Positions 1 through 64,000 of a stretch of 64,000 nucleotides of DNA are shown here, in pieces. Source of the stretch: Nageia nagi. Taxonomy: Eukaryota; Plantae; Pinophyta. The position numbers were made by a program, and so were the translations under genes. The notes beneath the pieces are model-generated. The model had not been told where the DNA came from. It did not search any database and saw only the letters and a list, made by a program, of their open reading frames with translations. The stretch covers positions 45,880,001-45,944,000 of the forward strand of contig JBITNC010000001.1 in NCBI GenBank assembly GCA_050084985.1, read 5' to 3'. How positions within the stretch are numbered: the stretch's first letter is position 1; the number at the start of each line of letters is the position of its first letter.

Positions 1-453
1 ATGTATGCTTCTTCTACATTGTTTAGTATATGAATTTCATAGTATGTATTGGTTGAGTGATTGAAAATGGGTCCAATCTTCTTCTTCATTCTTTGTTAAT
101 GCTTGTTCAACTCTATGATACAATGGATAAGGCACTGATATGAACTATAACTTAGGTTGGTTAGGGGTATTAGGTCATATTTTCTCTAAAAAATCATCAT
201 TTCCCTTTGAGTAGAATAAAAACCAATGATCTCAAAGCTTAAAATGCTTTATTCAATGGAGATTGACTTCGGGTTACAATCCCAGGCCAATTGATTAATC
301 AATAGGTCTAGTTTCATTCTCATTTGATCTAGACTACCTAAAAAGAAGGTTAGAGTCAAATAATCTCACATACCTATTGATAACTAGGAGGATTAGCACT
401 TGGTGAAATTCATTTAAAAGTATTTTTCAAAGGGGTATTAATCTATCACAATA
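1..453 (+). repeat. 5' LTR (3' portion) of the Athila-like element
   Basis: Colinear with ~19943-20397; ends ...AAAGGGGTATTAATCTATCACA(ATA) just before the PBS. Exact end uncertain by ~3 bp. Confidence 0.8.
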
Positions 454-458
454 ATTTT

Positions 459-476
459 TGGTGTCATTAACAGGGA
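459..476 (+). promoter_or_regulatory. Degenerate primer-binding site (tRNA-Asp type, Athila-like)
   Basis: TGGTGTCATTAACAGGGA matches TGGCGCCGTTGCCGGGGA, with differences that are mostly C>T/G>A transitions; it lies immediately after the LTR. Confidence 0.65.
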
Positions 477-789
477 GAGAGATAGTTGGAGAAGCTATAC
501 CTTTCTAAGAATGACATATTCAACACTATGTTGAGGAAAGAATCTAGAAATAAAATATGATTATAATATCTTTGGTACTAGTGAATTTATAAAAATACAA
601 GAGAAATTGAATCTTTAAGGTATTTTTCTTATGGAAAAATCTACATTTCAAACTACTATTGAATGGATTGAAATATATAACACAAAGAAGCATGGTAATT
701 TTCTTATATTGGTCATTACTTTGGTTATTATTTCAGTTTGAATATATAGAGCTGAATTTTTAGGCATTGTTAAGATGGCTTTTAAAGTA

Positions 790-1149
790 GGCTCTAAAAA
801 ATGGATGTTGGATAGATATAAAGCTTTGAATTTGAATGAGTTTATGTTTACTAAACTTATTCTAAATATAGTATTATAAAATCTCCCAAAGTTTTAAGGG
901 AGATTTAATGAATCATGTGAGGTACACTATAATGAATTTATAAAAGTGGTCAATTATTATGAGATTGAAGATGAGGATATGGCTATGAGAATTTTCTATG
1001 AGTCTTTGTCAGGAGAAGCTCAAAGTTGGATTAATAGCCTACCCATTACAAGCTTAAAGGATTTTGGTCAATTAGAAAAAAGTTTTTTTTTCTTTGGTTT
1101 AAAGTTGAAGAAAATGAAAATCTCAAAGTTTATCAGCAATGTGAAATAG
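790..1149 (+). pseudogene. gag: Retrotransposon gag remnant (Athila-like element)
   Basis: LPKF*GRFNESCEVHYNEF...EDEDMAMRIFYESLSGEAQSWINSLP...FGQLEKSF resembles the Retrotrans_gag signature (F..SL.G.A..W..SLP); stops and frameshifts are present. Confidence 0.8.
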
Positions 1150-2339
1150 GGGTAGAACTTATTGAGGAAATTCTTTTGAATCAAAGGATATTATGTTCAA
1201 AGAAATTCTAAATGATGAAATGTGGACTCTTAACAATTTACATGGTTATTCAAATGATGAATATCAAGTATAATCACACGATAATTTACTTGAAGATATT
1301 GATTCAAAAAATAGTAAGGATTTGGATGATATACAAGAAAAATAAAAATGTATCAACATAAAATTATTGAATTTCTTGAGGCTGATAGTTGTGAGATAGA
1401 GTAAATCATTCATCATGATGAAGTGTTCATAGATGTAAGAGATATAAATGGTAAACATGACTTTGATGAGTTTTTAGTAACAAAAATAAATATTGATTTA
1501 TCTTCCTTATTATTGTCTTCAAGTATTTCATTACCATAGTTTAGTTTTGAACAATAACATGAAATGCAAGATCTGATTAAGACTACCAATTTGGGATCAA
1601 TTTTTAGAGTTTGGTTTATTTTATTTTCAAGTTGAGAAACAGTTGTCCATAGACATTGATTTTGATAAATTAGCTTATGATGTTATCTATTGGAATATAA
1701 ATTTTGAGAAAAATACATTTTTTAAACAATGTGCTAAGTTCATAATTGAATCTACAAGATTTCAAAATACACTTCCTAGATGATAAGAAAATTCATTTGG
1801 GTAAGTTGAGATGTTTTGTAAATCAAAAGAAGAAACTTTGGATCAAGTTTAAAAAACATTGCCATTTTGCAAAATAGATGAGATATTTAAAAATTTTGAT
1901 TCAAAAAATCATAACCAAATGCCACACCACATGCCAATCTAACCTTTGTTGGTTAAATGAGTATAAATTACTAAGTTACTTTGCAATAACTTGAGCACAT
2001 TTTGAAAAATGATTGGTTATGTTTTATTTTTCTTAACCTTGTCATAAATTGTATAAATTTAGAGTGGTTTTTACATATTTTTTAGTTTTTATTTATCTTA
2101 GAAATAACCTAGAATAATTAAAAATCTCAATTGATTCCCTTTTGATTCAACATTTGTCCTAGATAGAGCATGTGTTGTAACACAACTATACCCCTTCTCA
2201 TAGGGGATTGATTAGGCTTCCTTTTTAGCAAATATTATCATTAAGACCCAATTTGGTCTTTTCATTACCCATAATTAATTATCATATGAATGTAGAAAGA
2301 AAACTTTATCTAAAAACATGTGTTTGATGGAAAATTAAG

Positions 2340-2830
2340 TCCCATTAGGTAAGGAAAATGATTATTAGGTAAGAGTGTCTTTCATTTGATAAGCCTTAGT
2401 TTTATTAGTTTTGGTAATCAAGTAAGAATGTTCATTGTAGGTAAGTTCAATCATCATTAGATAAGGAAAGAACCTATTAGGAAAGGATAAGTATCATTGG
2501 ATAAGGATTCACTTCACCAAGTAAGGTTACAACTTGTCAAGTAATTTGATTCATTATTGGATAAGAGTGTTTATTATCGAATAAAATCTATTATCATCAA
2601 GTAAGAATTTTACCCATCATATAAGGTCAAAATTCATTAGATAAGAGATCAAATTGTTGGTTAACTTTTGTTTCTATTAGATAAGGGGTGTGATTATCAA
2701 ATAACATTTATTTTATCTAATAAATTTCAAAAAAAAACTAAATAAAGCTTTTAATTGGAAGAATAAATAGTTACCTTATTAGGTGAGACTCTTGTCACAT
2801 CAACTGAAGTTCTTCACATTAGGTAAGTTG
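2340..2830 (+). repeat. Degenerate ~20-21 bp minisatellite, core CATYRGRTAAG
   Basis: Recurrent CATTAGGTAAG / CATTGGATAAG / CATCAAGTAAG / CATTAGATAAG at ~20-21 bp spacing. Confidence 0.65.
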
Positions 2831-2999
2831 TAAGGTAATCATAAAAAGTAATCTTGAAGATTGTAAAAGTTTATTAATTTCTTTTGAGTATTAGGGAATC
2901 ATAGAAAACCATAATTGAGCCATAAAATTAACCCTATAAGCCAAAATAGCTTGCATTTTTATGGTATCAATTATGATTTCCATGCTTTATCTCAATTAG

Positions 3000-3718
3000 A
3001 TAAGAATGATAGAAATTCTAAAAGTAGTAATCTTAAACAATGCATTTGGAGATGAATGCAGCTATAGATCACTAGGATCTTGAGGAATTTATCATAAAGG
3101 GATTATCAAAAGAGCAATTCAAATTTTGACAAATAATAAGAATTATGTTTCTTTCTAGAAGTTGATAACATATACAAAGGTGTAATAGACCCTCCTGAAT
3201 ATGAACCAAGGATGATGTGGAAGCTATATAATATGACAAAATAAGGTGCACAACTAGGGATTCATCAATAAAATTGATGGAATTTCAATTTGGAAAAGTT
3301 AGTATGCCCTAGGTTCATTTTTTCAATGACCTTTTGAATTGGTTAATTCAAAGATATGATCCTATTAGGCATAACTTTGTAGATGATAGAGGTTAGACAA
3401 TATTAGAATTAAAAAAGTATAGGATTAGGAAAGCTTTCAATCTTTAAAGAAATGGTAACCCCTTTAACTTAGCTACTTTCCAAATATATTAGTTCTTTGT
3501 GGGAGATTTTAAAACTTGTGCTATGTATCAAGATGAAATACCCCTATATGGCCATGATTCTTTTCCTTTGAGTATATTTTTATTTAACTAATGTGCTAAA
3601 TTTTATCATAAAATATTATCTACATGCTAGGGCATAGAAATCATTTGTTTATTCCTAGGGAGGTGTTTTTCTTTATAGTAAGAATTGCCTTTACTCCTCT
3701 TGATGTGTATGATTAGGC
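3000..3718 (+). pseudogene. 5' part of a decayed additional ORF of the Athila-like element
   Basis: Removing the 3719-17035 insertion and one TSD gives a continuous reading FTPLDVYDWTSYLFKRMDNELVN. Product unidentified; start approximate. Confidence 0.45.
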
Positions 3719-3742
3719 CATGAGGGGGTCACTGTTAGGAAA
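3719..3742 (+). repeat. Left terminal inverted repeat
   Basis: CATGAGGGGGTCACTGTTAGGAAA; imperfect inverted match to 17012-17035. Confidence 0.8.
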
Positions 3743-5736
3743 TGGTAAATACCAGTGAGTCATACTAAGGGGTATTTTTAATTTCAAGTTTACTTATTGG
3801 TATATTGGTATGTATTTTATAGAGGGAGGGGGTAGGGGTATTTTAAAATAATAAAAAAATATATATTGATATTAAATAAGGGGTTGGGGGGAGAGGGGTG
3901 AGGGGGGTGCACTGGGGTAACACGAGGGTGGGAGACTAGGGGGCGAACCTCTATCAGGTTGATAGTAGGGGAGAGGGTTGGGGAGTGGGTGTTATATTCA
4001 ATTTTGTAATCTAAATTTTTTATAACTTTAAGTTTTCAAAATATCAATAATTCAATAACCATTTTCTATTTTTTATCTAGCTAATTATAAACTCCTTTGA
4101 ATTATTTTTTACCATAAATTGTTACAAGAAAGATAAATTCAAAAATTAATCTATTTATATATATTTAATCCAAAATAATTTTATTATTATATTTGTTACA
4201 TTTCAAAGAACATATAAGAATATAAGTGTATATTAATAAGTATTACAATATTAGAACCTTCATAAAATTTGTTGATGGGAAGAGACAAATGTCAAATCTT
4301 CATCCTTGGCAGGTTGCACATAGGCTCGAACCATGATACCCATTACCAACCATGATCCAAACAAATTGAAATGATAAACTTTCTTAGACCTTTGAGGAGA
4401 CATTTGAGGTATATTATCTTTCAATTAATGTTTGACCATAATTTGGAAGTAAATTATGTTTAGAACCTTATTAACATATTCCATCGAGAAAATGGAGTAG
4501 CATTAATTGCTAAGGAAATATCCAATGTTACCTTACCATGGAGCTTAGTTATGTAGTTGGAGATGAAAAAAATTAGGGCTTAAAATGAATGCCTCCCTCA
4601 CAAAACCCCTAAATCATTTTCACCATGTTAGAGAAGGAAAGAAGAGGGGAGCTATGGGAGAAAAAACCCAGCCACCATGTGCATGGAGACCTCTTAATTT
4701 GGTGCAGGAAGCTATTGATGATTTTGTGAGTTAAAAATGGTGCTTACTCTTCATTTTTTCCTCTTTGTTTTGATTTTTTTTTTCTATAAGGGTTGCATTA
4801 GAAATCTATCAAAAAGTATATAGTGATTTTTTCTTTTATATAAGCATTTGAGGGCCATGCCACATCCAAGAAGAATATATTAAGGTATTTTGAGATATGA
4901 TATTTGGGTCATTTTTTCTCTATAGTAGTATATGACATATCTAGACTAGAGTGCTATATCCAGTATCATTGTGTTGTTTGGAAAGTATCTTCAAATCATT
5001 ATTCAGCAAAGTAGTCCACATTGATAATAGTGACTTTTTGGAGTATTTTTTCAACATTATCTTATGATGAATAGCATTTATTTCATTTATGTCTCCATGT
5101 TTATGACAAAACCTACCTTAATGCATATTACTTTGCACAAAGTAGTCAATTTTTTCTAGTCTTTAGTAGTGCATAGTTCTTGGACAAGATTTTGCATGTT
5201 GCTTCTTGCCTTTAATCAAATGCCTTCTTGATGTTTTGCATATATTGAACACATGGCATTATAATTTCCCCAAGCACCTATTGTGAAGAATTTTGTGAAT
5301 GCTATTTCACCTTTATTCTCCATAAGCAATTTCTATATGTTGAATAGTTTATTATGCTTAACTAACTATGAATTTAACAATTATAATAGGTTAATTGTAG
5401 TTTTTTCTTGTGTAGTGAGTCCAAATAATAAATTTTTGATTATCAGATTGCATCTATTGACAATAGACAAATTGCTATATGGACTATGCACTTCATATAT
5501 TAGGGGGCATTGGGTTTTCATGAGGTTGTTTTATGTGTCATCAATACAGTCTTAGCTTGCTTTTTTAGTTTTTGATACACTAACTATATGAAGTATTTTC
5601 AGTACATTGAGTATTGTATGGAGAAATGGGATTTGAGATATTCCTAAGAAGTCAAATATTTCTTGGAATGTTGTTACATTATTTTGAAGCTTGATGTGCT
5701 TTCAAAAGTTTTTAATTTTTGATTTCATATTTGTAG

Positions 5737-5850
5737 GAATGCATGGTTAGCTTGTATGCAGTGGATGTAGAACTCTTCTTATCTATTTGTAGGGTGCAAC
5801 AAATGTTTGTTGTGTAATGTGCAACACATTAACTATAGTTCCACCTCTTG
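5737..5850 (+). pseudogene. LSD1: Captured exon of an LSD1-family gene (first LSD1-type zinc finger)
   Basis: From ATG 5739: [35 protein letters not shown], matching the LSD1 finger CxxCRxxLxYxxGAxxVxCxxC. Bounded by TTTGTAG| and |GT splice sites; both stops are TAG, consistent with CAG>TAG. Confidence 0.9.
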
Positions 5851-6899
5851 GTTCACATCCCAACCTTAGTACTTTTTATATTTTTATTTTCTTTTACTTT
5901 TATTTTACACTTGTTGAGACCATTTCATTAGGATATTGATCAATATGGGAAGGAAACAATTGTTCATGTCTATATAATAAGACCTGTAGAAAGTGTGTAT
6001 TTTGTTCCTTATCTTGCTAGTAATAGTTTTGTATTGGCTATGATGATTGAGATGCATCTATGTTTAGAGATATTGATATAATGTTACCAACAGTTGCTGA
6101 ATAGTTAATGACATAATCTCTATGTTAAATTGGTGCACTTGGAATATAACGAGAAAAATGTCAAATACTTGAGATACATAGATCAAAGTTAACTCTTTAA
6201 ATAAAAAATATATATCAATTATTATAATGTTGGTTATCATCAATATGGTATTTTCCATAACAAGGAAATATTTTGTAGATGAACAAAGAAAACATGTGCA
6301 AGTAGTTTGGCTTGATGAGGATACTAGAAATAATCCTCTCATTTAGGTGTCTAATATTCTCATCTCAAAGACTTTCATATACTTTTATCACAATAATAGG
6401 GTGGAAGGATCAAGAAGGAAGAAGTTTTTGGATTCCAATCTTTAGACCCTGTATTTAGTTTCTCTAAGAATTGTTGAAATGAGCAGAGTCACAATGATTT
6501 CATTAAAGTGGAATATCTTGCTTCTATTGCTTGTGTTTGGTCAAGTCAATGGTTTTTACTTAAGTCATAATGATTTAATAGTGGATGCCATATTATGGAT
6601 TCAATAAATAAACAAATTGTGGTAAATGATGAAGCATATGCTTTATAAAGGGAAAAGTAAATTCTAAATACAAAATTGGTCTATATGATAACATCTTGTA
6701 TCATCTAAAATGATGCATGTTGATGATAGATTAAGTATATTAATAAAAAAGTAGCTAGGACAAATATGAAGATGAGACATATAGAATACCATCTCATTAT
6801 AATGGAAGTATTTTTTTTAGCTTTTGTATTACAAATAATAATGATAGTCTTTTTTTAGCTTGAGAGTATTTAGCTTTAGCATTTGTATCTAAGATAAAT

Positions 6900-7800
6900 T
6901 TCCCAAGAAAGTTCCATCAATGGAGGCTTCAATGTTATTCTAGATTGGTATTAAAATTTGTACTAATTTTAGAACATAGTTTCATTTCTTGATAGCTAAA
7001 TTTGCTAATGTAAGTTGTGTATAGTATTTCATCTAGAGACTTCCAAATTCCAATATTTCTTTGATCTTCCATTTGTGAAAATACCTTTAACATGATTCCA
7101 TCTTTGTGTGGCTTGATAGTTTTGTTTAATAAACCACTAAATTTTATTCCAAATTTAACTTCCCATTGATCATTGAAGAAAATGATGAGTAGATTTTTTA
7201 TTTTCTTTTGAAGCAAAACATCTATTCTCAATTTGCTATAGATAATCTCCAATGTGAATAATCTTCTTCATGTAGGCATAGTGAACTTTGCTTGGCCTAA
7301 GGCACTAAGTAGCTTGGAATAACTTTGTGCAAGTTTTAACATGCCAAGATTGATGGCAACTTATATTGGATCTTGTAAAATAAGGAATTTCATTTTTTGC
7401 ATCCTACTTAAAAAAGATCTTGAAGTATTAAATCTTTTATTCAACTTCCAATTTGTAGTCACACTTATTACCACTAAGAAATCTTCATTTATGAATATAT
7501 GCACAACCATCATACTAATACCTTGGGTTTAGGTTTACAAGGGTTGCTTCATCATTTGTACATAATCTAAGTCAAGTGGAGTATTATTTTTTTCCATTTG
7601 AATGCATTAATGCCTCTTCTCACTGATCTTGATTTGCCTTTGCTCTTCTCTATCAAACATCAAGGCTTGCCAAGTTTTGGAATGAAATGCAAGTAGGGGC
7701 ATCTTGATCACATGACTTGTAGGCTTCCTTCTGAGTAATAAATTCCACTATTTTCTCAAGAAATTATTATTAAAACAAGCAAACTCAAATTTGTTATAAA
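6900..7800 (-). pseudogene. Possible highly decayed LINE ORF2 fragment inside the transposon cargo
   Basis: Weak motifs only: PCKPK (cf. W..lC.PK..GGLG) and IIFFNDQW (cf. I.FW.D.W) in and upstream of ORF 6935..7252. Confidence 0.25.
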
Positions 7801-8044
7801 CTTATTGACTTTCATCAATGCCAACTAAAAGAGATTTAATGACCATTAATAGCATGAACACAAATGAAGATTTGAATCAGTAACTCAAAAGCTTTTCCCC
7901 TATATGAGATTTGTTGTTTCTTATTGCTAAAGTACATGAAGTGTTTAGAGTCAATATTTATTATTTAGAGTAACTTTTTACTGGGAACTTCCTATTAATC
8001 TAAGCTATAGAGTGAATCTCTAGTTATTCCTAGCAGTTTTTGGA

Positions 8045-8575
8045 TTAGATTTACATTTAATTTTAATCTATTATATTTAAATTATATTTTTTAATATTTT
8101 TTTATCAGATTTTATTTTTAATGTTTTTACTATATTTAAGTTTAATCTTTTAAGTTTTATATTTACAATTTTATTTTTATATATTTAAATTTTTAAGTGT
8201 AATGTTTTATTCTTTATATTTATATTTACATTTAATTTTAATATTTTATATTTAAATTATATTTTTTAACATTTTTTATTAGATTTAATTTTAATGTTTT
8301 TACTATATTTAATTTTAAACTTTTAAGTTTTCTATCTACAATTTTATCTTTATATATTTAAATTTTTAAGTGTAATATTTTATTCTTTATATTTAGATTT
8401 ACATTTAATTTTAATATTTTATATTTAAATTATATTTTTTAATATTTTTTTATTACATTTAATTTTAATGTTTTTACTATACTTAATTTTAAACTTTTAA
8501 GTTTTATTTTTACAATTTTATTTTTATATATTTAAAATTTTAATTGTAATGATTTATATAATTATATTTACATTT
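8045..8575. repeat. Extremely AT-rich tandem repeat, ~174 bp x 3
   Basis: TTTACATTTAATTTTAAT recurs at ~8050, ~8225 and ~8398 with colinear downstream sequence (ATGTTTTTACTATA, TTTTAAGTGTAAT). Confidence 0.85.
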
Positions 8576-9409
8576 AAACTGAACCTCTCCAAAACAAAAT
8601 AGGATAGCTTGGTAACATGGGCATGTGTTAGGTTTGAATGGCTAAAATGTAAATTATTGGTGAGGAATAGGATTTTATGTGGAAGGCACAAATATAGATT
8701 ATTCTTTTGATTCAAGGACCATAGTTGCATAGGAGATTGCATAGTGGATGAACAATTTTATGCATCTTTGGGAAAGGAATACCTTTAGATGCATCGAATC
8801 TTGTGAGTACATGGCTTTCATATGAAAGTATTTTAGGTTTTTATGTGTGTATAGAAAAATTTGGGTGGTCTTGACATCGTCAATCTCATATGGTATTGTG
8901 AATGTCTTAATGACATTCACCTCTTGAAATATTTATGCAAAATCAAATGTATCCTCATCTTTTTGTTGATTTTCAAATCTTAATATTGCTTATATGCATC
9001 CAACCTAAGGGGGAGAGATTTTAACCTAGGCCTCTATTATGAGAGTTTTAATATACCCTTTTTCTCTAGCTCTCTTATTGGGTTATTCGTAATACTATGA
9101 AATGTCATTTTCATATGCTTTATTGTTAATGAGACTTATGTTTCCTTATTATATCAATAACATTTGATTCTTGCACCATAAGGGTATAAACCACATAATT
9201 TTTAGATTGGTTTAACTTTGACTTATCATTATATCAAAATAATAACTTTAGCAAGTTGAATTCTAGATTATATGATAGCTCAAATTGTGTAAAATGCCTT
9301 TGTGTTTATAAAATATTTCTATAAGGATCTACATTATCCTTTGTAAACTTATATATAATAAATTTATTTTGTGATGATTATTTCTTCAGGTTTATTCTCT
9401 TCATACAAT

Positions 9410-12400
9410 ATGAATGAAAAAATAGAGTATTATCTTAAAGATACAAATGGTGAAGTTGTGGCTATAATTAAACTTAAGAATGCATGCACACTTGGTGATG
9501 TTTGAGAATATTTGATATTTTATAATATTTGTTTGAGTATATTAGTAAAGCGGGGATTCCTATCAAGCCAAAATAAGAGGACACATGTGATGTTGAAGAA
9601 AAAATCATTAAGTTTAGAAGAAAATTAACAGAGCTTGGTGAAGAACTTATGAATCATGGAAAAAAACAAAAGACTAGACCAACAGACAATGATAAATTTG
9701 AAGTTCCACATAAAACCATTGAAAAGCATATTAGTTTACAAGAATCAATAGCATGTGAAAATATTAATGAACATCCAACCTCGATCAAAGCACAAAGTTT
9801 GATTGAATATAGTATTAGGGAGTTATGGAACTCCAAATTACTAGAATTGTTACTTCCAATTGAGAGTATCAATCTTTAGTTCTCCTTGGATAGTGATAAA
9901 CCTATGATAAAACTTCATTGTGATGTTTGTAATGTTAATTATGGATCAGGTGATGTAACTAGAGTTGGAGATACTATGCATAATTTTAGAAGAAGCCATA
10001 TAATGTCAGATCGCCACATAAAAAAAAAGAATTCTCATAATTCTGGTCAAAATATAACATGTGAGAAAGATTTACTTGATAAAGAAAGATATGATACATT
10101 GGATTATCATGATAAGATATTACATGCAATCAATGTATTTGATTATTTCATTAAGAAAGATATTAGTTCTCCATTCAAAGTTGTGGAATCCATAATTGGA
10201 GATTACAAAGATAAGACTTCTATAAAAGTGGAATGCACAAAATGTAAAAAATGGTTTGCATTGATCCCCAAGATAGGAAATATTGTGACTTCTCTCCCTA
10301 AACATATAAAATCAAAGTCACATAATCAAAATTTAACAAGTCAAGTAGCAATAAATATAGGTTTAGTGGGGTGACCGAAGAAGGCTTCAAATGATGGGAA
10401 ACAACAAACTTTGTCAAAATTTTTATTTCCTAGTTCAAGCAATCTAGGAGAAAGGATCCACAAGCACAATAACTTCAACTCTAGGTATTATTTGTTTCTA
10501 TGAGATTTTATATAATTTTTTAATAATTCATTAATATTTTATTAATAACATGCAATTTCTTGTATAGGTTTTCTTTCTTTGTCACTCTTATGTTGGGGTT
10601 ATTGGAAACCAAAGGAGAAATATAATGGAAGAGAAACAAATGTCAAAATTTTAATGGATGATCAAAGTGGTAGGAATGTAACATTGAACCTCACACAATA
10701 GGTATAGTAGAATACCTATTTTGTAAGATTACTATTGATGGAACTTACAAGCATAATAAATATGAAAGAATATCTAAAAGAGAAATACCATTTGAGTCAT
10801 TATCATGTCATTTTTGTTCAAATATACCAAATTACAAAGATTTTAGAAAGCATTTGTATTAAAAACAACTTACTATAGTGAAAAGAGACAATAGAAATAC
10901 AATAAAAGGAAGACAATTAGATTATTTAACACACCATGAATTGCAACAGTATGCGAGAGTTTCTTCAACACATTACAAAGTAGCATTAAGAACCATTTGG
11001 TGGAAAAAAACCAAGGTTGTAAGCTTATCAATAAGAAATAGATCATTGAAGGAAAAATTATTTGAATCATCTCAAAGAAAGGATGTTTATAAATTTTCTT
11101 GAGATGTATGTGAAGCACATGAATTGGGAAAATTAAAATGAAAGCAAGCATTATGAGATTTTGTTCAAGATTTAATTCAAAATTTGCTACGTTGTAAGTA
11201 AGGTAGAAGATTTATAAAATCTTCAGCTATAATATATGAATTGATCAAGATATGGGGGGGTCCTTATTTACATAAATTTCTTAGTGCAAATTTAGATGGA
11301 CCATCATTATCTACAACTAGAAGGCAAACTATAAAGGCTCTATCTTATCTTCCAAGAGATCATGAATATATCTTTGATGCAATTAGGAAAATATATGTAA
11401 CACATAAAGCAAGCCTTGGCATTAAAGGTTATGTTCTAGTGATTCTTGCAGAAGATGAAATAAGAGTTGAAAAAATTGTGAGGTGTTTTATGACTTTCAA
11501 TTCTAATTTTGTAGATAGTTAACACTATAATATTTTTTATTATATGAATAGTAACAATTATTTTATAGGTGGATTGCAAGCAAAGACATATTGGTTGGAT
11601 TTTGTGGGGGAATTGAACAACATCAATGCTAGTCAAAGTTTTCCATTTTAGTAGGAAAAAATGAGGATTGTTATAATATAATTATTAATGTTTTTTAGGA
11701 TAATGAAATTAGTTATCATGCTAATTTTGTTCAAGATTAATGGATCAATATTGATAATCTATTGAAGTAATATGTTGAAAATTCATTAGGTCTAGTTATT
11801 GGCCATTCTTTCGATAGAGATAGTAGGTGTAGACAATTAATGTTGAAAAGTTATACTTCTAACAATGGAAAGAGATTTAGAATTCCTTAGGAAGGAAGGA
11901 AATTATCTACAACAATATTGAATGATGGTAGTATAACTGGGCTTCATGATCAAGATTTCATTCATAATGGAAAAAAACTAATTAATCCACTATTTAGTGG
12001 TAGGTGGGATTTGATATTAGGAACTAAGTTAATAATGTTTAATCATATAATTATTCTTTATAATTCATTCATTATGGAGGAGCATCAGCTAACAAATGAA
12101 TATATAAAAAAAAATGATCGACAAAATTGGGGATTAACATAATGCATTACATCCAGGAATGTGCAAAGATGTTTAAGAGAGATAAGAAGTCCTTCTAGGG
12201 GTAAGACAGAAAGAACCTTAGGTACTAAAATGTACTTATCAATGGTTGCCAACTACATTGACATATTCTTATTTAATAATTTAAGTATTTGGGAAAGATT
12301 GAGATATGCATCTAGAGTGTATCATTTTTTGACATTATGGCTTTCTTGAGTATGAAATAATGCTACTATAAATGCCCAACTAAATTTTATTAGCAATGAA

Positions 12401-13788
12401 GCATATCAAGATGTAAAGATTTCATGTCATTTTACTGTACTTTTGATAAATCTGTTTCAAGATATATATCCTTCTTTATCATGCATATTACATTCAATAA
12501 GATCAGATGTTTGTGAATTTGTTTTTAGTAAAGTAGGTGGTATGGTTGGACAGGAAAGGGCATATGATTTTGTAGATTTATTACATGTAATTGGAAGCTT
12601 AAACAAGGTATCAGAAGAAAAAAGTAATCTTGAAGGATTATATATTGGAAAAGCTCATAAAAAATAAGAAAATTTATGGCATAAGTTAAATCCAAAAATG
12701 AGAGAGAAGTGTGGATTTTTATCAGACTATAATTGCATATCTTCTGATATTGATATTGTAGAAGCTCTTAAGCAAGGATTAAAAGATGCACAATATGATC
12801 TTGAACATTTTATATACATCCTAAAAAATTGAATATGGCTTATGGTGGTTTAAGCCATGGGATTGTGGTAATAATTTTCCTTTAGTGGAAGTAGGTGAAT
12901 GTGTTGATGTTTTTCTAGTAGAGAGTTCACATTTAAACACTATTTTTGATGGAGTTTCTAAAGATTTAAAACATATACAAAATGAAACTAGTTCATCTAT
13001 TGATCCATATGTCATGGAGAGTGAATGGCAACATGAAATTGATGAAATATTAAATCATGTAGAAAAAATATATACAAAAAAATTAGTGTAATGGTAGAAG
13101 TGGATGGAAAAGAAATATATAAATCAACACTTGTTATTCAATTGAATGGAAACCCCAAATTATCAAAATATAGGTTGATTAAAGTATGACATGGAAATTA
13201 TTTTCATTTAAATGAAATTTTTCTAATATTAGAGAATGCTTCCTACTTAAGGATTAGGTCTAATTGTGGGGTTTTATTTAAGCAAGAATTATCATATTTG
13301 AATGATTGATCTCAAAGAAAGGGTATTCCATGCAGTACTAAGAAAGGTGTTTGAAGTGGGAAATGGTACCATGGAAGAGTGAAAAGGATGAGGAAAAATG
13401 AAGACAATAAAGTGGTTGAATATCGTAATCCAATAGATCTATTGGACTATCTAGAAGATGTTGAGATTCAATTGAATTGGTATAATAAGATAAAAGGTCA
13501 CATTGATTCACTTATAATTTGATAGATCATGAATTTGTATCATTATAATCCATCATTACAATTGCTAATCTAACATATTTCTCTCAAAAGGATTATTATC
13601 AATTGGAGGAAAATGATTTCAAAATATTTAATGATTATGCTAAAAGTTTGCAAAAAGGTAGGATTCAATCATTTTTAGTAAGTTATATGATTGCATTTTT
13701 TTTTAATATTTTCATTTGTTTGAAGTTTTATTAATTTTAATAATTCATGAATGCTAATATTTGAATTAATATTTTAGATCAAATATGA
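9410..13788 (+). pseudogene. Intron-containing P-element-like DDE transposase, decayed
   Basis: GT-AG introns 10485-10567, 11483-11568 (splicing gives in-frame KIVR|WIASKDILVGFCG) and 13658-13777. Motifs in order: two C2H2-like fingers (ORF 9886..10374), GGPYLHKFLSANLDGPSLST, ILAEDE (D1 ~11454), GHSFDRDSRCRQLM (D2 ~11813), HDQDFIHNGKKL (DxxH ~11952), DRQNW, SDVCEFVFSKVGG (E ~12515). Many stops and frameshifts. Confidence 0.85.
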
Positions 13789-16700
13789 CACGGATAAAAA
13801 TTGCATTTGTGATAAGGATACATTTTATGTGACTTTTCATAGGTACTATCTTTTTTTCTTATTGCACATTTACAGTTATTTTTTTTTTTTTTGTATTTAC
13901 ATTTACATTTACAATTGATTATTTTATGATATTTTGTTTTTTTTATGCATATGGGTTTGAGCAATCTTTTTGTAGGTCAGTTCAATGCCTTTCTTGTGAT
14001 GATTTATATGTGTCTTATAACTTTCAAATGTTACAATATTTCTTATCTATAGATTTTAGTTGCATTTTTTGCATTAAATTAGCATTCATGAATTTGTTTG
14101 TTTCGAATTCCTTGAATAGTTATTTGACTTTTCCTATGACCATTAGAGTTACAAAAATCATGCACAAAGAATCATATAATTGAAATAAAAGCCAATAATA
14201 GTTGTTATTTTATAGCTCACGACTTGTAGTATTTCTTAAAAAAAGATAAGCCAACATTCTTCAAAATAATAACACTTTGATTTCTAACACTATTTATCAT
14301 TTTTTCTCATAATATGGAGGATTTATGGAGCTCAACTAGAAAATGGTTGGATTGAGGAGGATATTTTTTATACATCAACCATGTCAAAAACTTCATACCA
14401 GTATTTAAAGATTTCATTAAAGACTTGTTATTTTCAGTTATACAATGATAGTTATAATTATTTTTAGTTTGGAAGTCTTTGTTATTTTTAGTTATATAGT
14501 GAACAAATAATGCAAATAATGAGTTGTTGATGTTAGAAAACACACAAACTTTATAGTATCTTGTAACTCATGAGTTGTACCTTGTATCAGTTCCTTTATC
14601 ATCATCTCATCAGATACTTATTAAGTTTTGGATCTATGTTTTAGAATTCTTATTTAGTATAATGAGTTCTATATCCCTCTAGTGAAAGTATAAATGTATT
14701 TTTCCTTTCCATGTTACAAGTAATGCCTCCTTTTTTAGTATGGGATGTCCATGGTGATTGTTTCTATCACTAGACTTATGTATAATTTTGCTTTTATATA
14801 CTTATTTTGTCATATTTTGGCATCCATGGATCTTAAAGTGCATTGATTTTTGGTTTGTCTATCTTGTGTTTAATGAGAGGCATGTTTATATCTCTAATTT
14901 CAATTTTTTAGTATACATTTGATATTATCTATTGTGTTGATAGTGCAATTTATAGCTTTTCCTATTGAACACCAATATGTATGCATCATAGGATGATGGC
15001 CTTTAATATCAAGCCAAATAATTGGTAGCCCTCACCTAATTTTCTTTGGTATTGATATACCAAGATACATATATGTGCTTTGGTATTATATATATTAAAG
15101 AGTTGATGCCTTATTTTTCTTATTTTCCTTAAATTTTTGGGTAACTTGTAATATTGTATAACACATCAATTGTTATAGTGTAGCTTCAGTTGTTTTCTAG
15201 TTATATTAGCACCAACAATCATGGAGTTGTTTTCTACTTTGATGGCTTTGTTGGATAGCTCATGATTGCTACATATATTATTTAATGGTGGCAATATTAT
15301 CTTATTAGAAATGTGTTATTTTTTGCACTTTAAACTCTATAGCAATAATTAACATTTTATATGATGATATTATTTTATTAGTGTGAACTCCTTTGCTATG
15401 ATTTGGGATTCAATCAAAACAACCTGTAATTCACATAATTTGGAGAATTGCCTTTATTTATTTATTTTATTTAATTATCATATTTTTTATCTATTATACC
15501 TTACTCCTTGGTATTGCTATTTTTTTGTTGTTCCTATACTATATTATGGTTATTTGTGAACTAGAATTTAGTTCTCATATCTTGGACAACTGAATAAACT
15601 TCTTTTGGTTAAAAGTAATAATTAATAATTGTTCCATTTCTAACAACTATATGTGTTTTTTTTGATAGTGCATGGTATTTCTTAGTTCAAAGGAAAATAT
15701 TTAGTTGTATTAGCTATATATTATATAACATACAATTATTCCCTAATTATTTGGGGTAATATGTGGGTATTAATGAGGGCTTAACCTCATGTTGTGCATC
15801 AATTACTTTAAACATGATGACTAGATGCTTCTTCAATTCCACATGTCATAATAAATTTCTTTAGGGAACAATTGCAATTCCACTATTTATTGAAGAAGCT
15901 TAGATCAAGCACTTTTTGTAAAATATGCAAATACATAATCAAAAAGTAAGGGCATAACCTTTTATAACATAAGGGGAAGAACCTTAATTATTTATAAATT
16001 ATATCTAATTATGGTTGCATAGTTTTCAACATCTATGCAAAACTGTGATAAGCTTGAAGTACTATTTTTTTTCAATGCTTCTATAAAGTGCCAATTAGTT
16101 GAAAAAATCATGATAAATTGGAGATACTAAAAAAAAGCAAAACAATCATGCAAGTAGTTGAAAAGAACTTATTTATAATTGGAATTTTAGTCAACACACA
16201 ATGATTTTTACCCTTCATATTTCCATGTGTTTTTGAAATGTTGATTTGTTCCTGATTAATTGTTGGCATATTTCCAACAAATAATTACCATGGAATTACT
16301 AATAATAATTTTTCAACTATGGACTATACATATGACAACAACATAATATGTTATTTTTCCTAATACTAGACAAGACACAAGACTAACTAAAAAATATACA
16401 AGTAAAAGTATTTTGTCTAGGCACACCTTACTCATTATTTGAGGAGTAGAGAAGGGTTGGCTGTTAGATAGTCTAGAGAAGTTTGAAAGGAATATGATAT
16501 ATAACATATGTTTAATACCATTTTGGCTCTCCACCCCCAACCCTTGGCTACCACTGTAGTTACACCTCTCAACATAATTATATATAGGATAGGATAGTAC
16601 AAGTATAGCATTGTAAGAAAGTCGAATACCAAGTTTGAAAATGTTCTCAATTTTAATCATTTTTTTCACTTTGAAGTGATCTTATTCTGCACATTACTAT

Positions 16701-17011
16701 TTTAGATAAATTCTTTTTACTCCATCTTAGGAGTCAACATTTTGGGAAACTTTAAATAATTGGAGAAAATATTTTCGATTAAAAAAATTTTGAACCACTA
16801 TAATTCTAGGTGATGATATCAAAGAATAAAATTACCAAAGGTATTAAAGATTGATCTATTTTTTTTTAGTAAAATGGTAAGTTTTAAAAAGAGATTATTA
16901 TTTATTACATAAGGGTTTACCATGAGGGGTTTAATAAATTCAAATTGAAGGTAGTAAATTTTTAAAATAGGGGGTTTTTTAATAAGCTTACGAACACAAA
17001 TGTTTTGAATG

Positions 17012-17035
17012 TTTTCTACTAAGTGACCCACCATG
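17012..17035 (-). repeat. Right terminal inverted repeat
   Basis: TTTTCTACTAAGTGACCCACCATG, followed by TSD copy GATTGGAC. Confidence 0.8.
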
Positions 17036-19400
17036 GATTGGACTAGTTATCTTTTCAAAAGAATGGATAATGAGTTAGTAAATTAAAAAAGGACTATGAA
17101 GCAAAAATAGATTTACACTTTTCTAGGCATTCCATTTTACTCCATGTTATTATTTCATAGCTTGAGGGTAGTTTGGTTAGGGAACTAAGTCCTGATGTTA
17201 AATTTTGCATTGTGTAAGAAATGCTACCAAATATTTATCAATGGGTAGGTAGCTACCAATGGTTTAGTGAGGTCTTCTTGAAAAACATCTATTACAAGTT
17301 TACACAATCTATTCCAAGAATATTTGGTCATTTCCTAAACATTTTAGATGAATTTGAGGAAAGAATAATGATAAGAATGTTAAGATGAAACTTAAAACCA
17401 AATTTGTTTCCTAAGTTCTATTCTGATTCTATTTTTTATGAGGAAGCTATAAGAGAACTTGTTGAAGATTTCAAAGTGAGGATTGGTAGAGAATTGGGGA
17501 AATATCATTTCTTTAAGTAACCATGTGAAATAGGTCATAGGATATTTAATAGTGCCCATTACTTTATTAATACTCTACATATTATGGATCAATATGGTTT
17601 TAGAAAGGTTCTTTGGAGGCCATTTGATACTTATAACAAATTTGCTAAAATTTGGATTAAATCAACTAATTTCAAAGTTTCTCATGATGAGGATGAATTT
17701 CAAGATAAGGTGATTCAAGCATTGAAAGAAAGAAAACCCTATTTAGGAAAAGTTTGTTTTTGATAGAGGTGTTTCCATTTATCTTTAGTTAAATATATTT
17801 TAGAGTAGCTAAAGAAAATTAGGAAAGGTACCATTGATACAATGGAGCCTAAAGTAGAAATAATATATTACAATTAGAAGAACGATAATTCATTATAAGC
17901 TATGTTGAATAAAGAGCCTAAAGAAATTTTGATTCATTATCATCAACCCATTGTGGAGATAGCTATAAAGGTAGAAGAAGAGAAAATGAATTCAAGAAGT
18001 TTAGCATTATTTCCTCCTTATAAACTTATTCTTTAGTCTATCATACCATATTAGAGAAATGCTATGCAAGAAGAAATGTTGAAAAGGTTAGAGAAGTGTG
18101 AGACCTTGTTGACACAAACATAAATTTTACCCAAAGGTATTATTGTTTAGGGAAAAAACATTCTTATGGATCTCATTATTGCTAGAAAGTACTAGGCACA
18201 AGGCTTTATCATACCTCCTAGATATAAAATTTATGTACAGAATATTGAAGATGATTCACTAGCTAAGAAATTGATAATGGAGGAAGCTTCATCATCATCC
18301 TCTATGGCCCCTCATGAAGTTTTCAAAAAATATTTCACTTATGTAGTTATGCTAGTAAAGGAGATACCCAATGATTGAGGCTCTCTAAATACCTCAACTT
18401 GATGATCCTTTAACAATAGTATCTTCAAAGGATTTAAAAGAATTAGGTTCTCCTTAGACATTTTTGACTGCCCCTTCATCTCCTGTAAAAATTCAAGGTG
18501 AAAGAAAATATAACGGGATACTTATTTCTTTAGAGGATCCAAAATAATCATCAACCTAATTAGTTGAAGAGGTTAGTGAGGTTCTCTTAGAATTAAAAAA
18601 GATAGTTCATTAAAAAAGATAGTTGTTGAAATAACACTTGATAAAGAAAGCAAAAATTAGAGAGTGAATAGAAAGAGCTTGATATAATAAAATGGTTATT
18701 AAAAAGGAATACTATAACTTTTAAAGGAATAATAATCATAATAAAGTTATTGAAAACTTTAAAGGATATGATTATAAAAGTTGATGATTAGACTCTTGCA
18801 ATTTTGGGGGGAAGGAACCAAATTAAGTCAGGTTTTGATTTAATGAAGGGAAATCATAAAGTTCTATTCAATAATTTAGTGATAGGTACAAAGTATACCT
18901 TTGGATACAAATCAAATAAAATTTATTCAGCTAATGTAATGTACAATAAAGCTAAGTTATTTGTGGGTAAGGTAATGTAGTCAATAGAAGACCTAGAAAA
19001 GGAATAGAGCAAAATATAATTGATAGATGATTAATATATATGAGGAAGAACCTAGTGATAAGATTGAAAAATTAAAATCTAGATTGATTGAAATTCCTCA
19101 AGGCATAGATCAAAAATATGAAAAATCTCTATAAGTTACAAATTAGTTTGCAAAGATGGAAAGATTGATAGGTAATTATGAATCAAGTTTTCATAATTAT
19201 ATCAAGGAATTAGTGGTAATAATTTAGATCTTGCATGGATTACCAAATTTCACTAAGGAGGAATGGAATATATGTGAAAAACTATGTACAAGTTCTTCAC
19301 CATATATTAGTTGAGATAAGAAAGAAATAAAGAATCTATTTTACCAATTCAAGGAACATGTATAGTTTTGGGCAGAAGTTATCTAAGATACACCTAGTAG
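17036..19400 (+). pseudogene. 3' part of the decayed additional ORF of the Athila-like element (K/E-rich, coiled-coil-like C-terminus)
   Basis: Continues the frame interrupted at 3718; purine-rich coding-like composition with many stops; not recognisable as pol. Confidence 0.4.
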
Positions 19401-19499
19401 ATAAGTATGAGATGCGTTTTTGAAAGAAGCTAATTAGTTTGAAATATTTTGATCAATACACTATCTAGGAACAAAGTTTTTATTCATGGAGGTTTATAA

Positions 19500-20397
19500 T
19501 ATAATCTATAAAAGGAAGGGAGTAGTAGGGAGAAGGATCTTTTGCCAGTCAATCAAGATAGTTACATATGGTCTGTGGTGTATGTTTAGGGTTTTGTCAC
19601 TCAATTTTTTAGTCTTATTATGTCTTTTGTTCACCATTTTTAAAGCATGTACTATGTGATTTTTAAGAAATATTCTAGAGAATAAGGTTATATTTTTTTC
19701 ATCTTGCACCCAACTTTCAAGTAGTGTAGGTTAGAAGCATTTTTACCAAATATTGTCACATTATTTAGGCAATATAATGCAATTGTAATCAAGAAAGGCA
19801 TTGGATATTATATTAAATTTTTATGAAATATGATGATGTATGGTTGCAATATTTCAAGGGCATTTCCTTTGTTATATTTTCCTAAGATTATGTGATGTGC
19901 TATTGTGTGTGCTTTATTTATTATTATAAGTATCAAATAGTGAATGAACTCTTTTTCTACATTGTTTAGTAAATGAATTTTATAATAAGTGTTGGTTGAC
20001 TGATTGAAACTGGGTCTAATATTCTTCTTCATTATTTATTAATGCTTGTTCAACTTTGTGATACAATGGATAAGCATCAATATGCATTGTAGCTTAGGTT
20101 GGTTACAGGTATTTGGTCATTTTATCTCTAAGAGATCATCATTTCCCATTGACTAGAATAACAACCTTTGATATCAAATCTTAACATGCTTTATTCAATG
20201 GAGATCGAATTTGGGTTACAATCTTAGGCCAATTAATTAATCAATAGGTCTAGTTTCATTATCATTTGATCTAGACTACCTAAAAAGGAGGTTAGATTCA
20301 GATAATCTCACATACCTATTGATACTTGGGAGGATTAGAACTTAGTGACATTCATTTGAAATTCTACATCAAAGGGGTATTAATATTTATCACATCA
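19500..20397 (+). repeat. 3' LTR of the Athila-like element (start approximate)
   Basis: 19943-20397 is colinear with 1-453. The start is guessed from a PPT-like stretch near 19466-19495. Confidence 0.7.
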
Positions 20398-23050
20398 TGA
20401 CATAAATGTCATTTTTGGCTCTCAATCCCTACTAATGAGATATGATAATAGACCTTAATAAGATATGATAAACCACCTACCAAGCCTAGAGGGATGGTGC
20501 TTGGGTGCTTCACCATTAGCATTCCCCAAAGTACAACCTAACACCTTCTCATATCTAAGTTGTAATTTATCCATAACCACCCTACTCAATAAGGTGGTGG
20601 GTGGTATAATGTCCCAAATTAAGAAAAATAATTTTCTACATAAAATATGAAAACTCCAAATAGAAATAAGTCATATTGAATGCTAAGAGGGGAATCCCAT
20701 AATAAGTGGCAATTACAATGCATTGAATTGATCCTAAGTACTAAATCACTCCTAGTTATTACAAAATACATAAATACATTTAATCATTCCCTAAGGGGGA
20801 ACATACCACTCTAAGTGGCCCACATGTAGTAACAAAACACTAAGTAGAAGTAATGTCAAAATTAGGTACATTACAAGTCTATCCTTCTTAATATTGCTTG
20901 TCCTCAAAAATGCCAATCCTTATGATCTTATTCAATATTAACAAATATCCTAACATCCTCCAACATCTTCCATGCAACATCAAGATTAATACATATTGAA
21001 AATAATATGATGTCATTGTTATCTTTCATATCTTGTAAATAAACATATATGAAATCTACTAACTCATGTTTAATAATCCTTTCCTACATGCTAAATACAA
21101 CTTCAACAAAAATAATTTGGATCATTATGTGAAGTATGCTCACTTTGCATACAATTTTAGTCCCTATGAGAAAACCATTTGGGAAAACAATGTTGCAGGT
21201 TTGATGTGAACAATAATTCTTATGCTCAAACTAAATGGAGTAGATAAAAGAAGTTCAAATGTGATGTATGATATAAAATCAATATTATAAAAAAACACAA
21301 CCCATATATCATTAGAGAAAACTATTATAAATAATCCCCCAACTATTATCCCAAACATCACTACTCGAGTATTAAAATTAGCCAGTGGCCAGCTCAACAA
21401 ATTGGCAAAAGTCCAATCCCAATTAAACTCAATTTTAAAACCCTTATAAGTATTATTTTTTCTTAAATAATAGTTCACAAAACTGACTAAATTCATTCCA
21501 TAAAATCCACTAAAATTCCATCACCTATAGCCTCAAAGTATATCAAAATTATAGCCTTATTCCTTACCTCAATAGTCCCCATTTGCACCCACATGTTACA
21601 TAATGGATTAGAAAATGTGAAACCAAAAAAATCAAAAATTTCATCATCACTTATTCATAAATATGTATCATCAAACCCCAAGCTAATGATGATCAATCTT
21701 TACTTTTTATTTTAGTTGTTTATACTCAATGTCCTCTTCTAAGCCGTTACTAAAATGCCATAAAAAATCAAACTTTGTTCCATACTTTTTATCATTATTT
21801 TCATGGATCCTCAAGTCTTCAAAAGGATCCAATGGTGTTAAAAAGGATAGAAATACCATGCTAAGGTTGTACTCCAATGAACTAGGTGCTTAAGGGGGGT
21901 TAAAGGGTGTCCAAGAAAGTGGATGTCTACTCCCAAAGCTAAGCACAATTGCTCTTGATGCTCAAGATCCCTCCAAGTGCTCTTCTTGATGTGAGGTCCC
22001 ACCTCTAACTCCATCCTTTTTAAATCTAATTTAAATTATTCATCATGAACCATATTAAGTCTTCTTATTAGGGGTAGTGATACTTCATTCCTTTCTATTT
22101 TATCTCCTCCCATTAGCCTTGAACCTCATCTCTAATATTTGGTAGTTAGAGTATATATCTCTTAAGGAGCATTTCCATTGAAATCCTAATATGATGTTGG
22201 GAATCCATCCCATTTTAGAGATAGAAAAATATCTCACAACATGATCTTGAACTCTAATTCCTAATTGCTTCACTACCTTGTAAAAATAATGAGAGTTTAT
22301 CATTTGAATTTACCACTATAAATCCCTTAAAGTATACCACTTGAAGATTTTTCTTGGCCAAAAATCCTTCATAACAAAATTATGGGTCACCCCATCATCA
22401 ATCAATACTATGATGTCATTCCCATATGCTTTGGTTTGTACCTTGATGGTTAGGAACTTGGATGCCCCAAAACTTATTACTATTATGCCTCCACATGTGT
22501 CCTTGTTGGGTGGTGTTGGATGTAATAACTTTAAACCTATAATACCTAGTCCTCCAAGATCTCACTCTAGATATAGATCTTCCTTTTCATATGAAACTAC
22601 CTCAATGTAGTGGATTTAACCCTTTCCCATGAAATGGTAATTGGGCTCCCTTGGATTCTTGCATGTGAAACACAAAGTATTCCTTCTTAATTCTCTTTAT
22701 GGGGAAATTTTCATTCTCTTTTCCTTTATAGGCAATTTATTTTGGGATGGAATTTTCTCCATTTGAGGTTCTCCTTTTGGAAAGGAACCCAACATCCTAG
22801 ATCTAGCAGGGAGGGATGGTCTAGATATCATTAATGATGGATACAAGATCAATTTGCTCTTGATGGTATCTTGTAGTGTAGTGTATGAGAAGTATTTCAC
22901 CATAACTATCAAAGGATTAAGAAAACACTCCATAAACATCCTTCTCAACCATAGGGAAAAAAGTGAAGTATTTTTGCAATTTTTGCAACCATACCCTAGA
23001 ACCAAATATGACCTTTAAGCCACCTTCTTTAATGTTATGAGAGGAAAATT
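20398..23050 (-). mobile_element. Truncated Ty3/gypsy-like element: gag zinc knuckle, aspartic protease, PPT and start of the 3' LTR
   Basis: Minus strand: ELRRNTLCFTCKNP (~22650-22695) and IIVLIDDGVTHNF (~22380-22420). TTGAGGACAAGCAATATTAAGAAGGATAGACT is followed by LTR start TGTAATGTACC at 20875. The LTR is cut off by the Athila-like element. Confidence 0.65.
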
Positions 23051-23879
23051 GAGGAAAAAATAGAACCAAATACAACATCACATATCACCCATTTGAACAT
23101 AAATATCATCATTTTAAAACATATGTTATGTCTCATTCTTTTGAACAATAGATTATCTATAACAAAAACCAACTCTATAAGAAACTATGGTTATTTAAAA
23201 TCTACAATAATTATCAAATAAAAAGGTATATTCATAATAATCATGATTATATATAGAAAATATTAAATATAGTTGGTTAATATAACATGGTTTTTAAATT
23301 TATCATCTATAGTTTACTATATATGTGGCCATTTGTTATCTTATGATTGCATCCACCATAGAATTGATATACAATGTAATACATATAATACTTCATGATA
23401 GTAATAAATAGTAAAAATGATAAATGTTAGAATAGTATGAAATAGAATAATGATAAAATAGAAAGAAGTAAATGAATTACATAAAATAGAATATCATCAT
23501 ATTCTTATCCTAGATCTCCCATACCACATTATGATCATGTGTATGATGAATCTTATCATCACATCCATGCCTTTTCTCTTGGACATTTTAGATTTTTGAG
23601 ACACCATGAGTTGCAAGATCCATAGATTAGAGGGTTTTGTTTCAAAATTAGAAAAACCTTTCACCTAGAATGACCTTTATGACATTCCAATAAGATCAAT
23701 CATATGGGTAAGATTGATATCCATGTTACGATGATTAATATTAGTATGATGATCAACCTATCAATCAGGTTCCTAAACAACAAGTCATCACTAACACTTA
23801 ATTTTATGGTATCAATAATGAAATCTTAAAGAGGTTGAAATAAATAGAAATAAAATTAAGTGAACATGAGAAGACCAAA

Positions 23880-24450
23880 TTATCATACACTTTGATTTGG
23901 AATGAGCCTATCCATTCAATTGTACCCACCAAGAGCTTCACTTACAAGTTTAAAATCCTAAAGATAGTTAAATTTAGAGGTAAAGAGGATTCTAGAGAGC
24001 ATATAAGATAGTTCAAGTAATCATGCTAAATCATCAAAAATGATGATGTGTTAATGCTTAGGACCTTTCCCATGATGCTTACAAGGAAAGCCCTAGATTG
24101 GTATAATAATATTTCACAACATATCATATACTCCTTTTAATAGTTGGTCGATAAATTTTTAGATCATTTTTTAATCAATGTATGCAAGAGGGCATCTATC
24201 ATAGACTTGGGAAAATAATCATAGTTTGATGATGAATCCATTTCAAACTATGTGTGTAGATGGAGAGATGTTGTTACAAACATGCCTTATACACTCTGTA
24301 GGATGAGTTGGTAAAAGTTTTCTCTAGAAGTTGTAACAAACCTATTTCTTAGATACTTAAAATTCAATAACATCATACATTTAAGGATGCTTTATCACAA
24401 GTCAAGTTGATAGAGGAAACTAAGGTTCAAGATAACAAAATCAAAATAAG
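23880..24450 (+). pseudogene. gag: gag remnant (Tat element)
   Basis: KFRGKEDSREH...NDDVLMLRTFPMMLTRKALDWY...DESISNYVCRWR. Confidence 0.75.
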
Positions 24451-25559
24451 GAATAAAAAGAAAAACAACCATAAGTACCAAATAATGGAAGAAATCCTAG
24501 TACTTCTTATCAGATAACTCAAAGTAATCTAGTTTCTTAGGATGTCCACCAAACTTAACTAAATTGGCTCTACCAAGTCCACCCAAGGCTAATCCCCCTA
24601 TGCAACCACAAACATAAGAAAGACATATGAAAAATAATGATAAACATAATTATAGGCCTAGGAAACCTTGATATAAGGGGACATATAAACCATGGACATC
24701 ATTTATCGAACTTGTTGAGAATGTTTTGAGAAAGATCCTTTATGCACAACTGGTTTTTCTCTTTGAAATCAAACAGGATTCTAATTGGAAGAAACCAATG
24801 TGGCATAATGATCATGAATATTACATACATCATATATAAAAAGGTGATAAAGCTAATAAGCACAATTAGTTAAGAAATGTTATGCCAAGGTTGATTGATA
24901 ACATACAATTCTCTACTACAAATCTAATGGATCAACTTAACAAAAACTTGGGGGTTTTCCAAGATTTGCTTTCAAGAATAATAGTGATATCAATCACATA
25001 TCATCTAAGGCTTCACAACAAGTTTTTCATGATTACAATTCAAGGTATTCTATTGAGTTTTTGGGATCCATTGAAATAGCATCATATTATGCATTTATGG
25101 GAGCCATTGATATAACACCAGACCATGAGTTCTTAGGAGTCATTTAGGCTGCACCAATGTATAAAATTATGGAAGTTTATGATACCAACATGATCAATGT
25201 AACCACTAGAATGGGTAGAGGACATGATAGAGAACCCCCTCCTCTTACAAAGGTAAGAATCGAACAACCTCTACCTCAATCTAGAGTTTAGATATAGACT
25301 TAGCCCCCATGATCAATAATGATAATTCAAAAATAGTTAGAATAGTAGCTCAGAACTACACATACAAAGCTCTCATTATGGGACTTCTTCATCAATATAA
25401 AGAACATAAGGATGCTTTGAATAACATTTAGAAAGTTATAGAGCTAGATGATGATAATCTGAATTCCTTTGGAGACTTCCTTGGGGTCATACAAAGTGCC
25501 ACTAGACTAGGTATCACCTTTTACCAAGGTGAGATCCAACACCCTCCACTAGATAAGGC

Positions 25560-25930
25560 TAAGCATCCTGCATTATATATAGTATTTTATGTGGATTCTC
25601 ATCCTTTTAAGAGGGTACTAGTATATAATGGATCAATAATTAACATCATATATTCAATGGCACTTAATAAGCTTAAGGTTCCTATTCATTATTTGAATAA
25701 AACCCACTCTTACCATTAGGGAATTTAAAAACACCTTGGTAACTATAATAGGTATAATTATACTTCCATTCAACATTGAAGTTAAATAAATTATAGATAC
25801 ATGTCATATAAAGGGTGAAATGCAGTATAATTTACTCTTAGGTTGATCATGGATTGAGGATATGTAGTCAGTTCCTTCTACTTTGCATAGATGCCTTAAA
25901 TACATATATAATGGAACAATGCATTGCATA
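25560..25930 (+). pseudogene. Aspartic protease remnant (Tat element)
   Basis: KRVLVYNGSIINII (cf. VLVDNGSS.NI) and YNLLLG*SWI....VPSTLHRCLK. Confidence 0.75.
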
Positions 25931-27099
25931 ATAGGTGATCTGAACCCCTTTAGTAATTTCAACTTTGCATTTCTTCCTAAGTCTCCTCATATGCCTTATG
26001 TGAATGTTTTATTTTTCATCATTCTTATGAATAATGATCGTAATCCATAATAGTCATGTTCATAAGAACCTCCATCTTTGACTATTCCTCATGTCCAATC
26101 ATCCACTTCTTTGCAACCATCTTGTTCATCTCCATCTAACATGGTTCCCTTTATACATCATGATGGTGAGTCTCTTAAGAACCCTACATGTGCTTATTCC
26201 AACTATTAGACCTTATCTATGCCTATCCATGAAAATGATCACCCATCATATCATAATGTGCCATCATTAAGTAATTTCCACTCTTTGTCTTCATGTTTGG
26301 AATTTGATACACTTTAAGAAGATGAACTCTCTTCCCCTTAGCCTAGTTTGGATCCTCTTGACCAATGTCCTATCAATCACATTATTTCACCACCTTGTGA
26401 AATCATCTAGTATGAATGTCTTGGTAAGGGGGAATATCATATTAATGATATTATTTTAAATATTCCTTCTATACAAGACTTGGGGATACCTAAAGAATCC
26501 AACTTTCCCTTGGCTCACTCATCCCACTAGGCCATTTTTATAACCATCATTCTTTATCTACATGGGTACTGATTAATCCAAGGATACTCCCCTTAAGCAT
26601 TATCTTAAGGAGATATTTTATGCCAAAATTGAATATCTATGTGTCCTAACTTGGTGTGTAGACTCTTTTTCAAATGGAAATGGCTTAGGAAAATTCAAGT
26701 AAGGTAAAGTTCATACTTTTACTATGCCTTTTCACTATGTCAATCATGCATAATTTTGACCTAAACTTATCAACTTCTCAAAATGTTTTTTAACAATTTT
26801 GTAGTGAATTTTTTATAACTTGGCCCCATATAATTTAGTTTTCAAAATTACCAAAAAATAAAAATTTATTAACAAATAAGACTTTCCTATGAAAATATTC
26901 TAAGTACTAAAACTTTCCCTTTACATGGACTCAACTTCTTGCACACACCTAGTGCATCTTTACCTTGTGATTTCCTTGATGAGGCCTCTACATTAAATTT
27001 GGCTTCTTTTATCAATAGTTTGGATATGTATGACTATGCATATATTCTTTTATTTAATAAGTTAAAAGAGGCTTCACATATACACTTAGGGAAATCAAT

Positions 27100-29477
27100 A
27101 AAGATCAATATATTAATGACTCAAGAATCCAAAATAGTTTATCTGGGAGATGTGTTTAATGAGTTAGAAAGAAGAAAATCCATAACCATTATTAAAATAT
27201 GTTCCAAGATGTTTGCATTTTATTATCAAGATATACCAAGAATGGATCCTAATATCATTTTCCATAACATTTTTATGCATCTTGATGTTAAGCCAATTAA
27301 GTAGAAGCCAAATATGATCAACCCTTCCTAGTCATTGCAGAGTAAGGATGAGCTGTAGAAGTTGCTAGATGCCAAGTTTATTAGTCCTATAGATTACCCT
27401 CAATGGTACTCTAATATGGTCTAAGTTAAAAACTAGAAGGTCATATAAGAATTTTCACTAATTTTAGAGACCTCAATAGAGCCTATCCCAAGGAGGATTT
27501 CCCTTTACCCAACATAGATAACATGATCAACAATATGATAAGGTATGGTATGCTTTCCCTAATGGATGAATTTTTGGGCCATAATTAGATTTGGGTGCCT
27601 TCTCAAGATCAACATAAAATATCATTTACTAGATCATGGGGGATATTCCATTACAAAGTGACACCCATCAAGCTTAAAATATTAGTACCATATATCAGCA
27701 TAAGATGACCTATGTTTTCCATGATATGATGCATGATATTGTTGAGGATTATGTATATGACCTATTGGAAAAGTATAGAACAAGGTACCAACCTTGGGAG
27801 GTCTTAGAAAAGGTATTTTAAAGGTTGACCAAGCACAAACATTAGGTTGAATACAAGGAAGTATGCCTTCATTGTCACTTCAAGAAATCTATTAGGATTC
27901 ATTATGTCTAAGAGAGGCATTGAGGTTTACTCCAAGAAAGTTAGTTCCATCACAGTATGCCTTTGCCTCATGATGTGAAATATTTAATGAGCCTTCATGG
28001 AAACTATTAGGCCATAAAATGGTCTATAGATTAATTATTTAATAAGTTTAGATCTTTTAATGAGCTCCTCAAGAAAGATATCCAATTTGAGTTGAATGAA
28101 GCATGTCAACAAGCCTTCATTAATATTAAGCAATATATGACTACTCCTCTAGTGCTAATTCCTCCTAAGGATAATTTACCCTTTCATATATATCTTTCAT
28201 CTATTGAATTTGATTTAGGCATCATGCTAGCTCAAAAGAATGAACAAGATAAGGAGAAAACTATTTACTACCTAAGTAAAACACTTGTGAATTACGAGCT
28301 TAGGTATGTCTACATTGAGAAGGTTTATATTGATGTTATCTTTATGGATAAGAAGCTCCAATACTACATGTTAAATAATTCCACTTATGTGATTTCTAGA
28401 GAGGATACATTAAAGTACATGATGAGAAAATCCTACCATAATACACAAACAATTAAATGGATCATGTTTATGTTTGAGTTTAACCTATTCTTCATCAATC
28501 AAAATAGTCAAGGGTAGGTCACAACATCTTGGTTTGTTGAAACACCTATACAAGATACTTACCCTCTAAAGATCACAATTCATGATAAGATGTGTTAGAA
28601 TTTATGAGACATAAGAGTTTATGGAAACCCAAGATGAGTATAACATAAATTTGTACTTTTATGGTTTGAGATACGAATAAGGGGGAGGGGCTAAAGTTGT
28701 CTTCTTCACCCCTAAGGGGGTCCCCATTACCTTTTTCAAACTTGAATTTTCATGCATAAAAATAATGTAGATATGAGGCATTGATTTTTGATATAAAAAT
28801 ATCCATAGATTTGAAATTTGAAAGTCTCTTAATCAATGGATACTCTCAACTAGTTGTGAATAAAATCACGAGAACCTATCAATATCATAATGAGTTATTA
28901 AAAGTCCATAGGGACATCACATTGCAACTACTTAAATGGTTCAAAGAATACAAAATTGAGGTATCCCCTTAATCATCCAAAAAATTTCTAACACAATGGC
29001 ATCACTAGGGTCACTTATTTCACCCAATTTCCATCAACACATTCAACACATGGAGATAGTGACTTTGAAAGAGTTTGCACTTAAGGCACCTTTATCTTAG
29101 GGTCTTCCACTACATCAATTCATGAAATCATATTTAATCTGCATGATTTATGTTATAAATAGTTATATGAGTATATTAAGTGGAATTCATTACCTCCTAA
29201 CATGTATTTTGGTGAAAAATGGATGTTCAAGTAAAAGGGTTCTCATTACATCATTTTAGGAGATATTGTATACAAATGATTATATGAAAAAGTTCTACTA
29301 CGTTGCTTAGAGATTTTTGATCAACAAATCATAATATATACATTTCATGATGATATATATGGTGCAAACTTCAATAGAACTACCATTACATAATGTATAT
29401 TGAGAATGGGGTACTATTGGCCCACCATGGAAAATGATTTTATGGAGTATGTTAAGAAATGTATCAAATGCTAATAG
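27100..29477 (+). pseudogene. pol: pol remnant: RT, RNase H, additional (archaeal-type) RNase H, integrase zinc finger
   Basis: FRDLNRAYPKEDFPLPNID, LSLMDEFLGHN*I, VEDYVYDLL (RT); ORF 28092..28517 (RH); LYFYG..GGGAKVVFF and INGYSQLVVN (aRH); LRMGYYWPTM...VKKCIKC (INT N-terminus). Confidence 0.9.
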
Positions 29478-29728
29478 TGTGAGGTAGGAAATTGCTCCAT
29501 GCATCAAAAGCATTGTATTAGATTGTGTAACTTCCTTAATACATAAGAACAATGAATCTTCATATTCAACTCCTTGGGTGACCTTTGAGATACAAAAAAA
29601 CTCTTCATACTACCTTAGTAATGACACTTTAAATTCTAGCACACACAAAGCTTTGAATTTACTAAATATAATATGTAACTATTAATATAATATCTATACC
29701 ATAATCCCTAAGGATTAGGTATATAACA
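29478..29728 (-). repeat. 3' LTR of old copia
   Basis: TGTGAGG...TATAACA, colinear with 44219-44469. Confidence 0.92.
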
Positions 29729-29749
29729 TTGCCTCCTTAATCCAAATGA

Positions 29750-31300
29750 GTGTTGGTAAGTCTAAGCATCTTCGTAAGCTTCTCAAACGTTTCTCTTTGA
29801 AGCGCCTTGGTGAAGATGTCTACTATTTGCTTATATGTGGGACAATATTTCAATTGTATTGTCTTGACATTTTACATGATTTTGAATCAAATGATACTTT
29901 GTATTGATGTGCTTTGTTTAATCATGAAACTTTGGGTTCTTGGCTAATTGAATTGAAAAAATATTATCAATTACAAGTGGAGTTGTATGCATCTATTTTT
30001 TTTGCAAATCTTCTAGTATCTTCTTAAGCCACACAATCTCCTTTGTTGCCTCTACAGAAGCCACATACTCTACCTATATAGTGTAATATATTAGAATGAA
30101 TTACTTTTTGTGATCTCTAAGAGATAGCTATTGATCGAAGACTCATGTCATATCCTGAATTCAAAACTCCATTTTATTTTTCACCATCAAAGTATGAATC
30201 TATATATCCAATCAATTTGAAGTCTCCTGCTTTGGAATACTTAATCCCTAGTTCTTGTGTGCCTTTCAAATATTGGAAAACTCTTTTTTTTTGCATTTCA
30301 ATTCCCTTAACATGGTTTTTGCATAAAGCAAGAGATAATTTCAACCATAAATGAAATATTTACTCTAGTTGTGGTTAGATATATGAGACTTCCAATAAGA
30401 AATCTATACTTCATTACATCCTAAAATGCATTCCCTTTAATAGATCTCAAATTCAAATTTTGTTCCATTAGAGTGGAAAGAAGATTACAAATTTTCATAC
30501 CAAATTTGTTCAATAATTCTCCAATGTACTTTCTTTGGGAAATGAAAATATACCTTGGGTTTTGTGTCACTTCAATGCCCAAATAGTAATGAAGATGTCC
30601 CATATTTTTTATTTCAAAACCTCTCTTCAAATCTTATTTCATGGATGCAATGTAACTTTCATTAGTCATAGATATCAAAAGATCATCTACATACACCACA
30701 AGATATACAATAGTTTTTCTAACTTTTCTGGTAAATAAAGTTGCATCATCAGGATTAAAGTGTTCAAAGTTTATCTTCAAGATATGCTCAGTAAGTTTTT
30801 TGTACCAAGTGTAAGGAGATTGTTTTAGGCCATATAAGGACTTGATGAGCTTACATACATTTTTTTCCTGATCCTTCATTGCAAATACTTCTGGTTGTTT
30901 CATGTACATATTTTCTTTCAAATCACTATTCAAGAAAGTAATCTTCATATTTATTAGATGAACTTTCCATCCATGCTGAGATGAAATTACCAATAAAGAA
31001 ACAATAGTAGCCCATTTTTTTGTGGGAGAAAATATCTCATCATAGTCAATACCCTGTTTCTTTATAAAACCCTTAACTATAAGGCTTGATTTGTATTTCT
31101 CAAGTGAGCCATCTAATCTATATTTATTTTTGTAGACCCACTTGCATCCAATAGGTTTGGTTCCATATGGAGGATCCACCAACTTCCACATATCATCCTT
31201 GATGAGACAACCATACTCCTTTTTCATAGCATCCTTCTAGACATCATGAGAAAAAGATTATTTAAAGGATGTTGGATCATAATTAGCAAAGAAATTCAAT
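29750..31300 (-). pseudogene. pol: Copia RT and RNase H remnant (old copia)
   Basis: ORFs 30634..31227 (KPIGCKWVYK, LYGLKQSP, VVYVDDLLI) and 30421..30630; QIVDIFTKAL near 29805-29830. Confidence 0.92.
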
Positions 31301-31437
31301 TTAGAATCAAAGGAAAATTCCATATCCTCAACATCATCACCTAAATATGAACCCTATACTGCTCTATCTTCAATTCTATCTCTATAGGAACTCCTAGTTC
31401 CCATATTTCCAACTTTATCAAGATGAACACTCTCAAG

Positions 31438-32966
31438 TGTTGTACTTCAAGTGACACTGAGAGGGGGGGTGAACTAGTGTAAAAAAAAATTAATCAATTT
31501 AACCTCTTAAATAAAGATAGATTAAAAACTGATGAAAATTGAGCAAGCACACCAAGTACATCACACAACACCAGATATAACGAGGTTCACCAGATTGGCT
31601 ACATCCCCAAAAATGACTGCTTGGACTCTAATCCAAATCCAATCATTAAAGAAAGCTTACAGATTCACAACACCAACTGTGAAGGGTAGCACCAGCTACC
31701 ACTTTTAAAAATAGCAGCACCTACTACTTGGAACACCAATTCTAGCTATCAAGCACCCACTTGATACATCATTCAAAAAGGAGGAAAGAATACAGTTCTA
31801 GAAGACCCTCAATGGTCTAGCTCTCATGCTCATTGTTTGATCTCTGTACATAGCTCCAAAGTAACATAGTTAATCAATCACAATCCCATTTGCATATTCA
31901 TTTGCTTACTTCACATACTCCTCATACCCCCTCACCCACACTATTACATCCTATACTACACTTCTCTACTTGCCAGTTTTCACTTAATCTCCAATGCACT
32001 CTTCACATCCATTCCTACAACCATTACACATCAAGAAAACCCCCCAATTAACTATTCCTATCATTACACATCATCAAAAACAAAATGAAAAGAATCTTTA
32101 TTTGTAACTACTCCTACACTAAGAGAGTTCACTATCTAAGACTGTAACTGTTGTAACTGATGAACGCTCCTATTACTCAAATAGAGTTATTCAGACAAGT
32201 ATAGCTCTTTCTCCATTGATTTTAGAGATTTGACAGTATCTAATTATTTAGTTTCGGAGTCTCTTTCTATAGCCTAGAGATTGACTAGCTTACCGGATGT
32301 TTATTGTATACACCATGATGTCATCATCTCTGGACTTCGAAAGAAAGTTCCAAGGTATCTGCGTGGCCTTCTGGACTTTTCAACACCAACTGCTAACATC
32401 ATCTTCTTTAGACTCTGAAAGTAGAGTAAAACACTTACTGTGATGTTCAGACTTTTATCTCCGGACTTTTATCTCCAGACTTTTATCTCTGAACTTTTAT
32501 CTTCAAACTTTTATCTCTGGACTTTTATCTCCAGACTTTTATCTTCAGACTTTTATCTCTGGACTTTTATCTCTGGACTTTTATCTCCAATCTTTTATCT
32601 CTGAACTTTTATCTCTGGACTTTTCTCTCCAAAATTTTCTCTCTGAACTTTTCTCTCCAGACTTTTATCTCCGGACTTTTATCTCCGAACTTTTATCTCC
32701 AGACTTTTATCTCTGAACTTTTATCTCTGGACTTTTATCTCTGGACTTTTATCTCTGGACTTTTATCTCCAGACTTTTATCTTCAGACTTTTATCTCTAG
32801 ACTTTTATCTTCGGACTTCTATCTCTGGACTTTTATCTTTTCATTCTGGAATGCTTAATTTACTAACCTTAGCTTTTCAATTCTCCTTGCTGACCTCATC
32901 ACCTCTGGAACCCGATCTTTACCAAAACCACGTGTTGACAACAATGACAATCACACATGCTCAACA
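31438..32966 (-). repeat. 3' LTR (1,529 bp) of the Sirevirus-like element
   Basis: Near-identical to 38341-40149 apart from tandem-array length. Confidence 0.95.
32449..32838. repeat. 14-bp tandem array (GGACTTTTATCTCC), ~28 units
   Basis: Directly visible head-to-tail units with C/T and G/A variants at the CCGG junction. Confidence 0.95.
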
Positions 32967-33170
32967 ATCTCCCCCTTTGGAATTATTGACAACACCACTT
33001 GATCAGACACCAACATCGGGACTTTTCTCTCCCCCTTTGTCAACAATAACAAAGGGCATTTACAGACTCCCCCTGAGTCCATACATGACATTCTCAGGAA
33101 ATCAGTAGTATGCATACAAAAACAAGATACATAGAAGCAACATAGGAAGGAAAAAATAAACACTCCCCCT
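32967..33170 (-). promoter_or_regulatory. Multiple polypurine tracts
   Basis: CTCCCCCT (AGGGGGAG on the minus strand) at 32969, 33029, 33067 and 33163. Confidence 0.88.
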
Positions 33171-33193
33171 AAGAATGTGACATCCAGAACTAG

Positions 33194-36100
33194 CTAATAC
33201 ATGGGAAGGACAACAACTCCTAGCTTGTTTCGATGATATTCGAAGACGTCTTTGGGCAAAGGCTTTGTAAAGATGTCTGCTACTTGCTCTGTGGTTGGAA
33301 CAAAATCCAACTGTACTTCTCCTTGTGCCACTCTTTCTTTTAGAAAGTGATATCTGATTGCTATATGCTTTGTTCATGAGTGCATAATAGGATTTTTTGA
33401 GATATTGATTGCACTTGTGTTATCACATAGAACTGATATGGGCTCGTTAATCTGTATACCAAAATCTTTTAGCATCTGCTTCATCCATAGAATTTGTGTG
33501 CAGCAAGAAGTTGCTGCTATATACTCTGCTTCTACTATATATAGGGATACTGAGTCTTGCTTTTTACTATGCCAGCCAACAAGATTATTACTCAAATAAA
33601 ATGCTCCTCCACTGGTGCTCTTCCTATCATCCATGCATCCTACCCAGTCTGCATCTGAAAAGGCAATAGGTGTAAAGTCCTTTCCTCTAGGATACTATAA
33701 ACCATATTCTACTGTGCCTTTGAGATATCTGAATATTCTCTTTACTATAGTAACATGTGTTTCTTTGGGATTTGCTTGAAATCAAGCAACCATACATACT
33801 GCTTGAAGAATATCTGGTCTAGTAGCTATCAAATATAATAAACTTCCAATCATTGACCTGTATTGTGTTTGATCTACTGTTGGTGCTTTATCATCCTTGC
33901 TTAATTTGTAGCCTGTTGTCATAGGGGTGCTCACAGGTTTACAGTCTTCCATGGTAAACTTCTTCATCATCTCCTTAACATACTTGGTTTGAGAAATGAA
34001 CATGCCATTCTTCAACTAATTGATTTGTAGGCTGAGAAAAAATGCAAGCTCACCTATCATAGACATCTCAAATTCTATTTGCATGTTGTCAGCAAGATTT
34101 TTACATAGCTCCTTCTTGTTTCCTCCAAAAATTATATCAACTACATAGGCAACAACAATTAGCTGATTTTCCTTTTCTAATTTAATGTATAAATTGCTAT
34201 CCACCATTCCTTTTCTAAAGCCTTACTACTGAAGATATGTATCAAGTTTGGAGTACCATGCTCGAGGTGCCTATTTTAAACCATACAGAGCCTTCTTTAG
34301 TTTGCATACCAGATTAGGATTCTCTCCCAATTGGAAACCATCTGGTTGTTCAATATAGACTTCTTCCTTAATTTTGCCATTTAGAAAGGCTGATTTTACA
34401 TCCATTTGATAAACTTTAAAGTCTTTATACACTGCAAAAGCTAAAAAACATGTGAATAGCTTCTAATCTGGCCATAGGTGCAAAAGTTTCTTCAAAATCA
34501 ATTCCTTCAACTTGAGCATATCCCTTGCAGACAAGTCTAGCTTTATTTCGAACCACTATCTCATCTTCATTCAACTTATTACGAAAAATCCACTTTGTGC
34601 CAATCACATTTTTGTTGGCTGGTCTAGGAACGAGTTCCCATGTTTCATTCTTTTCAATTTGAGTGAGTTCTTCCTCCATTACTTTCATCCAGCTTTCATC
34701 TTGGCTAGCTTCTAAGACATTTTTAGGCTCTATATTGGATAGGAGAGAATAGGTGCGTGAAACCCCTCTGTGAGTTTGGATGCCTGTATGAAACGCATCG
34801 ATGATTTGCTCTTGTGGATGATCCTTGTGCCATCTATTTGGTGGAGTTTTTGAATTTTCATCTTCTTCTGACTCATTTTCTGAAACACTATTTGGGTTAC
34901 TTGGTGAATTTGAATCTTCTGGTTTCTTTACTTGTGATTGCTGTATAGGAGGCTTAGATTTGTTTTTATTCTTTTTGTCTTCTTCAATTGAATCTTGATA
35001 GGCAGGAAGATCATCATCATCATTTCTCTTGGGAAGATCTCTTTGCTCATCAACACGAACATCAGCACTATCAATGATTGTTTTTGTCCTTTTATTGTAA
35101 CACCTGTATGCTTTGCTATTCGAAGAGTAACCAAGAAAGATACCTTCATCAATTCTATCCTCAAACTTTCCTAAATTTTCTTCTATTCTCTTGATATAGC
35201 ATTTACTGCCAAAGATCTTGAAGTGCCTCACTGTAGCTTTTCTTCCAAACCATAATTCATATGGTGTTCTGTCCTCATGTGGTCGCATCATACATCTATT
35301 TTGAATATGCACTGTAGTATGCACTACTTCTTTCTAGAACCTATTAGCAACCTTGCTCTCTATCAGCATGGTTTGAGCCATTTCTTGTACTGCTCTATTT
35401 TTTCTTTCAACTACTCCATTTTGTTGTGGAGTTCTTGCTACAGAAAATTATCTTTTAATTTCATGTTGTATACAAAACTTAGAAAACTCATCAGAAGTGA
35501 ACTCACCTCCTCTGTCTGAGCAAAGACATTTAATTCTCCTCTCTATTTGATTTTCTACTTGATTTTGAAATGCTTTGAACATTTCAAAAGCTTCAGATTT
35601 ATGTTTCAAAAATTGCACCCAAGTCATTCTTGAATAATCATCTATGAACAGAATAAAATACTTATCTCCATTGATGCTTTGTGTTCTCATTGGTCCACAT
35701 AGGTCAGTGTGTATGATTTCCAATGGTCTACTTGTGTGATATTCTTTCACTTTGAACTTTGCCCGAGTTTGCTTTCCCCTTTGGCATGAATCACAAATAT
35801 CATTTGCTGGTTTGTTGATACTAGGCATATCTCTTACTACTCTTTTTGAGCAAATGTTCATCAAGTTATTAAAATAGATGTGTCCCAATCTCTTATGCCA
35901 TAGCCAATCATCACTCTCCTGGCCTAGAAGACATGATCCCTCTAAAATATCTGATAAGGTGTATAAATTACCACAGGTTCTTGTACCAATTGCTACAAGT
36001 CTACCACTATTTACCCTTCGGATCTCACAACCATGCTTTTTGAAAATCACATCATGTCCTTTGTCACATATTTGACTGACGCTCAACAAATTATGCTTCA

Positions 36101-38276
36101 ATCCCACAACAAATAATACCTCTTCGGATCTAATGTTGCTGTCATTTATTTTGACTGTCCCTTTGCTGATAATTTGTGCGCCATCATTGTTTCCAAATCT
36201 TACTAACCCACCTTCATATTCCTGTAGTTTTTGAAATTTCTTCTTGTCACCTATCATGTGACTTGAGCATCCGCTATCTAATATCCATGGTGATGGTTTG
36301 TCTTGAGATTTTAATGCTGTTTGAACGATTAAAGACTCTTTATCCTCTTTGAGTTTCTCCTTTTCTTTCCAGACTTGTTTTACTTTTATTTCAGCTTCTT
36401 GTTTTTTATTATACTTTTCTTCTTCCTATGGATGACTACTCTGAAACTATTTATTTTGTCTTATGGAAGGAAATTGTCTCGGTGGAAAGAACCTCATGCC
36501 ATGATTATTTCTGTAGAATCTGGCAATGTGTCCATATTCATGACAGTTGTAACACTCAACTAGATACTCCATTAGTGGGTCGAATGCATTCCTAGTAACA
36601 AAGGTTCTTGGAGTGATATTATACTTACATTCAGAAATTTTGTGTCCATATGCATTGCATTTGAAACAGTATCCATTGAAGGGATGGATGTCGCTATTAT
36701 ATTGCTGAGTACTTCTTGGTCCTGCATAGGGTCTTCTTCTGGAATGCACTTGAATGAAGCCATCATCCTCCAGTCCTGAGCTATCTTCCTTCTTCTTGGT
36801 TTCTTTTATGTTTTCCCTTTTTATGTCATTGGAAGATTGTCCTTGTTCATATCCCAGACCAGATTTATCAGAAAACATTCTTTGACTGTTAATGATTTTG
36901 ATAAGTTTAGTCGACCTTCCTTCTAGATATTTAAAAGAGCTGATTTTCTAGGTGACTTCCTCTAGTTGCATACGTAGCCTAGTTATTTCTTCTTCAAGCT
37001 TACTGCAATTTTTAAATTTCACAAGAAGCTATTCCTCCAAACTCTCATTTATCCTCTTAGATTCTCCCACTTCTATTTTTAAGTTTTCTATAATTTTACT
37101 TGCATCATCAAACCTTTTTGAGAGTTTCTTATTTTTCTTTATTTCTTTATCTAGTTCATTCAATGCTGTTATTAGTTCTTCTTCAAGATCAATCTCAATC
37201 TCAATCTCACAGTCATTTTCTTCATTTGTCTCTTCCTTTTTATGTTCTTGGTCATTTTGATTGTCTTCATTCAGTTTCTCTTCAAATGCCATAAACAATG
37301 CTCCATTATATTCTTTTTCTGATTCATTACTGGAATCATCATCAGTGGAGCCTTCATTTCTAGATATGAAGCTCTATCTATTTGACCTTCTATTTCGAGC
37401 ATGAGATTTCATTTTTTGGTTTTTCTCAAAATATGATTCTTGATCATCTTTATTAGTTTTTCTATATGGACATTTTGAAATGAAATGACCAATACCACCA
37501 TAGTTAAAACATTTAAACGGTAGCTTGCCTTTATATTTACCTTTTCCCCTTTTTAGCTTTCTAACAAAATTTGCTTCTGCTCCATCAGATTGTTCCTCAT
37601 TGTCAAAATCTATTTTGGCTTTGGTACTGTTATTGGCTTTAAACGCTGCTTCCTTTTTTGAATGTTTTGCTTTTTCGATCCTCATTTCATAAGTAGTCAG
37701 CGATCCATGCATTTCATCCATGCTAAAAGTTTTCAAATTTTTTGCTTCTTCAATAGCAGACACCTTTGAATCAAAGCGAGATGTGAGAGATTGTAGTACC
37801 TTTTTCAAGATGACATGATCTTCAATTTCTTCCCTAAGACCTCTGATTGCATTAGTAATTTCATTTACTCTCAACATGTATGCTTCAATGGTTTCATCTT
37901 CATTCATCTTTAGAACTTCGAATTGAGCTCTATGGGTTTGGAGTTTTGCTTCCTTGACTTTATCATCTCCTTCGTGAATGCTCTTCAACTTATTCCATAT
38001 TTCTTTTACAGATTTGCATGCCATAACTTTCACCAGTTCACTATCCATAAGACCACACATTAGAGCATTTCTTGCTTTTGCATCACATTCAAATGCCTTT
38101 CTTTCTACTTCATCTAATGGACCTGTAGGGGGAGGAGTGTAACCCCTTTTAACAGCATCCCAAGTACCAAAACCTAATGCACTGAGATAAGTCTTCATTC
38201 AAATTTTCTAGAAAGCATAATTGGTTCCATCAAAGAGAGGTGCCTTGTTAGATGAGAAACCTTCTCCGCTTGCCAT
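33194..38276 (-). pseudogene. gag-pol: gag-pol polyprotein (gag, CCHC knuckles, PR, INT, RT, RNase H)
   Basis: MASGEGFSSNKAPLFDGTNY start; WILDSGCSSHM; LWHKRLGH; IHTDLCGP; [10 protein letters not shown]; QVADIFTKPL. One frame from 38276 to ~34440, then one frameshift; scattered point stops. Confidence 0.95.
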
Positions 38277-38322
38277 AGTGTCACTACCAGGATCTCCTTA
38301 GCTGTTATAGCCTAAGTAGGAA

Positions 38323-38338
38323 CTTGGCTCTGATACCA
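38323..38338 (-). promoter_or_regulatory. Primer-binding site, tRNA-iMet
   Basis: Minus strand TGGTATCAGAGCCAAG, 2 bp from the LTR at 38341. Confidence 0.95.
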
Positions 38339-38340
38339 AT

Positions 38341-40149
38341 TGTTGTACTTCAAGTGACATTGAGAGGGGGGGTGAATCAGTGTAAAAAAAAAATTAATCA
38401 ATTTAACCTTCTTAAATAAAGATAGATTAAAAACCAAAGAAAATTGAGCAAGCACACCAAGTACATCACACAACACTAGATATAACGAGGTTCACCAGAT
38501 TGGCTACATCCCTGAAAATGACTGCTTGGACTCCAATCCAAATCCAGTCATTAAAGAAAGCTTACAGATTCATAGCACCAACTGTGAAGGGTAGCACCAG
38601 CTACCACTTTTAAAAATAGCAGCACCTACTGCTTGGAATACCAATTCCAGCTATCAAGCTCCCACTTGATACATCATTCAAAAAGGAGGAAAGAATACAG
38701 TTCTAAAAGACCCTCAATGGTCTAGCTCTCATGCTCATTGTTTGATCTCTGCACATGGCTCCAAAGTAACACAGTTAATCAATCATAATCCCATCTGCAT
38801 ATTCATTTACTTACTTCACATACTCCTCATACCCCCTCACCCACACTATTACATCCTATACTACACTTCTCTACTTGCCAGTTTTCACTTAATCTCCAAT
38901 GCACTCTTCACATCCATTCCTACAACTGTTACACATCAAGAAAACCCCCCAAGAAACTATTCCTATCATTACACGTCATCAAAAACAAAATGAAAAGAAT
39001 CTTTATTTGTAACTACTCCTGCACTAAGAGAGTTCACTATCTGAGACTGTAACTGTTGTAATTGATGAATGCTCCTATTACTCAAATAGAGTTGTTCAGA
39101 CAAGTATAGCTCTTTCTCCACTAATTTTAGAGATCTGACAGTATCTAATTATTTAGTTCTGGAGTCTCTTTCTATAGCCTAGAGATTGACTAGCTTACTG
39201 GATGTTTATTGTATACACCATGATGTCATCATCTCCAGACTCTGGAAGAAAGTTCCAAGGTATCTGCATGGCCTTCTGGACTTTTCAACACCAACTGCTA
39301 ACATCATCTTCTCTAGACTTTGAAAGTAGAGTAAAACACTTCCCACGATGTTCGAACTTTTATCTCTAGGCTTTTATCTCCGGACTTTTATCTTTGAACT
39401 TTTATCTTCAGACTTTTATCTCTAAACTTTTATCTCTGGACTTTTATCTTCGAACTTTTATCTCTGGACTTTTATCTCCGGACTTTTATCTCCAGACTTT
39501 TATCTCTAAACTTTTCTCTTCGGACTTTTCTCTCTGAACTTTTATCTTCGGACTTTTATCTCCGAACTTTTATCTTTGGACTTTTATCTCAACTTTTATC
39601 TCTGGAATTTTATCTTCGGACTTTTATCTCTAGACTTTTATCTCCTGAATTTTCTCTTCAAACTTTTATCTTTAGACTTTTATCTTCAAACTTTTATCTC
39701 TGGACTTTTATCTCCGGACTTTTATCTCTAGACTTTTATCTCCGAACTTTTATCTTCGAACTTTTATCTTCGAACTTTTATCTTTGGAATTTTATCTTTG
39801 GACTTTTATCTCCAAACTTTTATCTTCGGACTTTTATATCTGGACTTTTATCTCTGGACTTTTATCTCCAGACTTTTCTCTCCGAACTTTTCTCTCCGGA
39901 CTTTTCTCTCCAGACTTTTATCTCTGGACTTTTATCTTCAGACTTTTATCTGCGAACTTTTATCTCCAGACTTTTATCTCCGAACTTTTATCTTCGAACT
40001 TTTATCTCCAAACTTTTATCTTTTCATTCTGAAATGCTTAATTTACTAACCCCGACTTTTCAATTCTCCTTGCTGACCTCATCACCTTTGGAACCTGGTC
40101 TTTACCAAAACCATGTGTTGACAACAATGACAATCACACATGCTCAACA
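38341..40149 (-). repeat. 5' LTR (1,809 bp) of the Sirevirus-like element
   Basis: Adjacent to the PBS; ends TGCTCAACA followed by TSD TCAAG. Confidence 0.95.
39352..40021. repeat. 14-bp tandem array (GGACTTTTATCTCC), ~48 units
   Basis: Same unit as 32449-32838. Confidence 0.95.
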
Positions 40150-40549
40150 TCAAGTATTTTTGAGAGCCACTTAGGAATATTCTACAATGTTTCTAGTTTC
40201 TCAACAAGCTGAAGAGGTTCTTCATTTTCTTCAAGACTCAACCTATCAATCCCTTTAATTACATCATCGAAAGGAGCTATCAAAACTAACAAAGAGGAAG
40301 GATCTTGTTATGGTGGAGGAGGTGCTTGTACTACTAGAATAGGTGCTACTACTAGATTAGGCATTTCTAAAATAAGCACAAGTGGTGTAGATTCCAAAGA
40401 TTGATCCAATATAGGGATTCCCCCCTCAAGATTTGGAATCTCATAATCATCTTCAAATAAATGATTTCCATGGGCAAACCTATCAAGGTGATCAAGTTTC
40501 CACTCAATAGTCAAGTCACTCTTAGAACATTCTAGAAAAATGATTTCCC

Positions 40550-42660
40550 TTGGAAAGAGGAACTTTTTGTTTACCTCATCATAAGCTTATAGCCTGTGGT
40601 AGTATCTAAGTATCCCCAGAAAATACATTTTTGAATCTTGGCATTAAGTTTGTTTCTTTGTTCCTTAGGGACTAGGGCATAACAGGTGGAACCAAAAACC
40701 CTAATATGTCAAAGTAAAGGAACATGACCAAACCACATTTCATACAAAGTCTTATCATTAAGAGCATGAGATGGAAATCTATTTTTGACATACATAATAC
40801 AAATAGTTGCATCATCCCAAAACATCATTTTTACATTCTTGAAAAATAACATTACCTATTTCATATCCAACAAATTTTTGTTCATCCTTTTAGCTACATC
40901 ATTCTATTGCATATTATAAGGAACAATTGTTTGATGCTTAATTCCATGCCGACTAAGATAGTTTTTGAATTCAACTGAAGTATATTGACCTCGATTATCA
41001 AAATAAAGTGTGCCAATATAAGTGTTGGCTTCTTTATCAATTATCACATGAAATTCCTTAAACTTTTCAAAATATTCATACTTGTTCTTCAACAAATACA
41101 CTCAACATATCCTACTATAATCATATATGAGAGTCATGATATATTTGTTTCTAGCAACAAAAAGGATAAGAAATGGTCCACACAAATCAGAATGTGTGAG
41201 TTCTAATTATCTACATGCTCTAAATTTTGAATCTAGAAAATGTTATTTGCTATGCTTTCCTAGGACACATGCTTCATAAGGATCTATGTTCCTAGGAATA
41301 GTAGGCAATCCCCAAAAGCCTCTCTTTTTCAATAAATAGAGATCATCAAAATTGAGATGGCCAAATCTTGGATGCCAAAAAAGACTAGATGGGAGAGTAC
41401 ATTTTTCTTTATGGGTGAGGTAGTAAAAATTCATTGATTTGGTAGAAATTCCATGCATTTTCAACAACTTCTCATCCTGCCTTCTAGTCATCACCACTTA
41501 TCAGAATACCTCCTTATCTCCACGATGCCATTGAACATATGAATGAAGTGTCCTTATTTTCAAATGAGAATAAGAGATAATAGGTTACTCTATAATTGAG
41601 GAAGGTAGAGAACATTATAAAGAATAATATCTAGAAGGCCTAGAAATTTGAGTCTCATAATACTAATACTTAAAGGTTTGATACAAGATTTATCAGCAAA
41701 GTATACTACACCATCAATGCTAGTATTCATATCTTCAAATAATTCCCTTCAAAATGACATGTGACATGTTGCACCAGTATTAAGAAACTATTCATCCTCC
41801 CAAGATGCAAATTAAGTATTACACAAATTTTTAATTATATTGTTACAATATGCTATAACATAGTAAGCAAAACCAGAATTCTTACTCTCTTCTTGCTCCC
41901 ATTTTTCATTCCATTCTTTGATATTATCTCATGGAGTGTGATAGGTATTAACTTCATGGCCTCATCTATTGTATATTTTATAACGAAGATTTTTCTTCTC
42001 ATCATGATCACCTTGATTAGATCTTCCCTTGCCTCTATGATTCCTCTTACCATGAACATAGTTGCTACTTTCACCTTGAGAAGAATCATGTGCAACATTA
42101 TTTCTCTTTTGAGTAATACATAATGTGTTTGAAGTAGGATCATTGGATTTCTTACCAAATACCTTCTCATGTTTGATAATTTTATCTACAAAGTATCAAA
42201 TGTGAGAGACTTCAATTTACCACTAGCTTGCAAGGATTCAAGATAATTTGAATATTTTGGGTACAATGCTTTAATAAAAGTTATGAGAGCAATATCAATC
42301 TTCACACTAGTAGAGTCAATGTCATGCATTATTGTTTTAATGTTAGAAATAATACTATGGGATCATCATTTTTTAACTCTAGGTTAAAAAGTTTCAAGTG
42401 AATTTGGATTAATTCAAATTTGAAATGGGATTCAAACAAGTATTTGAGTTTATTTAGTGCATTCCAAGCATCATCAATGGAGCTAATGTGGTGGTTAACC
42501 TCTTCACTAATCAAATATGCAATCAAAGCATATGTATTACTATTTTTAATTTTCCAAACTACAAGCTCCTTGGCATTAATTAGTTTGGTAGGTTGGTTAT
42601 CACCATTACAAATGCCAACTCAAAATCATTGAAAATAATATTATGCTTTATTTTCCTAAA
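40550..42660 (-). pseudogene. gag, protease and integrase remnants (old copia)
   Basis: ORF 42329..42526 (gag-like); FLNTGATCHM (~41760-41790, PR); FWHPRFGHLNF..CVLGKH; THSDLCGP; YFDNRGQYTS..HQTIVPY. Confidence 0.88.
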
Positions 42661-44218
42661 CCAATCCTTGTTAAAACAACAACAACAATACTCACAAGGG
42701 AATGCATATTTGAAATAGAAACATCAAACTTTATTTATTTGTATAAAGGAGATATTACAAAGCTTTCACACTTCAAAAAACTATTATTGAAAGAAATTCC
42801 ACTCAACACCAAAGTACTATTTCTCTCAACACACACTGAGTAATAAAAATAACACACCAAAATAAAATGCACACAAAAAGGACTCAAAATGAGAGTCAAT
42901 ACATCACTCATTTCTTCTTACAGAGAGGAGTTTTTTGAGGTGGAGGAGGAGTCTTGAGTGGTGAAAAAGTGGAGGAAGATTCATCATAAATCTCAATGAG
43001 TTCAACCTTATTCTTAAAATTCTTTTATAGGTTTTTTGCCTCAATAGTGACTAGACATACAAAAGTGTGCCAACCACATTCCACACCAAATTCACCAAAT
43101 ATTTCATTAAATTCATCATAAGCATATTCACCAATTACATTTTTTATTACTAGCCAATAACATTTTCTCTAGTTAGTCATCATTGAATTTGTAAACCAAT
43201 ACAAAATATTTGACCAAAAATAGAGCTAATTTGAGTAAAATATGAGAAAAAATATCTCCAAATTTGTAAAAAATATTAAAACACCTTATAACTCCTTTCT
43301 AGACTTTGCATAACTATCAAAAAATAAATGTTTTCACACTTAATAGTGTGGACCTAAATGCTAAGGTGGTGATCAGAGGGCTAAGGTGGCATTTAAACTG
43401 TTGATATGGTGATCAACATGCTATTAGGGTGGGCAAGTTTGTAATGCATGGGTGGTAGTCTTTAGGCAGCTGGTCTATAGGTAATGCATATGAGCTAAGG
43501 TGCGGGTGGTAGTTTGCATACTATAAGGAAGATGCAGGTAAGAGGAGGCACCACAAGGAGTTGATTGTAAGTAAGTAGAGGTATTGCAAGGAGCTGGTAT
43601 GTAGGTAATAGAAGCTTTACATGTTTGAGTAAGAAGGCTCCATGAGGACATGGGAGGCATGCAAGGAGGAGGTGATGGTGTAGTCACTCAAAGGCTAGAT
43701 AAATGTACATAGGGTTGGGCTCACCATGCTTGGTATAATTCAATGAAAAAATAATGGTTGTGCTCAAAGGAGGTGATGCAGATGTGTGAGATGTAGTGCA
43801 TAGGTAGACATGAGGAGGTTGACTAGAGATTGGGTGGTGTAAGATATGGGAGTTAGAGTGGCACATGTGGGATGAGGTGGGGTATGGCAGTTCTAGGAGA
43901 GGAAGCAACAACATGCAAACATTCAAAATGTAGACTATGAGAGTAGAGTTGGCAAGGCCTTGGAATAGTGGTTATGATCTCTCCAAACAAACCAAAACTT
44001 CAAACTTAGTTATCTCAACCATTTATGCTCAAAATATCCTTCTACAAAAGGTAAAATTGATCATATTTGAAAAGGGTATCCAAAATTGATACATGCATTA
44101 TATTATAGAGTACCATTTTAGAGAAACAAGAGTGTAGAGTTATGGGATAGAAAATGAATGAACTTTTGAGTAGTTTCCATGAAGTAGGGTGTGAGAAATA
44201 CGAAAGCTCTGATACCAA

Positions 44219-44469
44219 TATCAGGCAAGAATTTACTCTATTCATCAAAAGCATTGTATTAGATTATGTAACTACCTCAATACATAATAACAATAACTTT
44301 TCACATTCACCTCCTTAGGTGACCTTTGAGATATAAAGAAACTCTTCATAATATCCTAGTAATGACACCTCAAATTCTAGCACACACAAAGCTATGAATT
44401 TACTAAATATAGCAAGTAACTACTACTATAATATCTATACCATAATCCCTAAGCATTAGGAGTATAACA
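44219..44469 (-). repeat. 5' LTR of old copia
   Basis: Follows the PBS; ends AGTATAACA, then TSD AATAG. Confidence 0.92.
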
Positions 44470-44474
44470 AATAG

Positions 44475-45400
44475 CATGCTCACTTAGAACACCTACCATC
44501 TCAAGCACTTCAACTTATTAAAGCTATGTGGCTAGTTGCGTAATGGGGATTTGATCTTGTAGGATAATTTACACCACCCTCTTCAATCAACCAAAATTCA
44601 TTATCACTACTATCGAGTGCTTTACCAAGTGGGTCAAGGATGAGTTATTTATGTCCACCATTGTTCCTAATATTTCCAACTTTATGGAGACACACATTAT
44701 AAGTAGGTTTTTCATTCTACATAAGATCATATCAAATGATGGACTTAGTTTCAAGAATCATAATATGAAGAGATTATGTAATGGATATAATATCAAGCAA
44801 TATTTCTCCACACCATATTACCCCTAAGGTAATGGATAGGCCAATGCTAAAAGGAAAATAATAGTTACTATTCACAAAAATATCGTCAATGATAGTAATA
44901 AAAATTGGTATGAATATATTCCATATGCCTTATGGGCCTATCACACCAATATCATGATACCTATGGGGGCCACCCACTTTCATTAGTCTACGATGCTGAA
45001 GCATTCATGCCTCTTGAGTTAGAAATCCCATATTTATGAGTGCAAATTCAAGGCCCCATTCCATATGAGGAAGTTAAATAGGCCATCTTAGATCAACTTA
45101 TCCTTCTTGATGAGATACGAGTCAATGCTATTGAACATCACAAGGTCTATCAAGAAAGGTTAAAGAAAGTGTACAACAAGAAGGTTAGGGCTAGGAATGA
45201 GGTTGGTGACTTGGTCCTTAAAGAGAATTAACAATAGTCACACCTTGAGTGGTCTCTTTGAGATAAATTTGTACCAAATTGGCTAGATCCTTACATAATC
45301 AAGTGAAAATTTAGCATAGGAACCTACCCCTTATCAAACCTAGAAGGATGGGAAGAGCTTGAGCCTATCAACATCATCCATATTCATCCATTCTACAATT
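44475..45400 (+). pseudogene. pol: Integrase core and C-terminus of the Tat element
   Basis: WGFDLVG, ECFTKWV, FSTPYYP*GNG*A, YALWAYHT, EAFMPLELEIP, KFVPNWLDPY; resumes exactly after the copia TSD. Confidence 0.9.
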
Positions 45401-48400
45401 AGTATTTTTCTTATTCATGTTTATTTTTATTTAATTATTAGTTATAATTTGTCTAATCAAGCATTACATTTTATCATCATTGCTTTGTTTGTCATAACAT
45501 GTCATCTTGAACTTGTCACTCATTCAATCCATGGTAAGTTACAAGGGGTGTCTTATGTGTAGGCATTTATTTTGGTTTATTTGTTGTGCCATTTTCTTTT
45601 TGCACCATTTGGTTTACTTTTAATCATGACATTAAGAGTCAATACTTAGTTGATTCTCCACTTTTAGTATCATCCTACCTTTTTTGGGTGCATGGGGGCC
45701 ACAAGTCACTTATCTCCCTCTTATCATGCATCAATTCTTTAACATTAGCTTCTTCCCATTATTTTTTATCATCTTACATTTATCATTATTTTTTCACCAT
45801 TCTTGGTCCTCATCTAGGTTGAGACGGTTAGATATTATGTTTGTTCTATGATAAAGAAAGGACAATCTTGAACATGAGTTGAATTTAATATGAAAATAAC
45901 CCAAATTGACCAAGTTATTTATTTCCTTGGATGTTTTTCTTGCTTTCATTCACATTCATGTCATTTTATGTTTTTCGTTTGTTGATCCCATTACATCTTA
46001 ATCATGCAAGCCCCTATTAATGATGTCTTAGCATATCCATCTTATCACTATACATTATTTGCAGTTTATCGATGATGATACAACTACTTGGGACTCAGTC
46101 AATATATCAAATTACCTTAAAATCATTCCTTTGGGATTGATCATAAAATAGAAACTAGTATAGTTTCTAAGGGAAAATATATATAAGATTGTCATGAATA
46201 ATGCCATTGATACACATTTGTAGATTTCACATCTTTATACTCATCATTTGTAGACACATTTACTCTTTGAGCTTCTTTGTTTATTGTTTAGTTTGTAGTC
46301 TATCATTTTGAGGTCAATTTTCTTGTTGCTTCATTATCTTTGTCATGCTTGTGTCACTTTTGTCATGTTTGCATTTGAGTCATTTTTATTAAAATTACTT
46401 TTCATTTGGCCTTTTCAAAATTGCATACCCTTATCAATTTTGTGAACGGTTTATTTCCCTAGATTCACATTTATACTAGTATTCCTAAAAAATCAAATTT
46501 TCCCATTTTGTGTTGTATGTCAACCATTTGCTTCATGTTCAAACTAGGTCCCTCATGCATGATAGTCCTTGCAAATTGAATTACATCACATTGTGTTCTC
46601 AACTTGTAAAATATTCATATTTCACCTCATTAGATATTATCATATCATGATAGATCATTTTGAGTTATTTTGTAACCAACTTTAAGTCCATTTTGCTTCA
46701 GGGATAAAGGTTTTGAAATTTGACACCATTAACAATTGGCTTCAATTTTACAATTTTAAACATATTAAATCATTTCCATTTTTAGATATATCTAGTTCTA
46801 ACCTATTACCTATCTAAATTCGATCAAGTTATCAAGTTTCACAACCTAATCAATTCATTTAGTCAATTTTTGTGAGCCAAATGAGAATTAAAGGGTTTTC
46901 ACCCTAGGCCAAGCAGCTTTCTATTTTTTGTGAAAAATAGGACAATTGACCTCCATTTTTTGAACCATTTGATCATGCTTTTAGATAAATTACTATCTAT
47001 TAGGGTATCAAAGTAGTTCACCAAGTCGGCAAGATGGTTGGTTGTTATCATTTACCAAAGTTTTCCATTTTTCACTTTTGTAAAAGTGTCATTTTTTTCA
47101 AAGTCTTATTTTGATTGCATCAAAGCAGCATGTCAGCATAGTTATAGTATGTTTTTACATTCATCAGTACAAATCAAGTAGTAGGGGTTGCTTTTAACAC
47201 ACATGCCCTACCTTGTTTCATGCACATGTTGTGGGTTTTGGGACATGCTAGTTTGTTTTTAAGCACTCATTGTCAATTATCTTTCATTGTTATGTTATTA
47301 TTTTGATCTATGTTTTCAATTGTTGATTTTTTACCATTTTATCCTTATAGGCATTCAATTTGTTCTTTTAATTTATGATTATAATTCATTTTAGTTAAGG
47401 TTCCTTCTTATCATGGTCATTTATATCACTTGTTTAGATGTCCATTATTAACTTTCATGTTATTAAATGATCATTTTCTTTATTTCATTTTATCTTTTAT
47501 CTTTTTTGTTATTATTTATCTTCTTTTAATATATCTTATCATTGTTTCTTTTTATTGAGTGATCATTTTTGTTAGTCTATTTTAATATTTTTCCTTGTTC
47601 TTCTATCTTATTTTAATTTGTCTTATCATTTATACATATTTATTATCTTTTATTTATTGCTTATTCATTATTACTTTAACATTAGTTTAATTATTATCAT
47701 TTTTGTGTGTTTGATTCTATTTTAATTATTCTTGTTATGGATTCATTTCTATATGTGGTTATGCATACAAGTTCATTTTATCCATTCATGAGTATCCATA
47801 AGTTTTGTATCATAGTCTAATTCATGCATTGATTATTAACTATTTGCATGTATAAATGTATTCATACATACATGTGTAAAAGTGCAACATACATGGTGTA
47901 TCATCCATACATAAGCATATACATTCATTATTCACAAATGAATCATACATTGATCATAAACATAAATTACATCCATATAAGTCAAGTATCAAAGTCATAG
48001 TATCATCTCATATAAAAAAATATAAAAGTATACATACATATGTCCATCCATATATCCATCCATAATCATATAAAAAATATATACAAAAAATCCATAGTCC
48101 ATAGGTATATGCATACATAAGTACAAGTTTTCCCAAAATCAATATACATTGAGTGTCCATAAATATACAATAAGATCCTACATATAGAAGGTATCTCATG
48201 GATACACATCCCACATATGTTATTTACAAAAATATATAGCATGCAGTTAGCCTTTGTTTATAGGTATTCAAACCCTCTAAGGAGTAGAGTCATGTTGTGT
48301 CTTCTCTTGCTAAGGGGAGTGCTAGTCTCCTTTTTTCCATCTATCAATGCCCTTTACGGGATGGCTCCTAACACTGCTCCTATCTATCCTATCAATGGTG

Positions 48401-48899
48401 GAACCCAAATAATCTACCCATAATCTATATTCATTTGTGAGATGGTTCTTCTCATAGGCCCACCCTTCTATGTGCTAATTTTTGCAAATGTACTTGTACT
48501 TGCCTAATGAATTTGTTCATTCTTCTGATTGAGTGTCCCTTACTACTTTGGGACATGGCTTTGATCCTTGATATGTTGCATGTTATGGAGTAATCTTGGA
48601 ATCCTTGATATCTACCAAGTCAAGCTTGCATTAACTATTTATGAAATACTTATGCCCTTAATGACTTCCTATCTACTCATCTAGCTCTCACTATAGGTGG
48701 TGCTAGAGATCCTCCTTTGCTAACATGCTTGATGCCCTCAATCCTATGCCTATAGATACTATACATATTATTATTTCCCCTATCCCTATAAACCTCCCTC
48801 TATCTTAGTGGCACTACCTCTACCACTATCATATCCATTATCTTCCCTATGGACTCCATGCTAGGCCCCATGCCACCCTCAACTTGGACTCATAACACA

Positions 48900-50420
48900 T
48901 CTCTCTTCCTTTCCATTATGATGAATGAAAATAATAGGATCCTATTGTATTCCATTCAAGGCTTGGTGTTTCCCATGCTCTCTTGTGTGCTCTACCTTCT
49001 TAGTTGCATGTGTAGCCTTCTTAGCTACCTACTATGCATGTACCACCTCTAGCTACCAAGGCATCCTTCTCACCTTGATAGAGCACCCCCCTTTAAATCT
49101 ATTTGAATCACCAAGCTAGGTACCTCCATCTTTTATGGGTGCCATTGGGGGGTCCTCAAACTCATACTTGTATCCTCCTATTATTATTGCTCTTTTTGGG
49201 CCTCCTTGGGATATCACTTTAGGAATTACTTGGTCATAGATCTAGTCTTACTCATCTCCCTCTCCCTTTCCATATCCACCCTAGTCCTCCTTGGCTCCTC
49301 ATCTTGTTTCCCTTCCTTAACAGCACCCTCCTCTCCCTATTCTTTCCCTCCCTCAAGAACCCATTTGTCTATAGGTGTCATTGGTCCTTGTTATGCTACA
49401 ATAGTCCATGATAGCAAATGATCCTTTTATGGGCCCCACCATGCATCATAACTTAGTATGATCCTTGCATCATCTATAATGGTTGGTGCTATTGGAGCAT
49501 TTAGAGTTGTATTTAGCTCCACATAAGTTATCCTAGGCCTTGTAAAGCCTATTTATCTATTCATTTATATAGAACTAGCTCAAGTGTTACATATTATACT
49601 AGTCTAAACTACATTTGTACCTACTCAAAGTGAAAGATCTCTATATCCCTGACATGACATCTCCACACATATGAGTCCTCCTAGTATATGCCTACCACAT
49701 ATCCTACTTTTTCAATGTGGCATATCCATCCATGGTTACCACATGATATCCTAAGGTTGTAGCCTTGATAGCATATCCCTATACCAATGAGTCTTACCCT
49801 ATAAGGATGCATTTTAGGTCAATCCATATTGTGAGTCCATCTCCTTATGAAGGGTAATTACCATCAAGCTACAAAGGTATATAAGCCATCATATCATTTC
49901 CATGTGCTACTAATATAAGTGAATTTAACCTTTTTGATCAAAAATGCTCCTAGGCCCATACTTGGACCAGTAGAGGCACTCACTCTTAATGTCCTATGGC
50001 TACTAATGCTAACTCTTCATCTATCTATGCTAGCAAGGTTGGCCCCTAGGTGAATAAAATCCTCTCCTAAACCATCCTCATAACAATCTTAAGGAATATG
50101 AAAATACAAATGAGGAAATTAGTAGAATCACTAGTGTCTCTCTCTTCCTAGTTAGCCATCCTAATAGGGGGATCAATCAAGATCCCTCCATTCAAAACTT
50201 CCTAAGTCTTGTATCCATCTCTAATGTATGATCTTAAGATGATGTTATCTATTGCCACTATGATCATAATTCATCTAGTATAATTGTCATCTCCCTCATG
50301 AGAATAAGTAATGTGCATTACTCTAGTTCAAAGTGCTCTCATAGCACCACCATGTATGATGTATCTTTGGTGATGGTGTGAACTCATGATACGCCTATGA
50401 GTTCCTACTACCTTTGGCCA
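48900..50420 (-). pseudogene. Antisense Plant Mobile Domain (PMD, PF10536-like) ORF in the Tat 3' region
   Basis: Minus strand, in canonical order: L*EHFELE*CTLLILMREMTIILDEL (~50350-50270), FT*GPTLLA*IDEEL...PLLVQVWA*EHF (~50055-49945), LSRLQP*DIMW*PW (~49775-49730). Ends approximate. Confidence 0.75.
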
Positions 50421-51687
50421 ATCATATTACTGCTCGATCTAATATACTCATACCTCTAAGAGTAGTGAATGAAATTATGTTAGATTTTCATCTGGTATAA
50501 TTTTTGATACATTGTTAGTCTCATTATGAGTTTGCATTATCTCTATGTCTATGTTAGTCTATCCTAGTCTTGTGTTAGTCATGTATTTATCTCAAAGTCA
50601 AATTATGCATGCTTGTTAAGTCAAGTTGTCTAAAAGTTTAAGTTCTCTAGGTTTTGTCAAATTCATTCAAGCTTGGATGACTAAGTAACCCTAGTCATCT
50701 TACTCTTGGATGCTTGCAAAGTCATGAGTCCTAGATAATCTATCTAGTCATTAAGTCTTGAAAGACCCCTAAATTAGATTATCTAGATGCCAGATGATTT
50801 GGAATTAGTAAATTTGAAAAATAAAAAATACATATGTAAACTTTAATTTTTTTCTAACAACATAAATTAACTAATGAAATCATAAACTAAGTTTATTTTA
50901 ACCCATTATAAATAAAGTAAAATCTGTTATTAAGTTAGCTAGCATGTTTGCATTGTGAGGGTTTTTGGTCTTCCCTACCTATGGTCTATGTTCAAATAAC
51001 ATTTATTCATTATAAGTATTATTATACTACATTATCTCACCATTTTTAAATCACATTTTTCATCATCATTATCACTATTAGTCAACATCCTAATTATGTA
51101 TCCCTAACAAAATGTTTGGTGTTTTAGTTGTTTTTCCTTCCCATTTTTTAATACTATACATAGTGTTCAAACCCTACCTTGCTTTCTTATTAAAAAAATA
51201 TAGTTAATGTTTTATGTTATTTTACATAATATAGTGATTTCTAATTCATCAAATAGCATGGAGATATCAAACCTACCATCTTCATTGAAGACTCTCCTTT
51301 TGGTTGGTTGCCTAACTCTATGTTGCCTCTATTTCTTGATCTGTTTCTACCATACTCAATAGTGTCTTCCACTTAGCTTCTTCCAACAATTTATCCATGG
51401 GCCCACTCTCTTTATAATGCTAAAAATCTCTATCTATTATTTTTACCAATTTTAAAGTTAAAACATCATAGTCTCATAGGCCATCGATAATGTTTAACCA
51501 GCTCAATCAGAGTAGCTATCACTATCTCAAAGCTTTACAACATACACAAGTTAAACATATAAAAAATGATAAAAACCCTACCATTTTCATCATTTAAATT
51601 TCTCTTATTCAAGTTCCATATGCCTACATGCTACAATCCAATACTTGGTAGTTTTGCATGCCTACAGTCATTTACTATTTAGTTGGT

Positions 51688-51985
51688 AGGGAAAAGTAGA
51701 GATCATTTGGTATTTTGTTTAAGCATTGTATGTTTGCATGATATTAACCAATGCTTGATAGGTTTATAAGTCTAAGATAATTTCCCTTAAACTACTATGG
51801 AAAAAATTACATCATGTAGTCACTTACCTTTCAGCTAATTGGGTAAAGAAAAGATCATTTCTTTTTCTTATTTCTCTTTGACTACTAGGGCAAAGTAGAG
51901 TTAGACTCTTTCACTTCTAAGGCAAAGCAAAGATCATTTAATTTCTTATTATCCTTTAGTTTTTGGGGAAAACAAAAATCATTCC
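51688..51985 (+). repeat. Dispersed ~20-bp repeats (GGGCAAAGYARAGATCATTT) in the Tat 3' UTR
   Basis: Five variants near 51688, 51841, 51887, 51921 and 51965. Confidence 0.55.
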
Positions 51986-52361
51986 TTTTCACACTTAGAG
52001 AGTAGTTTGGATTAAAAGTTTTCTTTGTTATTTCAAAGACTACTTGATCCATTTGACAAATTTATCATAGGTCATTGTCATGGTATTCAACTTAGTCCTA
52101 TACAACCTATCTTGCATTGAAACTAGACTTAGTTGGATTATCATGGTGTTTGATTAAGTCTAATATGACCTTCCATGCACCAAATCATAATCAATCAAAT
52201 TTTCAAGGTGTGTTTATATAGTCTTTCATGTACTAAAACTATACTCATCTTGATCATTTTATGATTATATATCATTATCATTATCCACTTTTAGTTTATC
52301 ATATCATTAATTATTATACTAAGATTCTTGCAAGTCTTGAATCTCAACACAAAAGGGAAAC

Positions 52362-53354
52362 TTTAAACATATTAAAATCATATTTTATCTTATTGACACT
52401 ATTTTATAGATATTTATGATATTTAGATTATTACATATTATCATGTCAAACTAACATGTTATGCAACATTTTTTGCAGGGTCAATCAATGACATTTCAAT
52501 ACTTAGATAATTTTTAACACTATTTACCTATCTTTCAAATGATTTGCTAATCATTTGAATGATCTTGTAGGTCATAGTCATCCAAATGATTCTAACTATC
52601 ATGTTTATACATAAGTGATTTGGGCTCTCTTTATAAGGACTAAAATTTTATTTTTTATGAGCACTTTGAGTATTATGAATATTTTCAACATAATTAAAGC
52701 CTTGTGATATCATTTCAAGGGTTAAAACTATCAATAATTGAGCTTACACCTTTTAGCCTTGGCATTCATCATTCTACTTGGTGGATTAAGGTATTCCTCT
52801 GGTTTCTTAATTATTTATTATTGATGATTGTGTTTAATGATTTTTGTAGTTCATAGATCATATCTTTGATCCATTGGAAAAGCTTCTATCCTTTGAACTT
52901 GTTATTATTTAAATTGAATTATCATTTAGGCATACTTAGGCTAAATTACACACTTAGGATTTCATCCTAGGTTTGACCTTTGAGGTCTAATCCTTAGGGT
53001 TTGGTCTTTCTTTATGGATGATTAGTCTTAATTTTCCTATATCTATTATTATTTAGTTTCTTGTTCATTGTCAATTGTATTGTTTATCCATTTTAGTAAA
53101 TGATTGCACATATTTAGATATTTATCACATATTATCATACCTAGCATAAATATTTGTTAATTATCCATTTAGTCTTGTCATTAGTCAATGTTTTATCACA
53201 TCACTTGCATAATAGGCATATCACTATTTTATATCATCTTGTTGATTGAATATTAGAGAGATTATATCTTGTTAAGTTAGGATTTCACCTTACTTGAGTG
53301 GTCACAAGGTCTTAAGGACTTGTGATTTGAAGTCCCCATTAACATGTGTCTACA
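52362..53354 (+). repeat. Putative 3' LTR of the Tat element
   Basis: Preceded by PPT-like AAAAGGGAAAC; ends GTGTCTACA; start TTTAAAC could be decayed TGTAGAC. No partner LTR found. Confidence 0.35.
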
Positions 53355-53901
53355 TTTCAGGGTTTAGATATCATTTGGATATCTTGGAAACAAAGGACAT
53401 TAGCTTATCCCATACCTTATCAATTTGGCTTATCATAACATAAGAAAATTTAGTATGGAAATTTAATATTTATCCTTGAATTACTCACAAGGTGTTTTAA
53501 GTAGTTTAGTTGCATGAATTTAGGTATTTATAGTAGGCTAATCAACCAACCAATATGTTGATCAATGATGGGGCATTTTGGGCATTGGAGTACTATACTA
53601 GAGTTCAATAAATAAGTGGTAATTAGTTTGATGTAGGTTGATGTTAGGAATCCAAAAAATGTATAATAAGATTTAAGCCAAATGCAATAAAATTGAACTA
53701 ATAATATAATAATTATATAACTTCAAATAATAGCAAGAGCATCATAACAAAGTAACTTTATTGAGAAAAACAAATCAAGGTAGATTTGAGGGGAATACCT
53801 CCTTACTACTTATAAGAAAACATATTTTCTAATATAACATTTATCCTTTCCTACCCATATTTATAGTCCTATTAACCCTAATTGATATTTCATTAGAAAA
53901 T

Positions 53902-56900
53902 TGTAATGTCCCTATTTTTATGGTGTTTTCCCCATTTCATCTTTGATAAATGGGAACATTTGTTTAGGAGTAATTTTATCTAGTTTAGAAAGTTTTGGGT
54001 AATTATTGAAAGTTCCACTTAGAAACATAGTTAAATTATCTAATTATGGAATGGTGGGCCTTTATTTAATTCATTATGTATAGTTGAGTGCCTTAATATG
54101 CCAATAATATTGTAATAATGATACTAAGGTAATTATATTTATAAATGCAATATTAGTCTCCTAGAATGAGGCATTGTATATTTCTAGCCTTAATGAATGT
54201 AATATTTGCATTAGATGGTCCTCTTATCATTAGTTCTCCCCTCTTCGAGGTAGAGAATCCCCCTTTACGACTACAAAAATGATGAGGTATCATAAAGGCT
54301 TTCAAGCTTGGGTGTGGCACATGTAGACATTAATTTAGCATCATGAGGTATTAAAGAGCTCTCCTCCATAGACATTCGGCTTATGTGGACTTCAATACCC
54401 CAAGTTGGGTATCCAAATAACCCAAGATCCCACATCACATCCTAAGAGGCATCCTAGTGCATGGAACTAATTTTTTTATAAGGTTAATTTATATATCAAA
54501 AAGGGATTTTTAGTAAATCCCAAAAACCATATACAAAGAATATAGTTTGAAGATAAATCCCATACAACTATAGACCTTGAAGTTTAGAAGAAGATGATTT
54601 TGAGAAGCATTAAAGGTCCAATTACTTCAATGTTGCATTTTTTAGGCCCTTAATGTGATTTTGTTTATCCCAAGGCTCTCCATCATGTATAAGGAGGAAT
54701 ACTAAATTACATAAGACATGATAAATTTATGATTAAACCCCCTTTTATTAGATTAAGTGTGAGAACTCTTTCTTGCTAGTTATGGAGCAATTTGAATTGG
54801 AGGTCTTAAGGTGATTGAAGGCTATCCTTAAGCTTACTCTAGCCATTCAAAAGAGTAACCTTTATTACTCCTCAAAAGAAGTAAGGAAGCCTTGGGATTG
54901 GCATTACTATTACTATGATTGGTGAGATCCCTAAATCCATCCATAAAAATCCTATTGGAGGAAACCTTGGTGTAAGATCCTTAGGAACCAAAAATATATT
55001 TTAATTGTGGTTCTACCATTATTATCTCAATACAATTACATTTTTTCTATCATTATATTGTTATTATCTCTATCTATTTAGATGTTGGATTTGGAAGTGT
55101 ATTTTGTAGTTAGTTATGTGTAATTGATTCTTAAGAGCCATGTTGGGTTTCTAAAGGTATTTTATGGTTTGAACTTGCATTTCGATCATTAATTGCTAAA
55201 CATTAGAGTAGTTTTGCTTTTTTGGGTTGAATTGGTCAATCTAGACCTTCAAGATAAATGTAACTCTCCTAACACATGCTTGAGCATGATCTACTAATTT
55301 GGGATCATCATCATGATATGAGAGTCTTGATTCTACCATCATGCTATGATCAAGGGCATCATACATGGAGAATTTTAGAGCTAACCTAAAGGAGATACCA
55401 ATTCATTGATTATAGTGATATCATAGTGCTCATAGTGGTATCATTTGTTAAAGATATCTTTCCCTTTTTATTAGGTAAGAGAGGATGATTTGCTAAAGAG
55501 ATCTTGTCATCTTCTAGAAGATCTAGAATGAGTTTCATAGTGGTAGTTTTGAAAAATTAAGGAAATATGAAGCATTCTATTCTTGGAAGATAAATGTTGA
55601 GGTTCTAACGATGAATTTGTTGGATCTAGACATTGGGAGTCAAATATTGGAGGTATAAAGGATATATCTCACCTTTCTAGTAGTTTATTGAACCTATTTT
55701 GACCATAATTTTGAGTTTAGAGGCTTCAAGGAGGAACATTTAACTTGGTGAGTGGTTATTTATGCAATTTTTGATATTTTACATTAATTTTGAGGTTTGT
55801 TTTCTTGGATCTAAGCTCCAATAGGTAAAATGGAGGTCCATATAGGCTTAAGAAGCCTATATTTAAGGTCATTTGGTCATTTTGAGGTTGATGTAGGTAT
55901 ACTAAGGAAAATTTTGAAGTTTGATATTCATTCTAAAGCCATTATGAGGTAGACATTATTTTTTGAGGTTATTTTAAAGAATTTTCTATAATTTAAAACT
56001 TTTCCATATTTATCTTGGGTGATTGTTTGCATTATAGTAGTATCCAATTATAAATATGGAAAAATTTTCATCATGAAATTTGGCTATGAGAGTTTTTGCA
56101 AGGTCATTAGGTCATTCTAACTAAAATTGCTAAGAAATTTTAAGTTTGGAGTCATTGGAAAGAGGATGTTGGGATATAATAAAAGTCAAATTACTAAATT
56201 TGACATATTTTCATAGTGGTATCTACATAATGAAGGCTTAAAGGGAGACATTAGATCATTTTTACAAATTTTTCTAAGATATGGCAATTGAAAGTGAGAA
56301 GTTGGGTGCTTTAAGAAGCTTAATTCATATTGAAACTATAAAAAATTAATTAATTGAGCTTGGAAATATAGGATCTTAGCATATTTACTAAGGTTTGGAG
56401 TTAATTCTACATCATTCTAGGTTTGTGTATGAACCTTGAGCTTGAAGAAGACACATACTCATTAGAGTTAGTTCTTAGGCCCATAAGCCACAAGTTTGAG
56501 AGATTGGTACAAGTATCAATTCATTCCATAATGGAAGGGATTAAAATCTAGGTTTGAGTAATTTTTATTTTCATTTATTATTTTATGAGGAATAAGGAAG
56601 ATTAAAAAAAAGAAAGGAGAAAATATTTAAGAAAAATTAATAAATATTTTTATTTTTCATTCTTAGGAAAATAAAATTCTTTTGATTTAAAATTAGGATT
56701 GATAAGGTGCTATTTTTGGGATTACATATTTTATTGTGCTAAAAATTTGAATTTTGAAGGGAAAGCATGATGTGAATATAAAGAGGCAAAATTAAATTAG
56801 TCTTGAGTCCTATAAAGCCAAATGTTAGATTAGAAGAAGAGTAGACCAATTTTTAGATCCAAAATTTGAACTTAAGGATAGAGATCCAAAAGTTGAACAA

Positions 56901-59684
56901 CAAGAGAAGCCTAAAGAATGTTTGGACACTTTTAGAGAGTTCATTGAGCATCATAGAAGAACTTTATCCCTTGAATATACTTTTTAAGGTTTTGGAGAGA
57001 CCAAATTTGAGCCTAAAGGGATTTGTGGTGTTTTAAGGGATCATTTTTCATCATTTTTTCCATTAGAGATTGATGTCTACATCCTAATACCACAATCTAA
57101 AAATTCTAAAGATAGAATCTAGGTGCAAGGATCCTGTTAAATCATAGGAGTTGAGAGGAGGCATTATGATACAAGTAAATATCTTGAAAATTCATTATAA
57201 CTAGGGAACTATCATGGAATCCTCCACAATGAAAAAAAGAATAAGCTTTTATCTAAAAGATTCTAGGGCATTATCAAGTTTATTATTATAAGGAGCTTTG
57301 GAAACTAGACCATAGATGTGAACAAAAAAATAAGAGTTTGCACATTGAAAAATATTCAATGGTAATAATTTATCAAAAAGGAAAGGTTTACCAAAAGGTG
57401 TGCAAATGTTGGAGAGAAGGAGACAACATAAGCAATCATGTAAATTTTAATGATGATAAAATTACCACAACATTGCACAAATTATTCTAACTCTACTCTA
57501 CTCTTCTGAAGAGATAAGGGCATCACTTAGCTTTTGATATTTCATTAATATAAAAAAGGGAGAAAAAGATTAAGTGTTGGAGGCATCAAGGGTAATCCTT
57601 CATGAGTCTTATAAAGGGAAAGACAAGGAGCAAGAAATAACCCACATTGAGCCATCTCCATCCAAACATAGGAAAATTGGACCATAAAAGACATATACAT
57701 GGATAAAATTTTATGCTTGAAGTAGGTTAAGGAAGAACTATGAACATGCTAAGGAAAATTTGGCTCCCAACATGCATCTAAAATAATGCAAAATCCACAT
57801 TTCTTGGGATTCATTTCAAACATCAGGATATTTGAAGAAGGGAACAACAAACTACCTCACTATATGATGAACATTTTTGGAGCTATAAATTTTGATCCTT
57901 ATGTTTGTTTGCATTGAAATTTAAAAGGTAGTTCTTTGTATGTATTCTACACTAGTCCAATATTTAATTTTCTTGAACCAAAAAAAATATTTTCAAGACC
58001 TAATTCCTCCATCTAGGATCCCAAAATTAGCTTTTAGTTAATGTTTTGGGATTTTTTGAATGTTAGGATTTATTATCTTTATTTGATAATAAGTTACAAT
58101 CTAATATTTTAAAGTAAGGGTAATATAGTAATGGATATGTATGCACCAAATTTGGGTCCAATCTAACACATTTCTAAAATTGATATTTTTAGTAGTTTTT
58201 AGAAAAGATTATTTTTTAGGGTTTCTTTGATTTTTGATTGCTATATGAATGATCATATTATTTTGAAAAAGTAGTATGAATTTAAAAATGGGAAGAATAT
58301 TGATTTGTAGGTTTTTTCCATTATATTGGATCTATATTATGTGATTGTAGTCCAATTTGTTGATCTCTTGTAGCTAATTTCACACCAATTTAGTTCCATT
58401 AGGGTTAAAGGAGAATTCATTGATAAAGAAATAATTTTCATGATTTATAATAGAGACATAAGGAACTTAATTGATAAGGGGTTTTTAGCAAAGAAGAACT
58501 TAACCACCAAGGATGTAGAATAGATATATATGACCAATGCTAATGGATACTACACTATTTGCAACAAAACAATGAGGCTTAGAATCAATATGGGAGACTA
58601 CATAGTTTAGGATGATTTTTATATTTTCCTCAAGATTATTTGCAACAAGTTATTCTTGGGTTTCAATGGATGTATCCTTTGGGATATGTCCAAACAAACT
58701 TCCAAACTCAAGAGGTAAGTTTCACCTTCAAAGGAAACAAGATTATCATCAAAGGAGTAAGGATCAACCATGAGCTATGATTGGCCACAACATAAGGATA
58801 TTTAACCTCTCATGCCCTAAAAGCCTTCAAGAGAGTTATGCCTAACCATATTCATAGTAACAATTTAGTGGAACCCAAAAGGAAGCTAGTTTTTGATTAG
58901 AAGGACTAGCCAGAGTATGAAGAATCCATTCTCTACATCATGCATGGTTTTTAAGATAAAACCAAGGACAAGAAGACTTTGTTGTAGCTATGGATGTTCC
59001 AAATTACTTGAGGATAAGTAATTTGGGAAGGGTGGACTTGTAATATCCCCATTTTTATAGTGTTTTTCCCATTTCACCTATGATAAATGGGAACATTAGC
59101 TTATGAGCAATTTTGTCTATTTTAATAGTTTTTGGCTAATTATTGTAACTTACATGTAGAGACTTAGTTAAATTATTTAGTTATGGAATGATGGGCCTTT
59201 ATTTAGTTCATTATGTATAGTTGAGTGCCTTAATATGCTAATAATGTTGTATAAATGATACCAAGGTAATTATATTTGTAAATGTAATATTAGTCTCCTA
59301 TAATGAGGTGTTGCATATTTCTAGCCTTAATGAATGTAATATTAGCATTAGATGGTCATATTGTCATTAGTTCTCCATGTTTTGAGGTTGAGCATACCCT
59401 TTTATGATTACATAGACTACAAGGCATCAAAAAGGCTTCCAGGCTTGGAAATGGCACATCTAGAGAGGAATTTGGTATTAAGAGGTATGAAAGAGCTCTC
59501 CTCCTTAGACATTGGGCTTATGTGTAGGTATTTTATGGTTCAAAATTATATTTTTATCATTAATTGTTAGATGTTGGATTAGTTTTGTATTTTTGGGTTG
59601 AATTGGCCAAATTTATAGCTTCAAGACAAACATCCCTCTATCAGGGCACATTTGAGCATGATTTGCCAATTTGGGATCATCACA
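53902..59684 (+). mobile_element. Non-autonomous gypsy-like LTR element inserted in the chromovirus LTR
   Basis: LTRs 53902-~55312 and 59039-59684; TSD AAAAT (53897-53901, 59685-59689); decayed iMet PBS TGATATGAGAGTC (55314-55326); PPT GGGAAGGGTGGACT before 59039; protease-region remnant VILGFQWMYPLG..TNFQTQEVSF (~58650-58730). Confidence 0.85.
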
Positions 59685-59834
59685 AAAATGATTATTTTCC
59701 TTACAAAATATGTCGATCCATATTACAAATTGATACATGTTGATAATTTAAATAAATAAATAAGATAAGTAAATGCTAGAATATGGGACCCTAACATGCC
59801 ATCCCTCTTAAAAAAAAATCTTTATCCTTAATGA

Positions 59835-60115
59835 TGTAAATTAGGAAAATGTAGTTGAAGCTGATAAAGTACCTCCCAAGTTGCATTCTTAAGTTTTAAT
59901 CTATACCACTAGATAAGAACTTCAATGATGATGCAATTACTAGGCTATTGAGTGTGGTGATCCAAAATAGCCTCAAGTTCAACTAGTATAGAATCATCTT
60001 TAGTGAATTAAGGTAATTATGTTTGAACCTTTACTTATGAGCCTATGATTTATTTTTAGGTAAGAGAAATGAATTAAGGTGCACTTTTGAGGATTTTGAT
60101 AATTGTAGCTTGTAG
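59835..60115 (-). pseudogene. Integrase C-terminus with chromodomain
   Basis: YKLQLSKSSKVH...ELEAILDH...EVLI*WYRLKLKNATWEVLYQLQLHFP. Confidence 0.85.
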
Positions 60116-63109
60116 TGTTGACCCTAAATTATGTAAAAATCATAATAAATAAAATGATTTACAAAATAAGAAGAGCTAGATATGTACACTATATTAGATA
60201 AAACAAATATACTTGAAAAGCATGCACTTGATATGAAGTGTATGTGCAATCATCAAAAGTAAATGGTAATGTATCTTTAGAGGATTGGGACTGGATTGGA
60301 GGTGAGCTTGCAATAGATCTTTGTATGCTTGGATCAATAGCCTTTAACATCAAAATCTAAAACCATTGATCCTCAATATGTATGTGGTTAACAACATTGT
60401 ATATGAATATTTATGGAATGCATAAAAGATAAAAAATTTTAGAGCTCAGAGTATAAAAATTTCTCATAATAGGTGATATCTAAGGACACTATTTTTGGAT
60501 GAAGATTATGAGAGATAACCACCTATTAGAGATCCTATCATATCAAAGAGTTCTAATCTATGGAGGTCAACCTATTCCACTTGTATATATAGCCTGTAAA
60601 GACATGGAGAGGAGTGAAGGGTGACCCCTAACAATAATATAAAACTTTGTTGTATTCAAGATAAATTGAAATATGAACCATAGCATATGATATTACATTG
60701 GCCCTAGCATATTGTAATATCAAATTTATATTGATATTTATAATATTGCAATAAATCATTTAGGAAGTTTAAATATGATTTATTAAATAATTAATAAATC
60801 ATTTTTAGGCATTTACATTTTGACCCTCTTTGTATGTGAAATGAAAGGCATTGAAATTACGTAATCCAAAGAAGTTTAGATAAGAGAAGAAAATTTTCAA
60901 TAGTAAAGTGGACTTCCCTTTTTTGATCAATATGCTGAGTATGATATATCTTTTGGCCCCTTTTGGTCTTGTATTACCCCTTGCTATAGCTTCTTTCAAG
61001 AATCAAGCCAAAAATTGGAATCCTTATATGAGGAAAGTACCTCTATTTGGTTTCTCCTTTCTTGGATAATACCTACTTGAGAATAATCCAACATAATACT
61101 CACATAGATCATATTTAATGAAAGAATAATCAATTTAAAGAGCAAGGATGAAATAAATGTAGTATCCATTATGTTACTATGGCCATTGAGATACATAGTT
61201 CTATTGAACCGTGATTATCAAGTTGATAAGATCCTTTCATGCTCTAAGCTTGGAATAACCTACAACTTGTGAGAGATTTTGCTCATGGAGTGATCATGTC
61301 CTTAAAAATATTCATTAGCATAACATTGAATTTTTATCCATCATTGAGATGATTCCATTTAAATTTCATAAAAAGTACCTAATATTCAAATATACATTGG
61401 CCTTATCAATTTAGCACATTTTATCTCATTGAACTTATTGATTTTCAAAGTAAAGGTACATTGTTAACTACATTATTTTCATACAATTTCATAACCATAT
61501 CTTTTATAATTTTGTTTAGTATTCCCATTATAGTGGATACTTATGAAATAATGGCATTTTCAATAGATTTTCAAGAATTTGTATATGCATAATTTGCAAT
61601 GAATTTATAAGACACACATTATTAATAGCGTAAAAATTGTAATATTAGGTTTGCAAACTTGAATCACAATTAATTAACAATAAGTAATCACTTTTAGTAT
61701 TATAAAAATCATGAAAGAACATTTCTATATAACACAATTTTTTTTATATAAGCATTATTTTGACCAATTTTTGACCCTATATACCTTTGGTCTCCATATA
61801 AGCCATATAAGCATAATATTAACCATTTTGAACTATTAAAATCATGATAGAATTATTGATATTTGAAAGAACCCATAATATTATGTTAATCACATTGTTA
61901 ACAATATTAAAATGATTAAATTAAACATACAAAAAAAGAGCATATTCAATTGGCACCAAGTAACTACAATTTAGATATTCAACATTCCAAAAATATGTGT
62001 CTATACAAAAATCAAAATTTTGCACATGCCTTTATTTTGACCAACTTTGATAATTTTTAATTTCATATTTTTCATGTAACTTCTATCATATGCACCTATT
62101 TTGAATAATAAAAAATAGAAACATAGTTTAGGACTTGAATCGCTTACCAATTTTCTATAAATAATGTTGTTAACTATGTGTATTTAATATAAACAATCAT
62201 GAAAAATAGAACATAATCAATTTCACTATTAATACATAATGTAAATATTTAATATCACTATATTTACCATTTGTGACCATCATGCATTGAATCATACGAA
62301 AATATCATATTTTGGACACTGTTAACAACTTGGAAATGGCAAAATTAGGTTCTCAAAAAGAAGTTATAGCCAAATAATGTAATTTCATACATTTTTCCCA
62401 TATAACTTACCACTTTACAAGCACTATTATTGATATTTCAGGGGTGATCCATTTAAGCTAGGGATTAGTGCAAAATAGAATAAAAGGGAGTTAATTAATG
62501 GCATTTGTAAGTTCACTCCTATCATTTTCCTATCTAGTGATCGCTATTGAAACTATGACTACTTCCAACTTAGAGTTGATCTCTTCTCACTACCATTGAT
62601 TTCCTAAAATCTCATTACCCTAGTAGTTTGATTTGCTCATTTACTTGTTAAGATGGTAGAATATGGATGATATGTAGTGGAGAGGCCTTTGACTAGGTGT
62701 AAAGGACATATTGTTGATTATCTTCACAGTCTCCTTTTGACCATGCACTAAGTTTTTATTTTCATTTTCTTGTTTCCAAATTTACTATATCATACCACTT
62801 TGAAATCCTAGGGCTTCCTTCTTCCATTTTACCTCTATTTGTCTTATCAAGGTTGTTTAGCATTTTATTTTTGGTGCTCCTTTGATTTTCATAGCCATTT
62901 TTAGTCATTTTAGCTTTTCATGTTCATAGAGCTTTGCAAGGTATAAATTTGAGCTTTTTTATTTGATAAAATCTTATTTTTTTCATCTCATTCATGCTGT
63001 TAGGAAACTTTTACTTGTTTTTTGTTTACTTTCACCTTTAGTACAATTATAGCTTGCTTCTCAAACTACTAATATGAATTAATTTTTTTAATTTTCAAGA
63101 GTGCAAGGT

Positions 63110-63539
63110 AGCCATGAAGGGTGGAGCCATGTCTACTGCATCATGGAGAAAGCCAGGGAGTGGCCTAGATTAGTTGAGGAGGATGATATCCTCATGAGGT
63201 TAGGATTATATGATCTTACTATTGTTGGTCATGTCCAAGTGACCTCCCTATTCTCATAGCATTAGTTGAGCATTGAGAACACCTTTCACTTGCCCTCAGG
63301 TGAAATGATTTTTACTCGACTTGATGTATACTAGATATGGGATGTGACTATCCATGGGTAGCTGGTTCAATTGGCCAAAGTGTTAATAATAAAGCAAGAT
63401 AGAGATATGAAGGATGGCTCATAAAGAGGAAGATCATGACCAGAAGCATAGGTTCTCCCACTTGCATGAAGCATGTAAGAATGTAGATCCTTTCATACAC
63501 TTGAGACTTCTTGTTACCTCAATTATTGCTATTATAATT
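63110..63539 (+). pseudogene. Second Plant Mobile Domain remnant
   Basis: DLPILIALVE..ENTFHLPSGEMIFTRLDVY*IWDVTIHG matches PMD ALVERW..ET.TFHLP.GEMT.TL.DV..ILG.P..G. Confidence 0.85.
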
Positions 63540-64000
63540 TGTAATGTAATATTGTGTAATATTTCTCTTTATGTAAATTCACTTAATAATTAAATTATCT
63601 TTAAATACCTTAAAGCATTAAGAGAATAAAAATAAGAAAGGAAAAAGGGAATTAAATATAGAAATATATTTAACTTTACCCTTGGGTTAGAAATAGGTTA
63701 AAGAGTGAGTTTCTTCTTATAAATAGAGAGGTACCCCCTCTATCATATTGTACAACTTAGAAGAAAGCTTTACTACAGGTTTAGGGTTTGGAGAGAGAGG
63801 AGAGATTCCATAAGAGAGGTCCTTGAGAATAAAAAGATCTTAGTTAGTGGATGTACTCCCAAAAAAGGAGGAACCTACTTTAAATCTTATGTTCATTGTG
63901 AGATTAGTTTGTGTTATTATGCTATTGTGTTGATGTTGTGAGTGTCTTCTTGAGATCTTGGTAGATTAGAAGTTAATTTAGAAAAGTGGTATCAGAGCCA
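63540..64000 (+). mobile_element. 5' LTR and tRNA-iMet PBS of another LTR retrotransposon continuing beyond the window
   Basis: Starts TGTAAT (63540, approximate); TATAAAT at ~63718; perfect PBS TGGTATCAGAGCCA at 63987-64000. Confidence 0.8.

Follow-up and report, generated by a model that had tools for sequence, protein, structure and literature searches.

Analysis of the window, the whole 64-kb stretch of DNA studied here, indicated that positions 3719–17035 very probably derive from one old insertion, that of an autonomous-type cut-and-paste DNA transposon belonging to a divergent P/THAP9 branch. The insertion is 13.3 kb in length and lies in an AT-rich genome, which is probably that of a gymnosperm. 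Overall, our data support the view that land plants harbor a divergent lineage of P-like elements, as an earlier note on this DNA had proposed. That P elements are absent from the superfamilies usually listed for seed plants, as the note had also stated, is in keeping with the literature, with no P-type elements of land plants listed in reviews (PMC9033089) or in a survey of 1007 plant genomes (PMC12973397). That survey sought P elements via Pfam models (PMC12973397). The Pfam P models largely miss the family described here. If our assignment is correct, land plants hold another TIR superfamily.

The element is bounded by imperfect, inverted TIRs of ~24 bp (CATGAGGGGGTCACT / CATGGTGGGTCACT), which require one indel to be paired. 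The left TIR occupies 3719–3742 on the plus strand (CATGAGGGGGTCACTGTTAGGAAA), and the right TIR lies on the minus strand at 17012–17035 (reverse complement CATGGTGGGTCACTTAGTAGAAAA), with the element closing at 17035. Outside the TIRs are the two copies of an 8-bp TSD, GATTAGGC at 3711–3718 and, directly after the right TIR, GATTGGAC at 17036–17043. The copies are identical at six of eight positions and both mismatches are G/A transitions; at the local base composition the chance of at least six matches is 0.009. The imperfect TIRs and the TSD with two transitions that had been reported previously were, in this way, confirmed at 3711–17043.

The insertion is located between both LTRs of an older retroelement, which bears out the proposal that transposition took place after that retroelement had inserted. 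The 5′ LTR (8–450, plus strand) may begin upstream of the window, and it pairs with the 3′ LTR (19951–20394, plus strand) at 86% identity over 445 bp. A weak match to Retrotrans_gag was also observed in the host element (898–1146, E 0.016). Joining the host flanks in the absence of the insertion does restore an open stretch, as had been claimed for the host frame, but it is only 38 codons long in a flank full of stops. The element would have entered the LTR retroelement when the latter was already in place and then have decayed, mostly through transitions.

When the piece 12356–12664 was used as a query, 185 relatives were found, revealing a large eukaryotic family with many animal members. 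Of the named relatives, liverwort proteins lie nearest the window copy, and those of coral, brittle-star and sea-spider origin fall in other clades. The closest intact relative of the window copy is P0205. Another intact relative, L020, is on a metagenome contig and is 6.1 kb in length, with a single ORF of 1498 codons, a perfect 26-bp TIR (CTCGGGGGGGTCACTCCTCATAAAAA) and a perfect 8-bp TSD (GTTTTCAT). The core GGGGGTCACT is at an identical offset in the left TIR of the window and in the TIR of L020, and the expectation that other copies would share these ends and an 8-bp TSD was borne out by that element. The TSD evidence comprises two cases, the window (6/8) and L020 (8/8). Kolobok elements have a 4-bp TTAA TSD in the Repbase classification, and by TSD type the window element does not fit them, the flanks in both the window and L020 being 8 bp and not TTAA.

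The end motif is also carried by L046, L023, L016 and L021, and three further loci (L014, L015, L017) have one common right end with three different flanks. L046, the closest kin of the window element, has a near-identical right end (CACGGGGGCGTCACTG). Across the family the conserved part of the end is C-N-Y-G-R-GGG..CACT, with first bases in the relatives of CTCG, CCCG, CACG or CTTG. The CATG termini to which the earlier note drew attention are present in the window copy but are not a hallmark of the family.

Additional data on the left end came from contigs of four public runs (X1, X2, X4, X9) from three studies. Summed contig depth was ~38–53 (X1, X2) or 4–7 (X9, X4) over positions 3639–3718, rose to 1,680–24,293 over 3719–3798, and was 106–7,845 over 3799–3878. 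Loose contig ends were present at 3718/3719 in all four runs, and the flanks beyond them were unlike one another (agreement ~0.4). This jump in depth of more than 100-fold, together with the contig breaks, indicates that a very high-copy, MITE-like repeat family truly ends at 3719; this family has its terminal ~130–160 bp in common with the window element (3719–3878, plus strand). From ~3847 onward the high-copy family keeps its own consensus and departs from the window copy. The left end at 3719 is therefore supported independently, by the contig breaks in four runs and by the same end motif in relatives.

These features might also be explained if the 13.3-kb unit were not one transposon at all, and the transposase remnant had come, by chance or through rearrangement, to lie between a high-copy MITE end (3719) and a similar but unrelated end (17035). 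The high copy number of only the first ~130–160 bp, the divergence of that family after ~3847 and the imperfect TSD would fit this explanation, as would the length of the element, which is twice that of L020. The relative L021 has two matching ends but no TSD. We consider such a coincidence improbable, since no further copy of the end motif was found in the 64-kb window besides the two ends, and these inverted ends enclose a transposase of the family whose intact members bear the same motif. In addition, the TSD copies differ only by transitions at a match level that has a low chance probability, the host element resumes on both sides and is bounded by its LTRs, and L046 likewise has ~5 kb between its gene and its right end. 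A single transposon, from which short non-autonomous elements sharing its ends may have derived and been mobilized in trans to reach high copy number, is the reading that we prefer. If true, a high-copy repeat family of large gymnosperm-type genomes would acquire a candidate for its autonomous partner and could be placed in a superfamily.

The transposase gene (~9616–13731, plus strand) is a pseudogene, interrupted by 23 in-frame stops and two or more frameshifts (frames 1 to 3 to 2) and carrying one 28-residue deletion. An element that had been described as complete is thus complete in its ends, but not in its gene. The parts described here leave ~7 kb of the interior unexplained. The core (10683–13731, plus strand) was matched by tblastn with P0205, P0067 and the L020 ORF. 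Residues 12–1015 of P0205 were covered, with 51–53% identity in the core, and E values were 7e-134 for the L020 ORF and 5e-77 for P0067. The order of parts in the core is a Cys finger, a coiled coil, an HTH, an RNase H domain split by a helical insertion domain, an acidic linker and a C-terminal beta domain. Ahead of the Cys finger, the sub-lineage of the window copy appears to have an N-terminal extension (9616–10662, plus strand) with two additional finger-like motifs of the form CxxC...H...H. This decayed region is colinear with residues 96–440 of the L020 ORF, and its open piece (9880–10371) matched the N-terminus of L020 with a BLASTP E value of 2e-6; of all parts of the gene model, this extension is the least secure.

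All of the transposase motifs quoted in the earlier note were found on the plus strand between 11448 and 12541. The AEDE motif (11448–11459) contains the predicted first catalytic Asp, at the family column of D249 in P0067, and maps to strand beta-1 of the P0067 model. The predicted second catalytic Asp is in GHSFDRD (11801–11821), for which the family consensus is GHSSDGD, the window copy having Arg in place of an otherwise invariant Gly. The helical insertion domain opens with DQDFIHNGKKLIN (D-x2-H-x2-K-x3-N, 11948–11986); in the family, H425, K428 and K429 of this motif are invariant and D422 and N432 nearly so. DRQNW is present at 12116–12130, and SDVCEFVFSKVGG (12503–12541) holds a D-x2-E pair with the predicted catalytic Glu (D603/E606 in the family). 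Further downstream, a remnant of the C-terminal beta domain (WYHGRVKRMRK..., 13355–13519, plus strand) aligns to P0006 and L020. In models of relatives, this domain resembles the PHF19 Tudor domain and the Rsc2 BAH domain (Z 7.5 for each), as well as the BAH domains of AIPP3 and DNMT1, suggesting that it is BAH/Tudor-like; its match to Pfam Agenet was weak (E 0.046).

Fold comparisons were made on models of the intact relatives P0067 (pLDDT 80) and P0205. For P0067, Foldseek ranked the Drosophila P transposase structure 6p5a first (E 1.2e-11), and VIA-align gave Z 23.2 against 6p5a_A, with 412 of 442 residues aligned (model 116–640 to chain 128–565). The runners-up by VIA-align were Transib (Z 10.6), Hermes (9.2) and RAG1 (9.1), and a Foldseek-independent search returned the same best match, with the second at 8.5. 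For P0205, Foldseek placed 6p5a and 6pe2 at the top (E 2e-9, TM 0.73), the next match being at 2e-3. Both models are predicted to contain the RNase H fold split by a helical insertion domain that characterizes the P catalytic core, in which this domain binds GTP. The P fold can be extended to the window gene as it is homologous to P0067 and P0205. These data sustain the claim of a P-like transposase by a wide margin, and each test that the note had named as decisive and that was run favored P over hAT, MULE or Kolobok.

Profile searches gave mixed results. PF21787, PF21788, PF21789 and PF12596 had no match in the window pieces or in 36 full-length members, and the family profile did not find the P transposase in the PDB by sequence. 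PF21787 did match two Nymphon members in their LAEDE region (7.7e-13 and 8.8e-8), with repeated stretches helping these scores, and PF12017, the P HTH domain, had weak matches in 4 of the 36 full-length members (best E 3.2e-5) and none in the window pieces. No Pfam match to a THAP domain was found in any member or in L020, and the N-terminal Cys finger has the consensus C-x10-C-x2-C, unlike the C2CH of THAP.

The hAT superfamily is common in plants and, like the window element, has 8-bp TSDs and short TIRs. Its transposases (e.g., Hermes, Ac) likewise contain a helical insertion domain in their RNase H core, and Hermes was among the fold matches. A divergent hAT element is, however, extremely unlikely, as the Hermes match (Z 9.2, 291 residues, rmsd 7.6; Foldseek E 0.07) was much weaker than that to P (Z 23.2, 412 residues; 1e-11) and no hAT Pfam domain, including the dimerisation and BED domains, was found in any member searched. 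The hAT motif is C-x2-H and that of the family is D-x2-H.

Zisupton, Novosib and Kolobok are without solved structures, so a best PDB match to P does not by itself separate the family from them. Zisupton (KDZ) elements generate 8-bp TSDs (PMC12730594) and may carry a zinc finger and an Ulp1 protease; like the family here, they have large transposases of 1000–1500 residues and are spread patchily over animals, fungi and algae. The distant relatives P0236 and P0237 bear a ZZ/FYVE-like finger and an Ulp1 Peptidase_C48 domain. In contrast, PF18758, which defines the group and recognizes Zisupton proteins, the original one included (PMC9297572), had no match at E ≤0.1 in 36 of 36 members or in P0234–P0237, P0225, P0160, P0205 and P0208. 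Pfam, language-model and fold signals all favor P, and it is very unlikely that the element is a Zisupton.

The family might instead correspond to Novosib, a poorly defined superfamily first described from a green alga and already named in Repbase. Novosib elements make 8-bp TSDs in the Repbase classification, as does the window element. Their hosts are chiefly Archaeplastida, with only ~10 transposases known (bioRxiv 10.1101/2021.09.26.461848), and an RNase H domain was proposed cautiously for them and later unconfirmed, the catalytic domain being called uncertain (PMC5751038). The Novosib set is tiny, whereas the present family is large, with abundant animal members, and neither active Novosib nor active P elements were found in the survey of 1007 plant genomes, in which a Novosib profile had been included (PMC12973397). 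We regard this identity as unlikely, and it is a rival in name rather than in mechanism, as a P-like fold would then be a property of Novosib.

We return to the P assignment. Drosophila P, vertebrate THAP9 and zebrafish Pdre share an 8-bp TSD and short TIRs with the window element, and the Drosophila enzyme was the sole strong structural match. The D-x2-E pair of the family (D603/E606) resembles D528/E531 of the P transposase, in which we take E531 to be the position of the catalytic Glu. D528 has been named as a GTP-binding residue, and the domain order of the P transposase is a DNA-binding finger, a coiled coil, an HTH, a split RNase H domain with an all-helical insertion and an acidic region (PMC7776569); the order in models of relatives appears to be the same. 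The P superfamily is distinguished by TSDs of 7–8 bp, a GTP cofactor and a 17-nt staggered donor cleavage, and the family has, as predicted from its sequences, the helical insertion domain and the conserved D-x2-E. Unlike P, family members have no THAP domain recognized by Pfam, are only 12–15% identical to the P transposase in structural alignments and are missed nearly entirely by the Pfam P catalytic models. They also add the C-terminal BAH/Tudor-like domain, and in the window sub-lineage the finger region at the N-terminus. Apart from the CATG of the window copy, the TIR is unrelated in sequence, and the hosts include land plants.

We hypothesize that, after binding to the C-N-Y-G-R-GGG..CACT ends, the transposase excised the element and carried out integration by an 8-bp staggered cut. 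By analogy with the P transposase, the enzyme may have used GTP, and its C-terminal reader-like domain may have steered insertion towards chromatin. If the P assignment is correct, intact relatives such as L020 would represent a second, very distant P-type transposase, with which the ancestry of GTP dependence and of the unusual donor cleavage could be tested, along with the role of the fused BAH/Tudor-like domain in target choice. More tentatively, and with somewhat less than even confidence, we suggest that the family represents a deep, as yet unnamed branch next to canonical P/THAP9 that is THAP-less, has a BAH/Tudor-like chromatin-reader domain, and is both old and widely distributed among eukaryotes. 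In plants, its clade would have been retained all the way from liverworts to a seed plant of gymnosperm-like type, there yielding a very abundant MITE-like family that plant TE pipelines based on Pfam P models cannot assign.

P-type elements outside animals are also known in fungi, where Repbase P families occur in Pucciniales and Allomyces (PMC5751038). The protein-language-model neighbors of the family were P transposase clusters bearing PF21787, PF21788 and PF21789, and the few taxon-assigned members of the top cluster, which is unnamed, were mostly Basidiomycota.

The transposase gene of the 13.3-kb Nageia nagi element (window 3719–17035) is a pseudogene at ~9616–13731 on the plus strand, and the motifs that the earlier note had quoted from it (AEDE, GHSFDRD, DQDFIHNGKKLIN, DRQNW, and SDVCEFVFSKVGG) were all recovered in stop-free plus-strand pieces. 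The window gene is dead, as it carries 23 in-frame stops, changes of frame in the order 1, 3, 2, a 28-residue deletion within the RNase H fold, and a replacement of the invariant Gly of its second Asp motif by Arg. Eight stop-free pieces of the gene had no match in Pfam, and three pieces compared with PDB sequences by phmmer had no relevant match. When the piece at 12356–12664 was run against 1.84 billion representatives in a full HMMER scan, 185 relatives were returned, many of them ~1000 residues long. Those with names are annotated as “hypothetical proteins” and come from three liverworts (Riccia sorocarpa, R. fluitans, and Calypogeia fissa), a coral, a brittle star, and a sea spider; the remainder are metagenomic. 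The window gene is colinear with the 1498-residue ORF of the metagenome locus L020 across 9616–13498 (E 7e-134), with the family protein P0205 across 10683–13731 (core identity 51–53%), and with the intact relative P0067 (E 5e-77).

P0067 was modelled with AlphaFold using 36 relatives (pLDDT 80, pTM 0.71), and in comparison with the PDB the best fold was that of P rather than hAT. Foldseek placed the Drosophila P element transposase 6p5a at the top (E 1.2e-11), followed by Transib (9e-4), RAG1 (~1e-3), and Hermes (0.07). In VIA-align the model matched 6p5a with a Z of 23.2, aligning 412 of its 442 modelled residues with model residues 116–640, a span that takes in the HTH, both RNase H halves, and the helical insertion domain; Transib (10.6), Hermes (9.2), and RAG1 (9.1) followed. 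A search independent of Foldseek again gave the Drosophila P element transposase as the top match, with the second at 8.5. For P0205, the nearest intact relative of the window gene, 6p5a and 6pe2 again came first in a model of its own (E 2e-9, TM 0.73; next 2e-3). In the P0067 model, the invariant D249 lies on strand beta-1, D369 just past a beta strand, and E606 in the helix following the all-helical insertion, a predicted placement that would fit an RNase H fold. The hAT superfamily is ruled out by the fold margin (Z 9.2 versus 23.2), together with the lack of hAT domains.

Other approaches also favored P. The language-model neighbors of the family are P transposase clusters with PF21787, PF21788, and PF21789. 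PF12017, the P HTH domain, matched four of the 36 members (best E 3.2e-5), and PF21787 matched the LAEDE region in two Nymphon members. A profile from the 36 full-length relatives had no transposase match among PDB sequences. The link to P is thus visible by fold, language-model features, and weak Pfam matches, whereas plain profile-to-sequence searching is blind to it. These results from the models of intact relatives, the language-model neighbors, and weak Pfam matches support the P-like identity that had been proposed for the element.

Both ends of the element lie where the earlier note had drawn them. On the left, GATTAGGC occupies 3711–3718 and CATGAGGGGGTCACTGTTAGGAAA starts at 3719; on the right, the element ends at 17035 (reverse complement CATGGTGGGTCACTTAGTAGAAAA) and adjoins GATTGGAC at 17036–17043. 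The TIRs are ~24 bp and imperfect, as had been described, with one indel required to align them, and past the TIRs the two ends aligned no better than shuffled controls. The proposed 8-bp TSD also held, as the flanks agree at six of eight positions and both mismatches are G/A transitions (p ~0.009 for at least 6/8 agreement, given the base composition). No second element copy or further end motif was seen within the 64-kb window. The host sequence around the element is a retroelement, as had been suggested: 86% identical direct repeats (8–450 and 19951–20394) lie on either side of the element, and there is a weak gag match at 898–1146 (E 0.016). Removal of the unit does restore an open host frame, but this counts for little because the open stretch is only 38 codons long amid many stops in the flank. 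One hundred bp inside the right end, CATGAGGGGTTTAAT (16921–16935, plus strand) is identical to the left end at 12 of 15 positions in direct orientation, and GGGGT(A/T)TTTTAA-like motifs are repeated close to both ends. These could be due to chance (0.73 matches expected) or could be subterminal binding sites.

Additional data on the ends came from 80 loci obtained by scanning JGI metagenome contigs for the family. L020 is a complete 6.1-kb element with a perfect 8-bp TSD (GTTTTCAT), a perfect 26-bp TIR (CTCGGGGGGGTCACTCCTCATAAAAA), and a single intact ORF; its TIR and that of the window carry the core GGGGGTCACT at equal offset. Strict TIR and TSD scans of 31–33 loci found both ends in L020 only. 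Three loci (L014, L015, and L017) have a common right end (...CCCCGGG) with three different flanks, and L046, which belongs to the P0205 cluster and so to the nearest kin of the window gene, terminates in CACGGGGGCGTCACTG, nearly identical to CATGAGGGGGTCACTG in the window. The end pattern 5'-C-N-Y-G-R-GGG..CACT is also fitted by L023, L016, and L021. CATG is therefore not a hallmark of the family, whose conserved end pattern is C-N-Y-G-R-GGG..CACT, but the termini originally assigned are the family's own. In L021, inverted CCCGGGGGGAGCACT ends at 308 and 9065 lie 8.7 kb apart with a family transposase between them; its flanks showed no TSD match (3/8), and it may represent one element that was rearranged or two distinct ones.

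The TSD length, which rests on the two cases of L020 and the window, bears on other superfamilies. Kolobok is ruled out by it. Distant kin of the family, the metagenomic proteins P0236 and P0237 of one sub-branch, carry two further domains past the transposase core, a zinc finger of ZZ/FYVE-like type and a Ulp1 protease (Peptidase_C48). Such a mix of zinc finger and Ulp1 is typical of Zisupton. Zisupton likewise generates 8-bp TSDs (PMC12730594), but the Pfam model that defines it, PF18758 (PMC9297572), matched none of the members tested, P0236 and P0237 included. Novosib, which is poorly defined and alga-centered (bioRxiv 10.1101/2021.09.26.461848; PMC5751038), remains a rival as a name for the family. 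Zisupton, Novosib, and Kolobok have no structures in the PDB, so that the fold by itself is insufficient to exclude them; the case against all three rests on Pfam, language-model neighbors, and the TSD.

The left end was covered by contigs from four public sequencing runs (four coded organisms, three studies) that aligned to 2519–4918 at a likeness of at least 80%. Summed contig depth was ~38–53 in runs X1 and X2 and 4–7 in X9 and X4 over 3639–3718, 1,680–24,293 over 3719–3798, and 106–7,845 over 3799–3878, past which it drops. In each of the four runs, dozens of loose contig ends fall exactly at 3718/3719, and the continuations past this junction are unlike one another (agreement ~0.4). Because contigs break here into unlike continuations, 3719 is the real terminus of a repeat family that occupies many different sites. 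From ~3847 the abundant family departs to its own consensus (agreement ~0.8); it is a shorter family of non-autonomous type that has only the terminal ~130 bp in common with the long window copy. By contig depth, the element interior is low copy from 4279 on, and the transposase region was present in small shares only in every run matched. A lesser depth peak (100–750) lies at 3959–4198, ~240 bp inside the left end and across a low-copy gap from the terminal peak; it may represent a portion of the abundant short family or a different repeat. Among the runs with small shares of words from the transposase region were two air metagenomes (X3 and X8), for which pollen of the host or a relative, carried on the wind, would account.

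The family differs from canonical P in several ways. No THAP domain was detected in it; where canonical P has THAP, its N-terminal finger is C-x10-C-x2-C, which in the sub-lineage of L020 and the window is preceded by an N-terminal extension with two more finger-like motifs. Unlike canonical P, it is also predicted to have a beta domain after an acidic linker, akin to BAH, Tudor, and chromo readers (P0067 837–940; window remnant 13355–13519, plus strand). This domain matched the PHF19 Tudor (Z 7.5, rmsd 1.9, 55/57 residues) and the BAH domains of Rsc2 and AIPP3, and in the model of the plant-clade protein P0205 it matched the DNMT1 and AIPP3 BAH domains, all with moderate scores. Such a fused BAH/Tudor/chromo-like domain, as modelled, suggests that insertion may be chromatin-guided. 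Two Nymphon striatum gene models (P0486 and P0489) are chimeric, with two to three tandem LAEDE regions and a viral alkaline-exonuclease/YqaJ-like domain, and probably derive from nested transposon fragments.

In a core tree of 438 columns, in which the window was represented by the single frame 11570–12793 with stops given as X, the window and P0205 are sisters (SH-aLRT 99). Both lie within a 17-row clade (SH-aLRT 97) alongside L020, the liverwort proteins, and unnamed sequences from metagenomes, with the coral and brittle-star sequences outside it. On these sequences, the tree appears to fit a plant-associated clade; it has no outgroup and most rows lack organism names, so it does not establish vertical descent. 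With P0205 as the query, named proteins of similar length came from liverworts and a sea spider only, and none from a seed plant. Our literature search for P-type elements in bryophytes or gymnosperms found no paper. A 2022 review of land-plant transposable elements lists six TIR superfamilies, P being absent (PMC9033089), and a 2025 survey, which covered 1007 plant genomes and included a Pfam-model screen for P, reported active elements in seven superfamilies, neither P nor Novosib among them (PMC12973397). The Pfam models used in that survey fail to detect the present family. Its invertebrate members may already be filed under P in Repbase or Dfam.

Of the element's 13.3 kb, ~7 kb is without explanation; the intact relative L020 is only 6.1 kb. 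Upstream of the transposase, an AT-rich unit of 173 bp is repeated in tandem 3.1 times at 8045–8576 (91% matches), and a short open stretch at 5793–5936 (plus strand) has a sub-threshold Pfam match to zf-LSD1 (E 0.0045; 17.3 bits, cut-off 20.2). Elsewhere in the window, Ty1/copia genes with long open frames lie on the minus strand at 28092–38198, including gag (37374–38198), integrase (35448–36257), and RT (34425–35324 and 30634–31227). The named proteins nearest to the integrase are from copia elements of Cryptomeria and Pinus taeda.

What the first reader, a model, noticed from the sequence alone, without database searches (positions are those of the whole stretch)
4560..5900. 'Pack-P': transposon has captured the 5' end of an LSD1 cell-death regulator gene
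Seen: a single LSD1 zinc-finger exon (5737-5850) with both splice sites lies inside the TIRs, and I found no second or third finger. It is missing from the ORF track because of two TAG stops. Upstream, 4560-4738 looks like a 5'-UTR exon ending AAAATG|GT, followed by a T-rich ~1-kb intron (inference). Established: gene-fragment capture with introns retained is known for Pack-MULEs, CACTA and Helitrons, and LSD1 regulates programmed cell death. I am not aware of such capture by a P-like element in plants.
Basis: partly seen in the sequence, partly recalled or inferred. Interest (0 to 1): 0.82.

Follow-up and report, generated by a model that had tools for sequence, protein, structure and literature searches.

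The report
Dead LSD1 exon inside transposon debris
A single, broken copy of the first coding exon of a plant LSD1/LOL cell-death-regulator gene lies in old transposon-derived DNA about 4 kb upstream of a dead P/THAP9-like transposase gene. That this transposon captured it is plausible but unproven, and such gene scraps are very common in gymnosperm genomes.

Summary
Window 5737-5850 (+) is one LSD1-type zinc-finger exon, bounded by AG| and |GT and broken by two in-frame TAG stops. No second or third finger occurs anywhere in the 64 kb on either strand.

It is a DNA-level copy of a first coding exon, because the next finger does not follow it. It cannot encode a working protein.

The capture reading is only partly supported:
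- A dead transposase gene lies about 4 kb downstream on the same strand. It is invisible to Pfam; a protein-language-model search places a homologue of it next to P/THAP9 transposases.
- The proposed terminal inverted repeats and target-site duplication are no better than chance.
- None of 45 transposase relatives carries an LSD1 finger.
- Nothing supports the proposed 5'-UTR exon.
- The whole region lies between two LTR-like repeats, so an enclosing LTR element or an unrecognised nested element could equally be the carrier.

I could not reach the parental LSD1 locus or other copies of the element.

A 2026 survey (PMC13477047) counts about 400,000 transposon-captured gene fragments per gymnosperm genome. 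Most host elements carry a single fragment, and first and second exons are preferred. This is therefore an ordinary case; only the kind of carrier might be unusual. Earlier notes of this scan report similar gene scraps in transposons elsewhere in this genome.

The parts
5737..5850 (+). LSD1/LOL-type first coding exon, now a pseudo-exon: 2 nt, then ATG plus 36 further codons, then 1 nt. It encodes finger 1 only.
   Evidence: Translation; motif scan; Pfam zf-LSD1 on 5793-5861 at 19.4 bits, E=0.001; the only meaningful Pfam family among 82 stop-free segments of 3719-9400.
5757..5822 (+). Core of the zinc finger, [21 protein letters not shown]
   Evidence: Full match to CxxCRxxLxYxxGAxxVxCxxC. It is the only window with at least 7 of 10 signature positions in all six frames.
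5748..5750 (+). First in-frame TAG stop, at the position of the Gln that precedes LVC in LSD1/LOL proteins (the Gln is recalled from memory)
5790..5792 (+). Second in-frame TAG stop, at a free position of the finger
4739..5736 (+). T-rich stretch upstream of the exon, ending in a good acceptor (T-rich tract plus tgtAG). It may be intron sequence copied with the exon; the extent of the copied block is unknown.
   Evidence: AT skew -0.11 to -0.19; sequence; no Pfam family
4560..4738 (+).
   Evidence: G+C 0.38-0.43 against about 0.3 nearby; no other evidence
9853..13186 (+). Dead transposase gene of a Pfam-invisible family with P/THAP9-like neighbours. It has an intron at 11484-11566, probably another near 10400-10585, and many in-frame stops.
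   Evidence: tblastn of homologues P0003, P0005, P0047, P0051, P0055, P0056; HMMER hits; language-model neighbours
3719..3743 (+).
   Evidence: Not above chance. GGGTCACT occurs only 3 times in the window and two of these are the two proposed ends.
17011..17035 (-).
2199..2224 (+). Left arm of an alternative, better-scoring terminal pair, CATAGGGGATTGATTAGGCTTCCT
   Evidence: Top of the weighted scan; z=4.7 over 40 nt; alignment
18281..18306 (-). Right arm of the alternative terminal pair, CATAGAGGATGATGATGAAGCTTCCT on the reverse strand
1..450 (+). LTR-like direct repeat, left copy, cut by the window start. It ends ...ATCACA and is followed 8 nt later by the PBS-like TGGTGTCA.
   Evidence: Self-BLAST 8-450 against 19951-20394, 86% identity; alignment
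19944..20394 (+). LTR-like direct repeat, right copy, ending ...ATCACA
898..1146 (+). Weak gag-like reading frame just inside the left LTR-like repeat
   Evidence: Pfam Retrotrans_gag at 15.8 bits, E=0.016, below the cut-off

Best explanation
The stretch is a dead, single-exon scrap of an LSD1/LOL-type gene: the first coding exon with its start codon and finger 1.

Shown:
- It was copied as genomic DNA, because the exon borders are retained and the next exon is not joined.
- It now sits in old, silenced, CpG-depleted transposon-derived DNA.

Inferred:
- Most likely it is a passive passenger in the long non-coding 5' part of a decayed P/THAP9-like cut-and-paste transposon, which itself sits inside an older LTR element.
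- It would have been picked up by template switching or filler-DNA synthesis during repair of the double-strand break left by excision. This is the accepted route for Pack-MULE and CACTA cargo.
- It then decayed, at least partly by C-to-T changes at methylated sites.

It does nothing today. It has two stops in 37 codons, one finger of three, no detectable downstream partner exon, and a transposase that is itself riddled with stops.
For: - Identity and state of the exon.
- Only one finger in 64 kb.
- The exon ends at |GT after VPPLG, and the in-frame continuation shows no further finger.
- Same-strand transposase gene at 9853-13186, supported by dozens of homologues.
- P/THAP9-like nearest neighbours for residues 330-860 of the homologue P0051, scores 0.94-0.95, with all ten best family-bearing hits in one family or clan.
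- Family consensus DPPHxxKKxRN.
- The exon lies inside each of the three best-scoring candidate terminal pairs.
- Two of these pairs are concentric and both begin CAT[GA].
- GGGTCACT is rare in the window, and two of its three sites are the proposed ends in inverted orientation.
- No nested TIR element directly brackets the exon.
- No retroelement domain in 3719-9400.
- CpG is almost absent throughout.
- Stop density in the transposase is 1.8-1.9% of codons.
- Background rate of such capture in gymnosperms: PMC13477047.
Against: - The element's ends are not established. BLAST finds no inverted repeat there, 77 pairs do as well by plain score, and weighted scores form a continuum.
- There is no second copy in the window, and no outside copy could be fetched.
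- The exon is 3.6-4 kb from the first transposase homology, with anonymous DNA and a 173-bp tandem array in between.
- The enclosing LTR-like repeats offer another carrier.
- P-superfamily membership fails Pfam and the PDB profile search, and the structure model was unusable.
- The parental gene was never seen, so 'captured' as opposed to 'left over' is inference.
Confidence: 0.5

Rival explanations
1. The exon is cargo or filler of a different element: the enclosing LTR retrotransposon-like structure (window start to 20394) or an unrecognised, eroded element nested between it and the transposase gene. The P/THAP9-like gene is merely a neighbour in the same transposon nest.
For: - Direct repeats of at least 445 bp at 86% identity, 19.9 kb apart. 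Both end ATCACA, with a PBS-like TGGTGTCA 8 nt after the left one and a weak gag match just inside.
- The transposon's own ends are unproven.
- LTR elements are the dominant carriers of captured fragments in gymnosperms; PMC13477047 illustrates capture with Gypsy and Copia elements.
- Earlier notes of this scan describe similar gene scraps in LTR elements of this genome.
Against: - Capture through an RNA intermediate would more often give spliced fragments, whereas here the exon borders are intact.
- No pol domain or other retroelement signature was found in 451-9400 or 12800-19950 apart from the weak gag.
- No TIR pair brackets the exon locally.
- The LTR reading is itself unproven, because the left copy is cut by the window edge and no target-site duplication can be checked.
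Confidence: 0.3
2. It is the last recognisable relic of a duplicated host LSD1/LOL gene (an ordinary pseudogene fragment). Transposons later inserted around it, and no element ever carried it.
For: - It is a genomic-type fragment with exon borders.
- Only one exon survives.
- The region shows heavy decay and CpG loss.
- No terminal pair is significant.
- Pseudogene fragments are abundant in gymnosperm genomes (PMC13477047).
Against: - The exon lies between two LTR-like repeats and inside all the best candidate transposon ends, so it would have to predate none of them.
- No trace of fingers 2 and 3 was found in the 58 kb downstream on the same strand, even with relaxed half-motif scans.
Confidence: 0.13
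3. The finger is a working or once-working part of the element: an upstream exon spliced to the transposase, or a second element gene. That would give this transposon lineage an LSD1-type finger.
For: - It is on the same strand as the transposase.
- The exon ends in phase 1, and an AG at 9576-9577 would allow an in-frame join to the open frame that starts at 9577 (my reading of the sequence). One join in three is in frame by chance.
Against: - There are two stops in 37 codons.
- None of the 45 homologues carries the finger motif, including P0005 of Riccia (677 aa) and P0056 (911 aa, a cluster-mate of the scanned P0045). Full-length P0051 (1227 aa) has no Pfam domain at all.
- The family has its own pair of CxxC...HxxxxxH fingers at 9910-10330.
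- The exon keeps the LSD1 start codon and the VPP(P)G tail, as expected of a copy of a host first exon.
Confidence: 0.03
4. It is an exon of a live host LSD1/LOL gene with giant, transposon-filled introns.
For: Gymnosperm introns can be very long, and the exon has an acceptor and a minimal donor.
Against: - There are two in-frame stops.
- No further finger occurs in the window.
- It lies between LTR-like repeats.
Confidence: 0.02

Closest known systems
Transposon-captured gene fragments in plants: Pack-MULEs, CACTA and Helitron cargo, and the genome-wide capture described for gymnosperms in PMC13477047
   Same: A single exon-sized piece of a host gene sits in transposon-derived DNA and is non-functional and decayed. 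It is a first coding exon, which is the class that survey found to be preferred, and it is a single fragment, as in most host elements.
   Different: The carrier is not established here, and copy number and donor gene are unknown. Pack-type elements are by definition non-autonomous elements with clear TIRs and TSDs; this locus has a transposase gene and no provable ends.
LSD1/LOL zinc-finger genes (Pfam zf-LSD1, PF06943)
   Same: It has the full finger signature, a start codon just ahead of the finger and a VPP(P)G tail. From memory of the Arabidopsis proteins, GATxVCC resembles LOL1, while the very short N-terminus resembles LSD1.
   Different: It has one finger instead of three, two stops and no further exons. 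It is a fragment, not a family member in any working sense.
P element / THAP9 transposases (Pfam TNP-like_RNaseH_N, TNP-like_GBD, TNP-like_RNaseH_C, Tnp_P_element)
   Same: The language-model nearest neighbours of the homologue P0051 are these families. Motifs EDET, SDG and DPPHxxKxxRN, and an acidic CxEDTFS block, appear in the same order as I recall for P/THAP9. An 8-bp TSD with CATG termini is possible.
   Different: No Pfam or PDB sequence match was found, even for the full-length relative. No THAP domain was found; CxxC...HxxxxxH fingers take its place. The ends are unproven. The relatives whose source is known come from a liverwort and from unnamed plant-like assemblies.

Membership tests
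zf-LSD1 (PF06943) domain | Signature CxxCRxxLMYxxGAxxVxCxxC | tested here: met
   5757-5822 matches with no substitution at any fixed position; the stop falls on a free position. No match in 100 shuffles.
zf-LSD1 (PF06943) domain | Pfam model reaches its gathering score (20.2 bits) | tested here: inconclusive
   Only the stop-free second half (5793-5861) could be scanned; it scores 19.4 bits, E=0.001, over model positions 13-24 of 25. The first half, 5751-5789, is 13 aa and too short for the tools. It was left out rather than read through the stop.
LSD1/LOL gene (working family member) | Three tandem LSD1 fingers in an open reading frame | tested here: not met
   There is one finger, two in-frame TAGs, and no other whole or half finger in 64 kb.
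Pack-type (gene-carrying) TIR transposon | Terminal inverted repeats and a target-site duplication that enclose the host fragment | tested here: inconclusive
   The proposed pair 3719/17035 ranks third of about 1.7 million pairs in a continuum of scores, and 77 pairs are as good by plain score. BLAST finds nothing there. The exon is inside all three best pairs.
Pack-type (gene-carrying) TIR transposon | Cargo aligns to a donor gene, introns included, with sharp capture boundaries | not testable with these tools
Pack-type (gene-carrying) TIR transposon | Several dispersed copies share the termini and the cargo | not testable with these tools
   There is no second copy in the window. The metagenome scan gave only two short, distant loci.
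P / THAP9 transposon superfamily | Transposase matches the TNP-like / Tnp_P_element profiles, or the solved P transposase, by sequence | tested here: not met
   No Pfam match for the window pieces or for homologues up to 1227 aa. A family profile against PDB gave no hit.
P / THAP9 transposon superfamily | Overall likeness of the catalytic region to P/THAP9 transposases | tested here: inconclusive
   ESM Atlas neighbours of P0051 residues 330-860 are TNP-like/THAP9 clusters at 0.94-0.95 with 201-203 shared features, and the ten best family-bearing hits share one family or clan. This is a lead, not an alignment. The AlphaFold model had pLDDT 46 and was not searched.
P / THAP9 transposon superfamily | THAP DNA-binding domain at the N-terminus | tested here: not met
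   No THAP match. The N-terminal region holds CxxC...HxxxxxH fingers instead.
P / THAP9 transposon superfamily | 8-bp target-site duplication | tested here: inconclusive
   GATTAGGC against GATTGGAC, 6 of 8; 6,203 of the scanned pairs reach 6 of 8.
LTR retrotransposon (enclosing structure) | Two long direct repeats ending ...CA, a primer-binding site after the 5' one, and gag/pol between them | tested here: inconclusive
   Repeats 8-450 and 19951-20394 are 86% identical. Both end ATCACA, and TGGTGTCA follows the left one after 8 nt. Gag is only weak, E=0.016, and no pol was found. The left end is off the window, so no TSD can be checked.

The most novel reading that the evidence does not exclude
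The 13-16 kb stretch is one P/THAP9-superfamily DNA transposon of a land-plant lineage that Pfam does not recognise. It acquired the first coding exon of an LSD1/LOL gene, with intron flanks, by DNA-level capture. That would be a first described 'Pack-P' case, extending gene-fragment capture to one more cut-and-paste superfamily in plants.
Probability: 0.4. Interest if true: 0.3.

Novelty: new member of a known kind. Interest (0 to 1): 0.17.

Why it matters
It matters little by itself. A dead 114-base exon cannot regulate cell death. Gymnosperm genomes are reported to hold hundreds of thousands of such captured scraps (PMC13477047).

Two side points have some value:
- If the carrier is confirmed, gene-fragment capture would be documented for a P/THAP9-like element in plants.
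- The transposase family next to the exon is invisible to Pfam and occurs from a liverwort to this gymnosperm, so it deserves proper classification. That is the subject of a separate finding.

A shared small-RNA or methylation link with the parental LSD1 gene is conceivable. It is unlikely to matter for so short and decayed a piece.

Tried and rejected
- **Reading the pseudo-exon through its stops:** The pieces were searched apart. The 13-aa first piece (5751-5789) is too short for any tool and was left out.
- **Spliced model:** I built no joined model (putative UTR exon + LSD1 exon, or LSD1 exon + transposase). That step is left out.
- **Word search** with the transposase piece 11202-11519 and with 5793-5936: nothing found.
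- **PDB sequence searches** with transposase pieces, the family profile and the finger piece: nothing found.
- **ESM Atlas** with the finger piece: nothing found.
- **Metagenome scan**: two short, distant loci without usable ends. The terminal motif was not found in them.
- **AlphaFold model** of homologue P0035: pLDDT 46, so no fold search was run on it.
- **Search for arm-to-arm similarity** between the two concentric candidate elements: only noise.
- **Search for a TIR pair directly bracketing the exon**: none found.
- **tblastx** of 1-20400 against the rest of the window: no shared coding sequence.
- **Rfam** on 1-20400: nothing found.
- **LINE fragment at 6935-7252(-):** I suspected one, but Pfam found no family there, so I dropped it.
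Full report
**What is there.** The window is AT-rich plant DNA (31% G+C) with almost no CpG. Earlier notes of this scan call the genome a gymnosperm.

Frame 5739-5861 on the + strand reads [36 protein letters not shown]. Residues encoded by 5757-5822 fit the LSD1 finger signature C..CR..[LM].[YF]..GA..[VI].C..C with no substitution at any fixed position. The second stop sits on a free position. One hundred block-wise shuffles of the window gave no match even with three substitutions allowed.

Pfam's zf-LSD1 model matches the stop-free second half alone at 19.4 bits, E=0.001, over model positions 13-24 of 25. Among 82 stop-free segments of 3719-9400 it is the only family that is not noise.

The first piece (5751-5789, 13 aa) is too short for any tool and was left out.

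**Exon borders.**
- The coding similarity starts two bases after a good acceptor (T-rich tract, tttgtAG|GA at 5735-5736), with the ATG at 5739.
- It ends after ...VPPLG at CTTG|GTtcac (5851-5852), leaving one base of the next codon.
- The in-frame continuation (SHPNLSTFY...) is not LSD1-like.

The piece is therefore a genomic copy of a first coding exon, not a retrocopy; in a retrocopy finger 2 would follow directly.

No second or third finger exists in the 64 kb on either strand. I scanned for the whole finger with up to 4 substitutions, for half fingers, and for at least 7 of 10 signature positions.

The two stops are TAG. From memory of LSD1/LOL proteins, the first replaces the Gln before LVC. 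Several other departures (P to L twice, A to V, V to M) are what C-to-T decay at methylated sites would produce. This is inference, because I could obtain no LSD1 protein from the tools.

**The claimed 5'-UTR exon and intron.** The string AAAATG|GT is at 4733-4740 and G+C rises to about 0.42 over 4600-4750. The stretch 4739-5736 is T-rich on this strand. Nothing else supports an exon. An ATG at that junction would read the next exon in a different frame from LSD1. Without the parental gene this cannot be tested.

**The neighbouring transposase.**
- A dead gene lies at about 9853-13186 on the same strand, with an 83-bp intron (11484-11566).
- It carries 5 stops in 266 aligned codons and 6 in 339.
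- Its 106-aa piece found 45 relatives among 1.84 billion representatives.
- These include a hypothetical protein of the liverwort Riccia sorocarpa. The 1227-aa P0051, a cluster-mate of hit P0019, came from the cluster look-up.
- None of the window pieces or homologues matches any P-element or THAP9 Pfam model.
- A family profile finds nothing in the PDB.
- The structure model was too poor to use (pLDDT 46).
- The language-model neighbours of the catalytic region of P0051 are P-element/THAP9 clusters at 0.94-0.95.
- The family consensus shows EDE(T), SDG and DPPHxxKKxRN, and P0051 has CCEDTFS further on.

I accept 'P/THAP9-like' as the best label, but formal membership is not shown.

None of the 45 relatives carries an LSD1 finger. 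The family has its own CxxC...HxxxxxH fingers. The finger is therefore not a built-in part of this transposase.

They are CATGAGGGGGTCACT at 3719 and CATGGTGGGTCACT on the reverse strand at 17035, with flanks GATTAGGC and GATTGGAC. They do not stand out statistically:

| Test | Result |
|---|---|
| BLAST for inverted repeats | Does not report the pair |
| Same criteria applied to all pairs around the gene (identical 4-nt tips, 6 of 8 TSD, local score at least 11 in 25 nt) | 77 pairs do as well |
| Composition-weighted score | The pair is third, in a smooth series (35.3, 33.2, 33.1, 32.6, 32.1...) |

The top pair is 2199/18306: CATAGGGGAT--TGATTAGGCTTCCT against CATAGAGGATGATGATGAAGCTTCCT, z=4.7 over 40 nt.

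- The two CAT[GA] pairs are concentric around the gene.
- GGGTCACT occurs only three times in the window, and two of these sites are the proposed ends in inverted orientation.
- The exon lies inside all three best pairs.

There is no second copy in the window. The limits of the element therefore remain unproven.

**A wider frame.** Window 1-450 and 19944-20394 are direct repeats, 86% identical over 445 bp. Both end ATCACA. The left one is cut by the window start and is followed 8 nt later by TGGTGTCA, which resembles a tRNA-Met primer-binding site (my reading). A weak gag match lies at 898-1146 (15.8 bits, E=0.016). No pol was found.

If these are LTRs, the transposase gene and the LSD1 exon both lie inside an old LTR element. 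That argues against a live or merely decayed host gene in place. It also offers a second possible carrier.

**Mechanism and odds.**

| Reading | Odds |
|---|---|
| Passive passenger in the non-coding 5' part of the P/THAP9-like transposon | 0.50 |
| Cargo of the LTR-like element or of an unrecognised nested element | 0.30 |
| Leftover of a duplicated host pseudogene | 0.13 |
| Functional exon of the element | 0.03 |
| Live host gene | 0.02 |

That is the accepted route for Pack-MULE and CACTA cargo, and it is inferred here, not shown.

Under every reading the piece is inert today.

**How new.** PMC13477047 reports:
- about 400,000 captured coding fragments per gymnosperm genome;
- that most host elements carry a single fragment;
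- that first and second exons are preferred.

This locus fits that pattern exactly. Earlier notes of this scan describe comparable gene scraps in CACTA, Copia, LTR and Helitron-like elements of the same genome.

From memory, the Wicker 2007 classification already lists the P superfamily for plants. A 2025 paper treats its absence from one plant genome as worth a remark. The only possibly new element is the kind of carrier, and that is not established.

**Verdict.** It is an ordinary dead gene fragment in transposon debris, of low interest.

Noticed in passing
window 1-450 and 19944-20394: Direct repeats of at least 445 bp, 86% identical, 19.9 kb apart. Both end ATCACA, a PBS-like TGGTGTCA follows the left one, and a weak gag frame lies at 898-1146. 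This is probably an old, pol-less or heavily decayed LTR element that encloses the whole locus. The left copy is cut by the window start.
   Followed up: partly
CATGAGGGG also sits at 18308-18316 on the reverse strand, next to the right arm. This may be a second, related element into which the inner one inserted, or it may be chance.
   Followed up: partly
window 9853-13186 (+); proteins P0001-P0057: The transposase belongs to a family with no Pfam domain, even in a 1227-aa member. Relatives occur in the liverwort Riccia sorocarpa and in unnamed assemblies and metagenomes. The language-model neighbours are P/THAP9 transposases. The N-terminus has two CxxC...HxxxxxH fingers instead of THAP, and a short C-terminal stretch at 13079-13186 also aligns weakly to P0051 (E=0.17).
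   Followed up: partly
window 8045-8576: A tandem array of a 173-bp unit, 3.1 copies, 91% matches, only 5-13% G+C. It lies between the LSD1 exon and the transposase gene.
   Followed up: no
window 31434-39741 (-): A Copia-type LTR retrotransposon with 1.4-kb LTRs at 92% identity (31434-32838 and 38337-39741). Open frames match gag, zinc knuckle, integrase and RVT_2. The LTR 3' parts hold short tandem repeats.
   Followed up: partly
window 28092-28517 (+) and 30634-31227 (-): Further retroelement pieces: a Gypsy-type RT-RNase H frame, and a separate RVT_2 frame just outside the Copia element.
   Followed up: no
window 53901-54387 / 59038-59524 and 29482-29728 / 44223-44469: Two more pairs of direct repeats (84% and 87% identical), which may be LTRs or dispersed repeats of other elements.
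   Followed up: no
window 3600-10050: CpG is almost absent (0-2 per 100 bases), as expected for long-methylated, deaminated DNA. This fits TAG stops arising from CAG.
   Followed up: no
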